Origin: Botryllus schlosseri
Lineage: Eukaryota
Reading direction: 5' to 3'
Length of the DNA stretch: 64,000 nt
Assembly: GCA_051294905.1 (NCBI GenBank)
Contig: CM119371.1
Coordinates: 10,480,001-10,544,000 of the forward strand
Shown here: positions 1 through 64,000 of the stretch, in pieces
Layout of the letters: every line of letters begins with the position of its first letter
How positions within the stretch are numbered: the first letter of the stretch is position 1
Position numbers and translations under genes: made by a program
The notes under the pieces: model-generated
The model's database searches: none
What the model was told of the DNA's origin: nothing
Seen by the model: the letters and a program-made list of their open reading frames with translations, nothing else

Positions 1-20
1 CTATGCCACGGATTAACCCA

Positions 21-1172
21 CAGAGATGGGAGGATTTGAAATTTATATGTCCTAATCCAGTGGTTCCCAGCCGGGGGGAATGTTGAAATTTTTAGGGGGG
101 AATCTGGCCGAATTTTGTTAGGGAAAATCTGACTTTAGCATTGTATCAGAATATACATCTTGGGTCACAAGGTTTTCCGATTTTTATGGTATAGAACTGT
201 AAGTAGAGATTAGTTCATTACAATTGTATGTTTCTTTGTCGGATTTCAAGCTAGGCATATGTTTAAATGCCTTCCGTAGCTATTAGGCTACACCCCCTAA
301 TAAAGCGAGGCTCACGAGACCATTTCGTTGGGTCCGCGACAGCCTCTCGACCAAATTGTTACTAAGCAGGATAGCGTGAAGCCGAACTAAGCACAAGGCT
401 GCTAGTGAAATTGTTTAACTTTTTAAGCCAACATATGATTTACCGTAAAAAACATGCCGTACCGAATTCATCGATTCAACTCAAGTCCATAGCAAGCGGA
501 CCTGGTGATTTGTTTTTCGTTTGATTTGATTTGATTTGATTCGTTTACCCGATCGGTCAAAAACTGGTCAAATTAGACTGTACTTTGCCAAATTTTAGTG
601 CGGTCCGCATTCGCCATAGTTCGGACATATCTGAATATGTTTGGCCAATAATTGCTCAGTCAACACATGGTTGCGGGTTAAAAAGCAAAAATTTTTAGTC
701 ACAGGCAACTTTTTCATAGGGAGGAATTTTAGCTCAAATATCGGACAAGGGGGGTACAAGACGAAAAAGGTTGGGACCCACTGTCCTAATCCAATCCAAA
801 TCCGACACTTCAAAGCCTAATCCATAACTTTTGTATATTAAAATCCTAATCCTGATTCTAATCCGACTCAATCTTGGAATTCAACATAGAAACTGAAGGC
901 TACATCGTAATTGCTTATTTAATTCCGCAAAAAGAAATAAAATGCTGAATGGGTGCCAAAGTACCTGAAGTATTAACTTTGCAAACTATGTAAAATGCGT
1001 TGTAGGACGAAAAGCTTTATCGTTGTTTGCTACCGTACATCATTATCTCCGCGAAAATCAGCCAATTCAAACTTGATCCTTTTTCAAAAAATTCTCAAAT
1101 CCTAATCCAATCCAAATCCGACAAAATTTCACCAATCCGGTTTTTCCAAGTCCTAATTTATGCTAATCTCTG
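21..1172. mobile_element. hAT-type MITE, CAGAGATG/ATCCAAATCC family, interrupted by a nested element at 58-783
   Basis: Ends CAGAGATGGG...GCTAATCTCTG and internal (ATCCAA/ATCCTA) repeats match the copies at 32932-33341 and 51013-51439. TSD is degenerate. Confidence 0.7.
58..783. mobile_element. Non-autonomous hAT (Charlie-like) element
   Basis: TIR CAGTGGTTCCCAGCC...GGTTGGGACCCACTG; perfect 8-bp TSD TCCTAATC (50-57, 784-791). Confidence 0.85.
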
Positions 1173-2943
1173 TTTACCACATAGCTGTAAATGCTTATTA
1201 AACATTTTCCAGGCGAGCTTCATTGCACATTGCGTAAGCTTGCGCGTATATTACCATTATTCGAAATATTGATATACGTGCACCATGAAATTATACTAAG
1301 GATTTCACTACCATTTACTGGACAAAGAGAACTGTATAGCACATATCATGTACGGTATTCAGCAATGATTTTTCTGAAATATTTCGTGATGCAAATGCAC
1401 ACCGCGGTTCGGAGGTCATAGTAGGTGACCAGCAGGTCATGTTGCGCGGTAAGCAACACGTTTTGGCACTGATTCTAATTATTTGGCATTGTGTTCGACA
1501 CTGGGAAAGACTATTCCTTAAAGATATGACATAAACATTTCCGATGAAAACCAGCATTTGCAATTGTCGCACAGTACAGTAACTGAATCCCATTCGCATA
1601 TATTGTATAGAACCAGTTACCAAAGAGGCTAGGATACATTGTGCTGGTATATGTTGTAGTTTATGGCCGGTAAAATCATGCATCTCCTGTCTTAAGATTG
1701 CATATATTTAAAGTGGGTATTGGAGATAATATTTGCTCGAGAACTGACTCTATACAGATAAGTTAATTAAGTATTATCACTTTCGCCAGAGGTCGTGCGA
1801 AATCGGTAACATTAACCAAGTGTTGTAGCCGAGGTATTGAAGGCCTATATCCCTGATCACTCAAGCGATCACACGCCGGTAACGCGACCATGCTGTTTTC
1901 CGATCTAGTTATAATCTTGCAAGGTTGATTGATGGTAGTACGCTGTATTCGACCGTTTCTAAATCAGCAGAAACATGGATCTACAAGCCGACAGCGTTTT
2001 GGTGTAGGAAGGTTGTCGTTTAACCAAAATATACGAGCGATCCACTAGAGCCGGCATTTCGTAGTCCGGTTTATTAAGACGAGATTGCTTTGACATTACT
2101 TTAGCAATCAGCATGCAGCTGGTAGCTAAGTGCGTGAGACCGTAGGTATCAGTCGTGTGCACTGCTAGTGTGCATTTTGTTGTATCCTAGGATTTTGCAT
2201 TCCGTAATTATCGAGTTTCTTGAGTCATAGACCGTTTTTTATAGATTGAGTCGGTTTGCATATCATTACGGTCGGTATGCAACAGCATTATTTGCGATCT
2301 TTGTAGCATCACTACCAGGAAATGATATATCGTGTTCAGACAGAATCACCTCTCTCAGTGATACAGCAACTTGTGTTTTTGTTATGCGATACATGAACAT
2401 AGTCTCGTGCTTACATTCTCAAGTCGTTATCTGTATGATTTTCATTTGCAATTTGCAGTTGATGAAGAGCGATGATACATAACTTGGTGAAGGCGAAATA
2501 GCGATGACAATCTCAACTCAATACTCGCGCTAGTTTATCCATGCGAAAGCTGCTGGTATTTCGACTTGAAGATAATCACTGGTCAGTGATCAACTGGTGA
2601 TACATTGATGTTCAAGGTTGTCTGATCTATGTATAATGGTGGACAGTCGTATGGTGCTAGTCTCTTCACTCTATAGGCGTAACAAGAGATTATCATCACA
2701 TCAATTTACACAGTACTCACAGGGCCTACGATATCGTAGGCTCCGGAACTCCATTGTTCAATCAACACTGTGTTGCTGTCTACTTTCATAGCTATCATAG
2801 CATGTAGCTAATCACCCTGCCAAAACTGTGCCTACTTACTTCCGTTACCATATAGTGACAGGCGAACCGAATTACTAATGCAGCTAGTACGGTTTGCCCA
2901 CTCCTATGTGGTATTCTTTGAGATATTCATCAATGATGTATCA

Positions 2944-4669
2944 CAGTGGTTCTCAACCTTTTTGTCTTCGCGGACCCCTTTCGGACCGTCATGGACCTCG
3001 CGGACCCCCAATAAATTTTTGTTCAAATTTAGCTCAAATATCGTGCAATTGTCATCTGTCTCGTGCAAATGATTACTGTAGGCTTAGTGATAAACAGCAA
3101 CAAAATTACTTTTCTTGAAAATAATATCATACATTTCATTAGCGATGGTGTGATCGTGAGGTTCACGTTCTCGTTCTGTGTGTGGATCTCTTAAATTTAG
3201 AGGTTCACGTTCGCAAACGAACCTTGGTGGGTTCTGCACTCTGAACCTTTTTCATATATTACATTTTGTCACATCTTCATAACATCTTTGGTTAAAATTA
3301 CCTGCATTTCAGCTTCGGACCATTCTATGCATGGCGCTGGCAGCATAAAAAAATTAAACAGTAAACGAGCATGCACCTTGCCAATCTCAAAAACTTTACT
3401 GCTTTGTTACAAACGTTCGCTCAAAATAATCAGTTTTCTTTTACTGAATATTTAGCGACTCAAACTCAGACTGTGAGCTTTACCCGCAATCACACAACAT
3501 CAAGAACGAAATACACCACATGTTGGTAGTCAGCGAATGATGCTCATTACACCAATCAATGAAATTAATACATCGTCGTCTAACGTAAACAATCTACCAG
3601 GAGTATCGGATCCCTCTTGCTTTGATATGTTTTTTGTATCAGAAAAACCAAATCCGTGCGATTGGGATGTTGGCTACTGTATATCTTGATGATGTATAGT
3701 GATATCGGTAGCAATTATAGAAACATTTTTATACTCTGCTCAATATCAACGTAGCAATGGTCAGACGCCGAATACATTTTCCGGTCTGGCCTGGACCGTT
3801 AAGGCGTAAGCAGGCTCGTAACAGCACTTCGTCTGCCCCTCAAACGTTGGTCTTGCCCCCCCCCCCCCATAGGGTGATAAACCGTACTTCCGGGGGGCGT
3901 CATAGATGCAAGTTCACGTTGACACAGAATCTTTCAAAAAGGTTCGCGTTTACACGAACCTGAACCTTTCAGGGTTCGCACCATCCATTTATTCATGTAA
4001 AAATTTTGTTGACTTCTATTATTTCAAAGCAAATTCTGCAACTGCAGTTCTTGAAATACGTGGTGTTTCTTGAAAATCCGCTCCTTCGATTTTATATGAA
4101 CTAGTGCCGAAAATACATTTCCACAAATATAGGTGGTGATGAATGTAAAATTAACGCTTAACGCTTCCGACGACACAGTTAGGTATGATCACCACAACTG
4201 TGGCACCAAAATTGACAAATAAATTTATTTAATGAACATATAACGTCAAGCCTGGTCATTTCTATCTAGCAACTGATCTTGAAGTGATTATGGAAAAATG
4301 GTTATGTATATCACATGAGAAAATGGATTTTTGTAAACATTATTAAGTCATCGTGATTGACTTTACTCATCCAACTTTTTTTCCACAATCGCCAGCAAAC
4401 ATGTCTAAACAGCAAAATGTTTGTATCAGTATAGGCTATTGACAATTTAGCAATTTAAATGACTCTGTATAGTAGGATATTTCATCTCAGATGGTTATTC
4501 TGTTGATGGGAGCTCTGGCGTTTTACTAGTAATGAAGCGAAACTGCCTCGTGATTTTCCGAATTAAAAAAATACGAATTAGGTTATCAACTATTTTGAGG
4601 CTTCGCGGACCCCCTGAAAATGCTTCACGGACCCCCAGGGGTCCGCGGACCCCCGGTTGAGAACCGCTG
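2944..4669. mobile_element. Non-autonomous hAT (Charlie-like) element carrying a nested MITE
   Basis: TIR CAGTGGTTCTCAACC...GGTTGAGAACCGCTG; perfect 8-bp TSD ATGTATCA; subterminal CGGACCCC repeats. Confidence 0.88.
3140..3987 (-). mobile_element. TAGGGATGGTGTGAAC-family MITE (inverted copy) nested in the 2944-4669 element
   Basis: Reverse-complement similarity along its length to the copies at 28567-29561 and 54176-55090. TSD is not clean. Confidence 0.7.
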
Positions 4670-6198
4670 ATGTATCATGACAGACGACTGCCGTCACTGC
4701 TCGGTATCCTTTCATCTATGAACACTGAACAGTAGTGTGCTGACATACGAGATATCGAAATTGAATGTCCCTTGCATATTTTCATTGCACAGAACGGAAA
4801 TGAAATGGACAGATTTACTTCGGTTGGTAATCACGATGGTGGCGATCACGTTAAAACACGATTTATGCGGCAAACGCTCCAAATTCGGTTCAGTGACAAA
4901 ATCGCATTCCCATACTTTCTAGTTGAAATTATTAACTTGGGTGTTTGAAAGAACATTCACACATTATGATGTCAATGGCTAATGATTAAATGACCTCTTT
5001 TGAGGTAGTTCTGACATATGATATATAAACCCGTGGATCACATTATAATGTACGACCGGAAACTATCTGCATGCCATATGTTGTCCGCCCCTGGTCTAAT
5101 ATAATAGATTTTCTGATATTAGCGCAAATTCCCTACCTTCGAGTTATTTAGTGAAATGTACCAGACAAACCTAAACCCACAAGTTCTATGACAAGTTACA
5201 TAATGGCAATACAAAGTCCCCGTCAATATCATATTTAAAATCATATTTCCTTGCACCCAATATTGCATGCCTTGGCTTCTTGGACTTTACAATACGTTGA
5301 ATAATCAGAGAAAAGCAGACATGGAGTCCCCTGAATGATTTGCTAAGCTAAATTGTTCAATGATCAACCGCTGTTCTTCATTTCGTTGCAAGGTTTAAAG
5401 TAGGACAGGGGTTGATTTGTGCGGCCGTTATGACACACACACACCTACTCATGCAGGTCGACGATTTTTTGCTCGTTAGAAAAGATTATACTAATGTTCA
5501 TTTGAAGACAAATTAACGGAGTGTAATAATATAATTATCATGAATATATAAGTATTTTCGGTCACAGTGTCTCATCGGTACCATATCTCCCCTACCATAA
5601 AATTGTTCTTACATTCCATGATGATTTTTTTGCTGGTCAGTGTATTTAATGCACGATATATCCATAACATTTGGGGATTAGCCGGCATCCCTTGCAACCC
5701 CCCTCTCATACATCAATGTACTGAGATGACAAAAAGCGCACCATGCACCTGGCCATGGCGCGCATAAGGTTAGCCGTTTCACCAAGCTTGTCGTGTAACA
5801 TACTTGAATACAGCAGCAGGAAACCATTACGAAATGAATTTTCGTTGAGTATATCTTGCAATAAAAAGGATATCTGACAGGAGGAAGGAGAGCAAGTGCA
5901 AAGGCTACATCTGACTACATTACATGAAATTTGTCTTCTAGTCAGCAATAGCTAGAAAATTTAAGATTGTGAGTTTCGATTATCCGACAGTGTTAATTAA
6001 TTATTAAGGTATATATATGGTATCATGGCCTTTCTTATACTAATGAGTTCTCGATTTTAAACTTTGCAGCATTGCTATAGTATTGTAGAAACACATCAGG
6101 TCAGACTGTCAGAAGTCGATATAGTAAATAGTGCATGTTTCGACGCCGGTGGGGTTGGTACACTCGCGTAGAACTAGAGTCAAACCAGTTGTACATAG

Positions 6199-7222
6199 TG
6201 GTGATGGTGTGAACCCCTCAAATTTCTGGTTTGTGTTAACGCAAACCTTTTTGTAAGATTCTACAAAAGGCGAACGCGAACGCGAACCTAAGACTTGACG
6301 TCATAGTGGTAATTCCAATTCTACATCACCGTTAATATATTAATTATTTAATAATATTAATGTTATAATGCATAATTTACCTAGCGAAGGCTCAGGTCAC
6401 ACTATGCCACAATGCTGAAGTAGGCCTACAATCTACATGCTGACTTTTTAAGCATTATCAAATGCGTACCAACGGGACCGCTCAAATGCTATAATAATTC
6501 AATAAAATCAAAATCTACCATCGCTTTGCCAACAATTTCATTGAGGACTTGTAAGTTTTAATATAAAGCTACGTCATAATGGTTTAGACTAGACTGGTAT
6601 AGGTATTCGTAAGGCGTCAGAATATTGCTGTTGATTGCTATCGCTATTGCTATTGATCATAGTGAAAAGTGGTTTCTATATAGGCCTTCTTGTTACAGAT
6701 ACTGCCTCATAAACAGGTTATACATTAACGAACACCCCAATCGGACGGTTATGATATAATAAACATATGAAGATGAATCCCGCACGCCTGCAGATTTTTT
6801 ACAATAGACAACGACCCATTCTTTACATCAACTTCAGTGACCTAAAAATGATTGGTAGAAGAAGCACAATTCGCTGACAACCTGCCTGTAGTCTATTTCA
6901 TTCTTGATGCTGTGTAATTTCGCGTCAAGCGGAAAGCTGATTATTTCGAGCAAACTTTTTCAACAAAGCCAATAACTTTTTTCGTAATTGGCAAGGTGTA
7001 TGTTCGTATAGTGCTGTGAATTTCAAGTGCCATACGGAGATTGGTCCGAAGTTAAAACGCAAACAACTTTCAACACAGATGTCATAATGACAAGAAGAAT
7101 AGTAATATATGAAAAGGTTCACAGTGCAGAACTTACCAAGGTTCCTCTGTAAACGCGAACTCCAAATTTATCAGTTTCGCACACAGAACGCAAGCGTGAA
7201 CCTCACACTCACACCATCTCTA
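6199..7222 (+). mobile_element. TAGGGATGGTGTGAAC-family hAT-type MITE just upstream of methyltransferase copy 1
   Basis: Degenerate TIR TGGTGATGGTGTGAAC...CTCACACCATCTCTA; TSD GTACATAG/GTACATAA. Confidence 0.8.
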
Positions 7223-7398
7223 GTACATAAGTTGACTTCCCCCGTGACCGATGCTGTTATGACGTATGCGTGAATAATCCTCGTTTGTATACTCGAATAT
7301 ACTCAAATCACTCCAGCGCCCGGTTTTGCCCAGTGCCAACTATTCCCACAGTCGTAATATTCTCTATATTCAAAGTTTATTATAATCCTATCGTAGCA

Positions 7399-8256
7399 AT
7401 GTCCGCTCCATCGAAAGTTATACCCGAAGATGCCTTCAACAGGGAGGAAACGGTGCAAAATTACATTCAAAGTAAACCGCGTGCAATGATGGATATTCCG
7501 GTTCGGCTTATCATTGAGCGACTCAGGCAATTAGGGAAAGCAGATCAACGTTCCGGATGCCTCCTTGATGTGGGGTGTGGCAGTGGCAAATCAACCAGAT
7601 TGTTGGCGAAAAACTTCCACCATACGATCGGAGTAGACCCGAGTGCTGCTATGATATCGTATGCCATCGCTTTCGATAAGGACATGGAAGGCATTGAGTT
7701 TAAAGTTGCAAATGCGGAAAAACTGCCAATTGAAGATAGTTCTGTCGACGTGATTACAGCCATGTTTGTTTTACACTACACCGACCTCGCGAAGTTCATT
7801 CCTGAATGCAAAAGAGTGCTAAAACCAGGCGGCATCGCACTATTTTACTGGCAGCAGATATCAAAAATATTGTCTGCCGAAGATGACGCTTTACCCGTGA
7901 TAGACGGACCGGTGAAAATGATGATTCGACAGCTATTGGAAAAGGCGAGAGAAATGTCGCACCCGAGCTTTCACACATATGAGCTTCATCGAACGCAATT
8001 TGACGCAATCAGCTGGGAAAAGAAAAGCAGAGAGATAAATGAGCTGGAATTTGCGCCTGATGCCCTGTTGAATCTTGGCTCATGGTCTCGCTTCTATCAT
8101 AACCTTCCGTTTCTTAAAAAAGTTCGTGAAAGCGGCGTAAATCCACTGAGTGAACTCGTGCAAGCTGTGAAAAATACCTGGTCGATGCAGGATAGGGATT
8201 CCGACGACATCAAAATTAGAGTGGTGTATACGACGGCGATGATTCTTTTGGAATAG
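7399..8256 (+). CDS. Class I SAM-dependent methyltransferase (Methyltransf_11-like), 285 aa, single coding exon
   Basis: ATG at 7399 (MSAPSK, same start as the paralog). Motif I LLDVGCGSG, post-I GVDPSAAMI, motif II AEKLPIEDSSVDVIT, motif III KRVLKPGG. Uninterrupted ORF. Confidence 0.9.
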   Translation: MSAPSKVIPEDAFNREETVQNYIQSKPRAMMDIPVRLIIERLRQLGKADQRSGCLLDVGCGSGKSTRLLAKNFHHTIGVDPSAAMISYAIAFDKDMEGIEFKVANAEKLPIEDSSVDVITAMFVLHYTDLAKFIPECKRVLKPGGIALFYWQQISKILSAEDDALPVIDGPVKMMIRQLLEKAREMSHPSFHTYELHRTQFDAISWEKKSREINELEFAPDALLNLGSWSRFYHNLPFLKKVRESGVNPLSELVQAVKNTWSMQDRDSDDIKIRVVYTTAMILLE

Positions 8257-9656
8257 CAACATGTTAAAACATTCAATGATAAATTGATGATGTCTTGCTC
8301 ATCCCATAGTGTGAAATCATAAAAATGTTGTTTAAAAAGTTACGCTGAAGTGTAATGCGAAGTGTAATGCGTGAAAAGAAATGAATACCTCACCACGAAA
8401 CATTATGTGTCATCATTCAAATAGGTGCGAGACAACATGTAGTTCTCCGTTCCGGCCTGGTTTACAAAGACTTGATTGTACCCTGAAATTGAATATCTTG
8501 ACATTTTTGAAAACAAAAAATAAACTTTGACAAAAGTTTGCCCTCGTGTATGTATACTTGGCGTTTTCGCACATAATAGTAAAACTGTAATCCCCTTTTT
8601 CGTTTCTGGTGTGAACTGTCTGGGCTTGCGAAGTAGCTTTGCTTGTAAAAAGTAACACGCTTCATTTAAATGTTTAAAGAAGACTTGAGTAACGATGAGT
8701 AATTTCATTTATTGCAAAATGCTGGATCAATTCAAATTCCGAGTAACTAGAATAATTGAAATTAGCAGAGCACAACCAGATATGGCTGAAAGTTCAAGTT
8801 CAAGTCGAAGTTCTGACGGTACTGCAAAGCGAGCGAATGAAGTCGTGACTGAATAGCGCAATAAAAACTTTTGTAACGTATTTTGAAACCTCCACCAAGT
8901 CAAATCGTCTGAATATAGTTCGTATTTTGGTATTTTATCCCTTCAGAACGCAATCAGATTGCGATAAGATGAATTCATTGAGACACCTCCGCATTTTCGA
9001 GCAGCACAATGAGATTCAGATGTTATTGAGTTATTTCAAAAATTACTTTCTTCTTCAGGTATTGTGTGTAAACACACACATTTATAGCATTGCAGATAAT
9101 GTGTTGTAATTGTCAGGGTTACGTCATAGAATCATGTTAAAATTTAGACTCAAATGGAACCTTTTACCAAAGATCGTTTTTACCAGAATTAGAAGAACCA
9201 GAGCCTTTCTGGGGTTCGCACCATGACCAAGTTCAGGCGGTCCTATGCGTAGCGAGCGAAATAAGTCGTTTTGGGGACAGCATTTTTCTACCTTTTTTAT
9301 AGCAAACGCTAAGTAAAATATCCTGGTTCTTGTTCGTATTTTGTTATAAATTGAATAGAAATGCGACATTTTTCAGCTCTCTTCTCATGCTGTAAATTGT
9401 TGATGTCTGCATGAAAGGCGTTTTTCCGTTTAGTGCTGGATCACCAAGTACTTCGCTATGTTAGCGAACAGACGGCCTGTCAAACACAAGCATATTACCA
9501 AAGCGTTGCAAAATAAGGACAGTACCAAAATAGTGTTTTTTAGTTGTATAATTATACCATAATTGTGTAAATATTTTTCAAAAAATATGTGGTATGAGCC
9601 TTAAGGACGATTCACACTCGATAGAACCGACGATAACGATATGGAATGGTTTAAAC

Positions 9657-11201
9657 CAGTGATTCCCAAGTGCGGCCCCCAGCTAGCCTTCTTGCGGCCC
9701 CAAAAAATATTAAGAAATCAAGTTATGACAAAAAATTAAATTTATATTTATAAAATACACTAACTTGGCTTGGAGTCTGGAGTTTTTAATTAAGATTGCA
9801 GGAAAGTCGTGAGTAGACTGCTATCGTTACGTCCAGTTGAACGAGCAGTAGCTATAGATATCGGTAAAGACAGGACTGCAACTGCCACACGGGGGGGGGG
9901 GGAAGCTCGAACGGGGCTCAACAGCGTGATTTCATACTGCCAAATATCTGGATTTTTGGGTAGGCTACTCATCCCCAAGAAAAATGCGCAAGATTTATAG
10001 AAATGGGCATTGGGCATATCGGCGTTAGCCTTTACCGCACCACGACGCACCAAGCGAGAAAACCTTGGCCGAGCAGGACTGCCCTTATACTGACCGAAAA
10101 CGTCGTTATATATACAAAATACTGTCTTGGCAATCTTAACCTCACGAGACAAATACCATCCCACAGGAAAAAATATATTCCGGTGAAGAAATATCAATTT
10201 GAAATCGTGTGCGTCTCCTAGTTTAGAAGCCTATACGTTTGTAGGATTCTATGTTTTTTTGATATAGCAGACAGGAGGTCACGAAATAACATGTCAAGGA
10301 ATCATACTAATGGGCCCTTAAGTTTCCAAGACACCTCACTCAGCTCTACCGGTAAATCTGATTACGTGAGCAGCGAGGACAAGAAATTGATAGCAATATA
10401 TATGCAATTCCCGATCATATTGACCGATTATATCATGAATTATCGAAATGTTCGCGCTTCGCGCTGGCTCACTTAACAGTACAACTATAGTTTCGTGGCA
10501 AAAGCGAACAAGGTGATAGGGATAGGTTTATCCCCCTGTGGGAGCCCAAGACCCAAGTTTACTATTTTTTGGGAGGCTGAAGAAGTGCGGGGGGCTGACG
10601 AAGTGTTTTTTCGTTCCTGCCGACGGGTATATACGCCCGAAGATGTTTAATTATTATTGAGGGGCCCCACCTTTTCAAACACACTTCCCTCGGCTCTACC
10701 TGTAAAACTGATTACATGAGCAGAGAGAGGATAAAAATTGATGGCAGTATATAAGCAATTCCAGATCATATTGACCGATTCAATCATGAATTACAGAAAT
10801 GCTCGCGCTTCGCGCGTCTAGGCGATAAAACCAGACTCACTAAATCGCCCCTAAAGCAGCATAATTTGTAGTCCTATAGCTCACGACCGAAGCGTCCGCA
10901 TAATTTGATAGGTCCAGTCTTTATCGAAAGCTAGTTTCACACTGATTACAAAAATGCAAATTGAAATCTCGCCAGGGCAATAAAACTACTCCGAAGGTCG
11001 ACTGTTCTGAACAATGGGAGCGCAGCAACACAATGACCATGACAATGGCCAACGGCGTCAAGTGATTGATTGGAACAATGCCAATTTTCCTATTTTGATG
11101 ACATTTTGGGTCCGTTTAATTGCCCTGGTATTCGTGCGGCCCCGACCGTGGTCTGAAATTCTAAATTTGGCCCTGACACCGAAAAAGTTTGGGAACCACT
11201 G
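9657..11201. mobile_element. Non-autonomous hAT (Charlie-like) element
   Basis: TIR CAGTGATTCCCAA...TTTGGGAACCACTG; perfect 8-bp TSD GTTTAAAC. Its interior (~9890-10830) resembles 16342-17583 in inverted orientation. Confidence 0.85.
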
Positions 11202-11587
11202 GTTTAAACCCTCGAAATAGTCTGATCAACAGCTATAGTACGTAGATATATAGACTATTGGTACGGAATGAATGTTCTGATAATGATGACTGCGACCGTA
11301 AAAATGCTGCATGACGATGTAATCCTGGTTAAGAATATTTTTAGTCCGTATATGAAAGGGTTGGAGGGTTTCGCCAAAGGAGCTATACTTGAATTATATT
11401 TTGAATTGTCAATGCCAATGGACTATGACGGCACAATTGAATATTCGTGAGGTCATCCCCCAAAAAAACGGTAAATAGCATGTTTTGAAGGGCGTTATTT
11501 TAATCATTTTTTTAAAATATAATATTGTTTTAAACGCAACCTTAGGTATTATAACTCCGGCAGCGGATCCGGACAGGAACATCACAG

Positions 11588-12448
11588 CAGTGTTTGGATA
11601 ACATCACTACCTTCGAGTCACAAATCATCTCGAGCCATTGTACTTTTTGACTGGAGTCAATTCAAGTCAAGTCACTTGATTGTCAAAGGTTACTCGAATC
11701 AAGTCAAGTCACTCGATTTTTAGAGGTGACCAGAGTCAAGTCAAGTCAAGTCACAAATCAAGTCAAGTTGGATTTTCAAAGCACGAGACATCAGTAACAG
11801 TCATTTCATTTTGCTGTTTTAAATATAGGTGGAGTGCCCATCTTTTCTGAATTGAAGAACAAATAAACAGTTGATTCTAAACACGATAAAGCGCTGCACT
11901 GCTAAACTACGCAAACAGCATCCTAGTCCCAGTCATTCAAAATGCAAGATAAGTTACGAAACCTCGGAAAGTTTAAAAAAGATGTGAGGGAATACCCTTC
12001 CCTACCCGCCTTCATATCAATGATATACAATTATAAACGTAGAGTGATATTCATGGGATTCAAATCTTACAAGAGGGTTGGTTAGTTTACGATAACGTAA
12101 TCTGTAAGCTGTGATCATAGCGTTTGCGATCAATTTATTTGTGATATAACAATGGAGGCTCCGTAACACACACAATCATTAAAGTGATTGGTTGCTTTCG
12201 CAAGTCCAATCACCGTATTGGTAACAATCCGAACTTTAATAGGATGCAACGATTTAGTCGACTTCGATTACTTGATGAATTGAATTTGACTCGTCAATTT
12301 GTCCCTAGTCACGAGTCGATACGCATTTCTGAAACGTCGAGTCGAATCAAGTCATTTTTGAAAGTGACGCGAGTCAAGTCAAGTCATACGAATAAGATGA
12401 CTCCAGTCTGCTCCTAGTCAAGCCATGACTCGAGTCATCCCAACACTG
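11588..12448. mobile_element. MITE rich in GAGTC/GACTC(GA) repeats (hAT-type)
   Basis: Ends CAGTGTTTGGATAAC...GTCATCCCAACACTG; imperfect TSD CATCACAG/AATCCCAG. Related to 52324-52905. Confidence 0.7.
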
Positions 12449-12540
12449 AATCCCAGCTACTAAAAGTTCGAATACTTTAAACAAAACTCCAATCGAAACA
12501 TGCAGAATGGCGAATCCGTTGAGATGTAGGCTAGCAAAGT

Positions 12541-12821
12541 TTGTTCGTTTGTTTTGAGGTATTCGTGGTGTTTGTCGACTACTATGGTAATCTACAACAG
12601 GCCTATATTATTCATTTTCATTCCGTAACTGCTGACTTATAGCACGGTGCACATCTATGCTTTTTGTAAAACACCGCTTACGCGGATGAGGTGGCAAGGA
12701 GGAGCCTAGATAAACCTCCAACACTTGGGTCTGAGAATTCTGAAGTCGACCTCGGTCGGACTTGAACTCACACCCCAGTGGTATTGCAGCCGCGGATTAT
12801 ACCACTGCTCTATCTCGCCAC
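12541..12821 (-). mobile_element. tRNA-derived SINE
   Basis: Minus-strand head with A-box TAGAGCAGTGG and B-box GAGTTCAAGTCC, an (AAAC)-like tail, and a 14-bp TSD TAGGC(T/G)AGCAAAGT. Second copy at 52295-53165. Confidence 0.8.
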
Positions 12822-15659
12822 TAGGCGAGCAAAGTGATTTGCTAAAAGCTGATCCATCCACCGACCATGCAAATCTCCACTTCGCTAGCGGGTCTACCGA
12901 GGATATTGAGGATTGCTTGCAAGTCTTTTTAGGCCCTGTGCACCACACGGCACGAATTTTATTATGCCTATGGGTCTTCGCTTTTTGCATTCCCGTGGAC
13001 AGCTTTCAATCTCTCTCGAGGTCTTTTATCGGTCGCTCTCACTCCCATGAGTCCTGATCGAGTATAGCTAACTCTAAAATTATACAGCCCTCAGCCTTTG
13101 TGATAAGATGCTCAATTGGTCATTTTGCTTTTTGTCTATATCCAGTACCTAAAACATGGTTACTCTCCTCTAAGAACAGCAGTTTAGTTGAAATCCATGA
13201 ATGTGAATTTTGTCCGCACTTTGTTCGATTTACTACATCGCTAAATGTATATATTTACGTTGCCGGAGGACAGTAAGGCTGCGAGATTAGCTAAACGAAC
13301 CCTCTACTCGGCCATTGTGGCATTCTTTTTGACAGACCATCTCTGTTGTAGCATATCTGCGGCTCGTGGCGTCTTCCGATTGATGAAATCGGGAGACCCA
13401 TGGTATTAACCATTTATAGTGGATACTAATAGTTGATATCAGGTGCACGTACCTTACAAGAGATGGCATGAACATTGTGCTACCCGGAGGAATGTATTAG
13501 GTATTGTAAGATTCATTTTGCTGATCGTCAGTTATCAAGAATTGGCCGCTGTAGGCCTACTCGACAAACACCATGAATACAAAGAGACCAGAAAAAGAGC
13601 CGACGAAAGAAAACGCTCACAAGGAATGTAAAGAACTAGTAGAAAGGTCAGCGGCTTCAATACGATCAACATCAAGAAAAGAACTGTGGCATCGGGCAGT
13701 CATAGGCCGAGGTGGATGTTACAGTAAAGGATCGCTACTGATCCGTGTCGTTCGACATCCTCCTATCTGTTCATGACATCGCATTGTGTCTTATCGCATT
13801 GTACATTGTGTGTGACTTGTTCAGATGAAATATATATCCCAACGATATTATTATTAGAGTAGTGGCAAATGTAAGCGCCTACCGCCCAGGGGACAGGGTT
13901 CGATTCCGCGTCGGAGGTTATAATGGGCTACTCTTCCCCCACGTCGCTGTCCCTACGGCGACGAATGGCCCAGAAAAAGATCCGATGAATGAGCACACCC
14001 ACGAAGAATGGAAAGAGCAAGAAAAATCCGCGGTGAATGCCAGTTTGAGAAACCGCAACTGCAACCGCAACTGCGTTCGGCATCCTTCTACCTGTCCATT
14101 ACATCGCACTGCATACATTACGTTGTGTGTGTGATGAAAACATAATCTGATTATTAGTGATATTGATTGCTTATGAAACTTACAATTATGCAAAGTCATG
14201 TCAGCTCGAAAAGTTGTGGAGAAATCGACACAAAATCCAACTGCACAAGAATCGAAAACAGGCATGGTTGGTATAATGTGTGATGCAACGAGTTTTTGAT
14301 TGTACAATATTGTAATTATTCTTCGGTTTTACATCCTAATTCTATTCCATGATATGGTGAACTTTATTACCATAGTGTCCTATATGGTACAATGGATCAG
14401 CTCAAGAGCAAGTGTGCACTAGAGTGAGAGTGTGAATGCTCAATCCGTTGCGCAACAATGGCCAATAAGCTTGCGGTTTGCGCAGCTCCTCATTTTGGGG
14501 TTTTCCAGGGCCACGAGCGGAAGTAAATGCATATGTTCGCAATCAGTACCACGGTAGCTTTCGATTGATCCCCGTTTAATCAAATTTCGCGCTCGGCAAG
14601 CCGGTCAATAATTACGGGTCAAATTGGCTTTATCCAAGTGGAAAGTGTGACGTAGAGCAATTTCACAGACTCCGGAGATTTGTTTGTGTCCACACCATAT
14701 TGGACACTATGATATTATGAAGTAAACGTTTAAACAATTACCAAGTTTCATGACGAAACCTTTACTGCTAATTAATTCGAATTCAGTACCACCTCACAGA
14801 TTCCTCAGAATCCATCATAATCGGAAATCATTATGCCTACTGAATGATCGATATTTTTCAATCAGTTTTCACGGTATCAATTTTGCCTTTGAGAACAGGC
14901 ATTCGATGCATGTCGGGTGTACGTTGTTCACTATCTTTCGCAGTGACATGCGTGGAAACGGAAACCATAGTGAACATGATGATAACTCTATGTTCGCTAT
15001 TTTGGCATTGTTTAAACCCCGTATTCGAAAACGGCTTAGTAGTTAAATTAAGTTGGAGCATAACCAAAATGCATCTTGGCAGAACCTGGATACGATGCAT
15101 AGTCGTAGTTTGGATAGTATGCACATATCACCACATGTGTTATGAAGTGGCAGCAATAAAATGATAACATATTTTATTCGGGCTCGTGCCTGACCTGCCA
15201 AGACAATATCGACTACATGCCTTAGTATAGGTATGGGCATTGATTTGAACCCAGGTACCGAATATATATATTACCAATAAAATTGGAGAAAACAATAATC
15301 GCTAACTAGAAGCACGGTGGCCTACTAAAAAATACTACACTTGTGTTGCATCTTGTAAATATATCCAAAGAAACAGAATAGCCATAAGAAAGCACAACAA
15401 GAAGGTCATCGGAAACAAGACAGCAGAGTCGGGGCTGTAATTAATTTAGGGATGGTGTGAACTTCTGAAAGGTTCAGGTTCGTATGAACGCGAACCTTTT
15501 TGAAAGGTTCTGTGTTAACGCGAACGTGAACCTCATGACGTCACGTGACGTCATTTTGCTCATTCCAACACTACATTTCAGTGGACTGATATATTAACGT
15601 ACAACACGATTCCTAGCGACGATTCGGGCCACATTATGCCACAATGCTGAAGTGCATAC

Positions 15660-15917
15660 TGTTATGTTCGTGCATTTTACGTTGGTATCGTTTGTCTCTT
15701 ATTTGTCTAGGATTAGTAATTACCGCCAATCATTATTTCCCCGTGTGTCGTGCTTCGTATTTATACTCTGTGTTCTGTTGTCTCGTGGTCTTTCATTTGA
15801 ACTGAACTCTGGATCGTGTCACCTGTCTTAAAGTTATTCTGCTGTTAATATATACTGATTTCATATTGCAACCTCGTCGTATTGAGTTATTGTTCGAACA
15901 AGATCAAGAACATCACA
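15660..15917. mobile_element. Probable solo LTR (258 bp)
   Basis: TG...CA termini and a 5-bp TSD CATAC (15655-15659, 15918-15922). Absent from the other copies of the host MITE. Confidence 0.7.
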
Positions 15918-16341
15918 CATACCAACTTTTTGAACGTCGCCAAATATAACAACTGGAGCAAGCAAATGATGTAATAATCACATAAAATCAATATCGACAA
16001 AGCCTTGTAAGGGAATATAAGCTTACGCCTTACGTCTAACCCAGACCGGAGTATTGCGACATTGTTACTGAGCAGAGTGTGAAAAGGGTTTCTATACTTG
16101 CTACCGATTTTATCCCATTATGCAGGCGTAGCCAACATCCCAATCACATTGATTTATTTTTTATGATACAATTAATATATCAAATCAAGATGGTCACCGT
16201 ACGCCTGCTAGAATTTTTATATTAGTCAACGATGTATTCTTTATATGAATTTCATTGATTGGTTGAATAACCATCATTCGCTAACTATACGGTAGCGTAT
16301 TTCGCTATTGAAATTGTGTGATTGCGGGTCAGGATCACAGC

Positions 16342-17583
16342 CAGGGCCGTAACAGCACTTCGTCAGCCCCCCCCCCAAAAAAACGTTGGTCTTGGGCCTC
16401 CAACTTATGGGGGGGCTCGCCCCCCAGACCCCCCTCAGGCTATACCCTGTTACGACCACTACTCATCAGTTAAATTGGGTTCCGTTTAGTGAGTAAGCTG
16501 TTCTCGCTTGAACGCGCGAGGCACGAGAAGTTTCTATAATTCATGACTGAATCGGACAATATGATCGGGAATTGCATATATATTGTTATCAATTTGTATC
16601 CTCTCTCTGCTCACATACTCTGATTTACCAGTAGAGTTGAGTGAGGTGTGTTAGAAAAAGTAGGACCCCTCAATAATATTTAAACATCTCCGGGTGTATA
16701 CCCGTTGGCAAGAACGAAACAGTACTTCGACCCCCCCCCCCAAAAAAAAGTCTTGGGCTCCCATTGGGTGATAAAGCAACCCCCATCACGCTGTTCGCTG
16801 TTTTTTACGAAATTATGGTGGAACTGGTTAGTGAGCCAACGCGAAGCGCGAAAATTTTCGATAATTCATCACAAAATCGGTCAATAAGATCGGGAATTGC
16901 ATATATATATATATATCAATTTCTTGTCCTTTCTGCTCACGTATTCAGATTTACCGGTACAGCTGAGTGAGGTGTCTTTGAAACTGTGAAGCCCGTAAAT
17001 AATAATTACACATTTTCGGGCGGGCGGGCGGACTCGTTGGTACGACTTCGTTACATGATGTTATTTCGCGACATCCTGTCTGCTATATCATAAAATATAG
17101 AATCGCCCAAACGTACTAAACTAATAGATCACACGATTTCCAATTGGTATTTCTTCGCTGGCATATAATTTTTCTCTGTGGGATGATATTTGTCTTGTGA
17201 GGTTCAGATTTCCAAGACAGGAACATTCGATGCCAGTCATTTAAGCACCTATGGACAATGAAACCTATATTTTACCCGGTCAGCATAACGGCAGTCCATC
17301 TTGGAGTCGCATGCTATATGGCCTGAAACTTTAAATGTCTTGGTGCGTCGTGCGTCGTCGTATTTCTATAAATCTTTCGTATTTTTTCTTGGGAAGGAGT
17401 ACTCAATAATCCAGATATATGGCAACTTGAAATCGCGCCAAGCGAATTTTTTTTTAAATTGCATAATTTTTTTAAAAATACTTTAAAATATATGCTAATT
17501 CACGAAATAATTTTGAGCCCCCTTCGAGCTCGCCCCCCCCCCCCCCCAATGGCGGGTTTGGGGGTGCGGCAGTTACGGCCCTG
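16342..17583. mobile_element. Non-autonomous hAT-type element (CAGGGCCGTAAC termini)
   Basis: Perfect TIR CAGGGCCGTAAC...GTTACGGCCCTG; perfect 8-bp TSD ATCACAGC. Confidence 0.88.
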
Positions 17584-20500
17584 ATCACAGCAAAGAGTCA
17601 CTAAATATTTATAAACGGGAAACAGGATATTTCGAGCAAAATTTTGTAATAAAGCAAGTGAAAATTTTGAGATTGTCAGAGTGCATGCTCCTTTAGTTTT
17701 TTTGATTTTTTATGCTGTCAGCGCCATGCATAGAGTGGCCCGCAGTTGAAATGCGATGGATTTTACCTAATAATGTTATGAGGTGGAAAATTGTGATATA
17801 TGAAAAAAATTCACAGTGCAGAACCTACCAAGGTAGGTTTCTTTGTGAACGTGAATCTCTAAATTTTTGAGGTTCACACACAAATTGCGAACGTGAACCT
17901 CACGTTCACACCATCCCTATTATCCATATCAACACACGTACGCAAGCTGTGCTAAATGTCATGAACTCAGCTTGGCAGTTATTCCAGATACGCTTTTTTT
18001 CAGACAACTTATCAAAGCATCAAATACGACGAATAAACACCAGCGATGATTCTATAATGGAAGCTAGCTACTGGACCAGTGAAGCCTATGATCAGCAGTG
18101 AAGAAACGCAAATTATTGATAGTCTCGGTTTGCAAAATCTATCAAAAATTTGACCAACTATAAGTCCCACAGCAGTTGCAGTTACGATACCAATAATAAA
18201 CAGCAACCCTACAAACTGATCATTCAAATGGGGAAATTCCTTGAAAATCAAAGAAGATACAAGGGTGGCGCCGTACGCTCAGTCGGTCATCGTGAAAGCG
18301 TACAGTATAAAATATATCTCGTGTGGGCGACGAGAAAAAAGAAATGCGACGTCTTTCAACTCTATTTTCAGGCTGTAGGTCGGTGATCTCTGCACTAAAG
18401 GCGTATTTTCGTGCAGTGCTGGATCAGCAAGCAGTTTGCTATGCTCGCGAAAACGTGACCTGTCAGACAAAAACCATAGGCTATCACTAAAACGCAACTA
18501 ATTAAGGACATTACGACAATGACCCGAATGTCGGAGTGAAAACAATCTTGAATCTGCGATCAATATTTTCGGAAGTGTTGATGGCTATACGGAATTCCCA
18601 TGCAACCAAGTTAGACATCAGAGATGCTAGCCGCCTTGTAGCCGAGGATATTGCTGTCTCTTTTTCTCTTTCATTCTAAGGAAACCAATTCACGGACACT
18701 AGCTGTGCTATTGGTATTATGACTCCGGCGGCGTAACCAGATAGAAACATCCCCGCAACTAAGAGTCAGAATATTCTTAGGAAAACTTCCATTTTAACAA
18801 GTGGAGTGGCGAATCCGTTCAAGATGCAGGCTAGCAAAGTGATTTGCCGAAGGCTGATGCAACCACCGATAGCCAGTCTACCGACGAGATTGGCAATTGC
18901 TTGTATCCGTCATAGCTGGTTTCCTAAATATCTCGACGTGATATCGTTGACAAATGAGAATGATCGGAAACCGAAGACATCCAAATCGTTGATGAAACAC
19001 ATTATTATGGATTATCCTATCTCTTTTACATGACGAGGGGCCTTTCCCCTCCAACGTCTCGTTGGTTTCTGAATCACGACCGCTATCATTCGACTTCATA
19101 GCAAACACTAGACCTGATGTCACTCACTCGGTTCACTTTCAAAGAATTTTCCACAATGGCCAATCAATGCAGGAAACGAAATGTCGTATACCAAGCTACA
19201 CCAACGATTACTTGAGCAATGAGCACGAGAACTATCATTCGTGCTGAAACGGAAGGAAGCAGAGAGAGCAGACTCTATGAATATTGATTGCTGTGAAATT
19301 GGCCTATGCTAGCGTAGCGATGAACGTCAGTGCCATCTACGCAGGCGGCCCGAGTTAAAGTTCTGAAGTTCTGCCTTTGGAGGTCCCTCTGGACTTCTTT
19401 TCCCCTATGTCCGCAGTTCCTACGGCTACAAAAAAGGGCCAGGAAAAAGATCCTATGTTCTGAAAAACATTCGATGACGAAAGAAAGAAACTAACTAGAA
19501 ATAATGTTTAAAATGACATACCAAGACAGATTAACATCGAAATGACTGTAAAATCGGGCACCATGTTGAAGTGGTTGCTAGATTAAAAAACCACAACTTG
19601 GTCGTTTCGGAATCCTCCTATCTGATCATTGCATCGTATTATGTCTTGTCTATTAAACATTCTGAGTATGTGGCTTGGGCAGATCAAAGTATAATCCGGC
19701 AATGATCGATTAATATTATTGATAATGCGACTGATGGTAATAATTGACTGCATGAAAAGCGTAAAGCTCACAGCCATCCGCTATGACCGATTGATTTACC
19801 TGAAGTCATTATGGCCATAACTTATCAATTGTGGTAAATATTTTTGAACAGCTATCAAAGTATCAGTCGAATGAATATCGAACCATTGCTAGCCAGACTG
19901 CTTAGAGTCAAGTGTACCTGTTTGATGCTGGTGTGATCAGACTAGATGACCCTCACGGTCTTATCGATCATTCCTATCTAATACCGAATACTGTGCAAGC
20001 ATATTTTCTGTACCACCATCACTGCCGTGTGTTATGTATTTTGGTTGGATGAAAATAAAGACTCTCTCTCTCTCTCTCTCCTTCATTTTCAACTTGACTT
20101 ATATCACGAGCATTGTCTTGGGTAATTGAAGGACGGAACCTGCGGTTCTCAACCGCGGTGCCGCAACTGTTCAGGGGTGCCGGGAAACAAATGAGGTGAA
20201 GCTGGTTGCCGTCGACATAAAACAATTATTAAAGGGGTGCTACCTATAAATATGATGTGGTGTCAAATTCAAATTGGAAGTGCGAAAACAATTTTGTAAA
20301 CAGCCATTTTGATATGACAGTCGTAACTATAAACAACAGACACAGCTCCTTCATGATGTCGGTTGCCAACTAATTATTTCTAGTTACATCAATATAGATA
20401 CACTGAAAACTGCTACATTGAATAAATTGCCAGGAATTTGGCAAAGGTTTAAGGAGTGATGTGGCATGTCGACATCACATAGATCAGTGGTTAGGAACCT

Positions 20501-22464
20501 GTGGCTCGCGAGCCATATATGGCTCTTTTGATGACGAAATATGGCTCTTTGATAAGTTTTCAATTTTGCACATTATTCCTATCTTCTATATAAAAATTGT
20601 GTTTATTAAATTTTATACTATGGTATCATTATTCTTGTGGCGGTGAGAAGGGTATGTATAAAGTCAAAACAGTGATTTATATTCGGAAGTGGGTGTAGGG
20701 GCTCAGACATTCAAATTCTTGAAATTTATAATGACCAATATTGACTGTTGATAACTTCTCATTATTATCGGTCCAATAAAGGGGAGGACAACTTCTTCGG
20801 TTGGCGGTCCGGATATGAGATATGCATGCCTTAGATTCTTGGATTTTACAATACGTTAAGAATAATCAAAGAAAAGCAGTCATTCCGACGCCTGTATGAT
20901 TAGCTATGCTAAATTGTCCAGTGCTCGACTGCCATTATTCATTGCGCTGCCTGGTCTAACAGAAGTCGGACAGATTATTGATTTGTGCGGTCGTTATAAC
21001 CACATACACCGACTCACGCAGATCGAAGTTTTTTCGTGCGAGGACAGATTATGCTAACATGCATTTGAAGACAAATTCACGGAGTCTGGTCATGGGATTA
21101 TAAGGAATAATTTTTCAAGTATTTTCGGTTCCAGTGTCTCATCGATACCACATCTCCGCTACCCTAAAATCGTTTTTACAATCTATGATGATTTTTTTTT
21201 ACTTGCTAGTGTGATCAATTCGCGACATATCCATAACTGTTGGGGATGCGCCCGCATCCCTCGCAACCACCCTGTCATACGGCAATGCACTGAGATGGCA
21301 AAAAAAAAACGCACCACTTGGCCATAGCGTGAATAAGCTATAAGATTGGGCCTCTCGTCAAGTTTGTTCTGAAACATATCTGAATACAACAACAGGAAAC
21401 CACACGGAATGAAATTTCGCTGAGTAAATCATATAGTAGAATGAATGTCAATTGCAGGAAATAATAAAACAAATTTGGTAAATCAAACAATGTATTCGTC
21501 TGTCATTCTATGAATTATGGTAGCATCAAGTTTGAAGGATATCTGCCAGTCATTAGGCTACACTATGCAGGAGAGCAAGTGCACGGTTATCACTGACTAA
21601 GTTACATATGACTTTTGTTTTCTAGTCAGTAATAGTTAGAAAAGTTAGGACTGTGATTTCCGATTCTCGGACAGTGTTAATTAATTATTGAGTTCGATAA
21701 ATGCTATCATGATCGTTCTTATACTCACAAGTTTTCGATTATGAACTTTGCAGCATTGCTATCGTATAGTAGATATGCAACACGTCAGAAGTATGCATAG
21801 TAAATAGTGCATGTTTCGTCACCGGTGGGATCGGTACACGAGCATAGAATCAGAATCAAAACAATGGTACAAGACCGTGGTCATATAGGTCTCAGTGTTG
21901 GTGTTGCATAGCGACCGAGCTTCAAGAAGTGACAAGCTAGCACATGTTTCACAGCTGCAATACCAATGCAACAACATTGCACGAATAAAATTTATTTCAA
22001 GGAGGGCTGGTCACAATGATTCGAGCAATCGAATTCGAATCCGAAACAGATACAATTTGTTATGATTCGGGTCGAGAGTTAATTATTTTCTGGCACTGAC
22101 ATCATCTTTTCCGAGCCTTGAAACCCTGATCGGTCGTATCGCAGCAACCAAAACATGCACAAAGATTAGCAATTGCACGCGTTTGTAGAAACCAAACTTC
22201 GCAGAAGTATAGTGAATAAAGCGAAGCATCGTCTAAAGTCTATATAGTAAAGAGTGCATGTTTCGACACCGGTGGGGTTGGTACACTTGAATTGAATCAG
22301 AGTCAAATCAATGGTACATGGTAGGGATGATGTAAGCCCCTAAAAGGCTGGGGTTTGTGTTTACGCGAACCTTCTTGTAAGATCCTATGTGAACGCGAAC
22401 GTGAACACAAGCCCATAACGCCACGTGACTTCATAGTGCTAATTCCAATCCTACTTTTCCTAAA

Positions 22465-22518
22465 AGAAATATATAGAAATATATAGAAATATATAGAAAT
22501 AGAAATATAGAAATATAT
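22465..22518. repeat. Short (AGAAATATAT)n tandem repeat
   Basis: About five imperfect units seen directly. Confidence 0.8.
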
Positions 22519-22530
22519 TAGTGTTATAGT

Positions 22531-23307
22531 CAGGGTTGCCATCGACATGAACTCAAAAATAAGGACATTCGAAAAATTAGATTAGCATCAAAAAAACGTT
22601 TTTGTACATACTCTATGGGAGTTGAAATAGCGGTCTTTCCTATGGCCTCCAGGTTAATGTCACAATGGCAGATATTGCAATGTGCAAAACACTCGCCCTT
22701 CCAGCTTCGTTTGAGACTTTTGAATTCTCTCTCATAATCGTCATGAATAACTTTTTTACGCTTGCTCATTTTAACTAATCAGATTTAGCATTATTAGTAG
22801 CTAAAACTATATGTGCAATATAATTTAGATAAATTCATCAATGATTTATACGCTTACTACTTTATAACTCAAGTGTCGACTGCACTGCTCATTTTTCACG
22901 ACACATTAAATGCAGCCCTCTCCACAGCCTTTTTTGCTGTAGACTAAACAGCAGTGCTAAAATGATATCCGTAGCGATAGCTTGGTACAGCCCAAACTGC
23001 TATACCACTCACTGCCACGGTAGCTATCTTACCACTTAGAAGTCATATCCTGTGGTATGTGCACCCAAGGAGTTGCTTTCATTTATGGTCATAAAATCAC
23101 GACTCAAAAGCATAATTTTAGAATATTATGCAGCACGGATACCAGAGGAAAACGATCGAAGTTCTGTAGTTGTTGAAAATAAGACAAAATAAGGACGCAA
23201 GTCGAAAATAAGGATATTTCCTAAAAATAAGGACAGTTGAGTTTTCTAAGACATTGCCTTTCAAAATAAGGACAAATCTTAGAAATAAGGACGGTATGGC
23301 AACCCTG
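22531..23307 (-). mobile_element. Internally deleted hAT transposon retaining the 5' end of its transposase
   Basis: TIR CAGGGTTGCCAT...ATGGCAACCCTG; perfect 8-bp TSD GTTATAGT; AAATAAGGAC subterminal repeats. Minus-strand ORF 22530-22769 begins MSKRKK...AHCNICHCDINLEAIGKTAI, resembling a BED-type zinc-finger N-terminus. Confidence 0.8.
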
Positions 23308-26168
23308 GTTATAGTGCATAAGATACCTATAGCGACGATTCAGGTCAGATTATGCCACAATGCTGACGTGCATGCTGGCTTCTGAAGCATCACCAATTGT
23401 TTACCAACTGGAACAATCAAATACTATAATAATTCCATGAAACCAAAATCTTCGGCCGCTTTGTCAACAATTTCAATAAGGACTTGCAAGATAATATAAA
23501 CTTCGCCTTAACGGTATAGACTAGCGATTCCAACCGCGGCTTCAAGGTAGCGTTCATGCGGCTCTGATTGACCTCTAATTGCTACAGACGACAGCTGTTG
23601 TTTGTTTTAGTGAATAGTTATTGTCAATTTCTGTATATGAATGCAAATATTAGGGATATTAGTTACGTCTAAAGCAGTGGTTGTCAACCTTTTTGACCTC
23701 GGGGGCCGGTAAAACGTCAAAACAGATCTTGCGGACTGGTGAACCTTCAAAAACAAATATTTACCCAAAATTTAATCACGACAACTTCAATGTAATATTG
23801 GAAACTTTTTTAATGATGCCTTAATGATAGTATAAATTTATAAGCAGTGCTACTGAAGTTTCTCTAAGGCGAAGTTCGCGAAGTCCTATTAAATACCACT
23901 AATTTGATAGGGATTGTTCAGTTTCCCATGAAAGAAATGTGAATTTGCTCTTTGCTATTGCTCATATTATACTGCAAATAGTTGCCTAATTGAATTTTGT
24001 TTAAAAGTATTCGTGGCTTTCACATATAACTTGTCCGAAACTAGTTGTTGACTACTTTTTGACACTTTCATACAACACTTGTACCATTGTGACGAACGCC
24101 AAAAGTAGACCATAACTCTCTTTTGTGACGTCCTGCAAAAATACGTTCCAAACTTCTAAATAAATTCAAAATTTTATTTTCATTTCTCTTGTCAATGGAG
24201 AAGCACCCAACTTCTTGCATTTTAGAATTGAGATTAAAAAAAATTTAATATATTTGGCGGACCGGCAGGAAACTTGTCACGGTCTGGCACCGGTTCGCAG
24301 CCGTCCAAGGCCGCTGCTGGAAAACGAGAAAGAGAATTCTTGCAGACTAGCGTCAAATGCACGGATGAATACCCGTCAGACAAGGAGTTATACTGGTCAT
24401 GGACCTTTATATATCGTCTATGTGAAGAATAAATTTCGACAGAATTTTACTTACATCAAAATAACTGCGAAATTACTGCTATTTAGGGTTATCATTAAGG
24501 ACTTTGCCAACACTTACAAGTGAATTCAATTTGCTGTAAGCATCTTATCAGTGCCAAGCATGACCCGCTGATTGAGCCGATCCCTAGAGCATTCAAAACG
24601 TCACCTATATAATACAGCTTGAGCCCAATAAGATCACGCAAAGTATAGTGTCATTGTTAAACTTTAGTTTTGTATTCGCTGATGATGGATCTCTTTTGAA
24701 ACGGGGAATTCGTTCACCCCTTGCATAAGCGCCTTTGCTTTCCCTAGATGAAAACACGGCATGTTGGCCACGGCCGTTTCCTTCACAATAAAGCAGTCAT
24801 GCTGTAAAAGTTTTCGTGAAGCAGCTGTTGTTTGTTCATCATGTATTTCGTACCTCAACATATTCTGAATTGATCTTAAATCATCATCTGCCACCTTACC
24901 AACAATGCGCTTTCAGAAACCCCGCCGGTAGCAGACTTCTTGAACACCTATAATCAGCACGCTGCTGCTGTCGTGATCATTGAAGCATAGCCGATTAGCC
25001 AATCAAGATCCGTGGTTATGTGATTTAGGTCTTCTCGCCGTTCTATTGTCGATGGCACGTCCATTATTGGGCAGCTACTTTGAAACGCTTTGATCGAAAT
25101 CTCGACGGCTTTGCTGCGAACTTCTTTCAGGCTCATTGTTTTTTTTTATCAATAACCTATAGAATGAGACGCAATCACAGAGTATTTTCAAAATTTTCAA
25201 AATTTTGGACAACCCTACTGCTCATAGTCAACCATAAATTGCAGTAAGTTCATTATTACTCACCGTATAATGCCCGCAAACTTGTGGATTAAGTTCTAGA
25301 ATACATGAAGATAGGGTTACCATAAGTACTCCTTTTAGAGGATTTTTCCTCTTTTTGAAAGTGTCCTCGGAGGACGCGCAAATGTCTTCTATTTTTGAGA
25401 ATTTGTTATCTTTTTTGAAAAGTTTGGATAAATGTAAGTGAAATTTGAACTGAGACATAGGAAATTAGAACTCAAGTAATGGTCAGGCGTGTACTTCGGG
25501 AGTTGAGTCAGTAAGATAACCATTTTTTAGTCGAAACCACTACGTTAGCGAGAAGAGTGGGTAATTCGCAAGTCGAATCAAAGTGATGACCTTAGTCAAA
25601 AAACTACAAGCTACGAAAATATTTTCAAATTTTTCCGGATTTTACTTCGGTATTGTAAGTATGAAAATTTTGAAAGTGTGTTCTCTTTTCGGATTCCCAA
25701 AATATGCTATCCCTATATGAAGAGCAATCACATAACGATAGTATGTTGTAGTAATGACATGCATTTTCATAACAAAGCTAGTAAAATTTTTGAGATTGGG
25801 AAGGGCATGTTCGTTAAGCGTTGTGAAATTATTGTCCTGCTGCCAGCGCCATACAGATATTGTGTATAGGGTTGAAATGCAAAGAATTTGAACCAGAGAT
25901 GGTATAATGTTAGATATGAAAAGGCTTTAAAGTGCATTTCTCAGATTCGCACACAGAACGCGAACGTGAATCCCCACGTTCACAGCATCCCTATTACATA
26001 GTTGATTTCTTACTTCGCCTATTCTATTATGACGTAACCGTGAGTTATCCTCGAATATTCGACTCCAATTCAAATCACTCAAGTTCTCGGTTTTGCCCAG
26101 CGCCCAATATTACCATCGTCGTAATTCTATAAACTAAAAGTAAAGTATATCAGAATATCATCATAGCT

Positions 26169-27026
26169 ATGTCTGCTCCATCGAAAGTATTACTGGAAGA
26201 TGCCTTCAACACGAAGAAAACGGTGGAAAATTACATTCAAAAGAGACCGCGTGCATTAGTACATATTCCGGTTCGGCTTATCATTGAGCGGCTCAAGCAA
26301 TTAGGGAAAGTAGATCAATCGTCCAGATGCCTACTTGATGTGGGGTGTGGCAGTGGCGAATCAACCAGATTGTTGGCGAAAAACTTTCACCATACGATCG
26401 GAGTAGACCCGAGCGCCCCCATGATTTCGTACGCCATCTCTTTCGATAATGAAATTTCAGACATTGAGTTTAAAGTTGCAACTGCGGAAAAACTGCCTAT
26501 TGAAGACAGTTCTGTCGACGTTATTACAGCCATGTTTGTTGTACACTACGCCGACCTCGAAAAGTTCATTCCCGAATGCAAACGAGTGCTGAAACCAAAC
26601 GGCGTGGCACTGTTTTACCGGCATCAGATATCAAAAATACTGTCGGCTGAAAATGACGCTCTACCCGTAATAGATGGGCCGGTAAAATGATGATTCGACA
26701 GCTTTTGAGAAAAGGCGAGACAAATGTCGCACCCGAGCTTTCACACATATGAGCTCCACCAAACGCAATTTGACTCAATCAACTGGGAAAAGAAAAGCAG
26801 AGAGATAAATGAGCTGGAATTTGCGCCTGATTCCCAATGGACTCTTGGCTCATGGTCTCGCTTCTATCATAACCTTCCGTTCTATCAAAAAGCGGGTAAA
26901 AACGGCGTGAATCCAGTTACTGAACTCGTGCAAGCTGTGAAAAATACCTGGTCAATGCAGGATAGGGATTCCGACGACATCAAAATTAGAGTGGTGTACA
27001 CGACGGCGATGATTATTTTGGAATAG
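26169..27026 (+). pseudogene. SAM-dependent methyltransferase copy 2, with a -1/+1 frameshift pair giving in-frame TGA stops (pseudogene or sequence error)
   Basis: Same 858-nt length as copy 1 and highly similar protein. One base lost near 26684 and one gained near 26708 give AAA TGA TGA TTC GAC AGC TTT TGA. Confidence 0.85.
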
Positions 27027-28566
27027 CAATATGTCAAAACATTCAATGATAAACTAGTAATCTCTTGCTCATCTCATAGTGTAAAATTGTGACAAAATTG
27101 CGTGAAAAGAAATGAATACCAGTTCAGGAAACATCATGCGTCATCATTTAAATCGGTGGTTGGTAGCCTGTAGTAGTCCGGCTAGGTCTGTTTCACAAGC
27201 TCTTTTACTTCCTTTGGAGATTACGTGAAGCTTCGGAATTATAGTGGTCAAGATAGCCGAACAAAAATGAATTGAAATTTTTAAAAAATTATACGAGTGT
27301 CGTTATTGGAAACATGTATGTTACTTCGAAACATAGAATCTTTCGATGAGAGCTTTATTATTTCTAGATTTTTGATATTTATTATTTTCAGTTTCGAAGA
27401 CCCTCGCCCTAAAAAAGATTTTGAACCGGATCCCCAGCGAAAGAATTTGCACAATTCATCAGTCGCACGTGCTATCCCCCATTCATTTGCATTTAAGAGC
27501 CTAGACATGCAATATTTAATTTACATACTATGCCTTATATCCTACTCCACAATTTGTACTTTTGGGGAAATGTATATGGTTACAGTATTGTAAACGTACT
27601 CAAATTGTCACGCACTATCTCAGAATAAAATAATTCCCGGGAAACACCGGATACAACGTTGTGCTTCGTACGGAAGGTTGATAAGAACCGCCACGCTGTT
27701 ATACTCCCGTATTGCATGAATATATGTGCGTGTTATGTAATTTTAATGCATTTTAATTTATGTCGGGCACGATAAAGACTATATTCCGTTGGAACGGTTA
27801 CAGCAAAACCTCGTCGTGTCGTGGTCTCAGTGTCTAGAAGACAGGCTGTCGCGTGTTACGTCAAAGTAATATACGTGGTCAGGTCCGTCGGAGAAAGATA
27901 TCCGCAACGAATTACGCAACGTAACCTTCTGGAGTCAGATTACACATCAACAGCACCACAGAACATTCGGAATACGGTATATCTCTCCTACATTTGGTTG
28001 GAGCATACTGCAATGTTCTTGTAGACTTGTTATCAGGAGATCGAAGCAAGATATATTAAATCAGTTTTTCTTAGTCTCTTTCCTCAGGGGCCCCTGTTCT
28101 AATTTGGTAAGGTCTGACGCCCCACTCATATTTTAGGGACTGTAGTGAAAAAACAATGGGTCCACGTCCAATCGGTCTTTTCGGGTTAGGACTTCACCAT
28201 TGCAATTAGCTTGAATCGCGCTCGAGAACCACTCGACTAAATAACAACATATTAATTGTATATAACAATATATCAATTGTATGTGCTATATTCGGGATGG
28301 AATCGAGGTTATTGTTATAACAACCATCGGTTACGGGCTCATACCATCTGATTCGAGCCCGATGATGTATACACATCCTAAATTCATCTCTCTGCGACTG
28401 GCAATAAGGGGACGGCTGCAAATACTGCACCCAGTTAATAACTTTAACATGAATGTATTCCAAACAAAGCATCTGTGATGTACAAAGGGTTCCCACTCTC
28501 AAAAGTGACACAGTTTTCTCTTTGTTAGGTTTTGACACGCTGAGAGCTGCGGGATGAAATAGCTAG

Positions 28567-29561
28567 TGGGGATGGTGTGAACCTCTGAAAGGTTCAGGTT
28601 CGTGTGAACGCGAACCTTTTTGAAAGGTTCTGTGTGAACACGAACGTGAACCTCGTGACATCATGTTGCTAATTCCAACCCTATCTTCCAATGAAGTGAT
28701 AGCCTATATTAATGCACACGATACCTAGCGAAGACTCGGTCCACATAATGCCACAATGCTGAAGTAGGCCTACATATCGGCGTTTTAAACGTCGCTAAAT
28801 GTATCAACAGCAGTAATCAAAGGATATAATAATTGCGTAAAATCAATACATTCCGTCGCTTTGCCAACAATTTCGACGAGGACTTACCAAGGAATATAAG
28901 CTTTACGCTTTAACGGTCTTAGCCAGACCGGACAATGTGTTCGGAGTCTGAGTATTGCTACATTGATATTGAGCAGAGTGTACAACGGGTTTCAATACTC
29001 GCTACTAATACCACAAACAACAACAAGTTATGCAGCAGTAGCAAGCACCTTAATCGCACGGATTTTGTTTTAATGATACAGTAAAGATGTGAAGTCAAGA
29101 TTGACCCCGTACGCCCGTTCGATTTTTTACATCAGAAGACGATATCAATGTCATTGATTGGTTGAATAAGCATCATTCGCTGAATACGTATATCGCTCGT
29201 GATGTTGTGTGATTGCGGGTCAAGCTCACAGCAGATAGTCACTAAATATTCACAAACGGAAAGCTGGTTATTCCGAGAAAATTTTTGCAACAAAGCAACT
29301 AAAACTTATAAGGTTGTCGAGGTGCATGGTGGATGCTCGTTAAGCGTTGATTTTTTATGCTGCCAGCACCATGCATGGAGTGGCCCGCAGTTGAAATGCT
29401 ATAAATTTGAGCCAAAGATCTTATAATGGAGTGAAAATTACAATTTACCAAAAGGTTCACAGTGCAGAACCTACCAAGGTTCTGTTGTGAACACGAACCT
29501 CTAAATTTCCGAGGTTCACACACAGAACGCGAACGTGAACCTCACGTTCACACCAACCCTA
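28567..29561 (+). mobile_element. TAGGGATGGTGTGAAC-family MITE, full-length (~995 bp)
   Basis: TIR TGGGGATGGTGTGAAC...GTTCACACCAACCCTA; perfect 8-bp TSD ATAGCTAG. Confidence 0.9.
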
Positions 29562-31401
29562 ATAGCTAGTTCCAAATATTTTGTGCAAAATAACCCTAGC
29601 CAACGTGACGGGAGTATTTTAACGAAGTATGGCCATCTAACAATATGACCGATTAATTTGGGATGAATTATAATAAACCACTACATTCTTGGAAACAAGT
29701 TGCAAACATTGTCGGCGCATGTTTCGCGCGTAGCGCAACGGAAAGTTCCGAGATTTGACTGATTTTTCGTGAAAAAGACAGCAGCCGCAACTGGTGGTTC
29801 GGCATCCTTCTATCTGTTGATTACATCGCATTGTACATTGTGCGTGTCTTGTTCAGATGAAACTATAATCTGACGTTTATTAATATTGATTTCTCAGGTA
29901 TTTATGAAACTTCATGCTATTCGAAATCATGAGCGCCATCTGGCCATAGCTCGGAAAGTTGTGGAGAAAATCGACACAAAATAGAACTGCGCCAGAATCG
30001 AAAACAAGCATAGCTGATGTGTGATGCGGCGAGATTTTAATTATATAACATTTGAAATATTCTACGTTGTTAGGTTTTATATCCTAATTCTATTCGATAA
30101 TGTGATGAAGTATATTATGGAGTAAACGTTTAAACAACCACCGAGTTTCATGGCGAAATCAGATCTATCTTCTATCTATCTTAGAATCTATCTTAATCGC
30201 AAATCATTACGGCTTCTGGATAATAGATAGATGTTTACAACCAGTTTTCCTGGTCTCAATTTTGCCTTCGAGAACATGCATTCGATGCAGGTCAGATGCG
30301 CGATGTTTACTATTTCTCAATGATACGCGTGAAAACTGCAATCATACTAAACATGGTCATGATTCTATGTTCGCTATTAACTTAGATAAGTTGGAGCAAG
30401 CCAGAACAGATCTTGGCTGGACTTGGATATGAGACGTAGTCGTATTCGGGTTAGTATACACGGAAATCATATATGTATTACGAAATGGCAGCAATAAAAT
30501 GATAACATATTTTAATTGGGCTAGTGCTTGACCAGTTGATACAATATCGACTGCATGCCGTAGTAGGTACGGGCATTGATTAGAACCCATGTACCGCATA
30601 TATATATATTGAAATAAAATTGGATAAAACAACCATTGCTAACTAGAAGCACGCTTGTCTACTATAAAATATTACACTTGTTTAGCATCTTGTAAATATG
30701 ACCAAAGAAACAGAATAGCCATAAAAAGGCACAACAAAAAGGGAGTCGGAAACAAGACACCGATCGCGGAGCAGAGATTATTCATCAAGACACGCACGCA
30801 AGCTGTGCTAAATATTATGAACGCAGCTCCACTTACTGTTAGAATGCAGTACGATTTTAAGCGAATGGAACTGGTCAAGTGGGCAGTTGCAGTTATTCCC
30901 GATCCGCGGTGTTTCAGACAGATCCTCAACGCAGAACGGGTGGATGTTACCGTCAGATACGACACATAAACACCAGCGATGTTGTTATAATGGAAGCTAG
31001 CTACTGAACCAGTGAAGGCTAGGATCAAGAGTGAAGAAACGCAAATTATTGTCCGTCTCGGTTTAGAATATCGATCAAGAATTTGACCAACTATAGGTCC
31101 CGCAGCAGTTTCTGTTACGATTCCAATGATAAAAAGCAACCCCACAAATTGATCATTCAAATAGGGGAATTGTTTCAAAATCAAAGAAGATATAAGGGTG
31201 GCGCCGTACGCTCTGTCAGACATCGCGAATGCGTACAGTATAACAAATATCGCGTATGGGCGATAAGTGAATAGAAATGCCACATCTTTCAGCTCTCTTT
31301 TCATGCTGTAAGTCGGTGATGTCTGCACCAAGGGAGTTTTCTCGTTTAGTGCTTGATCATTAGGTAATTCGCCATGTTCGCAAACAGGCGGCTTGTTAGA
31401 C

Positions 31402-33356
31402 CAGAGTGTACTCAAAGGTGGTGTGGACACAGAAAGAAATTCTCTCGTTCACGCTTCGCTTGGGTTGTCAAGATTGTTATTTTCGATCCGTTTTCAGTAC
31501 TGACTCAGTGCAAAAGTCGGTATTGGTATATGTCGATTTTGACGATGTTTCATATTGATTTGGGTGACAAGTTTTCGTATGGTATATCTGGATGATGTAA
31601 TCTAATACTGTACCAAGTTTCAAGGTCTTCACTTTATGATTAGGGCAGTAATTGCGTTACCGAAGTCAAGTATGCTATTGTCGATCCGTCTGAAACAGTG
31701 ATTTGACGTAAACGTAGGTATCGGTATGTGTTGATTTTGACGATGTTTTATACCGAGATGGGTCCCAAGATTTGGTATGGTATATCTTGACGATATCATG
31801 ATATCATGGAACACTGTACCAAGTTTCAAGTTTCTCACTCATGATTAGGGTGGTAATTGCCTTATTCAAATCGACTAAGTATAAGTGTGCGCGGCCTACG
31901 CATTGCCGATTTTACGCAAAACTGGCTATTGATATGTTTTGATTTTGAAGGTATTCTATACGTAGTTGGCATACAAGATTTCGTATGATATATCTTTATA
32001 TTATATCAGCTAATAATGTACCAAGATTAAAGTCTTTCACTCATTGATTAGGGTAGTAATTGCCTTACCGAATTCGACAATGCCTAGATGAGAGTCAGAC
32101 TGAAACTAGGCTACCGCATAACAGATTTTACGCAAAAGTCGCTATTGATATGTGTTAATTTTGACGGTGTTCTATACGTATTTGGGAGACAAGATTTCGT
32201 ATGGTTTACCTTCATTATGTCAGCTAACGATGTACCAAGTTTCAAGGCTATCACGCATTAGGGTATAGGGTAGTAATTGTCTTATCCGAATCGACTATGT
32301 ATAAAGGTGTGCGCTAAACTAAAATTAGGCTACCACATAGCAGATTTTACGCAAAAGTCGCTATTGATGTGTGTTGATTTTGACAGTGTTCTATACGGAG
32401 TTGGGAAACAAGATTTCGCGTGGTATATCTTGATTATATCAGCTAACGTGTCAATTTTCAAGGCTGCATTTAACGATTAGGGAAGTAATTTCGTTAGCGA
32501 TGAGTACACCCCAATCCTTGAGTTACAACCCTAAAACTTGAATCAGTGTTGGATGACATCATGAAGATATACCATGCGGACAAATGGACACCGGCCAGTG
32601 CCGGCTTTTGCGTAAATTCTGTTATGCGGTAGGCTAGATTCGAGAGGCCAGACGCTGCAGCTGCAGGTCTCTACATAAACGGTCGACTTCGATAACGAAA
32701 TTACTGCCCTAATCATGAAGTGAGGACCTTGAAACTTGGTACAGTATTAGATCACATCATCCAAATATACCATACGAAAACTTGTCACCCATATCAATAC
32801 GAAACATCGTCAAAATCGACATATAATAATACCAACTTTTGCACTGAGTCAGTACTGAAAACGGATCGAAAATAACAATCTTGACTACCCAAGTGAAGCG
32901 TGAACGAGAGAATTTCTTTCTGTGTCCACACCAGAGATTAGCGGATTTGGAATTTCTATGTCCTAATCCAATCCAAATCCGAACCTTCAAATCCAAATCC
33001 TAATCCATAACTTTTTCATATTCAAGTCCATGTCCAATCCTAATCCGATTCCAACTGGAAATTCAGAAAAAATACTAATTTATGCAATGGAGGGATTCGA
33101 AAATTTTCTTTCACAACCAACAATTCAATTGATTCAAGATAACTTAGTAACCATAAGTACATTAATAACTGATCTGAATAAAGTTTGTCGCCATTCGCCA
33201 CACGACATTTCAATCTCCCAGAAAATAGGTAAATCCGATCCAAATCCTAATCCGTTCTGAAAAAAATGTCTAATCCAAATCCGACAAAATTTCACAAATC
33301 CTGTTTTTTCAAAACCTAATCCTAATCCATGCTCATCTCTGGTCCACACCACTCTG
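31402..33356. mobile_element. Foldback-type non-autonomous DNA transposon, 7-bp TSD (P-superfamily-like)
   Basis: Ends CAGAGTG...CACTCTG; TSD GTTAGAC (31395-31401, 33357-33363); ~250-bp inverted terminal regions; internal ~200-215-bp tandem units (TGTACCAAGTTTCAAG...GATTAGGG.AGTAATTG). Confidence 0.75.
32932..33341. mobile_element. CAGAGATGAGC/ATCCAAATCC-family hAT-type MITE (410 bp)
   Basis: TIR CAGAGATTAGC...GCTCATCTCTG; perfect 8-bp TSD GTCCACAC. Near-identical inverted copy at 51013-51439. Confidence 0.9.
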
Positions 33357-36300
33357 GTTAGACACAAAGCATATTACCAAAACGCAACAAAGTAACGACA
33401 TTACCGACAATGAGCCGAATGTCGAAGCGAATACAATTCTAAATCTGCGATCAATAATTTCGGAAGTTGTTGAGAATATCGATATTTGCTGAAGCTCATA
33501 ATGGCTATACCTCATCCCCATTGCTCTCGTAGCAACCAAGTTAGACATCAAAGATGCTAGCCGCCTTGTAGTCGATGACATTGCTGTCGCTTTTCCTCTC
33601 TCATGCAAATGAAACCAATTCACGGACACTAGCTGTGCTATCGCTATTATAACTCCGGCAGCGGAGCCGGATAGAAACATCCCAGCAACTAAGAGTCCAA
33701 ATATTCTTAACAAAACTCCCATTGTAACCAGTAGAGTGGCGAATCCATTTAAGACGCAAGCTAGCAACGTGATTTGCCGAAGGCTGATCCAACCACCGAT
33801 CACGCAAATCACCACAACGCTTGAAAGTCTACCGACGAGATTGGCGATTGCTTGCAAGTCAGTCATGGCTGGATTGATTCTGAAATATCTCGACGTGATA
33901 TCGTTGACAAATGAGAAGGATCCGAAACCGAAGACATCCAATACTGTGATCAAACACACTATCAATGAAATGACCCATCTTTTCCCCACGACTCGGTGTC
34001 TTTTCCCGTCCAACAGGAACGTCTTGTTGGTTTCGGAATCACGATCACTATCTTTAGACTTCATAGCAAACACTACACCTGATGTCACTCACTCGGTTCA
34101 GTTTCAAATAATTTTCCTCAACGGCCAATGAATGTAGCAAACGAAATGTCCTATACCAAGCTACGCCAACGATGGCTTGAGCAATACGCACGAGTGGGAT
34201 CATTCGTGCCGAGACGGAAGGAAACAGGAAGAGCCGACACTATGAATATTGATTGCTGTGAAATTGGCCGATGATAGCGTAGCGATGAGCGTATGTGCCA
34301 TCTACGCAGGTTGCCCGTGTTCAAGTCCTGCCTTCTCAAGTCCCTCTGGACTTCTCGTCCCCGTGACTGCAGTTCCAACGGCTACGAAAAAGGTCAGGAA
34401 AAAAGATCCGATGAAGAAAGAGAGAAAAGAGCATTAAATAATGTATAAATTCACATACCAAGATAGATTACAATCGAAATGACTGTAACATCGGGCACCA
34501 GTCCGATGTGGGTGCTAGATTAGGAAACTACAACTTGGTCGTTTCGGAATCCTCCTATATGTTCATTGCATCGCATTATGTCTTGTCCATCGCATTGAAC
34601 ATTGTGAGTAGTCCTATGTGTCTTTGGCAGATGAAAATATAATCCGGCAATGACACTGGTCAATTTCGAAAAAAATTGCGCTAAAAATTTAATGCTTGAC
34701 TTAGGCTAATTTAAGGTTGCCAAATCCGATTCAGTGCTCAGAATTTCTCTATCGGCACGTCAGATTGTTTTCTAGATGAATTTCTCTCATTTTCATAAAT
34801 AAATCAGATTTCGGCTTTCGTTAGTGACATAACAGTAAGCATACAACAGCAACAGATCGAATGTTGTTATTGAAATCATCTATCAAGAAATGTTAGTTGT
34901 TGTAGTACAGAATGAGTGAGTGTTCGGTGAACTTGAATCCAATGATTCTTCATCTTCGTTCAATCAGAAGCTCTTATCGACCCATAAAATCGCACCGGTC
35001 AACAAATTTCAGAAATAAAATTGCACCAAGAGTTTTAATGATTAGGCTAATTTTAGGTTGCTGAATCCGATTCTGCCGTCAGAATTTTTCTAGCACGTCA
35101 AATTTTTTCGGTATGTATTTTGTTATTTTCATAAATTAATCAAATTTCGGTTTTCGTTAGTGACATCACGGTCAGCGTACAACAGCAATAGATCAAATAT
35201 TGTTATTGAGATCATCTATAATTATGAAACCCGGGTTGTTGTAGAACAAAATAACTGAGTTTTCGCTGAACTTGAATCCAGTGGTTCTCTATCTTCTTTC
35301 GCTCAGGACCTCTTTTCGGCCCATAAATTCATATGAGGATACAAATATTTTTAGTCGGTAGCAGTTATCATCTTTATATGCTACTCTTCTTATAAAGATT
35401 TCGATTAGTAACTCCGTACCTAATTTAGTTCCATACGTTATCTATCTTTATACATCCGTTCTGCAGATTTAATCGGTCAATGCATGTTGTGACAGCACAC
35501 CATTCTTTCGTAAAACGTAAAAATTTGCAAACAATAAACATTGTGTTGTTGGTATATTATGTAGAAGAGAATTGTTCACTCGCGTACATGACGCTTTAAG
35601 CTTGTGCTGAAACAATAAAAGAAACAGGCTGTCTGCTTTTCGAAAAAAAAAGTGCTTTTCATGATAACTTGAAAGAATTTATAAGCATTAATCTCCACCT
35701 GTACTTATCATGCTAATTCTTTTAACATTTTATTGGAATCGGGTAAAGCTGTTACTGAACTGTTTTTCTTTTGGTGTATTGCCATGATATAAAGGGCTTC
35801 TTTTGCATTGTCTATTATAGATAACCAGATGAATAGAGACTGCTTACTAACAGCTCAAACGAAACCTGATATGCGTGATACTTCACAATAGAAATAACTA
35901 TGCTTCGGTTCTAGGACAGTCGATCGCTCTCGACATAGGACATTCTATGGCCGACACTCAATAACACGTGTTCTATTCTGTAATAGAGCCAGAGATTAGC
36001 ATTGGTTAGCATCGAGGCTTTTTGTTAGTGTTTTGCATGATTAAACGTCAGATCTTAATACAAAAGGGGGGTTCCTGATTTGGGGGTTCCTGATTTGCCG
36101 TAACATTTTACTATGAGCTAGAGTTGGTTGAAGTGATCAGCGTTGCTACTCAAGTAACATAAGTAACGCCTATCATTTCTACTCAATTACAAGTAGAATT
36201 AGTCATTTCTAAGACATGTTAAAACTACTTCAAGTAGAAGATGAAATGGAAGGTCTGATAATAACTGAAAGTCAGTAAATATATAAGTATATATTGGTCT

Positions 36301-39300
36301 GGGGAGGGTGGTCGTATACCTTCAAAACGTAGTGGAGGTGGCTGCATACGAAATTGCAAGATGCATCGCTGCATATAACGCAAAATGACTTTAATGATAC
36401 CACTCATTGGTAGAACCTTCGAAAACAATATATTCAGTTACCGTTATTCAGAGGCTATTTTACACGTTTCGTATGACAATTTACCTCATGATAGTGGTGC
36501 AATATTATCCTTGAATTACTTTCTACTTTACAAAAATCAAATTGCAAAAGTAATTAGTTCATTCAGAATACTGTTCAGGTAGAAGTTGAAGTAGTTGTAA
36601 AACATTAACACTTCAGTAAGTACTGCAAGTAGCCAAAATCTACTTGAGTACCTTAAAAAAGTAGAAATATTCAACATAAATAATATCCCAAACACGCGAC
36701 GTGATGGAACAAATATGACGTCAGATTCGTATTCAGCGACCCCAAATTAGGTATAATTCACCCAAAGAAGTCCTGGCGCAAGTAGTTAGTATGATCGGTC
36801 GCGAACTAGCGTTGTCTCTTATGGGTGCACCCGACCGGTGCCGCGAAAACTCGTCCTGAACCGGTGACCCTTTCAGACCCCCCTTCCACCCGACCGGTGC
36901 CTTATGAGTATAGGGATCTCTCGACCGGTGCCTCGAAACTCGTCTTGAACCGGTGACCCTTTTCGGTATAGGGATCACTCAACCGGTGCTAGTATAGCCA
37001 TCTCTCGACCGGTAACCCTTTTCGGTATAGGGATCACTCGACCGGTGCCGCGAAAACTTGTCTAGAACGGGTGACCCTTTTCGGTATATGCATCTCTCGA
37101 CCGGTGTTGAATATGTATCAAGTAAATAGTCATGTGACTGAATCTTTGTTAATGTGTATATCGTGAAAACTCGTGGTCGTGACTCGCCTTTTTTACTATA
37201 GGTGGTGGCGGTGATTCGCCTGCCGTGTATTCTTACGGGATCTGTGGTGACTCGCCATGTGTTTTTATGGGTGCGGTCGCATGCGGCTATTGTGTCTTAT
37301 GGGTGCGGCCGTGAATCGCCCTTTCGGTATAGGGATCGCTCACACGGTTCTACATGAAGACATCGTAGTTTAGTCGTGACAAATGACCGATCGTGTGACC
37401 AATTTGAAGTAATCCCAACGTTACGGCGAGTGCGACAATGATATATCGTTATTCTTATGGGTGCGGCGGTGATTCGTACTTTCGGGTATAGGCTGCGGGC
37501 GGAATGTCGTACTTTCAATAAAAAAGGCGTGAAAATAGTTTGCAAAATCTAGGAATTACTCGCATGGTAATGTTTGGGTAATTAGATTACCACAGAGCCG
37601 GCGTAGACGGCGATTCGAATATCAACAATAACAACGGTCACAAATTAACACTTCAAATAGGTGTGAAATAGTTTGCAAAACCACGCGATCGCTGACAAGA
37701 TATTGTCTCGGACATAACCATCTTTAGCGACTTGGTGTTACAGGCATATCGATCACTCACGCGGTGAAATTTTCGTAAGCAGTTTGGCACAGAACTTGAT
37801 TTCACTCGTAAGATTTAATAAGTAACGAATAACAGACCGCCAGTGTCGGTAACTTGAATAGCGACAAATTGTCACTTATTTCCGCTCTAACCCTAATCCT
37901 TTGTGAAGTGAACGCTTATTCAAAAAGGTGTGAAATAATTTTAAAATCCAACGACCACTCACCGGATAATGCTTCAGACATAGCGATCGCTCATGATTTG
38001 GTGTTACAGACATACCGATCGTTCACAAGGTAATATTTCCGCAATAAGTTTGTCACAGAGCCGTCGCAGACGGTGATTCGAAAACCAACAATTTGACACT
38101 TTCTGGAAGTCGCTATATGTTTTGGCACTTCGGAACAGTGAGTGACTTTAGTTGTATGATAAGAATCATGAAAATATTCAAGCAATGTATCAATTTGTCA
38201 ACTTGAAATGTAACTTACTACACAACTCAAGTTGATTCTTATCTGAATGTGTTAATTTGGCACAACTCTAATTCTTTTGAGAAATCCTAATAACGCGATC
38301 TGTTGAATCGAACGTAACCTGAATATTACTGACGCCGACTTTCAGCCACATCAAATTATTTGCACATTCCGAGTCGCTGTTTCACGCATATAGAATCAAT
38401 ACCAACTAGCTCAATGAGAATCAGGAATCACAAGTATACACACACAATAATTATATTTAATACTGAGAAATCAAACGCTTAACAAAAACACGCAACTAAT
38501 CATTTACCAACTCTAGCATTACCAAAAAAAATTCAGGCATTGTTAATTGAAAATCCTTGAATCCTTATTATCAAAAAATGTTATAGTGCGGTGTCGGAGT
38601 CCATTCGCGGGGTGTACTAAAGGTAAATCCAAATAATCCAGAATGAAATATTTGGACTTTGACATTGCGTGAATTGAAATATGTTGGACAAACATGACTA
38701 CCAATTTTCACCCAGTCACATTTCGAGATTATACGCACATTGATTTGAAACAAGTAATGAAACATTACAACTCTATTCGCGACCTGTCTTTACGTTTGTC
38801 AAAGAGAATTTCAGTAATTACTATCGCGATATTTTAATGTGTTACTACTCACAATAGAATCAATCAATGAAATATCGCCAATTGTTGTAAACATTTCCAA
38901 CTTGACAACCGCTTGCACATAACACGATCGAGTTGCAATGCGATGAGTTGAATCGGAATATTTCAACCTACTTTGTCATATCGCGATTTGAAGTAGGATT
39001 GCCAGACAGGCTGGGTAAACTTTAACTCCACTGCGTTTCAGATTAATTTATTCACACGATCATCATCTCGCTGTCTTCACACTTACACAATCGCGTGCTG
39101 TTACCACTCGCAACTTCGGTACGATATTTCAACTTGTCACAATAACTGATTATTCACATGTTGATTTGAAACAAAAGAAGCCTTGAACAAGTTATCTGGG
39201 TATTTTTTTGTCACAATTGAGTTAATGGAAATAGTATTACACCTCGAAATTTTAACATCTCACCATACTCAAAAGAGTCAATCATAAAGACCTTGTCAAG

Positions 39301-40929
39301 TAAATCCGTTTGTAACTTGGCCATCCAACTAGACAGTACCCGTACAGAAAGAAGACAAGATTACGCGAGTACATACAATCGCTACAATCTAAAATCCATA
39401 GCAAGTTCGGTTGTAGTCATAGTCCGCCAACTCGTATTTTTTGTTCAACTGTAAAAGTCGTTACTATTCTGTAAGATAAAGTAATTACTACTCGGTATAT
39501 TTTATAAACCAAAGTAAGTACTACTCGGTGTGAGGTTTCAGATTAACATATTACATTTGAGTATACGAGATTTGAATGTCTGACCAACGTAGTTGAGAAT
39601 TCTTACAATCGAACGCAGGTGTTATATTGAAAATTTTCACGATGTAAACATATGAATTGACACATTGATTTTGACATATGAGATTTTGTAATAGTCGATC
39701 ATGACTTGATTATTAAATTATGACATTATTAGACCTGCGTTGTGTTGAAGGTTATTACGATACCAACAAACTTTTCAGAAACATTGTTATTAACATATCG
39801 ATTTGTGAAACTAGATTAACATGTCTGAAATGTTTTGATTGGTAAGATTAAGCCGTGTTCGTAAAAACCACACAGCGTATTGTGGATATCAAGAAATATT
39901 TTACAAATGTAATTGTCTCCAGTAACCAAGACTAAAGATGAAACAACAATTTCCTTTGTTGAACAATAACCGGTACAATACTTTATCATCGTAATCTGCG
40001 GTGAGAATTGAAACACTTTCGCACATTACCCGGTGTCAAGATATCACACTGGGTGAATTGACATACCGCCGCTTGATTAATACCTAATCCGTTCGCACCA
40101 TTTCACCTACTTTGATCATTACAAAAGTAAATTGGAATATGTTTGCTAGATGCATTCAATTCAGTTAGAAATGTCTGGTGCACAACAATCGTAATATCAA
40201 GGAAGTACTTGCTACACTGTAATTCACTTAACATGTTTTGCATTGTTGTTCATTTGTAGTATTGATTGAAATTGTTTTTGAACCCCCAAATATTAATTCC
40301 CGACATGAAACCAAGCCACTGAAAGTCGTTACCATCACAACGAAACAATTTGTACGATGTTTGCCAAAATGTATCCTATAGTTAGGTGTACTAGAATTAT
40401 TTGTCTAACACATACACCGACAATGCAATCGAAAATTTTTCCGTTGTCATTCGCTAAAGTAAATGTCATCACAATACTCTGTCACTGAAAGACGTTACTT
40501 GTATGTGATTGAATCCCTAACAATAAACCCACTAAACCGAACTCCAAATAAATTTGACTCACTCGACGGATATGAAACAGCGTCGCTTAATCGGTCTATA
40601 TCGTTTTTCTAAAGGTAAATCATATCCAATAGAAAACAATTTTCACAAGCTTGGTAATGAAACCGAAGTCTTTATTCAATATTTTGTTTGTGTCAAATAC
40701 TTTGCAATAAACACACTGGAGTGGTTGAGCTTTACATCATCAGACTGTCATCTGTAAATCAAGCTTACATCCGATTTGTAACTGTATTGTTTACCTAACC
40801 GAGTTGTATGCACAGTTTGATATTTTTGTCATTCAGGGAGTGCAAATCCTTTTCACACTCGTAATAGTATACCAACAGCTACCGGCGACAACGTTTAACA
40901 ATACCAACAACACTAAACATACGATACCT

Positions 40930-41580
40930 ACCCAAGTAAAATTACCATTTCCACCTGGAGGTCAACCGTTACCTGAGTAAAAATACCATTGTCCTTTGGA
41001 GATTTATCGTTTACTCAGAGTAACAATACATTTCACTTGGGGGTCTATCGTTTCCCTGGGTAACAAACCTTTTTCACTTGGAAATATATTTTTTCTCTGG
41101 GTAACAAACCTTTTTCACTTGGAAATATATTTTTTTCCCTGATCAACAAACCATTTTCACTTGGAAATATATTTTTTACCACAGCAACAAACCATTTTCA
41201 CTTGGAAATATATTTTTTCCCTGAGCAACAAACCATTTTCACTTGGCGGTCCGTCGTTTACCTGAGTAAAAACATCACTTTCCTTTGGAGATCTATCGTT
41301 TATCCGGAGTAACAATACATTTTCACTTTGGGTTCTATCCTTTCCTAGAGTAACAAAACCCTTGTCGTTTGCAAATCTATTTTCTCCTACAACAACAAAC
41401 CATTTTCACTTGGAAAAATACTTTTACCTAGAGTAACTAATCATTTTCTTTCGGAAATATATTTTCTCTTGGGTAACAAACCCTTTTCGTTTGGAAAACT
41501 ATCATTTACCTGAGTACCAATACTGTTTTCACTTGGAAATCTTTTTTTTTCCTGGGTAACAATAGCATTTTCGTTTTGAA
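40930..41580. repeat. ~40-bp minisatellite in the left arm (mirror at ~44040-44690)
   Basis: Recurring unit approximately AACAAACCATTTTCACTTGGAAATATATTTTTTCCCTGAG, roughly 15 diverged copies. Confidence 0.85.
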
Positions 41581-41686
41581 AACTGACAACCACACCGGAA
41601 AATTTGATATTTTTGTATATTGTTACAACGGGCAGTGACAAAATATACACCAACAACGACTCCGATACATTTGTCTAATCAAATAT

Positions 41687-41935
41687 TCACTGGCTCTGAT
41701 GCATCCCATCAAAATCATTGGTTACTCGCATGCAATAACAATGTGCTGTTGTACATCGACATGTATGTTTTCGGAATTGGCGAATAAAGGGGTTTTCGAT
41801 ATGACCGTGATGTCCGGGTTCGTGCTTTGGATTTTCCAGAGTCAAAATGTCTGAATAAAACACCTCCTCGACTTTGGTAACTGGTTGGTACACGGATAAT
41901 GATGTTCGGAAAACGGATGAAATTATGTTCCCCAT
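41687..41935 (-). CDS. Hypothetical 82-aa protein, left-arm copy (MGNxxS start, Cys/His-rich C-terminus)
   Basis: ATG-initiated; differs from the right-arm copy at one residue (L/S). Confidence 0.4.
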   Translation of the reverse strand: MGNIISSVFRTSLSVYQPVTKVEEVFYSDILTLENPKHEPGHHGHIENPFIRQFRKHTCRCTTAHCYCMRVTNDFDGMHQSQ

Positions 41936-42974
41936 CGCGCGAACAACTACGGGTTACTTGCGGGTTTCCTCAGGTCTGTTTACTATATTGTGTCTTTACT
42001 GGGCAATACATATCGCTCCAGTCAGCTGAAACCGGATACCTAATATGAGAAAGTGTGTGGGCCGGATATTCACTCATGAACCAACGACCAATATTCAAGT
42101 AAACATGTTACAGACCGTGTTTTGTCTCCATGAAAAATACCAATGCATACACCATCACATCAAGTACGTCACGATTGTTCATACATACCAAGTATTCGCG
42201 TAAACGAGGTGTACATACAATGTGTCGGTGTACAAACATCATGGAAAACAAATTCATGTTCTCAAGTCTCATCATGCGACGACTCTGTACATTCAATGTG
42301 GGCAGAGATGACTTGGAGACAGGCAAGCAGCCATATTTGGACGTAACACGGTCTTAGTATGAACCGACCTCCACCCAACTTGTGAAAAATGAATCTCACA
42401 TGAGTACAGCCCTTTCACGGGTTCACACCTTGATTTTGCAAGATTGTTCAGATTCTCAGGTAGACTTACATCGTGATCCAGAGCTCAACATATAGTAAAA
42501 TCGGGTTGCCTAGTTCAATTACTCACCCAATCCTCGCGTATTCTTGGTCATAACCTGTGAACTTTTTTGCTGAGACCACAGTGATTCACCTGGTTTAATG
42601 TATTTGGCGATCATCATCGTTATCAATCTTTCACGCGATGAGTATGTCGGATGTCGCTACTCCCACATAACGACTTCAGCTAAACATCGTGAGCAGTGAC
42701 TCCGGATTGAAATCGTAAACGGAGATTATGTGTATGTGTGAATCTCGAGTTCAATCACGATTTGATAATGTAATCCAAGGTGTGTCTCTGCGGGTTGAAG
42801 ACTGATTTCGTGTTAACCTCTCCGCAAGAGGGTGCTGTCTCGTAATTCTACATGTCGTTATAAAACACGGTTGGAAACTTTTGTTCTAGTTGATCCAGCT
42901 ACGTATTGAAACGGTTCACCCACGCAGACCACTGAGAAAACGTTGTCGTTACCTGACTATATCCACGAGTAAAT

Positions 42975-43250
42975 ATGGGACTACGCGTAACGTTCCATAG
43001 ATTCCTCTGGCCCCACACCGTGGTTTTACGACACAGACAAGATGCAGCGGTGGAAATATTGAAAATGAAAAACGATACCTTGGTGACATTTGATTTGGAT
43101 TTTACACCTGATGAACCATACACTCGATTGGTACATTGGGATGACAACTCTATCGTCGAGGTCGAGGGAAAAGAAATGTACAGATTTGTTGGTGTTGTGG
43201 CTATTCAGCGAAAATCAGGGTATATGGTTGTGTATGGTTCGCATATTTGA
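42975..43250 (+). CDS. Hypothetical 91-aa protein in the unique spacer of the palindrome
   Basis: ATG in a TAAATATG context with TATAAAA ~115 bp upstream; globular-protein-like composition; no family recognised. Confidence 0.45.
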   Translation: MGLRVTFHRFLWPHTVVLRHRQDAAVEILKMKNDTLVTFDLDFTPDEPYTRLVHWDDNSIVEVEGKEMYRFVGVVAIQRKSGYMVVYGSHI

Positions 43251-43266
43251 CTGAGAATATATCGGT

Positions 43267-43506
43267 ATGCATAATGCACTGTCCATTGTATCATGTCGTG
43301 TGTCATCTCTGCCCACATTGAATGTACAGAGTCGTCGCATGATGAGACTTGAGAACATGAATTTGTTTTCCATGATGTTTGTACACCGACACATTGTATG
43401 TACACCTCGTTTACGCGAATACTTGGTATGTATGAACAATCGTGACGTACTTGATGTGATGGTGTATGCATTGGTATTTTTCATGGAGACAAAACACGGT
43501 CTGTAA
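43267..43506 (+). CDS. Hypothetical 79-aa ORF crossing the spacer/right-arm boundary
   Basis: ATG 16 bp after the previous stop. The left-arm mirror lacks this ATG and N-terminus. Confidence 0.3.
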   Translation: MHNALSIVSCRVSSLPTLNVQSRRMMRLENMNLFSMMFVHRHIVCTPRLREYLVCMNNRDVLDVMVYALVFFMETKHGL

Positions 43507-43678
43507 CATGTTTACTTGAATATTGGTCGTTGGTTCATGAGTGAATATACGGCCCACACACTTTCTCATATTAGGTATCCGGTTTCAGCTGACTGGAGCG
43601 ATATGTATTGCCCGGTAAAGACACAATATAGTAAACAGACCTGAGGAAACCCGCAAGTAACCCGGAGTTGTTCGCGCG

Positions 43679-43927
43679 ATGGGGAACATAATTTCATCCG
43701 TTTTCCGAACATCATTATCCGTGTACCAACCAGTTACCAAAGTCGAGGAGGTGTTTTATTCAGACATTTCGACTCTGGAAAATCCAAAGCACGAACCCGG
43801 ACATCACGGTCATATCGAAAACCCCTTTATTCGCCAATTCCGAAAACATACATGTCGATGTACAACAGCACATTGTTATTGCATGCGAGTAACCAATGAT
43901 TTTGATGGGATGCATCAGAGCCAGTGA
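43679..43927 (+). CDS. Hypothetical 82-aa protein, right-arm copy
   Basis: MGNIISS... with HGH and HTCRCTTAHCYC clusters; co-oriented with the two upstream small ORFs. Confidence 0.4.
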   Translation: MGNIISSVFRTSLSVYQPVTKVEEVFYSDISTLENPKHEPGHHGHIENPFIRQFRKHTCRCTTAHCYCMRVTNDFDGMHQSQ

Positions 43928-46268
43928 ATATTTGATTAGACAAATGTATCGGAGTCGTTGTTGGTGTATATTTTGTCACTGCCCGTTGTAACGATATACA
44001 AAAATATCAAATTGTCCGGTGTGGTTGTCAGTTTTCAAAACGAAAATGATATTGTTACCTAGGAAAAAAAAAAAGATTTCCAAGTGAAAACAGTATTGAT
44101 ACTCAGGTAAATGATAGTTTTCCAAACGAAAAGGGTTTGTTACCCAAGAGAAAATATATTTCCAAAAGAAAATCATTAGTTACTCTAGGTAAAAGTATTT
44201 TTCCAAGTGAAAATGGTTTGTTGTTGTAGGAGAAAATAGATTTGCAAACGACAAGAGTTTTGTTACTCTAGGAAAGGATAGAACCCAAAGTGAAAATGTA
44301 TTGTTACTCTGGATAAACGATAGATCTCCAAAGGAAAGTGATGTTTTTACTCAGGTAAACGACGGACCGCCAAGTGAAAATGGTTTGTTGCTCAGGGAAA
44401 AAATATATTTCCAAGTGAAAATGGTTTGTTGCTGAGGTAAAAAATATATTTCCAAGTGAAAATGGTTTGTTGATCAGGGAAAAAAATATATTTCCAAGTG
44501 AAAAAGGTTTGTTACCCAGAGAAAAAATATATTTCCAAGTGAAAAAGGTTTGTTACCCAGGGAAACGATAGACCCCCAAGTGAAATGTATTGTTACTCTG
44601 AGTAAACAATAAATCTCCAAAGGACAATGGTATTTTTACTCAGGTAACGGTTGACCTCCAGGTGGAAATGGTAATTTTACTTGGGTAGGTATCGTATGTT
44701 TAGTGTTGTTGGTATTGTTAAACGTTGTCGCCGGTAGCTGTTGGTATACTATTACGAGTGTGAAAAGGATTTGCACTCCCTGAATGACAAAAATATCAAA
44801 CTGTGCATACAACTCGGTTAGGTAAACAATACAGTTACAAATCAGATGTAAGCTTGATTTACAGATGACAGTCTGATGATGTAAAGCTCAACCACTCCAG
44901 TGTGTTTATTGCAAAGTATTTGACACAAACAAAATATTGAATAAAGACTTCGGTTTCATTACCAAGCTTGTGAAAATTGTTTTCTATTGGATATGATCTA
45001 CCTTTAGAAAAACGATATAGACCGATTAAGCGACGCTGTTTCATATCCGTCGAGTGAGTCAAATTTATTTGGAGTTCGGTTTAGTGGGTTTATTGTTAGG
45101 GATTCAATCACATACAAGTAACGTCTTTTAGTGACAGAGTATTGTGATGACATTTACTTTAGCGAATGACAACGGAAAAATTTTCGATTGCATTGTCGGT
45201 GTATGTGTTAGACAAATAATTCTAGTACACCTAACTATAGGATACATTTTGGCAAACATCGTACAAATTGTTTCAGTGGCTTGGTTTCATGTCGGGAATT
45301 ATTATTTGGGGGTTCAAAAACAATTTCAATCAATACTACAAATGAACAACAATGCAAAACATGTTAAGTGAATTACAGTGTAGCAAGTACTTCCTTGATA
45401 TTACGATTGTTGTGCACCAGACATTTCTAACTGAATTGAATGCATCTAGCAAACATATTCCAATTTACTTTTGTAATGATCAAAGTAGGTGAAATGGTGC
45501 GAACGGATTAGGTATTAATCAAGCGGCGGTATGTCAATTCACCCAGTGTGATATCTTGACACCGGGTAATGTGCGAAAGTGTTTCAATTCTCACCGCAGA
45601 TTACGATGATAAAGTATTGTACCGGTTATTGTTCAACAAAGGAAATTGTTGTTTCATCTTTAGTCTTGGTTACTGGAGACAATTACATTTGTAAAATATT
45701 TCTTGATATCCACAATACGCTGTGTGGTTTTTACGAACACGGCTTAATCTTACCAATCAAAACATTTCAGACATGTTAATCTAGTTTCACAAATCGATAT
45801 GTTAATAACAATGTTTCTGAAAAGTTTGTTGGTATCGTAATAACCTTCAACACAACGCAGGTCTAATAATGTCATAATTTAATAATCAAGTCATGATCGA
45901 CTATTACAAAATCTCATATGTCAAAATCAATGTGTCAATTCATATGTTTACATCGTGAAAATTTTCAATATAACACCTGCGTTCGATTGTAAGAATTCTC
46001 AACTACGTTGGTCAGACATTCAAATCTCGTATACTCAAATGTAATATGTTAATCTGAAACCTCACACCGAGTAGTACTTACTTTGGTTTATAAAATATAC
46101 CGAGTAGTAATTACTTTATCTTACAGAATAGTAACGACTTTTACAGTTGAACAAAAAATACGAGTTGGCGGACTATGACTACAACCGAACTTGCTATGGA
46201 TTTTAGATTGTAGCGATTGTATGTACTCGCGTAATCTTGTCTTCTTTCTGTACGGGTACTGTCTAGTT

Positions 46269-47464
46269 CAGAGGTCTCAAACACGCGGCCCGCGGGCCGC
46301 ATGTGGCCCGCCAGAGCATTTCGTGCGGCCCGCGAAGACATTTTAGATTTTTAATAATTTGAAAATATTTTAGTGTCACATATATCTTTTCAGGTTATAA
46401 AGTCGAAATCCCCTCTTAAATTGCCTCAAAAGCCTGAACTATTCATCGAACTTCGCTATCACATCAATTGCAAACGCTACCATGCAGTGGAAGATTCAAT
46501 ATTTCGCCACATTTCCAATTCATGATGACGAAACCTGACCCTTAGACGATTCGTGACTAAAATTTGTGAGTTGGACTTGCACGCGACCTTTCTTAGAAAT
46601 ACTCAGACTCGCAAAATGAAAATGACTCGAGTGGACTCGGAGTGACTCGGTATGTCGTGAATTTGTTAGAACCTTGAACGCAACAAACTAATCGCGTATC
46701 GGGAGAATAGCAATGGATCAGAAGGTCGCAGCTTTGTATTTCGCTAACTAAGCAAGTAGTTATAGCAACCGTTGGAAATCTGTCAGTTACATCTTTGGTC
46801 GCTAAACCATGTTACTAAGGCCACGTACAGGTACCGAGTACCGCAGTGGTACGCCCCAAGGATGTAACAACAATGGGCCGTTCGGCGTTCCGACATTTCA
46901 ATCACTAGGACACATTCAATAATATATTTATATTATATTTATATTTGTTTCTGCTCCTATATTTGAAGATATTTGGCCAAGAGATTAATAGCCTACTTAG
47001 CAGAAGTATACCCGAAACCTGGATTGGAATTACAATGCTAAACCTGACAATGTTTTGATATCAGATCAGTCTCTATTATCAATCTGTTAAATTCAAAATA
47101 TTCATAGTACCTGCAAAATTATAACCCGATAACTTTCATGATGGCATCATACATATGTCCGCCCATATGATGTCAATATGTTATAATAAATATATATCAA
47201 GTACAACAACAACTCTATTCAAGTAGTTATAAATGTGATGATTCTTTTCTTGCCAGGCCTAAATTTACACAAGAGTATATCACATTTTGACGATGTGTGT
47301 TTACTGATAGTCTGCTGGATCGGCTCACTTTCAATAGGACAATTAATTCCCGCCAAATAAGGCCTATTCGGAAAGACATAGAATACCCCTATAAATGCTG
47401 CGGCCCGCGGCGTCGTCAAAACGTGAAAACTGGCCCGCAAGCACATTTGAGTTTGAGACCTCTG
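46269..47464. mobile_element. hAT (Charlie-like) MITE present only in the right arm
   Basis: Perfect TIR CAGAGGTCTCAAAC...GTTTGAGACCTCTG; perfect 8-bp TSD GTCTAGTT. The left arm shows the single-copy empty site at ~39327-39334. Confidence 0.93.
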
Positions 47465-50400
47465 GTCTAGTTGGATGGCCAAGTTACAAACGGATTTACT
47501 TGACAAGGTCTTTATGATTGACTCTTTTGAGTATGGTGAGATGTTAAAATTTCGAGGTGTAATACTATTTCCATTAACTCAATTGTGACAAAAAAATACC
47601 CAGATAACTTGTTCAAGGCTTCTTTTGTTTCAAATCAACATGTGAATAATCAGTTATTGTGACAAGTTGAATATCGTACCGAAGTTGCGAGTGGTAACAG
47701 CACGCGATTGTGTAAGTGTGAAGACAGCGAGATGATGATCGTGTGAATAAATTAATCTGAAACGCAGTGGAGTTAAAGTTTACCCAGCCTGTCTGGCAAT
47801 CCTACTTCAAATCGCGATATGACAAAGTAGGTTGAAATATTCCGATTCAACTCATCGCATTGCAACTCGATCGTGTTATGTGCAAGCGGTTGTCAAGTTG
47901 GAAATGTTTACAACAATTGGCGATATTTCATTGATTGATTCTATTGTGAGTAGTAACACATTAAAATATCGCGATAGTAATTACTGAAATTCTCTTTGAC
48001 AAACGTAAAGACAGGTCGCGAATAGAGTTGTAATGTTTCATTACTTGTTTCAAATCAATGTGCGTATAATCTCGAAATGTGACTGGGTGAAAATTGGTAG
48101 TCATGTTTGTCCAACATATTTCAATTCACGCAATGTCAAAGTCCAAATATTTCATTCTGGATTATTTGGATTTACCTTTAGTACACCCCGCGAATGGACT
48201 CCGACACCGCACTATAACATTTTTTGATAATAAGGATTCAAGGATTTTCAATTAACAATGCCTGAATTTTTTTTTGGTAATGCTACAGTTGGTAAATGAT
48301 TAGTTGCGTGTTTTTGTTAAGCGTTTGATTTCTCAGTATTAAATATAATTATTGTGTGTGTATACTTGTGATTCCTGATTCTCATTGAGCTAGTTGGTAT
48401 TGATTCTATATGCGTGAAACAGCGACTCGGAATGTGCGAATAATTTGATGTGGCTGAAAGTCGGCGTCAGTAATATTCAGGTTACGTTCGATTCAACAGA
48501 TCGCGTTATTAGGATTTCTCAAAAGAATTAGAGTTGTGCCAAATTAACACATTCAGATAAGAATCAACTTGAGTTGTGTAGTAAGTTACATTTCAAGTTG
48601 ACAAATTGATACATTGCTTGAATATTTTCATGATTCTTATCATACAACTAAAGTCACTCACTGTTCCGAAGTGCCAAAACATATAGCGACTTCCAGAAAG
48701 TGTCAAATTGTTGGTTTTCGAATCACCGTCTGCGACGGCTCTGTCACAAACTTATTGCGGAAATATTACCTTGTGAACGATCGGTATGTCTGTAACACCA
48801 AATCATGAGCGATCGCTATGTCTGAAGCATTATCCGGTGAGTGGTCGTTGGATTTTAAAATTATTTCACACCTTTTTGAATAAGCGTTCACTTCACAAAG
48901 GATTAGGGTTAGAGCGGAAATAAGTGACAATTTGTCGCTATTCAAGTTACCGACACTGGCGGTCTGTTATTCGTTACTTATTAAATCTTACGAGTGAAAT
49001 CAAGTTCTGTGCCAAACTGCTTACGAAAATTTCACCGCGTGAGTGATCGATATGCCTGTAACACCAAGTCGCTAAAGATGGTTATGTCCGAGACATTATC
49101 TTGTCAGCGATCGCGTGGTTTTGCAAACTATTTCACACCTATTTGAAGTGTTAATTTGTGACCGTTGTTATTGTTGATATTCGAATCGCCGTCTACGCCG
49201 GCTCTGTGGTAATCTAATTACCCAAACATTACCATGCGAGTAATTCCTAGATTTTGCAAACTATTTTCACGCCTTTTTTATTGAAAGTACGACATTCCGC
49301 CCGCAGCCTATACCCGAAAGTACGAATCACCGCCGCACCCATAAGAATAACGATATATCATTGTCGCACTCGCCGTAAACGTTGGGATTACTTCAAATTG
49401 GTCACACGATCGGTCATTTGTCACGACTAAACTACGATGTCTTCATGTAGAACCGTGTGAGCGATCCCTATACCGAAAGGGCGATTCACGGCCGCACCCA
49501 TAAGACACAATAGCCGCATGCGACCGCACCCATAAGACGCAATAGCCGCTCGCCACCCCCGCCATAAGACGCAATAGCCGCATGCGACCGCACCCATAAA
49601 AACACATGGCGAGTCACCACAGATCCCGTAAGAATACACGGCAGGCGAATCACCGCCACCACCTATAGTAAAAAAGGCGAGTCACGACCACGAGTTTTCA
49701 CGATATACACATTAACAAAGATTCATTCACATGACTATTTACTTGATACATATTCAACACCGGTCGAGAGATGCATATACCGAAAAGGGTCACCGGTTCA
49801 AGACGAGTTTTCGCGGCACCGGTCGAGTGATCCCTATACCGAAAAGGGTCACCGGTTCAAGACGAGTTTCGAGGCACCGGTCGAGAGATCCCTATACTCA
49901 TAAGGCACCGGTCGGGTGGAAGGGGGGTCTGAAAGGGTCACCGGTTCAGGACGAGTTTTCGCGGCACCGGTCGGGTGCACCCATAAGAGACAACGCTAGT
50001 TCGCGACCGATCATACTAACTACTGGCGCAAAAATCGTGTAGACCAGTTTGATTTAATTCCTTTTCCGAATTTTCGATTAATATTATTGATAATGCAACT
50101 AATGGTAATAATTGACAGCATGAGAAACATAAGACTCACTGCTATCCGCTATGATTCATTGATTCACCTAAAATCAATATGGTCATGAATCATCAATTGT
50201 GGTGAATATTTTTATGCAGCTTTCGAGGTATACAATTCACTACTATATTCATATTGAACTAAACCGGAATATATTTTGCTGACATTATAGTCACGGGTAA
50301 TCGTCAGCAACTAGTAAAGAATTGGAAAGAACATTGTATATCTACAATCGTATCACAAAATATGACGTCACCAGCATGAAATGAAATCTCGAATAAGAGA

Positions 50401-50490
50401 GCGTTGAATATACTATTTTAAGAGGCTACATGAAATCCTTTGTAGACAAAGCTTGAGCAAAATGAATTCGTGTACCATCTTGGCTTGGAT

Positions 50491-51644
50491 AGGGGGCGGC
50501 CAACCCGTGGTCCGCGAGAAGGTTTTGAGTGACCCGCGAGGTAATTGTCGAAATTAGTCATATTATCAAAATGAATTTCCCAGATTTTGATTTTGCAAGG
50601 TTAACCAAATATCAGATTAGCCTGGCCGCAACACTTGGGATGTTAATTATTAAAATATTAGTTTCGACGAATCGGGAGATTCGGGGGCCTGTCACAATTT
50701 TGACAGAACTTCGTATATACCAATGAAGTAAAATAGCTTGCAGTAGATTCTTTTAGAGTGGAATTTTTCTTCAAGCGTCGCGCGATATGTTGTCACTCGA
50801 TTTCCTGCTTTTAATATTGGTACGCCCTCTTAAAAACGAGAAAGCACGCATAATTGATCAGATTGAGTCTCATTATATTCGAAATTTCGAGAGAAAGTGT
50901 TGTCCAATATGCGACGTCGTGTGTGGGCTCGTAGAAAGATCGTATACGATGAAACCTGAGCGCAAAATGATTCACACATGTTGGCTGAAACCTTTGATAT
51001 CGATATGTCCAGCAGAGATGAGCATGGATTAGGATTAGGTTTTGAAAAAACAGGATTTGTGAAATTTTGTCGGATTTGGATTGGATTTGGATTGGACATT
51101 TTTTTCAGAACGGATTAGGATTTGGATTGGATTTACCTATTTTCTGGGAGATTGAGATGTTGTGTGGCGAATGGCGACAAACTTTATTCAGATCAGTTAT
51201 TAATGTACTTATGGATACTAAGTTATCTTGAATCAAGTAAATCGTTGGTTGTGAAAGAAAATTTTCGAATCCCTCCATTGCATAAATTAGCATTTTTTCT
51301 GAATTTCCAGATGGAATCGGATTAGGATTGGACATGGACTTGAATATGAAAAAGTTATGGATTAGGATTTGGATTTTGATTTGAAGGTTCGGATTTGGAT
51401 TGGATTAGGACATAGAAATTTCAAATCCGCTCATCTCTGATGTCCAGGCGTCGAATAGTCCTGTCCTTGCGCATTGAACCCAGCGGTATACAGTAAACCC
51501 ACAATATACTCAAATAACTAAATTGTTACCTGTAATTCATTTACAAACCTTGCGAAAAAATTTAGCGCTTCCTGCGGCTGGTGGCCCGTGTAATGGTTCG
51601 TCACGGACATGTGGACCTTTGGCTAAAAAGGTTGGACACCCCTG
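50491..51644. mobile_element. hAT (Charlie-like) non-autonomous element
   Basis: Ends AGGGGGCGGCCAACC...GGTTGGACACCCCTG; TSD GCTT(G/A)GAT; paralogous empty site near 58338. Confidence 0.7.
51013..51439. mobile_element. CAGAGATGAGC-family MITE nested in 50491-51644
   Basis: Perfect TIR CAGAGATGAGC...GCTCATCTCTG; perfect 8-bp TSD ATGTCCAG. Confidence 0.92.
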
Positions 51645-52294
51645 GCTTAGATCATTAGTATAATGCGAGTAATTGAACGACTGAACCAGCGGTTTTCAAC
51701 CGCCGTGCCGCGAAAAAATCGAGGTGACGCTTGTTATCGTCGACATAAAACAATTATTAGAGGGGTACCACCTATAACTATGATGTGGTAGTAAATTTAA
51801 GTTGGAACTGTGAAAACAATTTTATAAAGGGCCATTCTCCCATGACACTTGTAATTTTTCTGCCCACCGTAAATACTATTTTATTCAAATCAAAATTGTT
51901 CGGCGGCAATTTCTTCTCTTGTAGCAATGCGGTTACTGGTGGGAATTGAACCAAATTTGATATGTAGGATAAGATTACAATGCCTAACAATTTTATCAGG
52001 TGGCCAGTACAATTTGAGAGAAAAAGGTCATTTTTGAACACCCTAATTCAGGGGCGGGCAACATACGGCCCACGGGCCGGATACGGCCGCGACGGGATTT
52101 TGTCCGGCCCGCGAACAGATTCTCATCTTACATCATAATGTGGCCCGCGGTAGATATACTTGCTTACTACGTCAAATTTTAGTGACTGCATGTTATTACG
52201 TTTGTGCGCAGCGTGCGAGAGTGGAGCTTACGCGTAAGTTCGTCGAAGCGAGAAGACTTGCATTATCGGTATTTACGATCTACTCAACCCTAAT

Positions 52295-53165
52295 GTTTTG
52301 TTTGTGGTAATCATGGTGTTTGTCAGGGTTGTAATGACTCGAGTCATGACTCGACTCGAGTCCGACTCGAGTGACGATTTTCTGATGACTCGACTTGACC
52401 CGAGTCATTTTTTCAAAATACGGAAATGACTCGACTCGACTCGAGTCAATCTGTGTATTGACTCGACTTAGACTCGAGTCATTGCGCATGACTCGGACCA
52501 CGTCATTGACTCGAGACTCAGACGGTCAAGACCGACAATTCATTGTAATTTCGAAGAATTGTGAAGTAACCATCCTACTGGGATTTCGTCTGATTGGTAC
52601 TGGTATCTTGCGGAAACTGCTAAAAGTGAGGAAAATTTGTATATTATACATGCGAAACATTCGATATCACCAAACAGAGTTATATAAAGTGAGTTTAACA
52701 AGACTTTACCTGGAAACTGAGCAGTCAACACAATGACTTGGACTCGAGTCATAATACCATGACTCGGATTTGACCCTCTTCTCGATGACTTGGACTCGGA
52801 CTTGACTCGGTGGTGAATTCAAAATGACTCGACTTGACTGGAGTCAAAACAATAAAAGTGAAATTGACTTGTGACTCGGAGCCTTGTGACTTGGTTACAA
52901 CTCTGGTGTTTGTCGACTACAATGATCATTTACACCAGGCCGATATTCTTCTTATTTTTGATTCCGTAAACGCCGACTTGTAGCACGGCCCACTTCTGGG
53001 CTTTTAGAAGACACCGCTTACACAGATGAGTTGGCGAGGAGGAGCCTAGATAGACCTCAAACACTTAGGCAGGAATTCTTGAGTCGACCTCGATCGGACT
53101 CGGACTCGAACTCACAACCCATTGGTGTTGTAGCTGTGGATTATGCCATTACGCAATCGCGCCAC
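52295..53165 (-). mobile_element. tRNA-derived SINE, copy 2, interrupted by a MITE
   Basis: Colinear with 12541-12821; 15-bp TSD CTAC(T/C)CAACCCTAAT. Confidence 0.78.
52324..52905. mobile_element. GACTCGAGTC-repeat MITE
   Basis: TIR CAGGGTTGTAA...TTACAACTCTG; perfect 8-bp TSD GTGTTTGT. Confidence 0.88.
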
Positions 53166-53363
53166 CTACCCAACCCTAATTAATTGATATCTTGGTAAAT
53201 TTGGGGTACCGGGCTTATCGAACGCCTTGAAATCTTGCACTGTGTGTTGATGGATCAGAGAGAAGCAGGCATGGCGGCGCCTGTATGACAATGCTGTTCT
53301 CAAATCACCATTGTATTCGTCAATATCGACGAGAATTGGCTTTGAAATGACATTGCTGTTGTT

Positions 53364-53732
53364 TAGGGTTACCATATTTTGGAAATCTGGAAAGAGGCCA
53401 ATTTTTCAAAATTTTCAGACCTGCAATATCGGAGGAGAATCGAGAAAAAATGTTAATTTTTCCCACTTCGTGATCGGTTGACTAATATAAAAAATTCAAC
53501 TTTCCGGCTCAAACCCCGAATTACAATTTTTCTTTCACATTATCCGATGATTGACTAAAAAAATCATCTTCCCGGCTCAGCTCCCGAAATAGCCGCCGGG
53601 GCGTTATTTCAGTGCTGATTTATGGTATCTCAGTCGCATTTTGCCCGATGTTTAACTAAAATTTTCAAAAATGAGAGCGTCCTCGGAGGACACTTTCAAA
53701 AAAGTCAAAAAAGAGGACGTATGGTAACCCTA
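53364..53732. mobile_element. hAT-type MITE (TAGGGTTACCATA termini)
   Basis: Perfect TIR TAGGGTTACCATA...TATGGTAACCCTA; perfect 8-bp TSD CTGTTGTT. Confidence 0.9.
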
Positions 53733-54175
53733 CTGTTGTTAAAATAAATTCAACACGATTTATTCCTTGCATATGTGGATAAATGGGCGAATAACGTATC
53801 GATTCAGCAATCCAGCCCGCCAAGTACTTGATTTTCCTATATCCGGCCCGCGAACTGGAGAAGTTGCCCGCTCCTGCCCTAATTAAACTATCACCAAGTT
53901 TCATGGCAAAATCTTTACTGATAGTTAATTCGAATTCACTACCACCTCACAGATTCGCCAGGATCCATCTTAATCGCAAATTCTTACAGCTACTGGATAA
54001 TAGATACGTTTACAGTCAGTTCTCGTGGTCTCAATTTTGTATTTGGGAACGTACATTCGACTCATGTCGGGTGAGCACTCGTTACTATCTTTCGCAGTGA
54101 CACGCGATGAAACTGAACTTGGTCATGATTTGCTATTTCGGCATCGATCAAACCACGTATTAGAAAACAAATTAG

Positions 54176-55090
54176 TAGGGATGGTGTGAACCTCTGAAAG
54201 GTTCAGGTTCGTGTGAACGCGAACCTTTGTGAATGGTTTCCGTGTGAACTCCAACGTTAACCTCATGACGTCACGTGACGTCATATTGCTAATTCCAACC
54301 CTACTTTTCAAAGAAGTGATATATATTATTGTACAGGTACACGATACCTAGCAACGACTCGGGCCACATAATGCCACAATTCGGAAGTAGCCTACATACT
54401 GACTTTTCAAATGTCGCCAAATGTGTCAAATGGGGCAATCAAATGATATGATAATCCCATGAAATCAATATCTTTCCGTCACTTCGATAGCACTTTCGAC
54501 GAGGACTGGCAAAGGAATATAAGCAGTCTAGGCCAGACAGTGTTATCCCATTAACAAGTTATACAGCAGTAGCCAATACCTCAATCGCACGGATTTGGTT
54601 TGTATGATACAATAAACATACGAAATCGCGATAGGCCCGAACGCTTGCTTGATTTTTCACATCAGACAACGATATCAATTTCATTTATTGGGTAAATAAG
54701 CATCATTCGCTTATTACCTACATGCAGGGTATTTTGCTTTTGTTGTTGTGCGATTTCGGGCCAAGCTGACAGCAGAGATTCACTAAATATTCACATACAG
54801 AAAGCTCGATATTTCGAACAAACTTTTGTTACAAAGCGAGTACAACTTTTGAGATTGTCAAGGCACATGCTAGTTTAGTGTTGATTTTTATGCTGTCATG
54901 GATAAAGTGGCACGCAGTTGAAATGCAATAAATTTCAAATAAATATGTCAATAATGATGTGAAAATTGTAATATATGAAAAAGGTTCACAATGCAGAACC
55001 TACCAAGGTTTTTTTGCGAAAATGAACCTCTAAATTTCGGAGGTTCACACACAGAACGCGAACGTGAACGTCACTTTCACACCATCCCTA
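54176..55090 (+). mobile_element. TAGGGATGGTGTGAAC-family MITE
   Basis: TIR TAGGGATGGTGTGAA...TTCACACCATCCCTA; TSD C(AA/TT)ATTAG. Confidence 0.88.
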
Positions 55091-55362
55091 CTTATTAGTT
55101 TATATAAGTTGGAGCAAGCAAAAACGGATCTTGCCTGGAACTGGATAAGAGGCATAATCGTAGTTTGGGTATTATACACGGATATAATAAAATGGCTGTA
55201 ATAAAATGAAAATTTTAAATAGCTGAGACAATATCGACTGCATGCCGTAGGTACGAGCATTAGTTCGAACCCATGTACCGTATATATATATAATTTTATA
55301 CAATAAAATTGGATAACACAATAATTGCTAACTATAGAAGCACATTGAACTACTATAAAATA

Positions 55363-57890
55363 TCAGACTTGTTTAGCATCTTGTAAATATGTCCAAATAA
55401 ACAGAATAGCCATAAGAAAGCACAACAAAAAGGGAATCGGAAACAAGACACAGATCGCGGAGCCGAAATTTTCCATCAAGACATGCACGCAAGCTGTGCT
55501 CAATAATATGACGACAGCTCCACCTGCCGTCAGAATGCTATACGATTTTAAGCGAATGGAACTGCACAGGTTCGCAGTTATTCCCGATCCGCGGTGTTTC
55601 AGACAAATCATCAACGCAGAACGTGTGAATGATAACATTAGATACCACACAGAAACACTAGCGATGTTGTTACAGTGGAAGCAAGCTACTGAACCAGTGA
55701 AAGCTAGGATGAGCAATGAAGAAACGCAAATTATTGTCAGTCTCGGTTTGTAAAATTTATCAAGAATTTGACCAACCATAGGCCTTGCAGCAGTTGCGGT
55801 TACGATTCCAATGATAAACAGCAACCCCACAAGCTGATCATTTAAATATGAAAATTCTTTCAATATCAAAGAAGATATAAGCGTGACGCCGTATGCTTTG
55901 TGGATCATCGTGAAAGCGCACACGATAAAAAATATCGCGTATGGGCGATAGGAGAATAGAAATGCGACGTCTTTCATCTCTATATTCACGCCGTGAGACG
56001 GCGATGTCTGCAGCTGCACTAAAGGCGTATTTTCGTTTCGTGCTGGATCATTATTTATCTCGCTGTGCTCGCAAACAGGCGGCTTGTCAGACACGAAGCA
56101 TATTACTAAAACGCAACAAAATAAGGACATTATCGACAATGAACCGAATGTCGAAGCCAAAACTATCTTAAATCTGTTATTAATATTTTCAGAAGTAGTA
56201 GAGAATATCGATGTTTGCTCAAGCTGTTGATGGCTATAGGGCAGGGGTCTCCAACACGCGGCCCGCGAGGTCCTATTTTGCGGCCCGCGACCTGATTTGA
56301 ACAAATTTCAGAAAAACGCTTAGTAAATCATTTTTAAACGCTGAAAATTATTTCAATTGAAACATAATGTTGTTGTTGTTTGAAGTAAGCCATTACACTG
56401 TGCCCAATATCACTATTCCTTACTAGTTGATACGGCTTCGACATGGTAATATCATTCCATGGATGAAGAATTTGCTGGTACGAATGGGCATAATATTGCC
56501 TTGACGTGCAATGGCCCACCACTGCCAAGACCGAGACGCGTGAAAAACGACTTCGGGCTCTCCAAAAGACCATGCTTTACGAGGAGATAGTTGTTTAGCA
56601 AGTAGGCCTACCGTGTCTGGCTAATCCAAATATTGATTCTTTAATCCAGGGGTGGCCAATCTGCGGTAGTAGAAGGGAAATTATGCGGCTGTCGACACTT
56701 TTGATAACAACCCTACGTTTTCTAAGATACCCCCTGCATCAGCTCTATCGGTGAATCTGATCACATTGGCCGGGAAAGGATAAATATTTTATAGTAATAT
56801 GTGAAACCATACGAATATTGACGAAATTCACTAATAAACATGAAAAATTTTTCGCGCTTCGCGCGACTACAGACCGGGGTGTCCTGTGGCTATTACAACA
56901 TAACTACTAACGATTTCGGTCCGCATAGTAAGCCGATGTGCATAAATTGATTAGTTCGGAGTGTACCGACAATGGACATGGACAGTTTACCGTGGGCATT
57001 TGGCCCCAGCTAGTTTATCACGACTATAACAACCGGTATGCGGCCGCAGGCTACATGAGTAATCGAAAAGCGGCCATGAAGAGCAAACATGTGGGCCACC
57101 CCTGTTTTAGCGGCTACAGAGTGTCAGGTATCGTGTACAGCTCATAGTTCAAAATATAACGAAATTGGAAATTGATGATCATGATACTTTTGTTGTATTT
57201 GTCTTTGTTCAATAAAATATTATTTCTTTTGTGGTGACTATAACCGTCGCCCATGTTAGAGAGCACAGCATTGTAATAACGAAGAGTTATCAGATGTGGT
57301 TGCTGAACTGCTTTGCCTACTTTTATATCGATATTGATGTCCTGCGGCCCGCGGCATCTCGGCATTCGGAAAAGTGGCCCGCGACCCATTTTGAGTTGGC
57401 GACCCCTGCTATAGGGATTCCCCATTGCTCTCGTAGCAACCAAGTTGGACATCAAAGAGGCTAACCGCCTTGTAGCCGATGACATTGCTGTCGCTTTTCC
57501 TCTTGCATGCAAAGGAAACCAATTCACGGACACTAGCTGTGCTATCGGTATTATAATTCCGGCGGCGTTACCGGATAGAAACATCCCAGTAACTAAGACT
57601 CCAAATATTCTTGACAGAACTCCAATTGTTATCAATAGAGTGGCGCATACGTTTAAGACGCAGGCTAGCAAAGTGATTTGCCGAAGGCTGATCCAACCAC
57701 CGATCACGCAAATGACAACAACGCTAGTCAGTCTACCGACGAGATTGGCGATTACTTGTAAGTCGGTCATGGCTGGATCGATTCCGAAATACATCGAAGT
57801 GATATCGTTGACAAAGGAGAATGATCCGAAACTGGAGACATCCAATACGGTGATGAAACACACTATCGATAAAATGCTCCAGCTGTTCCA
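55363..57890 (-). pseudogene. MFS transporter (SLC49-like) copy 3, split by a hAT MITE and lacking the paralogous start region
   Basis: ORF halves 57114-57917 and 55363-56304 join in frame at PYS (the TSD). Motif SVNWFPLHARGKATAM. About 0.4 kb containing the ATG of copies 1 and 2 is missing. Confidence 0.82.
56242..57408. mobile_element. hAT (Charlie-like) MITE with a probable older nested element (~56647-57104)
   Basis: TIR CAGGGGTCTCCAAC...GTTGGCGACCCCTG; perfect 8-bp TSD CTATAGGG. Confidence 0.88.
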
Positions 57891-58553
57891 CGAACGAAGA
57901 ACGAGAGAAAAGTGCAAAAAATTATGTCTGCTGTAATGACCGAGGAATACAGTTCAACATCGCCAGACTGTGACATTGGGCACTATGCCGAGGTGGATGC
58001 ATAGATTAAGAGACCAGAACTTATGGTCGTTTCGTTATCCTCCTCGCTGTTCATTGCATTGCATTGTGTCTCGTATATCGCATTGATCACTGTGTATGTG
58101 TCTGCGCAGATGGAAATATAATCCGGCGATGATCGATTATAATGCAACTAATGTTAATAATTGTATGCATGGAAAGCAAAAAACTCACTGCTATTCGCTA
58201 TGATTGATTGATTGATTTACCTTAAATCATTATGTCCAGGAATCATCAATTAAGGTAAGTATTTTTAAACAGCTATCGTAGTATCAGTCGGATGAATCTC
58301 GAAGCATTGCTAGTTGTTTTCCTTGATTTTCATTATGGCTTAGATCATGAGCATTATCTTGGGTAATTGAATGACGGAACCAGCGGTTATTATCCGCTGT
58401 GCAGCGACTGCTCAGGAGTGCAGCGAAAAAAATGAGGTAAAGCTGTTTGCCGTCGACATAAAACAATTATGAAAGGGGTACCACCTATATATATGATGTG
58501 ATATCAAATTCAAATTGGAAGTGTGAAAACAATTTTATAAACAGCCTTGTCCT

Positions 58554-58932
58554 TGTTATTGACACAATCAGTCCTTCACAGCGACTGATACAACTCGACG
58601 GCGAGTTGGACTGGAGCAATCGTTGCGAGTAATGACTGGCTCAGTATGATTAACTGACTGCATATAGTCCAGACACAATAAGTTCCCCTTTGTGTGTATT
58701 GTAGAATGACGATCAAACAACCCAGACTATAGCATATCGTTAAAAATTACGTTGGCAAATACTCTAAATATGAGATCACAATAGTGACAGTTAGAATCAA
58801 GAACGACAAAAGACCCTGTTTACATTACGGCGACTACGGAAAGACTGAGCATGTGCTACTACACTTGCCCTCATGCGGCGAGGCGATCATGTGTGACGTT
58901 ATCATAGATACGGTCTGAAAACTAACGTGACA
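58554..58932 (-). repeat. 3' LTR of the BEL/Pao retrotransposon (~379 bp)
   Basis: TG...CA termini. On the minus strand it is preceded by a G-rich PPT-like tract (CACGGGGGCGGCTA|TGT). Similarity to paralogous host flanks stops at ~58550. Confidence 0.65.
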
Positions 58933-59180
58933 TAGCCGCCCCCGTGGCAAAACATAATTGCAAAAGGCAGTTATCGTTGAGACACAGGAACAAATGAAGG
59001 AACGGAGGTTTTCAGATAATGAAGACAATCGGGGAGTGAAGAAATATACAAACCAGGAACAATGTACAGAAAGCTAATACAGCATCAGCAAGCGACGGCA
59101 ATGTACAGAAAAGGTGCATCATGAGTAACTGCGATGTAAAATTGGCAAGATCAAGAAAGCATGCAATAAGAAAGGGAAGG

Positions 59181-62100
59181 TTATTCCAGTTCAAGACGAC
59201 ACAATTTCCGGATGTCGCGACTATAAGTACCAATGGGCGTACGTACAGTAACTTTACGCACCAATCCGTGCTTATCAGGGAAGACCTCCTCAACAATAGC
59301 CTTGGGCCACTTGCCGCGGGGCGCATTTGAGTCAGACATGAGGACTACATCTCCTACTTTGAAGTTAGGCGTTTGGTCAAGCCACTTGGAGCGAGATTGC
59401 AACAATGGTAGGTACTCTTTTAACCACCTTTCCCAAAAGAGATCGAGTTTGCGCTGTACACAACGCCAATTTTTGGAATAGTCATCTGCTTTGCAGAATT
59501 TGTGAGTTGGGACAGAGGGGTCAAGCCTTCCGAGAATTATTGAATTGGGAGTCAGACACGGTAAATCTCCTGTGTCATCGGAAAGTGGCGTCAATGGCCT
59601 ATCGTTTAAAATACGAGCGACTCCATAAAACAGTGCAGATAATGTGTTATCGTGAAATACTGCATTGTGATTCAGAGCATAAAGAACACGTTTGCACAGG
59701 GCTACTACTCGCTCGACGCAGCCATTGAAGTGCGGGGCGAGACTGGGTGAAAAGTGCCATTGGATGCCTCTGTCGGCTAGGGACGAGGCCACTTGCTTTG
59801 AGTTTAGATTACCGACAGCCTTCGCAAGTTCTTTTTGCGCACCAACAAAGGTTGTAGCGTTGTCACTGAAAATGTGGGCTGGCCTGCCCCGGATGTCACA
59901 GAATTTGAAAAATGCCATCAGAAAGGCTGATGTTTCTAGGGATTCGACCACTTCTAAGTGGACAGCACGGGTACATAGGCAGGTGAATACGCAGCCGTAA
60001 CGCTTGAGCTCGGTGCGATTGCGTCGGCAGGACAACGGACCAAAATAATCAACCATTGTGTAATTGAAAACATTTTTGTGTGGCGTGAGGCGGTAATGCG
60101 GGAGGTCGGCCATGTATTGGGAGCCTAGAGTCGCTTGTCGACATTGACAGAATATACATTTGTGGAGTACTTTGCGAATGGAAGTCTGGCCTCTCATGAT
60201 CCAGAATTTTTCTCGAATTAGGGACAGAACTTGTAGCGTGCCACAATGGCCATTCGTGACATGGTAGTGGCGAATGATCAAGCGAGTGACATGGTGCCCG
60301 GAAGGCAATATCATAGGATTTTTTGCATCCTCCGGGAGCTGAGAGCGATTCAGTCGGCCTTTTACACGCATAACCCCATTTGAAACGTACGGTATCAATT
60401 TAGCCAAAGAATTGGGAACAAGCTTTTTGTTAACGAGAAACTGATCGGCGGCGCGCGCGTTGTCATGAAACGGTTTGGTGGCACCAGGGAACGACTCGCT
60501 TTGCACAAGTCTAACAATTTCTCTTGTAGCTTCCTCCAGCTCATCGACGGTGAGGAAACCGGTGCGCGGTGTAAGCAGCGGGTCTCCAGACGGGCCTTTT
60601 GTCTTCTTGCGCAGCACAGAACGTAGTCGTAAGATCCAGGCGGTCGAGCGGACGAGTTTCGTGAAAGAGGAGAAACTGTTCAGGTAGTCGTCCAGCGATC
60701 TCGTTGTAGGTGTTACGTCTATCGAAAACACTGGTTCGATTTTTGTTGCGGAACGGTGAGCTTTGTTGTGTCCAGGCCATGAGTCGGCAGGCTGGAGCAA
60801 GAAGTCGGGGCCCGCGAACCACATTCTTGCGAGCTGCCAACGATGAGGCATTACGCCACGTGAGCCGATATCTGCTGGATTGTTGGCGGAGGCAACATGC
60901 TGCCATTGATCGACTCGCGACAGAGCACGAATCTTGAGTAGTCGTTGATGTACAAAAGTGTCGAATCGGGCTGAAGTGCTCCTGATGCTTTGGAGCACCG
61001 AGGTACTGTCGGTCCAGTAGTGAACAGTGTCGATATTGTAGTCAACATCTTTTATAACGTCTCGGGCGAGCTTGATGCAGGTTACGGCAGCCGTGAGTTC
61101 CAGTCTGGGAATGCTGGGAGCATTCTGCGGCACGACTCTGGAGATGCCTCTGACAAACGACACGTGGACGTTGCCGTCAGAGTCCTCGAAACGAAAATAG
61201 CAACAGGCTGCGTAGCCGGATTTACTAGCATCGGCAAAAGAATGTAGTTGAATGTTCACCGGCGAGAATCCTGGTGGTTTATAACACCTGGGAAAAGAAA
61301 GCTTTTCGAGTTCCGGAAGCGAGTTGACCCATTTGGTCCACTTCGCACTGAAGCTCTCGTCGATCGGTGTGTCCCAATCTAGGTCGAGACGAGAAATTTC
61401 CTGTAGGAGTGCCCTTGCTGGTAACAGGAACGGGCTCAGGTATCCGAAAGGAGTATAGATCTGAGCGATTTGACTTGCGATGCCTCTGCGAGTGAAAGGC
61501 TTAGGTACGATGTTAGTCCGTGCACGGAGTGTGTCTTCATTCATGTTCCAGATAACACCCAACGTTCGCTCGTTATCTGAATTCGCGAAGTCGAGATCAA
61601 CCAGATTGGAAGCGCGGGCTTCTCCGGGAATCCGGGACATAATCGCAGAACTACCGCTGGCAAATTTCGTCAGATTGAATCCGTAATGTGCGAAAAGCGT
61701 TCGCAGTTCTTCGACGGTCTTGATAGAGGTCTCGAGATCATCTGACGAATGGAGTATGTCATCGACATACGTGTTCCGCAAGATACAGTCTAGAGTAGGC
61801 TTGGCGGCGCTCGTGCCGTTTTGTAAGACTATCTGTCGTAGACAGAATTGTGCAACACAGGGAGAGGACGTGCTTCCGAATACGTGAGATGTCATCTGGT
61901 AATCGGTTGCTCTACCATCTAGTTTGCTGTCAGCGAACCAGAGGAATCGCAAGCTGTCCGAGTCTTCTGGATAGGTTTGTATTCTCGAGAACATCTGTGC
62001 GAGGTCTGCAACCCAAGGGTGTCTGCCCATACGGAAACGGCATAGGACCCCGATGAGAGAAGAATTCACGTCAGGGCCACTGAGCAGTTGGCTATTTAGA

Positions 62101-64000
62101 CTGATACCGGAGAATTTGCGGCTTGCGTCGAAGACTATTCGCATCTTTTGTTGTCGGGTGTGAAAATGGACGAGGTAGAACGTTCGATCGGAGGAGGGCA
62201 GCAGGTCTGGCGGAACAACTTGAGCGTACCCTCGAGATAGATACTCGTCGATTTTTTCTTTGTACTTTCGAAAGAACTCGGGATCTTTCGCGAATTTCAA
62301 GCGCTGGGATTCGAGCGATTTCTCAGCAGCTGCTCTGTTGCACGGGAGCTTCACGTCTTTCGTCCGCCACGGAAGGCCTACCTGGAAACGACCGTTCAGT
62401 ATGCGTGACGTGTCTTTCATTACGGCGAGCGCGCGCTCATCGTCGATCGAATGTTGAGTTTCGTAGGGGTCAACCCAAATGTCCGAAAAATCAGCGTTAC
62501 AGCTAGAACACAATGGCAATGTACGCGAATCGAAATGCTTAGACATACGTGTATCAACGTGTACGAAATTAATATCGATAAAATTGGCACTATTAGGCTC
62601 GGAATCGGAGCTCGCCATGGTATAATCTGAGCCCCCAAGACACCAACCAAAAACCGAAAGCTCGGCCCCGGGCAAGCCATTCTGAGGCTTGATAACTTCA
62701 GTGCTGGGGTAGCGCATTAGGAAATCTTTCCCAATAACCAAGTCGACATCATTTGTGTCGGAAACCGGTATATTAATGTGGCTGAGGTGAGTGCATTTAG
62801 AAATGGTATCAACATTTGGAGAGTGATTGAACACATCAGGAAAGTGGGGAGAGGCAAGCACCTCATTTAAATCAATCACCGTGCTCTGATCAAGGCCTCG
62901 GACGGAAAGGGCCACCACTTCTACCTCCCCCTCGGCGGTGCCCGTAGCTGTTCTGGTTCGACAAGCAATACGATCACCATGTATATTTAATTTTTTGCGC
63001 AGGCGCTCTGTGCACAGTATAGAGCCACAGCCTGGATCTAGGAATGCGTTAGAGGTCACTCTAACTTTTGAATCGGGGGAGGTGATTATGACCGGTACGA
63101 CGGCTAACCGCACAGGATTCACTTTCCCGTTTAGCGAGGAGGACATCGTGTTGACGTCGGCGAATATTTTATTTTGGAAACCCCAGTGGAGTAGGGTGTG
63201 ATGCGATGAGTTGCAGCCGTCGATGTAGCACTTGCGTTCTGACTTGCATGTGCGGGGGTCATGCCCGTAATTCAGGCAGGTGGTGCAGATCCGCTTTTCT
63301 TCCACGCACTTTTTACGCTCGTCTGGGGTCTTTTTATGGAAGACATCGCATTTGTAGATCTGGTGTGCGCCATTGCAGAGATGACAGCGCGGTGGCGGCG
63401 CTCTTTGCGAATTGCTTTGTCGATGTTCGTTGGAGGCGCCGACGGGGCGCTCGACGGACGTTGCGTTCACTTTCACTTGCGTGGTGCATCTTGCGGCTCT
63501 GGCGGTCGGCATGTTGGCTACGAGTCTTCCCATGCGAGTTCTCCCGATATCGGCTGCACTCACGACAAAGTCGACGAAGTCGTCAAAGGTTGGTTCGATG
63601 CCGTTTTTCATCGTATCATTGTACTTGTTCGTGAATCTTGTCATAAAGTTTTTGGGGAAGCGCTTTACTATTTTGTCGAAAACGCCTGGCGCGTTCACTT
63701 GCGCTTTTGCTCTAAGTTGTGCAAGGACGTACCTGGCCGTTCTGAGCTCGTCAGATACTTTTTGAAGCGCCCTACTGTCGCTAGGTTCAACAGGATCATC
63801 TTGAGTTAAATTATCAATGAATGCATCAATAACGTAGTTTTCGCGGCCAAATTTATCGTACAGAATTTTGCGGGCATGCGAGTAAGCTTCCTCGTCATGC
63901 CGATTAGCACGACAGCCAGAAAGTGAAGACTTGGCATCACCAGTACAAAACGAGATCAATCTATTTAGCTTGGTTCGGGCTGAGTGCCTCTCACTAGGAT
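59181..64000 (-). CDS. BEL/Pao LTR retrotransposon gag-pol polyprotein (>1,592 aa, 5' end beyond the window)
   Basis: Three Gag Cys/His knuckles; protease AFLDPG; RT ADLAQMF/FGSTSSP/YVDD; Pao RNase H FADAS, IPRLEL, WTDS, NPADIGSRG; integrase HH-CC, VDYFGP, SDNAT, GCVER. Order PR-RT-RH-IN. The frame stays open to 63998. Confidence 0.96.
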   Translation of the reverse strand, partial: PSERHSARTKLNRLISFCTGDAKSSLSGCRANRHDEEAYSHARKILYDKFGRENYVIDAFIDNLTQDDPVEPSDSRALQKVSDELRTARYVLAQLRAKAQVNAPGVFDKIVKRFPKNFMTRFTNKYNDTMKNGIEPTFDDFVDFVVSAADIGRTRMGRLVANMPTARAARCTTQVKVNATSVERPVGASNEHRQSNSQRAPPPRCHLCNGAHQIYKCDVFHKKTPDERKKCVEEKRICTTCLNYGHDPRTCKSERKCYIDGCNSSHHTLLHWGFQNKIFADVNTMSSSLNGKVNPVRLAVVPVIITSPDSKVRVTSNAFLDPGCGSILCTERLRKKLNIHGDRIACRTRTATGTAEGEVEVVALSVRGLDQSTVIDLNEVLASPHFPDVFNHSPNVDTISKCTHLSHINIPVSDTNDVDLVIGKDFLMRYPSTEVIKPQNGLPGAELSVFGWCLGGSDYTMASSDSEPNSANFIDINFVHVDTRMSKHFDSRTLPLCSSCNADFSDIWVDPYETQHSIDDERALAVMKDTSRILNGRFQVGLPWRTKDVKLPCNRAAAEKSLESQRLKFAKDPEFFRKYKEKIDEYLSRGYAQVVPPDLLPSSDRTFYLVHFHTRQQKMRIVFDASRKFSGISLNSQLLSGPDVNSSLIGVLCRFRMGRHPWVADLAQMFSRIQTYPEDSDSLRFLWFADSKLDGRATDYQMTSHVFGSTSSPCVAQFCLRQIVLQNGTSAAKPTLDCILRNTYVDDILHSSDDLETSIKTVEELRTLFAHYGFNLTKFASGSSAIMSRIPGEARASNLVDLDFANSDNERTLGVIWNMNEDTLRARTNIVPKPFTRRGIASQIAQIYTPFGYLSPFLLPARALLQEISRLDLDWDTPIDESFSAKWTKWVNSLPELEKLSFPRCYKPPGFSPVNIQLHSFADASKSGYAACCYFRFEDSDGNVHVSFVRGISRVVPQNAPSIPRLELTAAVTCIKLARDVIKDVDYNIDTVHYWTDSTSVLQSIRSTSARFDTFVHQRLLKIRALSRVDQWQHVASANNPADIGSRGVMPHRWQLARMWFAGPDFLLQPADSWPGHNKAHRSATKIEPVFSIDVTPTTRSLDDYLNSFSSFTKLVRSTAWILRLRSVLRKKTKGPSGDPLLTPRTGFLTVDELEEATREIVRLVQSESFPGATKPFHDNARAADQFLVNKKLVPNSLAKLIPYVSNGVMRVKGRLNRSQLPEDAKNPMILPSGHHVTRLIIRHYHVTNGHCGTLQVLSLIREKFWIMRGQTSIRKVLHKCIFCQCRQATLGSQYMADLPHYRLTPHKNVFNYTMVDYFGPLSCRRNRTELKRYGCVFTCLCTRAVHLEVVESLETSAFLMAFFKFCDIRGRPAHIFSDNATTFVGAQKELAKAVGNLNSKQVASSLADRGIQWHFSPSLAPHFNGCVERVVALCKRVLYALNHNAVFHDNTLSALFYGVARILNDRPLTPLSDDTGDLPCLTPNSIILGRLDPSVPTHKFCKADDYSKNWRCVQRKLDLFWERWLKEYLPLLQSRSKWLDQTPNFKVGDVVLMSDSNAPRGKWPKAIVEEVFPDKHGLVRKVTVRTPIGTYSRDIRKLCRLELE

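Follow-up and report, generated by a model that had tools for sequence, protein, structure and literature searches.

The window (the whole 64-kb stretch of DNA analyzed) contains a giant palindrome that we read as a single copy of a DNA transposon, both non-autonomous and non-coding, with long terminal inverted repeats (TIRs). Its ends, (AGT)2/(ACT)2, and a 6-bp duplication, GGCGCA, make Maverick (Polinton)-type mobilization about an even bet, although a single copy cannot settle which family moved the element. Under the 6-bp reading of the duplication, the element is 13,244 bp long (36781-50024), and its limits become 36782-50023 or 36782-50022 under 8- or 9-bp readings. Its main parts are the following:

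36781 to 50024, unstranded: whole element, the only copy in the 64-kb window
36781 to 42312, plus strand: left arm, 5,532 bp
42313 to 43301, unstranded: core (spacer), 989 bp
43302 to 50024, minus strand: right arm, 6,723 bp, consisting of 5,519 bp of arm, a nested MITE, and one copy of the MITE duplication

As the preliminary description had proposed, the arms are reverse complements flanking a 989-bp spacer and make up over 90% of the element. A global arm-arm alignment that left out the nested insertion contained 5,451 aligned positions with 27 mismatches (14 transitions and 13 transversions; 99.5% identity) and seven indels, among them tandem-unit differences of 59 and 64 bp. Arms of such length and identity exclude a chance origin. 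The right arm is longer than the left because it carries a nested 1,196-bp insertion:

46269 to 47464, unstranded: nested hAT-like MITE, 1,196 bp, with a perfect 14-bp TIR (CAGAGGTCTCAAAC), in the right arm only
46261 to 46268, unstranded: 8-bp duplication of the nested MITE (GTCTAGTT), with its second copy at 47465 to 47472
39327 to 39334, unstranded: empty left-arm target of the MITE, AACTAGAC (reverse complement of GTCTAGTT)

Elements of the hAT group usually have 8-bp target duplications and short TIRs beginning CAG, and the nested MITE has both. Further nested pieces were suggested by contig joints, for example at 38807-39250, and these had no clear TIR or duplication. The 27 mismatches, the seven indels, and the presence of the MITE with its own duplication in only the right arm indicate that the arms are separate physical copies. 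These differences also bear on whether the palindrome is false, the product of a chimeric fold-back long read or of a haplotype joined wrongly, which we consider very improbable. Palindromes are a known artifact of long-read libraries, and none of the listed contigs from public runs bridged either arm/core junction under a rule of 31 letters on each side; the best junction contig among those listed (X12 record 24) extended 30 letters into the right arm with two differences. However, a mirror artifact would not yield arms that differ by substitutions, indels, and a full MITE opposite an empty site, and the flanks of the element, which carry a direct repeat, are not mirror images of each other. 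Because the left and right flanks differ in sequence and carry this repeat, the element appears to have been inserted as a unit. A search of the window for a paralogous empty site found none, only one 158-bp repeat in the right flank.

The evidence on the family that moved the element lies first in its ends:

36781 to 36980, plus strand: perfect TIR, left copy, 200 nt, starting with (AGT)2 and pairing with 49825 to 50024
49825 to 50024, minus strand: perfect TIR, right copy, ending with (ACT)2
36773 to 36781, unstranded: 9-bp direct repeat CTGGCGCAA, left copy, an in-register extension of the 6-bp core GGCGCA at 36775 to 36780
50023 to 50031, unstranded: 9-bp direct repeat CTGGCGCAA, right copy, an in-register extension of the 6-bp core at 50025 to 50030

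The element starts with AGTAGTTAG and ends with CTAACTACT, and GGCGCA flanks it on both sides. The terminal 18-mer occurred in the window solely at the two ends of the element (0.05 matches expected), and an exact search for the terminal 22-mer returned no matches in either viral_contigs or metagenome_contigs. The terminal hexamers, AGTAGT and ACTACT, are exactly 5'-(AGT)2//(ACT)2-3', one of the two Maverick end motifs (the other being (AG)3//(CT)3) and, with perfect 6-bp duplications, the commonest end form in the accessible text of a survey of vertebrate Mavericks (PMC8097293), which bears out the earlier claim of Polinton-type ends. The observed/expected CpG ratio of the window is ~1.1, which is not vertebrate-like; since the motif source covers vertebrates, this suggestion of a non-vertebrate window weakens the Maverick reading. 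The inverted ends (200 nt perfect; 5.5-kb arms at 99.5% identity) are also far longer than those published, as TIRs measured 46 to 1,447 bp among 134 intact vertebrate Mavericks (PMC8097293) and are given elsewhere as 100 to 1,500 bp for Polintons, with duplications of 5 to 8 bp (PMC10748475). That the arms are ~3.8 times as long as the longest TIR reported in the accessible text of PMC8097293 further weakens a Maverick assignment.

The direct repeat had been described as a perfect 6-bp repeat, GGCGCA. This sequence does flank the element on each side, yet the perfect repeat extends to the 9-bp CTGGCGCAA, which overlaps the element ends by 3 nt at bases that are also paired within the inverted ends, so that the duplication can be read as 6, 8, or 9 bp. 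The Maverick reading is weakened by the 6-bp duplication needing three flank bases to match the end bases of the element; we estimate such chance flank agreement at ~1/64 for both the 6-bp and the 9-bp readings and ~1/4 for the 8-bp reading. [quoted passage not shown] The true duplication might then be CTGGCGCAA (9 bp) or TGGCGCAA (8 bp), the element would start (G)TAGTTAG, and its likeness to (AGT)2 would be coincidental, a set of conditions to which we give a chance somewhat short of even. Mutator and Foldback elements have 9-bp (8- to 10-bp) duplications, and the in-register direct repeat here is perfect over 9 bp, although under a 9-bp reading the register of the two ends differs by one base. 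An unrelated family would also have to begin with GTAGT by chance, which we put at ~1 in 1,000, and together with duplicated bases C/T...A it would have to mimic the Maverick motif exactly, an agreement that by our estimate, before priors, is ~200 times less likely than under the Maverick reading.

The internal structure of the ends bears on the same question. Both arms contain composite tandem repeats:

36810 to 37485, plus strand: left subterminal composite repeat domain, with 59-bp units (36908-37106), 32- to 33-bp units (37231-37327 and 37453-37485), five copies of CGACCGGTG, and nine of ACCGGT
49492 to 49897, minus strand: mirror subterminal repeat domain, right, which lacks one 59-bp unit of the left domain and has an extra 64 bp (two 32-bp units)
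40972 to 41572, plus strand: 41-bp tandem array of ~14.5 units, left arm
44066 to 44644, minus strand: mirror 41-bp tandem array, right arm

Five copies of CGACCGGTG lie at each end of the element and none elsewhere in the window, and 17 of the 30 ACCGGT sites in the window fall within the two ends; both repeats are candidate binding sites for the mobilizing enzyme. Tandem sub-repeat ends with unequal unit numbers (here in 59-, 32-, and 41-bp arrays) are a hallmark of Foldback-like elements (PMC3169594) and thus weaken the Maverick reading. Tm1 of root-knot nematodes, Drosophila FB, and Galileo share with the present element long composite TIRs, unequal repeats, mostly non-coding copies, length variants, and a 9-bp repeat, and Galileo is also described with long, internally repetitive TIRs; for Tm1/Foldback, 9-bp duplications and even asymmetric outermost motifs are on record (PMC3169594). 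Unlike these elements, the one described here has end hexamers that are the Maverick motif, and no Mutator/Phantom, P, or other transposase was linked to its ends.

A Pfam scan (E up to 1) of 80 ORFs of at least 45 aa from one arm, the core, and the nested insertion gave no match at or above gathering score and no pPolB, rve integrase, ATPase, protease, capsid, or transposase domain, in agreement with the earlier statement that Polinton genes are absent. The lack of coding capacity fits a Foldback-like element, and the absence of any Maverick gene remnant from these 80 ORFs and from 55 flanking ORFs also scanned weakens the Maverick reading. The sole integrase domain in the window belongs to a BEL/Pao element at 59184-63998. 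One flank encodes a methyltransferase whose relatives are bacterial look-alike clusters and two at 38 to 39%. An Rfam scan of the whole window gave no matches. The preliminary description had also stated that no ORF exceeds ~100 aa; stop-to-stop frames in fact reach 119 aa, and among the 39 that are at least 70 aa long, 5 are longer than 100 aa. One ORF in the core is a candidate cargo gene:

42975 to 43250, plus strand: 91-aa ORF (stop included), in the core

Relatives of this ORF, likewise 91 aa long, formed three protein clusters at 98, 76, and 70% identity; their alignment has no gaps, and 57 of its 91 columns are invariant. The ORF matched no Pfam family, its AlphaFold2 model (mean pLDDT 33) had no confident fold, and the best score in a comparison with the atlas was 0.77, below lead level. 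A profile of the ORF found nothing in viral_contigs and three weak loci in metagenome_contigs, which we rejected, as the match at L003 was just the short scan pattern and those at L001 and L002 were equally short.

Contigs from public runs, of which 122,296 were placed, revealed that all sections of the arms are repeated in the species far above the flanks. In run X1, word depth was 36,174 to 379,143 in the arms versus 3,865 to 4,683 in the flanks, with depth domains along the arm differing ~ten-fold; the core is also repeated genome-wide at a depth below that of the arms. With regard to expression, none of the listed runs is annotated as RNA, and X10, which may be an RNA run, covers flank, arms, and core alike. 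The cargo is thus common host repeat DNA and not private sequence, which weakens the earlier impression that the family and its cargo are undescribed. This very high copy number and the many internal length variants implied by 276 reported joints favor a Foldback-like element, and an arm copy number more usual for cut-and-paste families weakens the Maverick reading. Shorter relatives with the same tip also occur: in contigs of runs X1 and X5 (two each), the match begins precisely at 36781, continues for 24 letters, and then jumps to 37452, indicating that the tip is shared at other loci. We considered loose-end hot spots at 37421, 39600/39602, and 41872 as mosaic breakpoints, but local comparison identified them as the same sequence in diverged or indel-bearing form and not as rearrangements; two of the hot-spot loose-end strings are absent from the window. 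Considering all of these results, the satellite-like Polinton proposed at the outset stands as a non-coding unit insertion with inverted ends and a direct repeat, but the 6-bp target duplication is just one of three readings, and a Foldback/Mutator-like element fits the composite ends equally well.

If the element was moved by Maverick-type machinery, a retrovirus-like integrase from an autonomous Maverick elsewhere in the genome may have acted in trans, recognizing the ends together with the subterminal CGACCGGTG/ACCGGT repeats and joining the ends to a target cut with a 6-bp stagger. Arms of 5.5 kb would be an extreme expansion of the TIR, for which we suggest one of two routes: protein-primed replication starting at the ends could have switched strands (snap-back or panhandle repair) and so copied one end back around the 1-kb core, or gene conversion could have homogenized the two ends inward. 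The arms carry common host repeat DNA instead of Maverick genes and, after insertion, gained the 27 substitutions, a few repeat-unit indels, and the hAT-like MITE. Alternatively, an element of ordinary form, its ends a few hundred base pairs long, may have inserted and its arms grown afterward, as repair or gene conversion copied one side inward. This order of events fits either family, and we regard it as unlikely, though still worth weighing. The arm interior (37421-39334 and its partner) is 100% identical over long blocks compared to 92 to 98% in ungapped blocks of the subterminal repeat zone, as growth after insertion predicts, and the ~ten-fold differences between depth domains would be expected of a repeat patchwork. 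However, the lower identity at the ends is largely repeat-unit slippage, as just 4 of the 27 mismatches fall before 37421. Furthermore, the contigs carrying relatives of the 91-aa ORF (965 to 2,005 nt) are about the size of a repeat-bounded 1-kb core in a short-word assembly, which hints weakly that arm-core-arm is the usual form of the family. Inspection of the two core junctions found neither microhomology nor an imperfect palindrome.

Defective genomes with giant inverted repeats are known from protein-primed systems, including incomplete adenovirus particles and hairpin derivatives of yeast linear plasmids. They share the arm-loop-arm layout, as from a strand switch in end-initiated replication, but they are free replicons, whereas the present element is chromosomal and its replication mode is inferred. 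A more speculative extension, which we consider rather improbable, is that such elements are "snap-back" Maverick satellites: palindromic, gene-poor replicons that keep only the viral ends, are integrated by a helper integrase, and conserve the 91-aa loop ORF. With every round of end-initiated replication they would regenerate one arm from the other, and this would account for 5.5-kb arms that are nearly identical.

Maverick/Polinton elements of animals are treated by Barreat and Katzourakis (2021; PMC8097293) and, as cited by others, by Kapitonov and Jurka (2006). The likeness to that group lies in the (AGT)2//(ACT)2 motif, the TIRs, and a repeat readable as a perfect 6-bp duplication (PMC8097293). 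Mavericks differ in having pPolB, integrase, ATPase, protease, and capsid genes, none of which is present here, and their TIRs of at most 1,447 bp in the accessible text of PMC8097293 contrast with 5.5-kb arms, a high-copy host-repeat interior, and a 9-bp direct repeat. Butterfly polintons are reported with ~2-kb TIRs that duplicate genes, polB-less derivatives that are seemingly still active, and transposons as cargo (bioRxiv 10.1101/2025.02.07.637071). The present element shares TIRs far beyond a short end, the lack of a polymerase, and internal transposon DNA, but butterfly TIRs hold capsid and protease genes and form a minority of the element, whereas the arms here are gene-free and exceed 90% of it. 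The preliminary description had also mentioned a long-TIR non-autonomous Polinton from zebrafish; a zebrafish Repbase family, Polinton-1N1_DR, is indeed in print (PMC9341505), where the accessible text gives only the name. Judging by that name it is a non-autonomous Polinton, and its host is a vertebrate, unlike the CpG signature of the window. Within the library of papers searched for non-autonomous or palindromic Polintons, we found no giant-palindrome derivative, only the name Polinton-1N1_DR, a remark on Tlr1, and the butterfly preprint.

If the element is Foldback-like, it belongs to a known kind and is not unusual within it, and it serves as a warning that Maverick ends plus a 6-bp duplication can be mimicked when duplicated bases extend an inverted repeat. 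Giant palindromes of this type are fragile sites that may also act as a source of double-stranded RNA, and were the element a snap-back satellite, a read-through locus would yield 5.5 kb of double-stranded RNA directed at a repeat family of very high abundance. If the Maverick reading is true, the element is a virus-like transposon stripped to its ends, with inverted repeats that occupy >90% of its length and are several times longer than in the surveys compared. Maverick integrases would then be shown capable of dispersing gene-free passengers to high copy number, and end-initiated replication of generating giant palindromes within animal chromosomes.

The element spans 13,244 bp (36781-50024) and consists of two arms, built from inverted-repeat blocks, on either side of a core.

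Features of the element
36781-42312, left arm, inverted-repeat blocks
36908-37106, 59-bp units, left end
37231-37327 and 37453-37485, 32-33-bp units, left end
39327-39334, empty site of the nested insertion, single copy, left arm
42313-43301, core between the arms, 989 bp
42975-43250, + strand, core ORF, 91 aa
43302-50024, right arm, inverted-repeat blocks
46261-46268 and 47465-47472, 8-bp duplication GTCTAGTT of the nested insertion
46269-47464, nested insertion in the right arm, 1,196 bp, with perfect 14-bp inverted ends CAGAGGTCTCAAAC

The arms are tiled by nine ungapped inverted-repeat blocks, each 192-1,220 nt long and 92-100% complementary. A BLAST comparison of the element with the window likewise recovered the arm-core-arm layout and detected nothing else in the window similar to the element. 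When the left arm was aligned globally to the reverse-complemented right arm minus its nested insertion, the two were 99.5% identical, differing by 27 mismatches over 5,451 aligned positions (14 transitions and 13 transversions) and by seven indels, including tandem-repeat-number changes of 59 bp and 64 bp and a 21-bp deletion. Complementarity is perfect across the outermost 200 nt of both element ends, the terminal 18-mer occurs twice in the window, at the element ends only, and no microhomology was found at the arm/core junctions. These blocks, the BLAST comparison, and the arm alignment bear out, with corrections, the giant palindrome seen in a preliminary description made from the sequence alone.

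The right arm exceeds the left by 1,204 bp and harbors the nested insertion, which is a hAT-like MITE. One arm of the palindrome preserves the filled MITE site (right) and the other the empty site (left), so a hAT-type transposase acted after arm formation. A mirror artifact of assembly is very unlikely, being contradicted by the MITE in one arm, the 27 substitutions, and the unmirrored flanks; the arms are two physical copies. Near-identical, they have since slightly diverged and gained the MITE.

The preliminary description had reported an element without Polinton genes, and this held when 80 frames of at least 45 aa were compared with Pfam, accepting E-values up to 1; the frames came from the core, the nested insertion, and one of the two arms. 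None reached the gathering score, the best E-value (0.0072) belonged to an irrelevant family, and no polymerase, integrase, protease, ATPase, capsid protein, or transposase was found among these frames. Its accompanying statement that no ORF exceeds about 100 aa was incorrect, as 5 of the 39 frames of at least 70 aa surpass 100 aa, the longest stop-to-stop frame overlapping the element region reaching 119 aa. Rfam gave zero matches across the whole window.

The 91-aa core ORF had one true relative among 1.84 billion protein representatives, also 91 aa and 76% identical; a second match was to repetitive sequence and was rejected as due to chance. In 90% clusters we found three relatives (98, 76, and 70% identical), all 91 aa and without gaps, with 57 of 91 columns invariant. 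The relatives total six sequences carried by contigs of 965-2,005 nt, a biased sample in that gene callers record just the copies still open. This conservation suggests a genuine small gene, but we are cautious because of that bias, because no Pfam family matched, and because the predicted fold has a mean pLDDT of 33, i.e., no confident structure. We therefore regard the core ORF as a candidate cargo gene of unassigned role. The contig sizes approximate a 1-kb core bounded on both sides by repeats, which hints weakly at arm-core-arm as the usual layout of the family.

Part of the stretch is contained in 20 of the 24 public sequencing runs listed, from 11 studies, the best holding 0.65 of the sampled words. 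We compared contigs from four of these runs with the core and with a single arm and flank; matching contigs numbered 122,296 in X1, 10,356 in X5, 1,655 in X12 (labeled as another organism), and 2,049 in X10. Summed word depth in X1, which, coming from contigs, gives no exact copy number and says nothing of expression or strand, was 36,174-379,143 over the arm (37065-42377), 17,516-68,443 over the core, and 3,865-4,683 in the three bins of the left flank. Throughout its length the arm is repeated many times over in this species (90-99% likeness), as are, less strongly, the core and even the flank. The cargo of the element is common repeat DNA. Along the arm, depth changes in steps of roughly 10-fold, as would fit either an arm pieced together from different repeat families or the existence of numerous deletion derivatives. 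There were 276 joints indicating length variants, 15 of them itemized; in one (two contigs each from X1 and X5), exactly 24 letters from 36781 are followed by 37452, and this joint is a shorter relative elsewhere in the genome with the tip in common. None of the contigs listed from the four runs bridged an arm/core junction by the rule applied, which asks for 31 letters on both sides, the nearest being X12 record 24, with 30 right-arm letters and 2 differences. The left flank (35800-36780) is itself repeated in the species, with a summed X1 depth of about 4,000 where exact single pieces reach 12-14, and the element therefore probably lies within another repeat.

The surroundings were scanned with 55 of the 68 frames of at least 85 aa outside the element, the 13 omitted frames overlapping the BEL/Pao frame.

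Features surrounding the element
7231-8253, + strand, class I SAM-dependent methyltransferase gene (Methyltransf_11, E 9e-26)
26133-26687, + strand, second methyltransferase copy (Methyltransf_11, E 8e-25)
30675-34088, - strand, MFS-transporter-like gene, two large exons
55366-57953, - strand, second MFS-transporter-like copy, two large exons
59184-63998, - strand, BEL/Pao retrotransposon polyprotein, open frame of 1,605 aa cut off by the window end

The element lies between the MFS-transporter-like copies and downstream of both methyltransferase genes, the second of which has a shorter frame (185 aa); these paired copies look like a segmental duplication. The BEL/Pao frame matched Peptidase_A17 (E 1e-42), an integrase zinc finger, RT, and DUF5641, in a region with a G+C content of about 0.50 versus about 0.40 elsewhere. 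A repeat of about 150 bp has three copies in the window at 79-82% identity (19706-19863, 50074-50231, and 58139-58284), one of them (50074-50231) immediately to the right of the palindrome.

The element starts with AGTAGTTAGTATG and ends with CATACTAACTACT, and the outer 700 bp of each arm have a composite structure, with repeat-unit numbers unequal between the ends. CGACCGGTG occurs five times per end and nowhere else in the window; of the 30 ACCGGT sites in the window, 17 fall within the two ends. GGCGCA flanks the element on either side, as the preliminary description had noted in proposing a 6-bp target duplication, but the perfect repeat extends in register to the 9-bp CTGGCGCAA (36773-36781 and 50023-50031). 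This allows three readings, all symmetric or nearly so. Read as 6 bp, the repeat leaves ends of AGTAGT...ACTACT; read as 8 bp (TGGCGCAA), it leaves GTAGTT...AACTAC; and read as 9 bp, it places the element ends out of register by one base. An empty allele cannot separate these readings because the ambiguous bases are identical in all three.

The commonest vertebrate Maverick end motif is given as 5'-(AGT)2//(ACT)2-3' with perfect 6-bp duplications, and TIRs of 134 intact vertebrate Mavericks as 46 to 1,447 bp (PMC8097293); Polintons are described elsewhere as 13-25 kb long, bounded by 100-1,500-bp TIRs and 5-8-bp duplications (PMC10748475). A report on butterfly polintons describes TIRs of about 2 kb that duplicate capsid and protease genes, transposons as cargo, and polB-less derivatives that seemingly stayed active (bioRxiv 10.1101/2025.02.07.637071). 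The mention of a non-autonomous zebrafish Polinton in the preliminary description finds a basis in the name of a zebrafish family, Polinton-1N1_DR, in PMC9341505. The CpG observed/expected ratio, ~1.06-1.29 in every measured part of the window (~1.1 throughout), does not look like that of a vertebrate, so the vertebrate motif is used here by extension. The lack of any sign of CpG depletion also suggests that germline methylation of this region is not heavy in this animal.

The account of Foldback-like Tm1 in PMC3169594, with composite tandem-unit TIRs, unequal unit numbers per end, mostly non-coding copies, and 9-bp duplications, fits the ends of the element equally well. The prior, moreover, favors such families, because gene-free elements that are long, full of repeats, and high in copy number belong much more commonly to Foldback, MULE, or similar families than to Maverick derivatives. 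Every reading requires chance agreement between flank and end bases, at a cost of about 1/64 if the duplication is 6 or 9 bp and about 1/4 if it is 8 bp. The 8-bp reading would additionally need the Maverick motif to be completed by chance through the duplicated bases, and a non-Maverick family would further need a chance GTAGT start (about 1 in 1,000). In a Maverick, the motif is expected. We estimate that these considerations favor Maverick ends over either rival by about 200 to 1 before the prior. Because the prior favors Foldback, MULE, or similar, we nevertheless give Maverick-type ends only about an even chance, and hold the Foldback/MULE-like or other 8-9-bp family to be a possible reading of less than even probability.

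The element is a gene-free unit inserted with inverted ends, and its subterminal repeated motifs are confined to those ends. An enzyme supplied in trans may bind these motifs and insert the unit at a staggered cut; in our preferred reading, this enzyme would be a Maverick integrase with a 6-bp stagger. The arms may represent extreme TIR expansion, either through strand switching or panhandle repair as the element underwent protein-primed replication from its ends, for which the behavior of defective adenovirus and linear-plasmid genomes offers a parallel, or through gene conversion between one end and the other.

The element is a long-TIR non-autonomous transposon rather than a new kind of element, and its unusual feature is that the arms make up more than 90% of its length. 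The preliminary interpretation as a defective Polinton is partly supported. Maverick-type ends are most likely, as a provisional family assignment.

Follow-up and report, generated by a model that had tools for sequence, protein, structure and literature searches.

Introduction

To our knowledge, the copying and movement of Polinton/Maverick transposons have been modelled and never observed. Autonomous members of the group (polintoviruses) have genes for a protein-primed polymerase (pPolB), an integrase, an ATPase, a protease and a capsid. Here we describe an element, lying within a 64,000-nucleotide stretch of DNA (the window, in whose positions coordinates are given), that resembles them in its 6-bp duplication, 5'-AG...CT-3' ends, terminal inverted repeats and first ~45 bases; it differs in having none of these genes, and in the extent of its inverted repeats, which occupy 0.6-0.8 kb of 16 kb in the autonomous elements versus most of the length here. 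Non-autonomous Polintons, which have Polinton ends and duplications and likewise need to be moved in trans, were reportedly described by Kapitonov and Jurka in 2006, as in repeat libraries, and a zebrafish example with long terminal inverted repeats is said to be a precedent. Neither a near-complete palindrome, nor co-evolving arms, nor a satellite-specific conserved gene is described in the literature that we searched on non-autonomous, palindromic, foldback and satellite-like Polintons, repeat-library entries being outside that search.

Three other kinds of system invite comparison. Very long inverted repeats with tandem arrays, in copies that mostly have little or no coding capacity, also characterize Drosophila Foldback (FB) and Galileo; these generate target duplications of 9 bp and 7 bp, respectively, whereas the element has a 6-bp duplication and Polinton ends. 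Defective genomes of adenovirus that have long inverted repeats were reportedly described by Daniell in 1976. Snap-back defective genomes are defined as near-complete palindromes (PMC13506859); such snap-back or copy-back genomes resemble the element in that their unique centre is small and their two ends are identical and replication-competent, but they are a transient by-product, whereas the element belongs to a stable, integrating, multi-copy lineage with what is probably its own gene. Polymerases of the strand-displacing, protein-primed type readily form inverted chimeras: inverted sequences make up >85% of the chimeras formed in MDA by phi29 polymerase (PMC1855051). Virus satellites (virophages, transpovirons, P4 and PICIs) are similar in depending on a helper for replication or integration and in having a small gene set of their own; the element has no capsid, replication or integration gene.

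Results

Architecture of the element

The palindrome, its flanking duplications and the arrays and insertion within its arms are as follows:

36775..36780, no strand: left 6-bp target-site duplication, GGCGCA
36781..42312, no strand: left arm, 5,532 bp
40972..41572, no strand: 41-bp tandem repeat array in the left arm, about 14.5 units
42313..43301, no strand: unique loop (spacer) between the arms, 989 bp
43302..50024, no strand: right arm, 6,723 bp with the nested element counted in
44066..44644, no strand: 41-bp tandem repeat array in the right arm, mirror of 40972-41572
46269..47464, no strand: nested non-autonomous hAT-like element of 1,196 bp, with ends CAGAGGTCTCAAAC..., outside the palindrome proper
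46261-46268 and 47465-47472: 8-bp duplication GTCTAGTT of the nested hAT-like element
50025..50030, no strand: right 6-bp target-site duplication, GGCGCA

Once the nested element (46269-47464) is excised together with one of the two copies of its 8-bp duplication, the arms align as reverse complements that are 99.50% identical (27 mismatches in 5,451 ungapped columns, with 7 gap events); the extra length of the right arm exists only because the hAT-like element sits inside it. The largest arm-to-arm gaps are repeat-unit differences of 59 bp and 64 bp (one each, near the ends), together with a gap of 21 bp. Arms of ~5.5 kb around a loop of ~1 kb mean that inverted repeats account for ~92% of the element's length. 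Its termini read AGTAGTTAG...CTAACTACT, that is, AGTAGT...ACTACT (5'-AG...CT-3'), within the terminal inverted repeats.

The insertion's host is another dispersed repeat. The one paralogous copy of this repeat that we examined (C6:7455429-7455538) displays a precise empty site, in which a single GGCACA is followed immediately by the sequence that flanks the element on the right, and because of this exact empty site we regard the GGCGCA duplication as real. The initial annotation had described near-identical arms around a 989-bp spacer, terminal inverted repeats exceeding 90% of the element, AGT-type Polinton termini and a perfect 6-bp repeat GGCGCA; each of these descriptions is borne out.

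A family of palindromes

The insert probably belongs to a family, present in high copy number, of non-autonomous satellites of Polinton/Maverick transposons in the same genome, a reading that we hold with considerable confidence. The family numbers at least 150 copies. We found 43 pairs of inverted termini (median separation 13.7 kb), the family's palindromes span 12-14.6 kb, and the loop, extended by 300 bp into either arm, is matched over the full length at 37 other loci with 90-95% identity. At all seven further terminus pairs (7/7) there are 6-bp duplications that differ by site (4 perfect, 3 with one mismatch). An AGTAGT start is present in 20 of the 21 termini listed; the remaining match begins 6 bases in. 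The arm-loop junction is common to family copies, and a relative on C15 is a palindrome without any loop.

These observations bear directly on whether the palindrome is an assembly artefact, arising for instance through long reads that are fold-back chimeras. Such an origin would fit with public short-read contigs, which leave the arm-loop junctions at the 36775-50030 locus unbridged, and with a related locus (C12:7175600-7200300) in which a 100-N gap separates two palindromic units. On the other hand, the arm-loop-arm design recurs at those 37 other loci, the inverted termini are paired, each of the copies examined is flanked by a 6-bp duplication of its own, the paralogous empty site is precise and the gene in the loop is conserved. 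Because the architecture recurs at many loci with differing flanks and duplications, an assembly error is very unlikely, indeed scarcely credible.

Gene-bearing Polintons with the same ends

The same genome contains at least 83 loci with pPolB matches, about 50 of which have open frames of at least 1,200 codons, and 113 integrase matches. Two gene-bearing Polintons were examined: the C4 copy (16.5 kb, terminal repeats of 782 bp) and the C7 copy (15.9 kb, terminal repeats of 619 bp), each with a perfect 6-bp duplication and the same first ~45 bases as the element. Their genes specify an rve integrase (2e-16) with a Chromo domain, an AAA/A32-like ATPase, a protein-primed polymerase (PF03175, 30.9 bits versus a cut-off of 25.8) and capsid-like protein clusters (0.98). 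In the element itself, an ORF scan, and tblastn/tblastx searches in which proteins encoded by a gene-bearing copy served as queries, found no gene for pPolB, rve integrase, ATPase, protease or capsid, as the initial annotation had claimed; the element is therefore non-autonomous. The features of its ends that matter for the comparison are these:

36781..36825, + strand: terminal ~45 bases, AGTAGT..GATCGGTCGCGA..CTCTTATGGG, common to gene-bearing Polintons of the same genome
36818..36840, + strand: 23-base subterminal motif, a marker of the terminus type
36834..37105, no strand: array of 9 ACCGGT sites, within 59-bp subterminal repeats
49700-49971: mirrored ACCGGT array, 8 sites

The terminal ~45 bases can be aligned by eye with 20 other termini as well as with those of the C4 and C7 copies. 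A genome search with the 23-base motif returned 122 matches (60 forward, 62 reverse; all 100 of those listed have 0 mismatches), as against 0 for the reversed control. Exact pairs of the motif enclose both integrase ORFs and pPolB matches at C5:1701453-1720303 and C11:11688076-11717468. The initial annotation had read the element as a defective, satellite-like Polinton that a helper's integrase had inserted as a unit, and proposed looking for other copies with different 6-bp duplications and for autonomous relatives with the same ends. Such duplications are present at the seven further terminus pairs, and at least two gene-bearing copies have an integrase, pPolB and the exact 23-base motif at both ends. 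Its reading is thus supported by the duplications, the shared ends and the gene-bearing relatives, and from these sequence comparisons we judge it very likely that the element is a Polinton satellite mobilised in trans.

We also considered that the Polinton ends might be a matter of resemblance only, the element being a DNA transposon with long inverted repeats (Foldback-like or otherwise) that is served by a non-Polinton transposase. The long inverted repeats, the internal tandem repeats and the absence of helper genes inside the element would all suit this proposal. It is nevertheless highly improbable: the element has a 6-bp duplication and AG...CT ends, its first ~45 bases align with those of gene-bearing Polintons, the 23-base motif is identical at both ends of gene-bearing copies, and the only transposase ORF found in a related copy (a hAT of 624 aa) is there as a nested insertion.

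When the arms were compared with a gene-bearing Polinton copy, no recognisable DNA or protein likeness was found outside their first ~0.8 kb and a single stretch of 150 bp. The matching parts are pieces of the terminal repeat and, just inside it, the 150-bp stretch, and the remaining ~4 kb of arm is unmatched in the Polinton copy; an origin of the arm as a copy of one parental genome end is therefore indicated for those parts only. A chimeric copy on C8 is 96.5% identical to the element over positions 36-522, and in it an array related to the 41-bp repeat stands in place of the integrase-ATPase region.

Another distinguishing feature of the satellite's ends is the ACCGGT array. By composition, about 2 such sites would be expected in the whole element, and their positions are kept across the window copy and the C6b and C15 copies. 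ACCGGT is absent from the terminal repeats of the two gene-bearing Polintons examined (C4 and C7).

A conserved reading frame in the loop

The initial annotation had stated that no ORF exceeds ~100 aa, which is roughly right (stop-to-stop frames inside the element run to 91-119 codons), but it overlooked a conserved 91-codon gene candidate, p91, which coincides with the loop's conservation peak:

42975..43250, + strand: conserved ORF p91, 91 codons plus stop (coding part without the stop, 42975-43247), orphan protein, ending 51 bp short of the right arm

In comparison with the C12 copy, 14 of 23 differences fall at third codon positions and dN/dS is 0.18-0.26; against the C6 subfamily, dN/dS is 0.32 at a dS of 0.79, with length, start and stop unchanged. 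Three database homologues, each of 91 residues, are 98, 76 and 70% identical to p91. Among the 150 genomic copies scored, 148 have the frame free of stops, a share that is biased upward because these 150 are the best of 1,197 candidates. The pattern of substitution indicates that p91 evolves under purifying selection, and p91 is likely to be a real gene. We found no domain in it, no detectable relatives outside its own 91-residue homologues, and no confident fold. An ATPase-like identity was considered and rejected: the likeness is at chance level, and profile comparison gives it a probability of 1.65%.

The lack of a domain, a relative or a confident fold would be expected if the ORF were incidental and the loop were instead conserved for a role at the DNA level, as a turn-around, an origin or a packaging signal. 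We consider this unlikely, in view of the third-position enrichment (14/23, versus the C12 copy), dN/dS values of 0.18-0.32, and, in a divergent subfamily and other data sets with 64-76% protein identity, an unchanged length, start and stop.

Arms that change together

In all six copies studied in this respect (6/6), the left arm is sister to the right: arm identity is 99.3-100% within a copy, versus 75.5-97.4% between copies. We tentatively propose that the palindrome originated by snap-back and that its arms are renewed in every round of propagation, to which we would give slightly less than an even chance. The element may instead be a Polinton-mobilised satellite in which arm identity is kept by chromosomal gene conversion between close inverted arms, and not by per-round renewal; that is a credible account, albeit one that we rather doubt. 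Large genomic palindromes, such as those on sex chromosomes, do keep their halves alike by arm-to-arm conversion. Near-identical arms within copies that differ from one another by up to 25%, and a shared arm-loop junction, are predicted by both models.

Two observations speak against gene conversion. First, copies with decayed duplications tend toward more divergent arms, which suggests drift after insertion: arm identity is 97.6, 98.5 and 99.25% in copies with one duplication mismatch, and 98.75, 99.5, 99.9 and 100% in copies with perfect duplications. Arms thus seem to diverge with age, although this is a weak trend in seven copies (rank count, one-sided p about 0.06). Second, the 1,196-bp hAT-like element is present in one arm only, with its 8-bp duplication intact, while the surrounding arms are 99.5% alike. 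This nested element belongs to a dispersed family with at least 41 matches, all 87-93% identical except for one partial match (40 of 2,521 candidates were scored).

Discussion

Our reading, of which snap-back origin and per-round renewal form a part, can be set out as a sequence of steps. A helper's integrase would recognise the shared ends and insert the element, and a helper's polymerase would copy it from terminal origins. The palindrome would have been founded by snap-back (copy-back), in which a strand-displacing polymerase switches template and recopies its own product to the same end, so yielding two identical, replication-competent ends. In each round of propagation the element would then fold back on itself as a single strand, so that one arm could correct or template the other, giving identity within a copy; after insertion, the arms would drift slowly apart. 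The p91 protein and the satellite-specific ACCGGT arrays may be what the family itself contributes to its propagation. They might be an adaptor and its binding sites, diverting helper machinery, but this we regard as improbable; ACCGGT-type ends are also present on chimeric gene-bearing copies without p91, and a partnership between p91 and ACCGGT is therefore a guess.

In its fullest form, the proposal would make the element a hyperparasite of an animal Polinton/Maverick virus: a snap-back palindromic genome of ~75-90% of helper size, to fit the capsid, with a 91-residue factor and ACCGGT arrays of its own and with arms re-templated each round in a single-stranded fold-back stage. Taken whole, this is somewhat unlikely. 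If it were true, the co-evolving arms would be the first genomic footprint of extrachromosomal, protein-primed, strand-displacement replication of a Polinton. In either event, palindromes that are identical within copies and drift between copies offer a natural read-out of the intermediate, be it a fold-back single strand or chromosomal conversion.

With a conserved orphan gene and end arrays specific to the satellite, the family suggests layered parasitism in an animal genome, a satellite upon a virus-like transposon. This would be comparable to virophages and phage satellites, in a form undescribed in the literature searched. The satellite's count (at least 150 ORF copies) and that of helper polymerase loci (at least 83) are both lower bounds and are not directly comparable. 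At ~13 kb each, at least 150 copies sum to roughly 2 Mb, or more, of long and nearly perfect palindromes, and long palindromic sequence is prone to breakage, to the formation of hairpin RNA and to trouble in assembly.

Architecture of the palindromic insert

The window comes from a eukaryotic assembly of 495 Mb, and it contains a discrete insertion with a 6-bp duplication and Polinton ends that carries no helper genes. GGCGCA is present at both borders of this element, its termini are AGTAGTTAG at the start and CTAACTACT at the end, and it is organized as follows:

36781-42312: left arm, the reverse complement of the right arm
42313-43301: loop of 989 bp, between the arms
42975-43247, + strand: open reading frame for p91, a predicted orphan protein; 91 codons with an ATG start and a TGA stop, its end lying 51 bp short of the right arm
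43302-50024: right arm, the reverse complement of the left arm
46269-47464: nested non-autonomous hAT-like element of 1,196 bp; its termini read CAGAGGTCTCAAAC..., and its 8-bp duplication, GTCTAGTT, is perfect

The right arm exceeds the left by 1,191 bp, mainly because of the nested element. Once the latter is taken out, the palindrome proper measures 12,040 bp and its arms show 27 mismatches in 5,451 ungapped columns (99.50% identity) and 7 gap events; the initial annotation, which described near-identical reverse-complement arms around a 989-bp spacer, is thereby borne out. Stop-to-stop frames within the element run to 91-119 codons, and an Rfam scan of 36500-50300 matched 0 families. The nested hAT-like element itself belongs to a dispersed family of very high abundance, for which a first look gave 2,521 candidates, 40 of them scored. 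Among the 41 matches listed, identity is 87-93% in all except one partial match.

Insertion site and terminus type

The left flank of the element is another dispersed repeat, with 85-89% identity at 39 scored matches other than the locus itself (40 of 1,229 first-look candidates scored). In the sole paralogous copy compared (C6:7455429-7455538), one GGCACA is followed directly by the window’s sequence beyond the right-hand GGCGCA; this locus is a precise empty site for the element, and it accords with the perfect 6-bp direct repeat that had been described at the element’s borders. The surrounding host repeat occupies approximately 34654-36780 and 50025-50048; to the right of the element it is reduced to ~24 bases, the 6-bp duplication included.

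Other copies had been predicted to carry 6-bp duplications of their own, and all seven further inverted terminus pairs do so (4 perfect, 3 with one mismatch). AGTAGT begins 20 of the 21 termini listed; the remaining match begins 6 bases in. Short-read contigs under the same organism label (4 runs from 4 studies) are 70-250 bases long, too short to bridge the junctions, and the word depth inside the element is very high in them. Seawater and other metagenome runs yielded small shares only, from which we draw no inference.

The genome contains 122 matches to a 23-base subterminal motif (36818-36840), of which 60 are forward and 62 reverse, as against 0 for a reversed control; the motif is exact in all 100 matches listed. 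These 100 resolve into 14 singletons and 43 inverted pairs. Of the pairs, 21 measure 13.0-14.0 kb, and the median is 13.67 kb. Integrase ORFs and matches to pPolB, the protein-primed DNA polymerase, lie within two larger pairs (C5:1701453-1720303 and C11:11688076-11717468), so gene-bearing elements with exactly this terminus type exist; further such ORFs or matches adjoin two termini, on C9 and C10, that have no partner. In the C5 gene-bearing copy, the single end compared is rearranged. Another feature of the terminus is ACCGGT, with 8-9 sites in the outermost 320 bases at either end, at positions conserved in three subfamilies; about 2 would be expected per whole element. At C11:11825918-11852930 the terminus motifs are ordered + + - - over 27.1 kb in all, an arrangement that suggests a 13.5-kb satellite nested within another.

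Gene-bearing Polintons in the same genome

Gene-bearing Polintons that share ends with the element are abundant in this genome. The two copies examined, on C4 (16.5 kb) and C7 (15.9 kb), have perfect 6-bp duplications and inverted ends of 782 bp and 619 bp, respectively; these ends coincide with the element’s first ~45 bases and then diverge, and they contain 0 ACCGGT sites. Encoded in these gene-bearing copies are a pPolB of 1,300 residues (PF03175, 30.9 bits; cut-off 25.8), an integrase of 359 residues (rve plus chromodomain, 2e-16), an AAA/A32-like ATPase of 216 residues, and a protein of 432 residues; in the Atlas clusters nearest to the latter (0.98), 14-30% of members have a double-jelly-roll-like domain. 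The initial annotation had proposed a search for autonomous relatives with the same ends; these gene-bearing copies have the ~45 bases in common with the element and encode pPolB and integrase. A PF03175 family search of the genome, an insensitive first look, returned 0 matches; pPolB is abundant by other searches.

A further copy is of mixed composition:

C8:22224900-22241000: chimeric Polinton of 16.1 kb, with the satellite’s terminus type

The inverted ends of this copy are only ~730 bp, with 96.5% identity to element positions 36-522, and one of its strands carries many ORFs. For a frame of 522 codons in it there are 312 relatives in the database (best 1.8e-119), many of them with PF03175; in the genome this frame has 83 matches, about 50 of which have open frames of at least 1,200 codons. 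The ~2.3 kb that hold the integrase and ATPase genes are replaced by a 41-bp repeat array, which is related to an array in the arms of the window element, and the polymerase gene is split over four frames; this Polinton copy is itself defective. Its right 4 kb have no match in the C4 copy or in the satellite.

The palindrome as a family trait

The palindrome is family-wide, and its arms co-evolve. In the C6, C3 and C8 copies the arms measure 6.3-6.8 kb and are 98.8-99.9% identical. The 989-bp loop alone has full-length matches at about 40 loci, and the loop extended by 300 bp into either arm is matched at full length at 37 other loci (90-95%); the loop therefore belongs to the family, which rules it out as a separate transposon. 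Along 700 bp beside the loop, each arm has the opposite arm of its own copy as its closest relative in all six copies (99.3-100% identity within a copy versus 75.5-97.4% between copies), and this sister grouping is bootstrap-supported where the arms differ. Since, in addition, the arm-loop junction is at homologous positions across the copies compared, the palindrome must have existed before these copies diverged, and its two arms undergo concerted evolution. Arm identity is 97.6, 98.5 and 99.25% in the copies whose duplication has a mismatch, as compared to 98.75, 99.5, 99.9 and 100% in those whose duplication is perfect; this is a weak hint (n=7) that the arms are identical at insertion and then drift.

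A relative of 9.4 kb (C15:5800686-5810100) is palindromic right through its centre (99.2%), with neither the loop nor the p91 ORF; it is either a palindrome that formed independently or a copy that has lost its centre symmetrically. At C12:7175600-7200300, two palindromic units are joined over a 100-N gap; these are probably nested or neighbouring copies that the assembly failed to resolve. The related copy at C16:20295800-20314400 has a 624-codon hAT transposase-like ORF in its centre (Dimer_Tnp_hAT, zf-C2H2_12), which we read as a nested insertion.

A constrained open reading frame in the loop

The ORF in the loop is under constraint, and its frame is the best conserved portion of the loop. 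Set against C12, the alignable copy that has diverged furthest, the element’s frame shows 23 differences, 14 of them in third codon positions, with a dN/dS of 0.18; across four comparisons with C12 the ratio is 0.18-0.26. The C6 subfamily keeps the 91-codon ORF at 64% identity (dS 0.79, dN/dS 0.32), and its loop DNA outside the ORF is hardly alignable. The frame is free of stops in 148 of the 150 genome matches scored, taken best first from 1,197 candidates.

A word-index search of a large protein database found three relatives of p91, all of 91 residues (98, 76 and 70% identity) and all on contigs of 965-1,075 bases. There was nothing significant in Pfam (best match E 0.12), no usable match in Atlas (best score 0.77) and no relative in viral_contigs, and when 1.84 billion representatives were searched by profile, only the protein’s own cluster was recovered. 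Two AlphaFold models, with mean pLDDT of 33.6 and 36.9, offered nothing usable. Matches at two loci in metagenome_contigs were ruled out as pattern-driven chance matches. We also rejected the idea that p91 is what remains of a Polinton ATPase, given tblastn E values of 0.03-0.8 and 0.059 and an hhalign probability of 1.65%.

Relationship to known systems and a proposed mechanism

The element has the cis features of Polintons/Mavericks and lacks their gene content, and so we class it as a non-autonomous derivative rather than as a Polinton proper. It resembles a Foldback element in appearance, yet the length of its duplication and the form of its ends are those of Polintons; in its manner of working it would be akin to a snap-back defective genome. 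In the literature searched, which took in passages of PMC3014272, PMC6431247, PMC5499653, PMC8268682 and PMC11414722, we came across no account of a palindromic, foldback, non-autonomous or satellite-like Polinton. Nor did that literature describe co-evolving arms or a satellite-specific gene of Polintons; repeat-library entries lie beyond its scope, and a precedent is possible.

We hypothesize that a helper’s rve integrase integrates the element and that a helper’s protein-primed polymerase copies it from terminal origins. The origin of the palindrome that we favour is a snap-back through template switching by a strand-displacing polymerase. A phi29-type polymerase switches in this way readily in vitro, with more than 85% of the chimeras formed during MDA being inverted (abstract of PMC1855051), and a passage of PMC13506859 defines snap-back defective genomes by such palindromic symmetry. 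A single strand that folds back in each round could then allow one arm to correct or template the other. Similar fold-back correction or templating has been proposed for adenovirus terminal repeats, and a 2006 model of Polintons is said to include a racket-shaped single strand, matching the fold-back form that we propose. The main rival is that the arms are kept identical by conversion in the chromosome instead of at a fold-back stage.

Satellite copies are 12-14.6 kb long, as against 15.9-16.5 kb for gene-bearing copies. Such lengths would fit a packaging limit, and they may simply be inherited; PMC12090768 gave no information on how small a packaged genome may be.

Surroundings of the element

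Just past the right flank, at 50229-50424, is another high-copy repeat of ~190 bases (86-89% at 39 scored loci). The window also holds two class-I methyltransferase-like frames (7231-8256 and 26133-26690; DNA identity 85.5%) and several major-facilitator transporter-like frames (18602-19705, 30672-34088 and 55363-57953). These repeated host gene sets suggest local segmental duplication. Paralogues of the neighbouring MFS-like sequence within the window are without the whole 15.4-kb block made up of the host repeat and the palindromic element. Finally, G+C rises to 0.50 at 60001-64000; elsewhere in the window it is about 0.40.

Follow-up and report, generated by a model that had tools for sequence, protein, structure and literature searches.

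How did a unique stretch of DNA come to lie between two long and nearly identical inverted arms, and do its two inner joins record the event that placed it there? The locus that raises this question lies in a window of 64,000 nucleotides of Botryllus schlosseri DNA, which is the whole stretch analysed here. An initial annotation had proposed that a polymerase switched template and copied back one end of a parent genome, in the manner of defective-interfering viruses. We find that both junctions form the centre of one 13.2-kb element (36781-50024). Its left arm (36781-42312, 5,532 bp) starts with AGTAGT, its right arm (43302-50024) ends with ACTACT, and the two enclose a loop of 989 bp (42313-43301) that has no second match anywhere in the window; the inner limits of the arms, at 42312 and 43302, had been placed correctly. 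A 6-bp target-site duplication, GGCGCA, flanks the element at 36775-36780 and 50025-50030, and its near-palindromic sequence creates an apparent start at 36776, the true ends being 36781 and 50024. The arms are 99.5% identical (27 substitutions in 5,450 aligned columns, a few indels, and a MITE insertion in the right arm), and the inverted repeat makes up 92% of the element once the MITE is excluded. In form, one terminus is doubled in reverse complement around a unique stretch.

The MITE (46269-47464, 1,196 bp) is present in the right arm only, between copies of an 8-bp target duplication, GTCTAGTT, at 46261-46268 and 47465-47472; it is presumably hAT-like, a label that we take from the length of this duplication. 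It has short inverted ends, with weak matches at 52060, 56243 and 57342, and sits within a 1.8-kb stretch of arm that carries no substitutions. The arms also contain tandem arrays of a 59-bp unit (36908-37106 on the left, 49758-49897 on the right) and of a 41-bp unit (40972-41572 and 44067-44644), and a 32-bp array lies at 49492-49599 in the right arm. Copy number is unequal between the arms for the 59-bp and 32-bp arrays, and all three kinds may be protein-binding or origin elements. An Rfam scan of the whole element gave no match, and hairpins at the junctions are weak on both sides (-5.9 to -8.8 kcal/mol, raw values without a shuffled-sequence control).

To which class does such an element belong? 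The available text of Barreat and Katzourakis (2021; PMC8097293) gives (AGT)2//(ACT)2 ends with a 6-bp target duplication as the commonest signature of vertebrate Mavericks, (AG)3//(CT)3 being the alternative ends. The signature is found here, with AGTAGT at 36781, ACTACT ending at 50024 and GGCGCA on either side, together with terminal inverted repeats in the form of the 5.5-kb arms; ends and duplication support the protein-primed, Polinton-type context that had been assumed for the locus. None of the core genes of an autonomous element (pPolB, integrase, ATPase, protease, capsid) was found within it. There is no stop-to-stop frame longer than 119 aa in 36500-50500, a Pfam search with eight frames at the junctions and in the loop gave no match, and a PHROG search with 12 small proteins of the element gave only two weak ones (E 0.06-0.08). 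From its sequence, the element is probably one integrated copy of a palindromic, non-autonomous Maverick/Polinton family. Named non-autonomous Polintons include Polinton-1N1_DR and Polinton-N1A_NV (named in PMC9341505 and PMC11296320), and Tlr1 is sometimes viewed as one. A palindromic Polinton family did not appear in the titles and abstract beginnings of the literature searched. With the named families compared by name only, a palindromic non-autonomous Polinton may already be catalogued.

The surrounding window is animal DNA rich in repeats, with methyltransferase, MFS transporter and BEL/Pao frames. Two similar MFS transporter regions on the minus strand flank the element, one per side (30672-34088 and 55363-57917); the first is split by a small inverted-repeat element whose arms (31419-31667 and 32685-32933, 95% identical) enclose a 219-bp tandem array. 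Duplicated methyltransferase genes lie 18.8 kb apart on the plus strand (7270-8256 and 26169-27026), the second as two shorter frames. A BEL/Pao LTR retrotransposon polyprotein occupies 59181-63959 on the minus strand as an open frame of 1,592 aa, and a dispersed, GGATTT-rich repeat of 430 bp occurs at 32928-33341 and 51013-51443 in opposite orientation (93% alike).

Is the palindrome peculiar to this copy? Read contigs from public sequencing runs bear on this point. The data cover four of the 24 listed runs and 24 loose ends, 426 further ones being outside view; no junction contig satisfies a bridging rule of 31 letters on both sides of the junction, and the summed contig depths given below are not copy numbers. 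In sample X14, which comes from another study and carries another organism label, a right-junction contig (43166-43331) has a depth of 27.6 and a loop contig a depth of 24.7, and an arm contig of depth 53 begins exactly at 43302, with the 30-base overlap expected of a graph branch at that base. In X6, the depths are 26.3 for the right-junction contig and 82.5 for the arm contig, and the left-arm bin reaches 46.7 without any contig that fits two places. The left junction is crossed by 21 bases in X2 by a contig that is 6% diverged (depth 197), and this join is probably shared by other family members. If a palindrome is counted as two arms and one loop, and a parent as one of each, the share of one-arm-plus-loop molecules in X14 comes to about 2 of 28 depth units, a value within noise. 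None of the 24 loose ends shown falls at 42313 or 43301. The clean target duplication, the many variant contigs and an arm depth about twice that of the loop in X6 and X14 are features of a multi-copy non-autonomous family that moves as a unit. Because architecture and inner boundary recur in other samples, the palindrome is, on this evidence, an inherited family design and not a fresh defective genome. The idea of a single defective-interfering accident is not supported, given this recurrence and the homogenisation of the arms within lineages (see below).

The same data bear on an origin independent of Mavericks, either as a foldback transposon of another superfamily or as a local inverted duplication in the host chromosome. 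The element has no Polinton gene, and it is the ends that provide the link, which leaves room for such an origin; against it stand the exact (AGT)2...(ACT)2 termini with their 6-bp duplication, and the family-wide 2:1 ratio of arm to loop depth in other samples excludes a local accident. We consider this origin very improbable.

The case for polarity between the inner joins had been built on open reading frames. An ATG at 43267 does open a 79-aa frame (43267-43506, plus strand) that crosses 43301/43302 as described, and three co-oriented frames do start on the plus strand at 42975, 43267 and 43679; they do not make up a run of genes, homologues being known for the first one only. The mirror of the 79-aa frame in the left arm is cut at 42312, as described, and lacks an ATG in the loop, yet this mirror frame (42108-42353, 81 codons) stays open for about 14 codons into the loop, as against about 16 on the right. 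Moreover, ATG-initiated frames of at least 67 aa cross both junctions, two on the left (42130-42357 and 42143-42346, both on the plus strand) and three on the right (from 43267 on the plus strand, from 43471 and 43484 on the minus strand). When random DNA was joined to the open frame of the arm, an upstream in-frame ATG was present in 28-32% of cases (20,000 trials for each of three sources). The asymmetry of the frames is at chance level and does not prove that the right join is native; more generally, short ORFs that span a junction do not show polarity.

The 79-aa ORF itself is probably a by-product rather than a gene. The protein has no homologue (searched over 43-139 aa) and no Pfam or PHROG match, and it is absent from the collection searched. 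All four long contig pieces listed that overlap the arm part of the frame by at least 74 bases carry 8-15 gap letters, in pieces that extend beyond the frame and with some gaps unplaced. Among the variants listed from read contigs are single-base indels within the frame at 43341, 43447, 43453, 43477 and 43491; a further variant lacks 7 bases at 43426-43432. We rejected it as a gene on these grounds and on the roughly 30% chance of such an ATG. The 82-aa ORF (43679-43927 on the plus strand, with a mirror at 41687-41935 on the minus strand) was also rejected: it has no homologue, and its eight listed population variants comprise five residue changes, two silent changes and one stop. The run of three ORFs reduces to one gene, because homologues are known for the ORF at 42975 only.

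That frame, which encodes 91 aa (42975-43250, plus strand), is the sole conserved gene among the three, as judged by comparison with related sequences. Full-length homologues are 98, 76 and 70% identical to it and show many conservative replacements. Among the contig pieces listed, 11 cover at least 75 bases of the gene: eight are gap-free, two have one gap and one, which lies mostly upstream, has seven; several of the pieces carry 16-22 substitutions. Two single-base deletions are listed within the gene, at about 4-6% of depth in one run, and the loop is covered in all bins in the four public runs examined. A candidate TATA box (TATAAA, 42859-42864, plus strand) may serve the gene from 116 bp upstream. 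Between the end of the gene and the right junction lie 51 bp. The plus strand holds no AATAAA or ATTAAA in 43250-44030, after the gene's stop, and therefore a canonically ended transcript would extend far beyond the junction, into the right arm. In X6 and X14, loose ends at 43011 and 43058, in frame by eye, point to a further, more remote relative of the gene in these samples. A profile search returned the gene's own cluster and one WD40-type repeat protein (E 8e-4), which we rejected as a relative, and no similar Maverick-type protein. Matches in the Atlas scored at most 0.77 or were absent, and the predicted structure, at a pLDDT of 34.6, is unusable. All six homologues of the gene come from contigs of 965-2,005 bp, most of them similar to the loop in length; this may be expected if diverged families also hold the gene in a loop between long repeats.

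Evidence on the direction comes instead from base composition. Of 312 blocks in the window, the one with the strongest purine/pyrimidine alternation is formed by the innermost 205 bp of the arm. The best-scoring alternating tract (43220-43476, or to about 43560 at a looser setting) straddles the right junction, running about 80 bp into the loop, and is truncated at the left one. On the loop side of the right junction, alternation is 0.65-0.77 over 40-120 nt (background tail 0.0006-0.003); on the loop side of the left junction it is 0.50-0.56, equal to background (tail 0.31-0.62). With an order-2 Markov model that was trained on arm sequence, the tails come to 0.0002-0.003 on the right and 0.35-0.71 on the left. 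The test is post hoc, and the loop side scored on the right includes the last part of the 91-aa gene. In the arm, the 60 bp next to the junction show background alternation (0.54), and neighbouring blocks correlate weakly in alternation (0.10 in the window, 0.27 in the arm). We also considered alternation as the cause of the scarcity of stops in the inner arm and rejected it (correlation 0.10 over 312 blocks). The read contigs of relatives disagree: one that is 10% diverged stays colinear with the element for 15 bp past 43301, and two that are 13-15% diverged lose the match at 43260 and 43292, short of the right junction. The direction claimed at the outset, with the right join (43301/43302) native and the left join (42312/42313) new, thus draws moderate support from a post hoc composition test and none from the ORF argument, and we think it fairly likely that the right junction is native.

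These observations also bear on a different view, in which the loop is of foreign or far older origin and both junctions are secondary. It would be a gene cassette captured by a near-perfect snap-back hairpin, or a segment whose two edges have eroded since the family arose, and the junctions would no longer record the origin. The chance-level ORF asymmetry fits such a history, as do the loss of the match 10-40 bp short of the right junction in diverged relatives of the loop gene, the short contigs that carry the homologues, never long gene-rich ones, and the lack of a similar protein among Maverick-type proteins. Compositional continuity across the right junction only is harder to reconcile with it, and so is the colinearity of the 10%-diverged relative past 43301; no target duplication was found flanking the loop, and repeats are commonly represented by short contigs in such collections. 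Overall, we judge a captured or eroded loop improbable.

A native right junction would identify the new join but leave its mechanism undecided, and here the history of the arms has to be weighed. At eight listed sites in 43302-43706, the arm contig of X14 has a letter that neither arm of the window copy has; at 43549, 43614 and 43993, the right arm alone departs from the common letter. The shared differences therefore indicate two lineages, each with matching arms, that differ from one another and have the same inner boundary. Within the window, the substitutions between the arms, counted from outside to inside, number 8 in the outer 1.7 kb, 0 in the next 1.8 kb, 19 in the following 1.8 kb and 0 in the inner 247 bp. 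The longest substitution-free gap is 1,780 bp (p about 0.0009 against a uniform distribution), and the spread as a whole departs from uniformity (KS p=0.003; 0.024 without the tandem arrays). A simple inward gradient of divergence was rejected (binomial p=0.05; 0.12 without the tandem arrays), the pattern being patchy instead. A single copy-back followed by even decay would not produce such patches, although assembly polishing could be their source. On these comparisons between lineages, the arms are re-copied within lineages.

Re-copying of this kind offers a route to repeat growth, and thereby brings in a parent with long inverted repeats of its own, which gave rise to the element by internal deletion or by stepwise growth of those repeats. 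A deletion that took out the core genes, with a breakpoint in the left repeat or at its edge, would produce a native right join and a new left one without a one-step copy-back, and inward growth by arm-to-arm repair would do the same. The available part of a recent preprint (bioRxiv 10.1101/2025.02.07.637071) describes butterfly polintons with gene-bearing repeats of about 2 kb, and polB-less polintons that are still mobile. The 5.5-kb arms are nevertheless far beyond the repeats of 46-1,447 bp (mean 402) given for intact vertebrate Mavericks in the text available from PMC8097293. In addition, the boundary lies at the same base in a lineage with at least eight arm-site differences, and so shows no creep. 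We regard deletion or stepwise growth as possible but rather unlikely.

The reading that we prefer, at a probability of about 0.45, is that the family was founded by duplication of one end of a parent and then spread as a unit while its arms were re-copied. A protein-primed, strand-displacing polymerase would have copied an arm and the loop and then, taking the strand it had just made as template, copied back; the loop and right arm would be the native piece, and 42312/42313 the new join. Autonomous Mavericks would since have provided the polymerase and integrase with which the whole palindrome spread. Arm-to-arm copying, through homology-guided template switching or mismatch repair in a folded single strand, would keep the arms alike in patches, and a racket-like single-strand replication of Polintons would supply the folded intermediate for this later copying. 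Copy-back by a protein-primed polymerase is the simplest founder in one step, and a plausible one by analogy with phi29 subgenomic DNA, AAV snapback genomes and the copy-back genomes of RNA viruses. A 1998 study of phi29 subgenomic DNA by Murthy and colleagues reportedly names template switching in its title. Single-strand, protein-primed and folded replication of polintons is, in the available text of PMC4196379, a model from sequence analysis, and no paper in the literature searched joins 'polinton' and 'copy-back'. A search for the parent among viral contigs (by protein and by three DNA patterns), metagenomes and prokaryote genomes gave no true relative. One protein search of the viral contigs reported a single relative without a locus. 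Three metagenome loci matched: one was rejected because the match is broken by stops and its contig carries genes that look fungal, a second repeats that match, and the third matches over 16 residues.

A more ambitious form of the copy-back reading, which we put forward tentatively and hold to be on the unlikely side, is that a copy-back defective genome of a Polinton virus settled in the germ line as a lasting parasite. A single template switch at one end would have founded it; it would have kept one selected 91-aa loop gene and would re-copy one arm onto the other during helper-driven replication. If so, the junction and the patchy arm differences would document, directly in the genome, the single-stranded panhandle replication that has long been proposed for Polintons, and defective-genome biology would come to include integrated DNA elements that are inherited. 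Because the family has many copies, consists almost wholly of stem and has a fixed loop boundary, the folded-strand model can be tested on it from genomes alone: the model makes predictions about the identity of the new join, the distribution of arm differences and the free molecules to expect.

How does the element compare with known systems? Intact vertebrate Mavericks measure 12.7-24.6 kb in the available text of PMC8097293, and a review gives, in the part available, elements of 15-25 kb with 5-10 ORFs (PMC6431247). The element resembles the former in its (AGT)2//(ACT)2 ends, 6-bp target duplication, terminal inverted repeats and size; it differs in that no core gene was detected, in repeats of 5.5 kb versus 46-1,447 bp, and in being a 92% palindrome. 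With the polB-less polintons of the preprint (10.1101/2025.02.07.637071, as far as its available text goes) it shares mobility without a polymerase of its own, and some polintons carry gene-bearing repeats of about 2 kb; those elements, unlike this one, retain most core genes or a capsid gene. Phage phi29 is a protein-primed, strand-displacing system that yields subgenomic molecules of 1-8 kb, mainly from the right end and ascribed to template switching (PMC4974454, in its available text). The molecules drawn mainly from one end are the point of likeness, whereas phi29 is a bacteriophage and not integrated, and that part of the source does not state whether its molecules are palindromic. A further comparison is with the copy-back genomes of RNA viruses (PMC13506859) and the snapback genomes of AAV (PMC8235507), in which, as far as the available texts describe them, one end is likewise duplicated in reverse complement, replication signals stand at both ends and a helper is needed. 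In shape, the element falls between copy-back genomes, with their short stem, and snap-back genomes, which have no loop. Those genomes are transient and belong mostly to RNA viruses or AAV, whereas here the same form is found in integrated, inherited DNA with a fixed boundary and a conserved loop gene.
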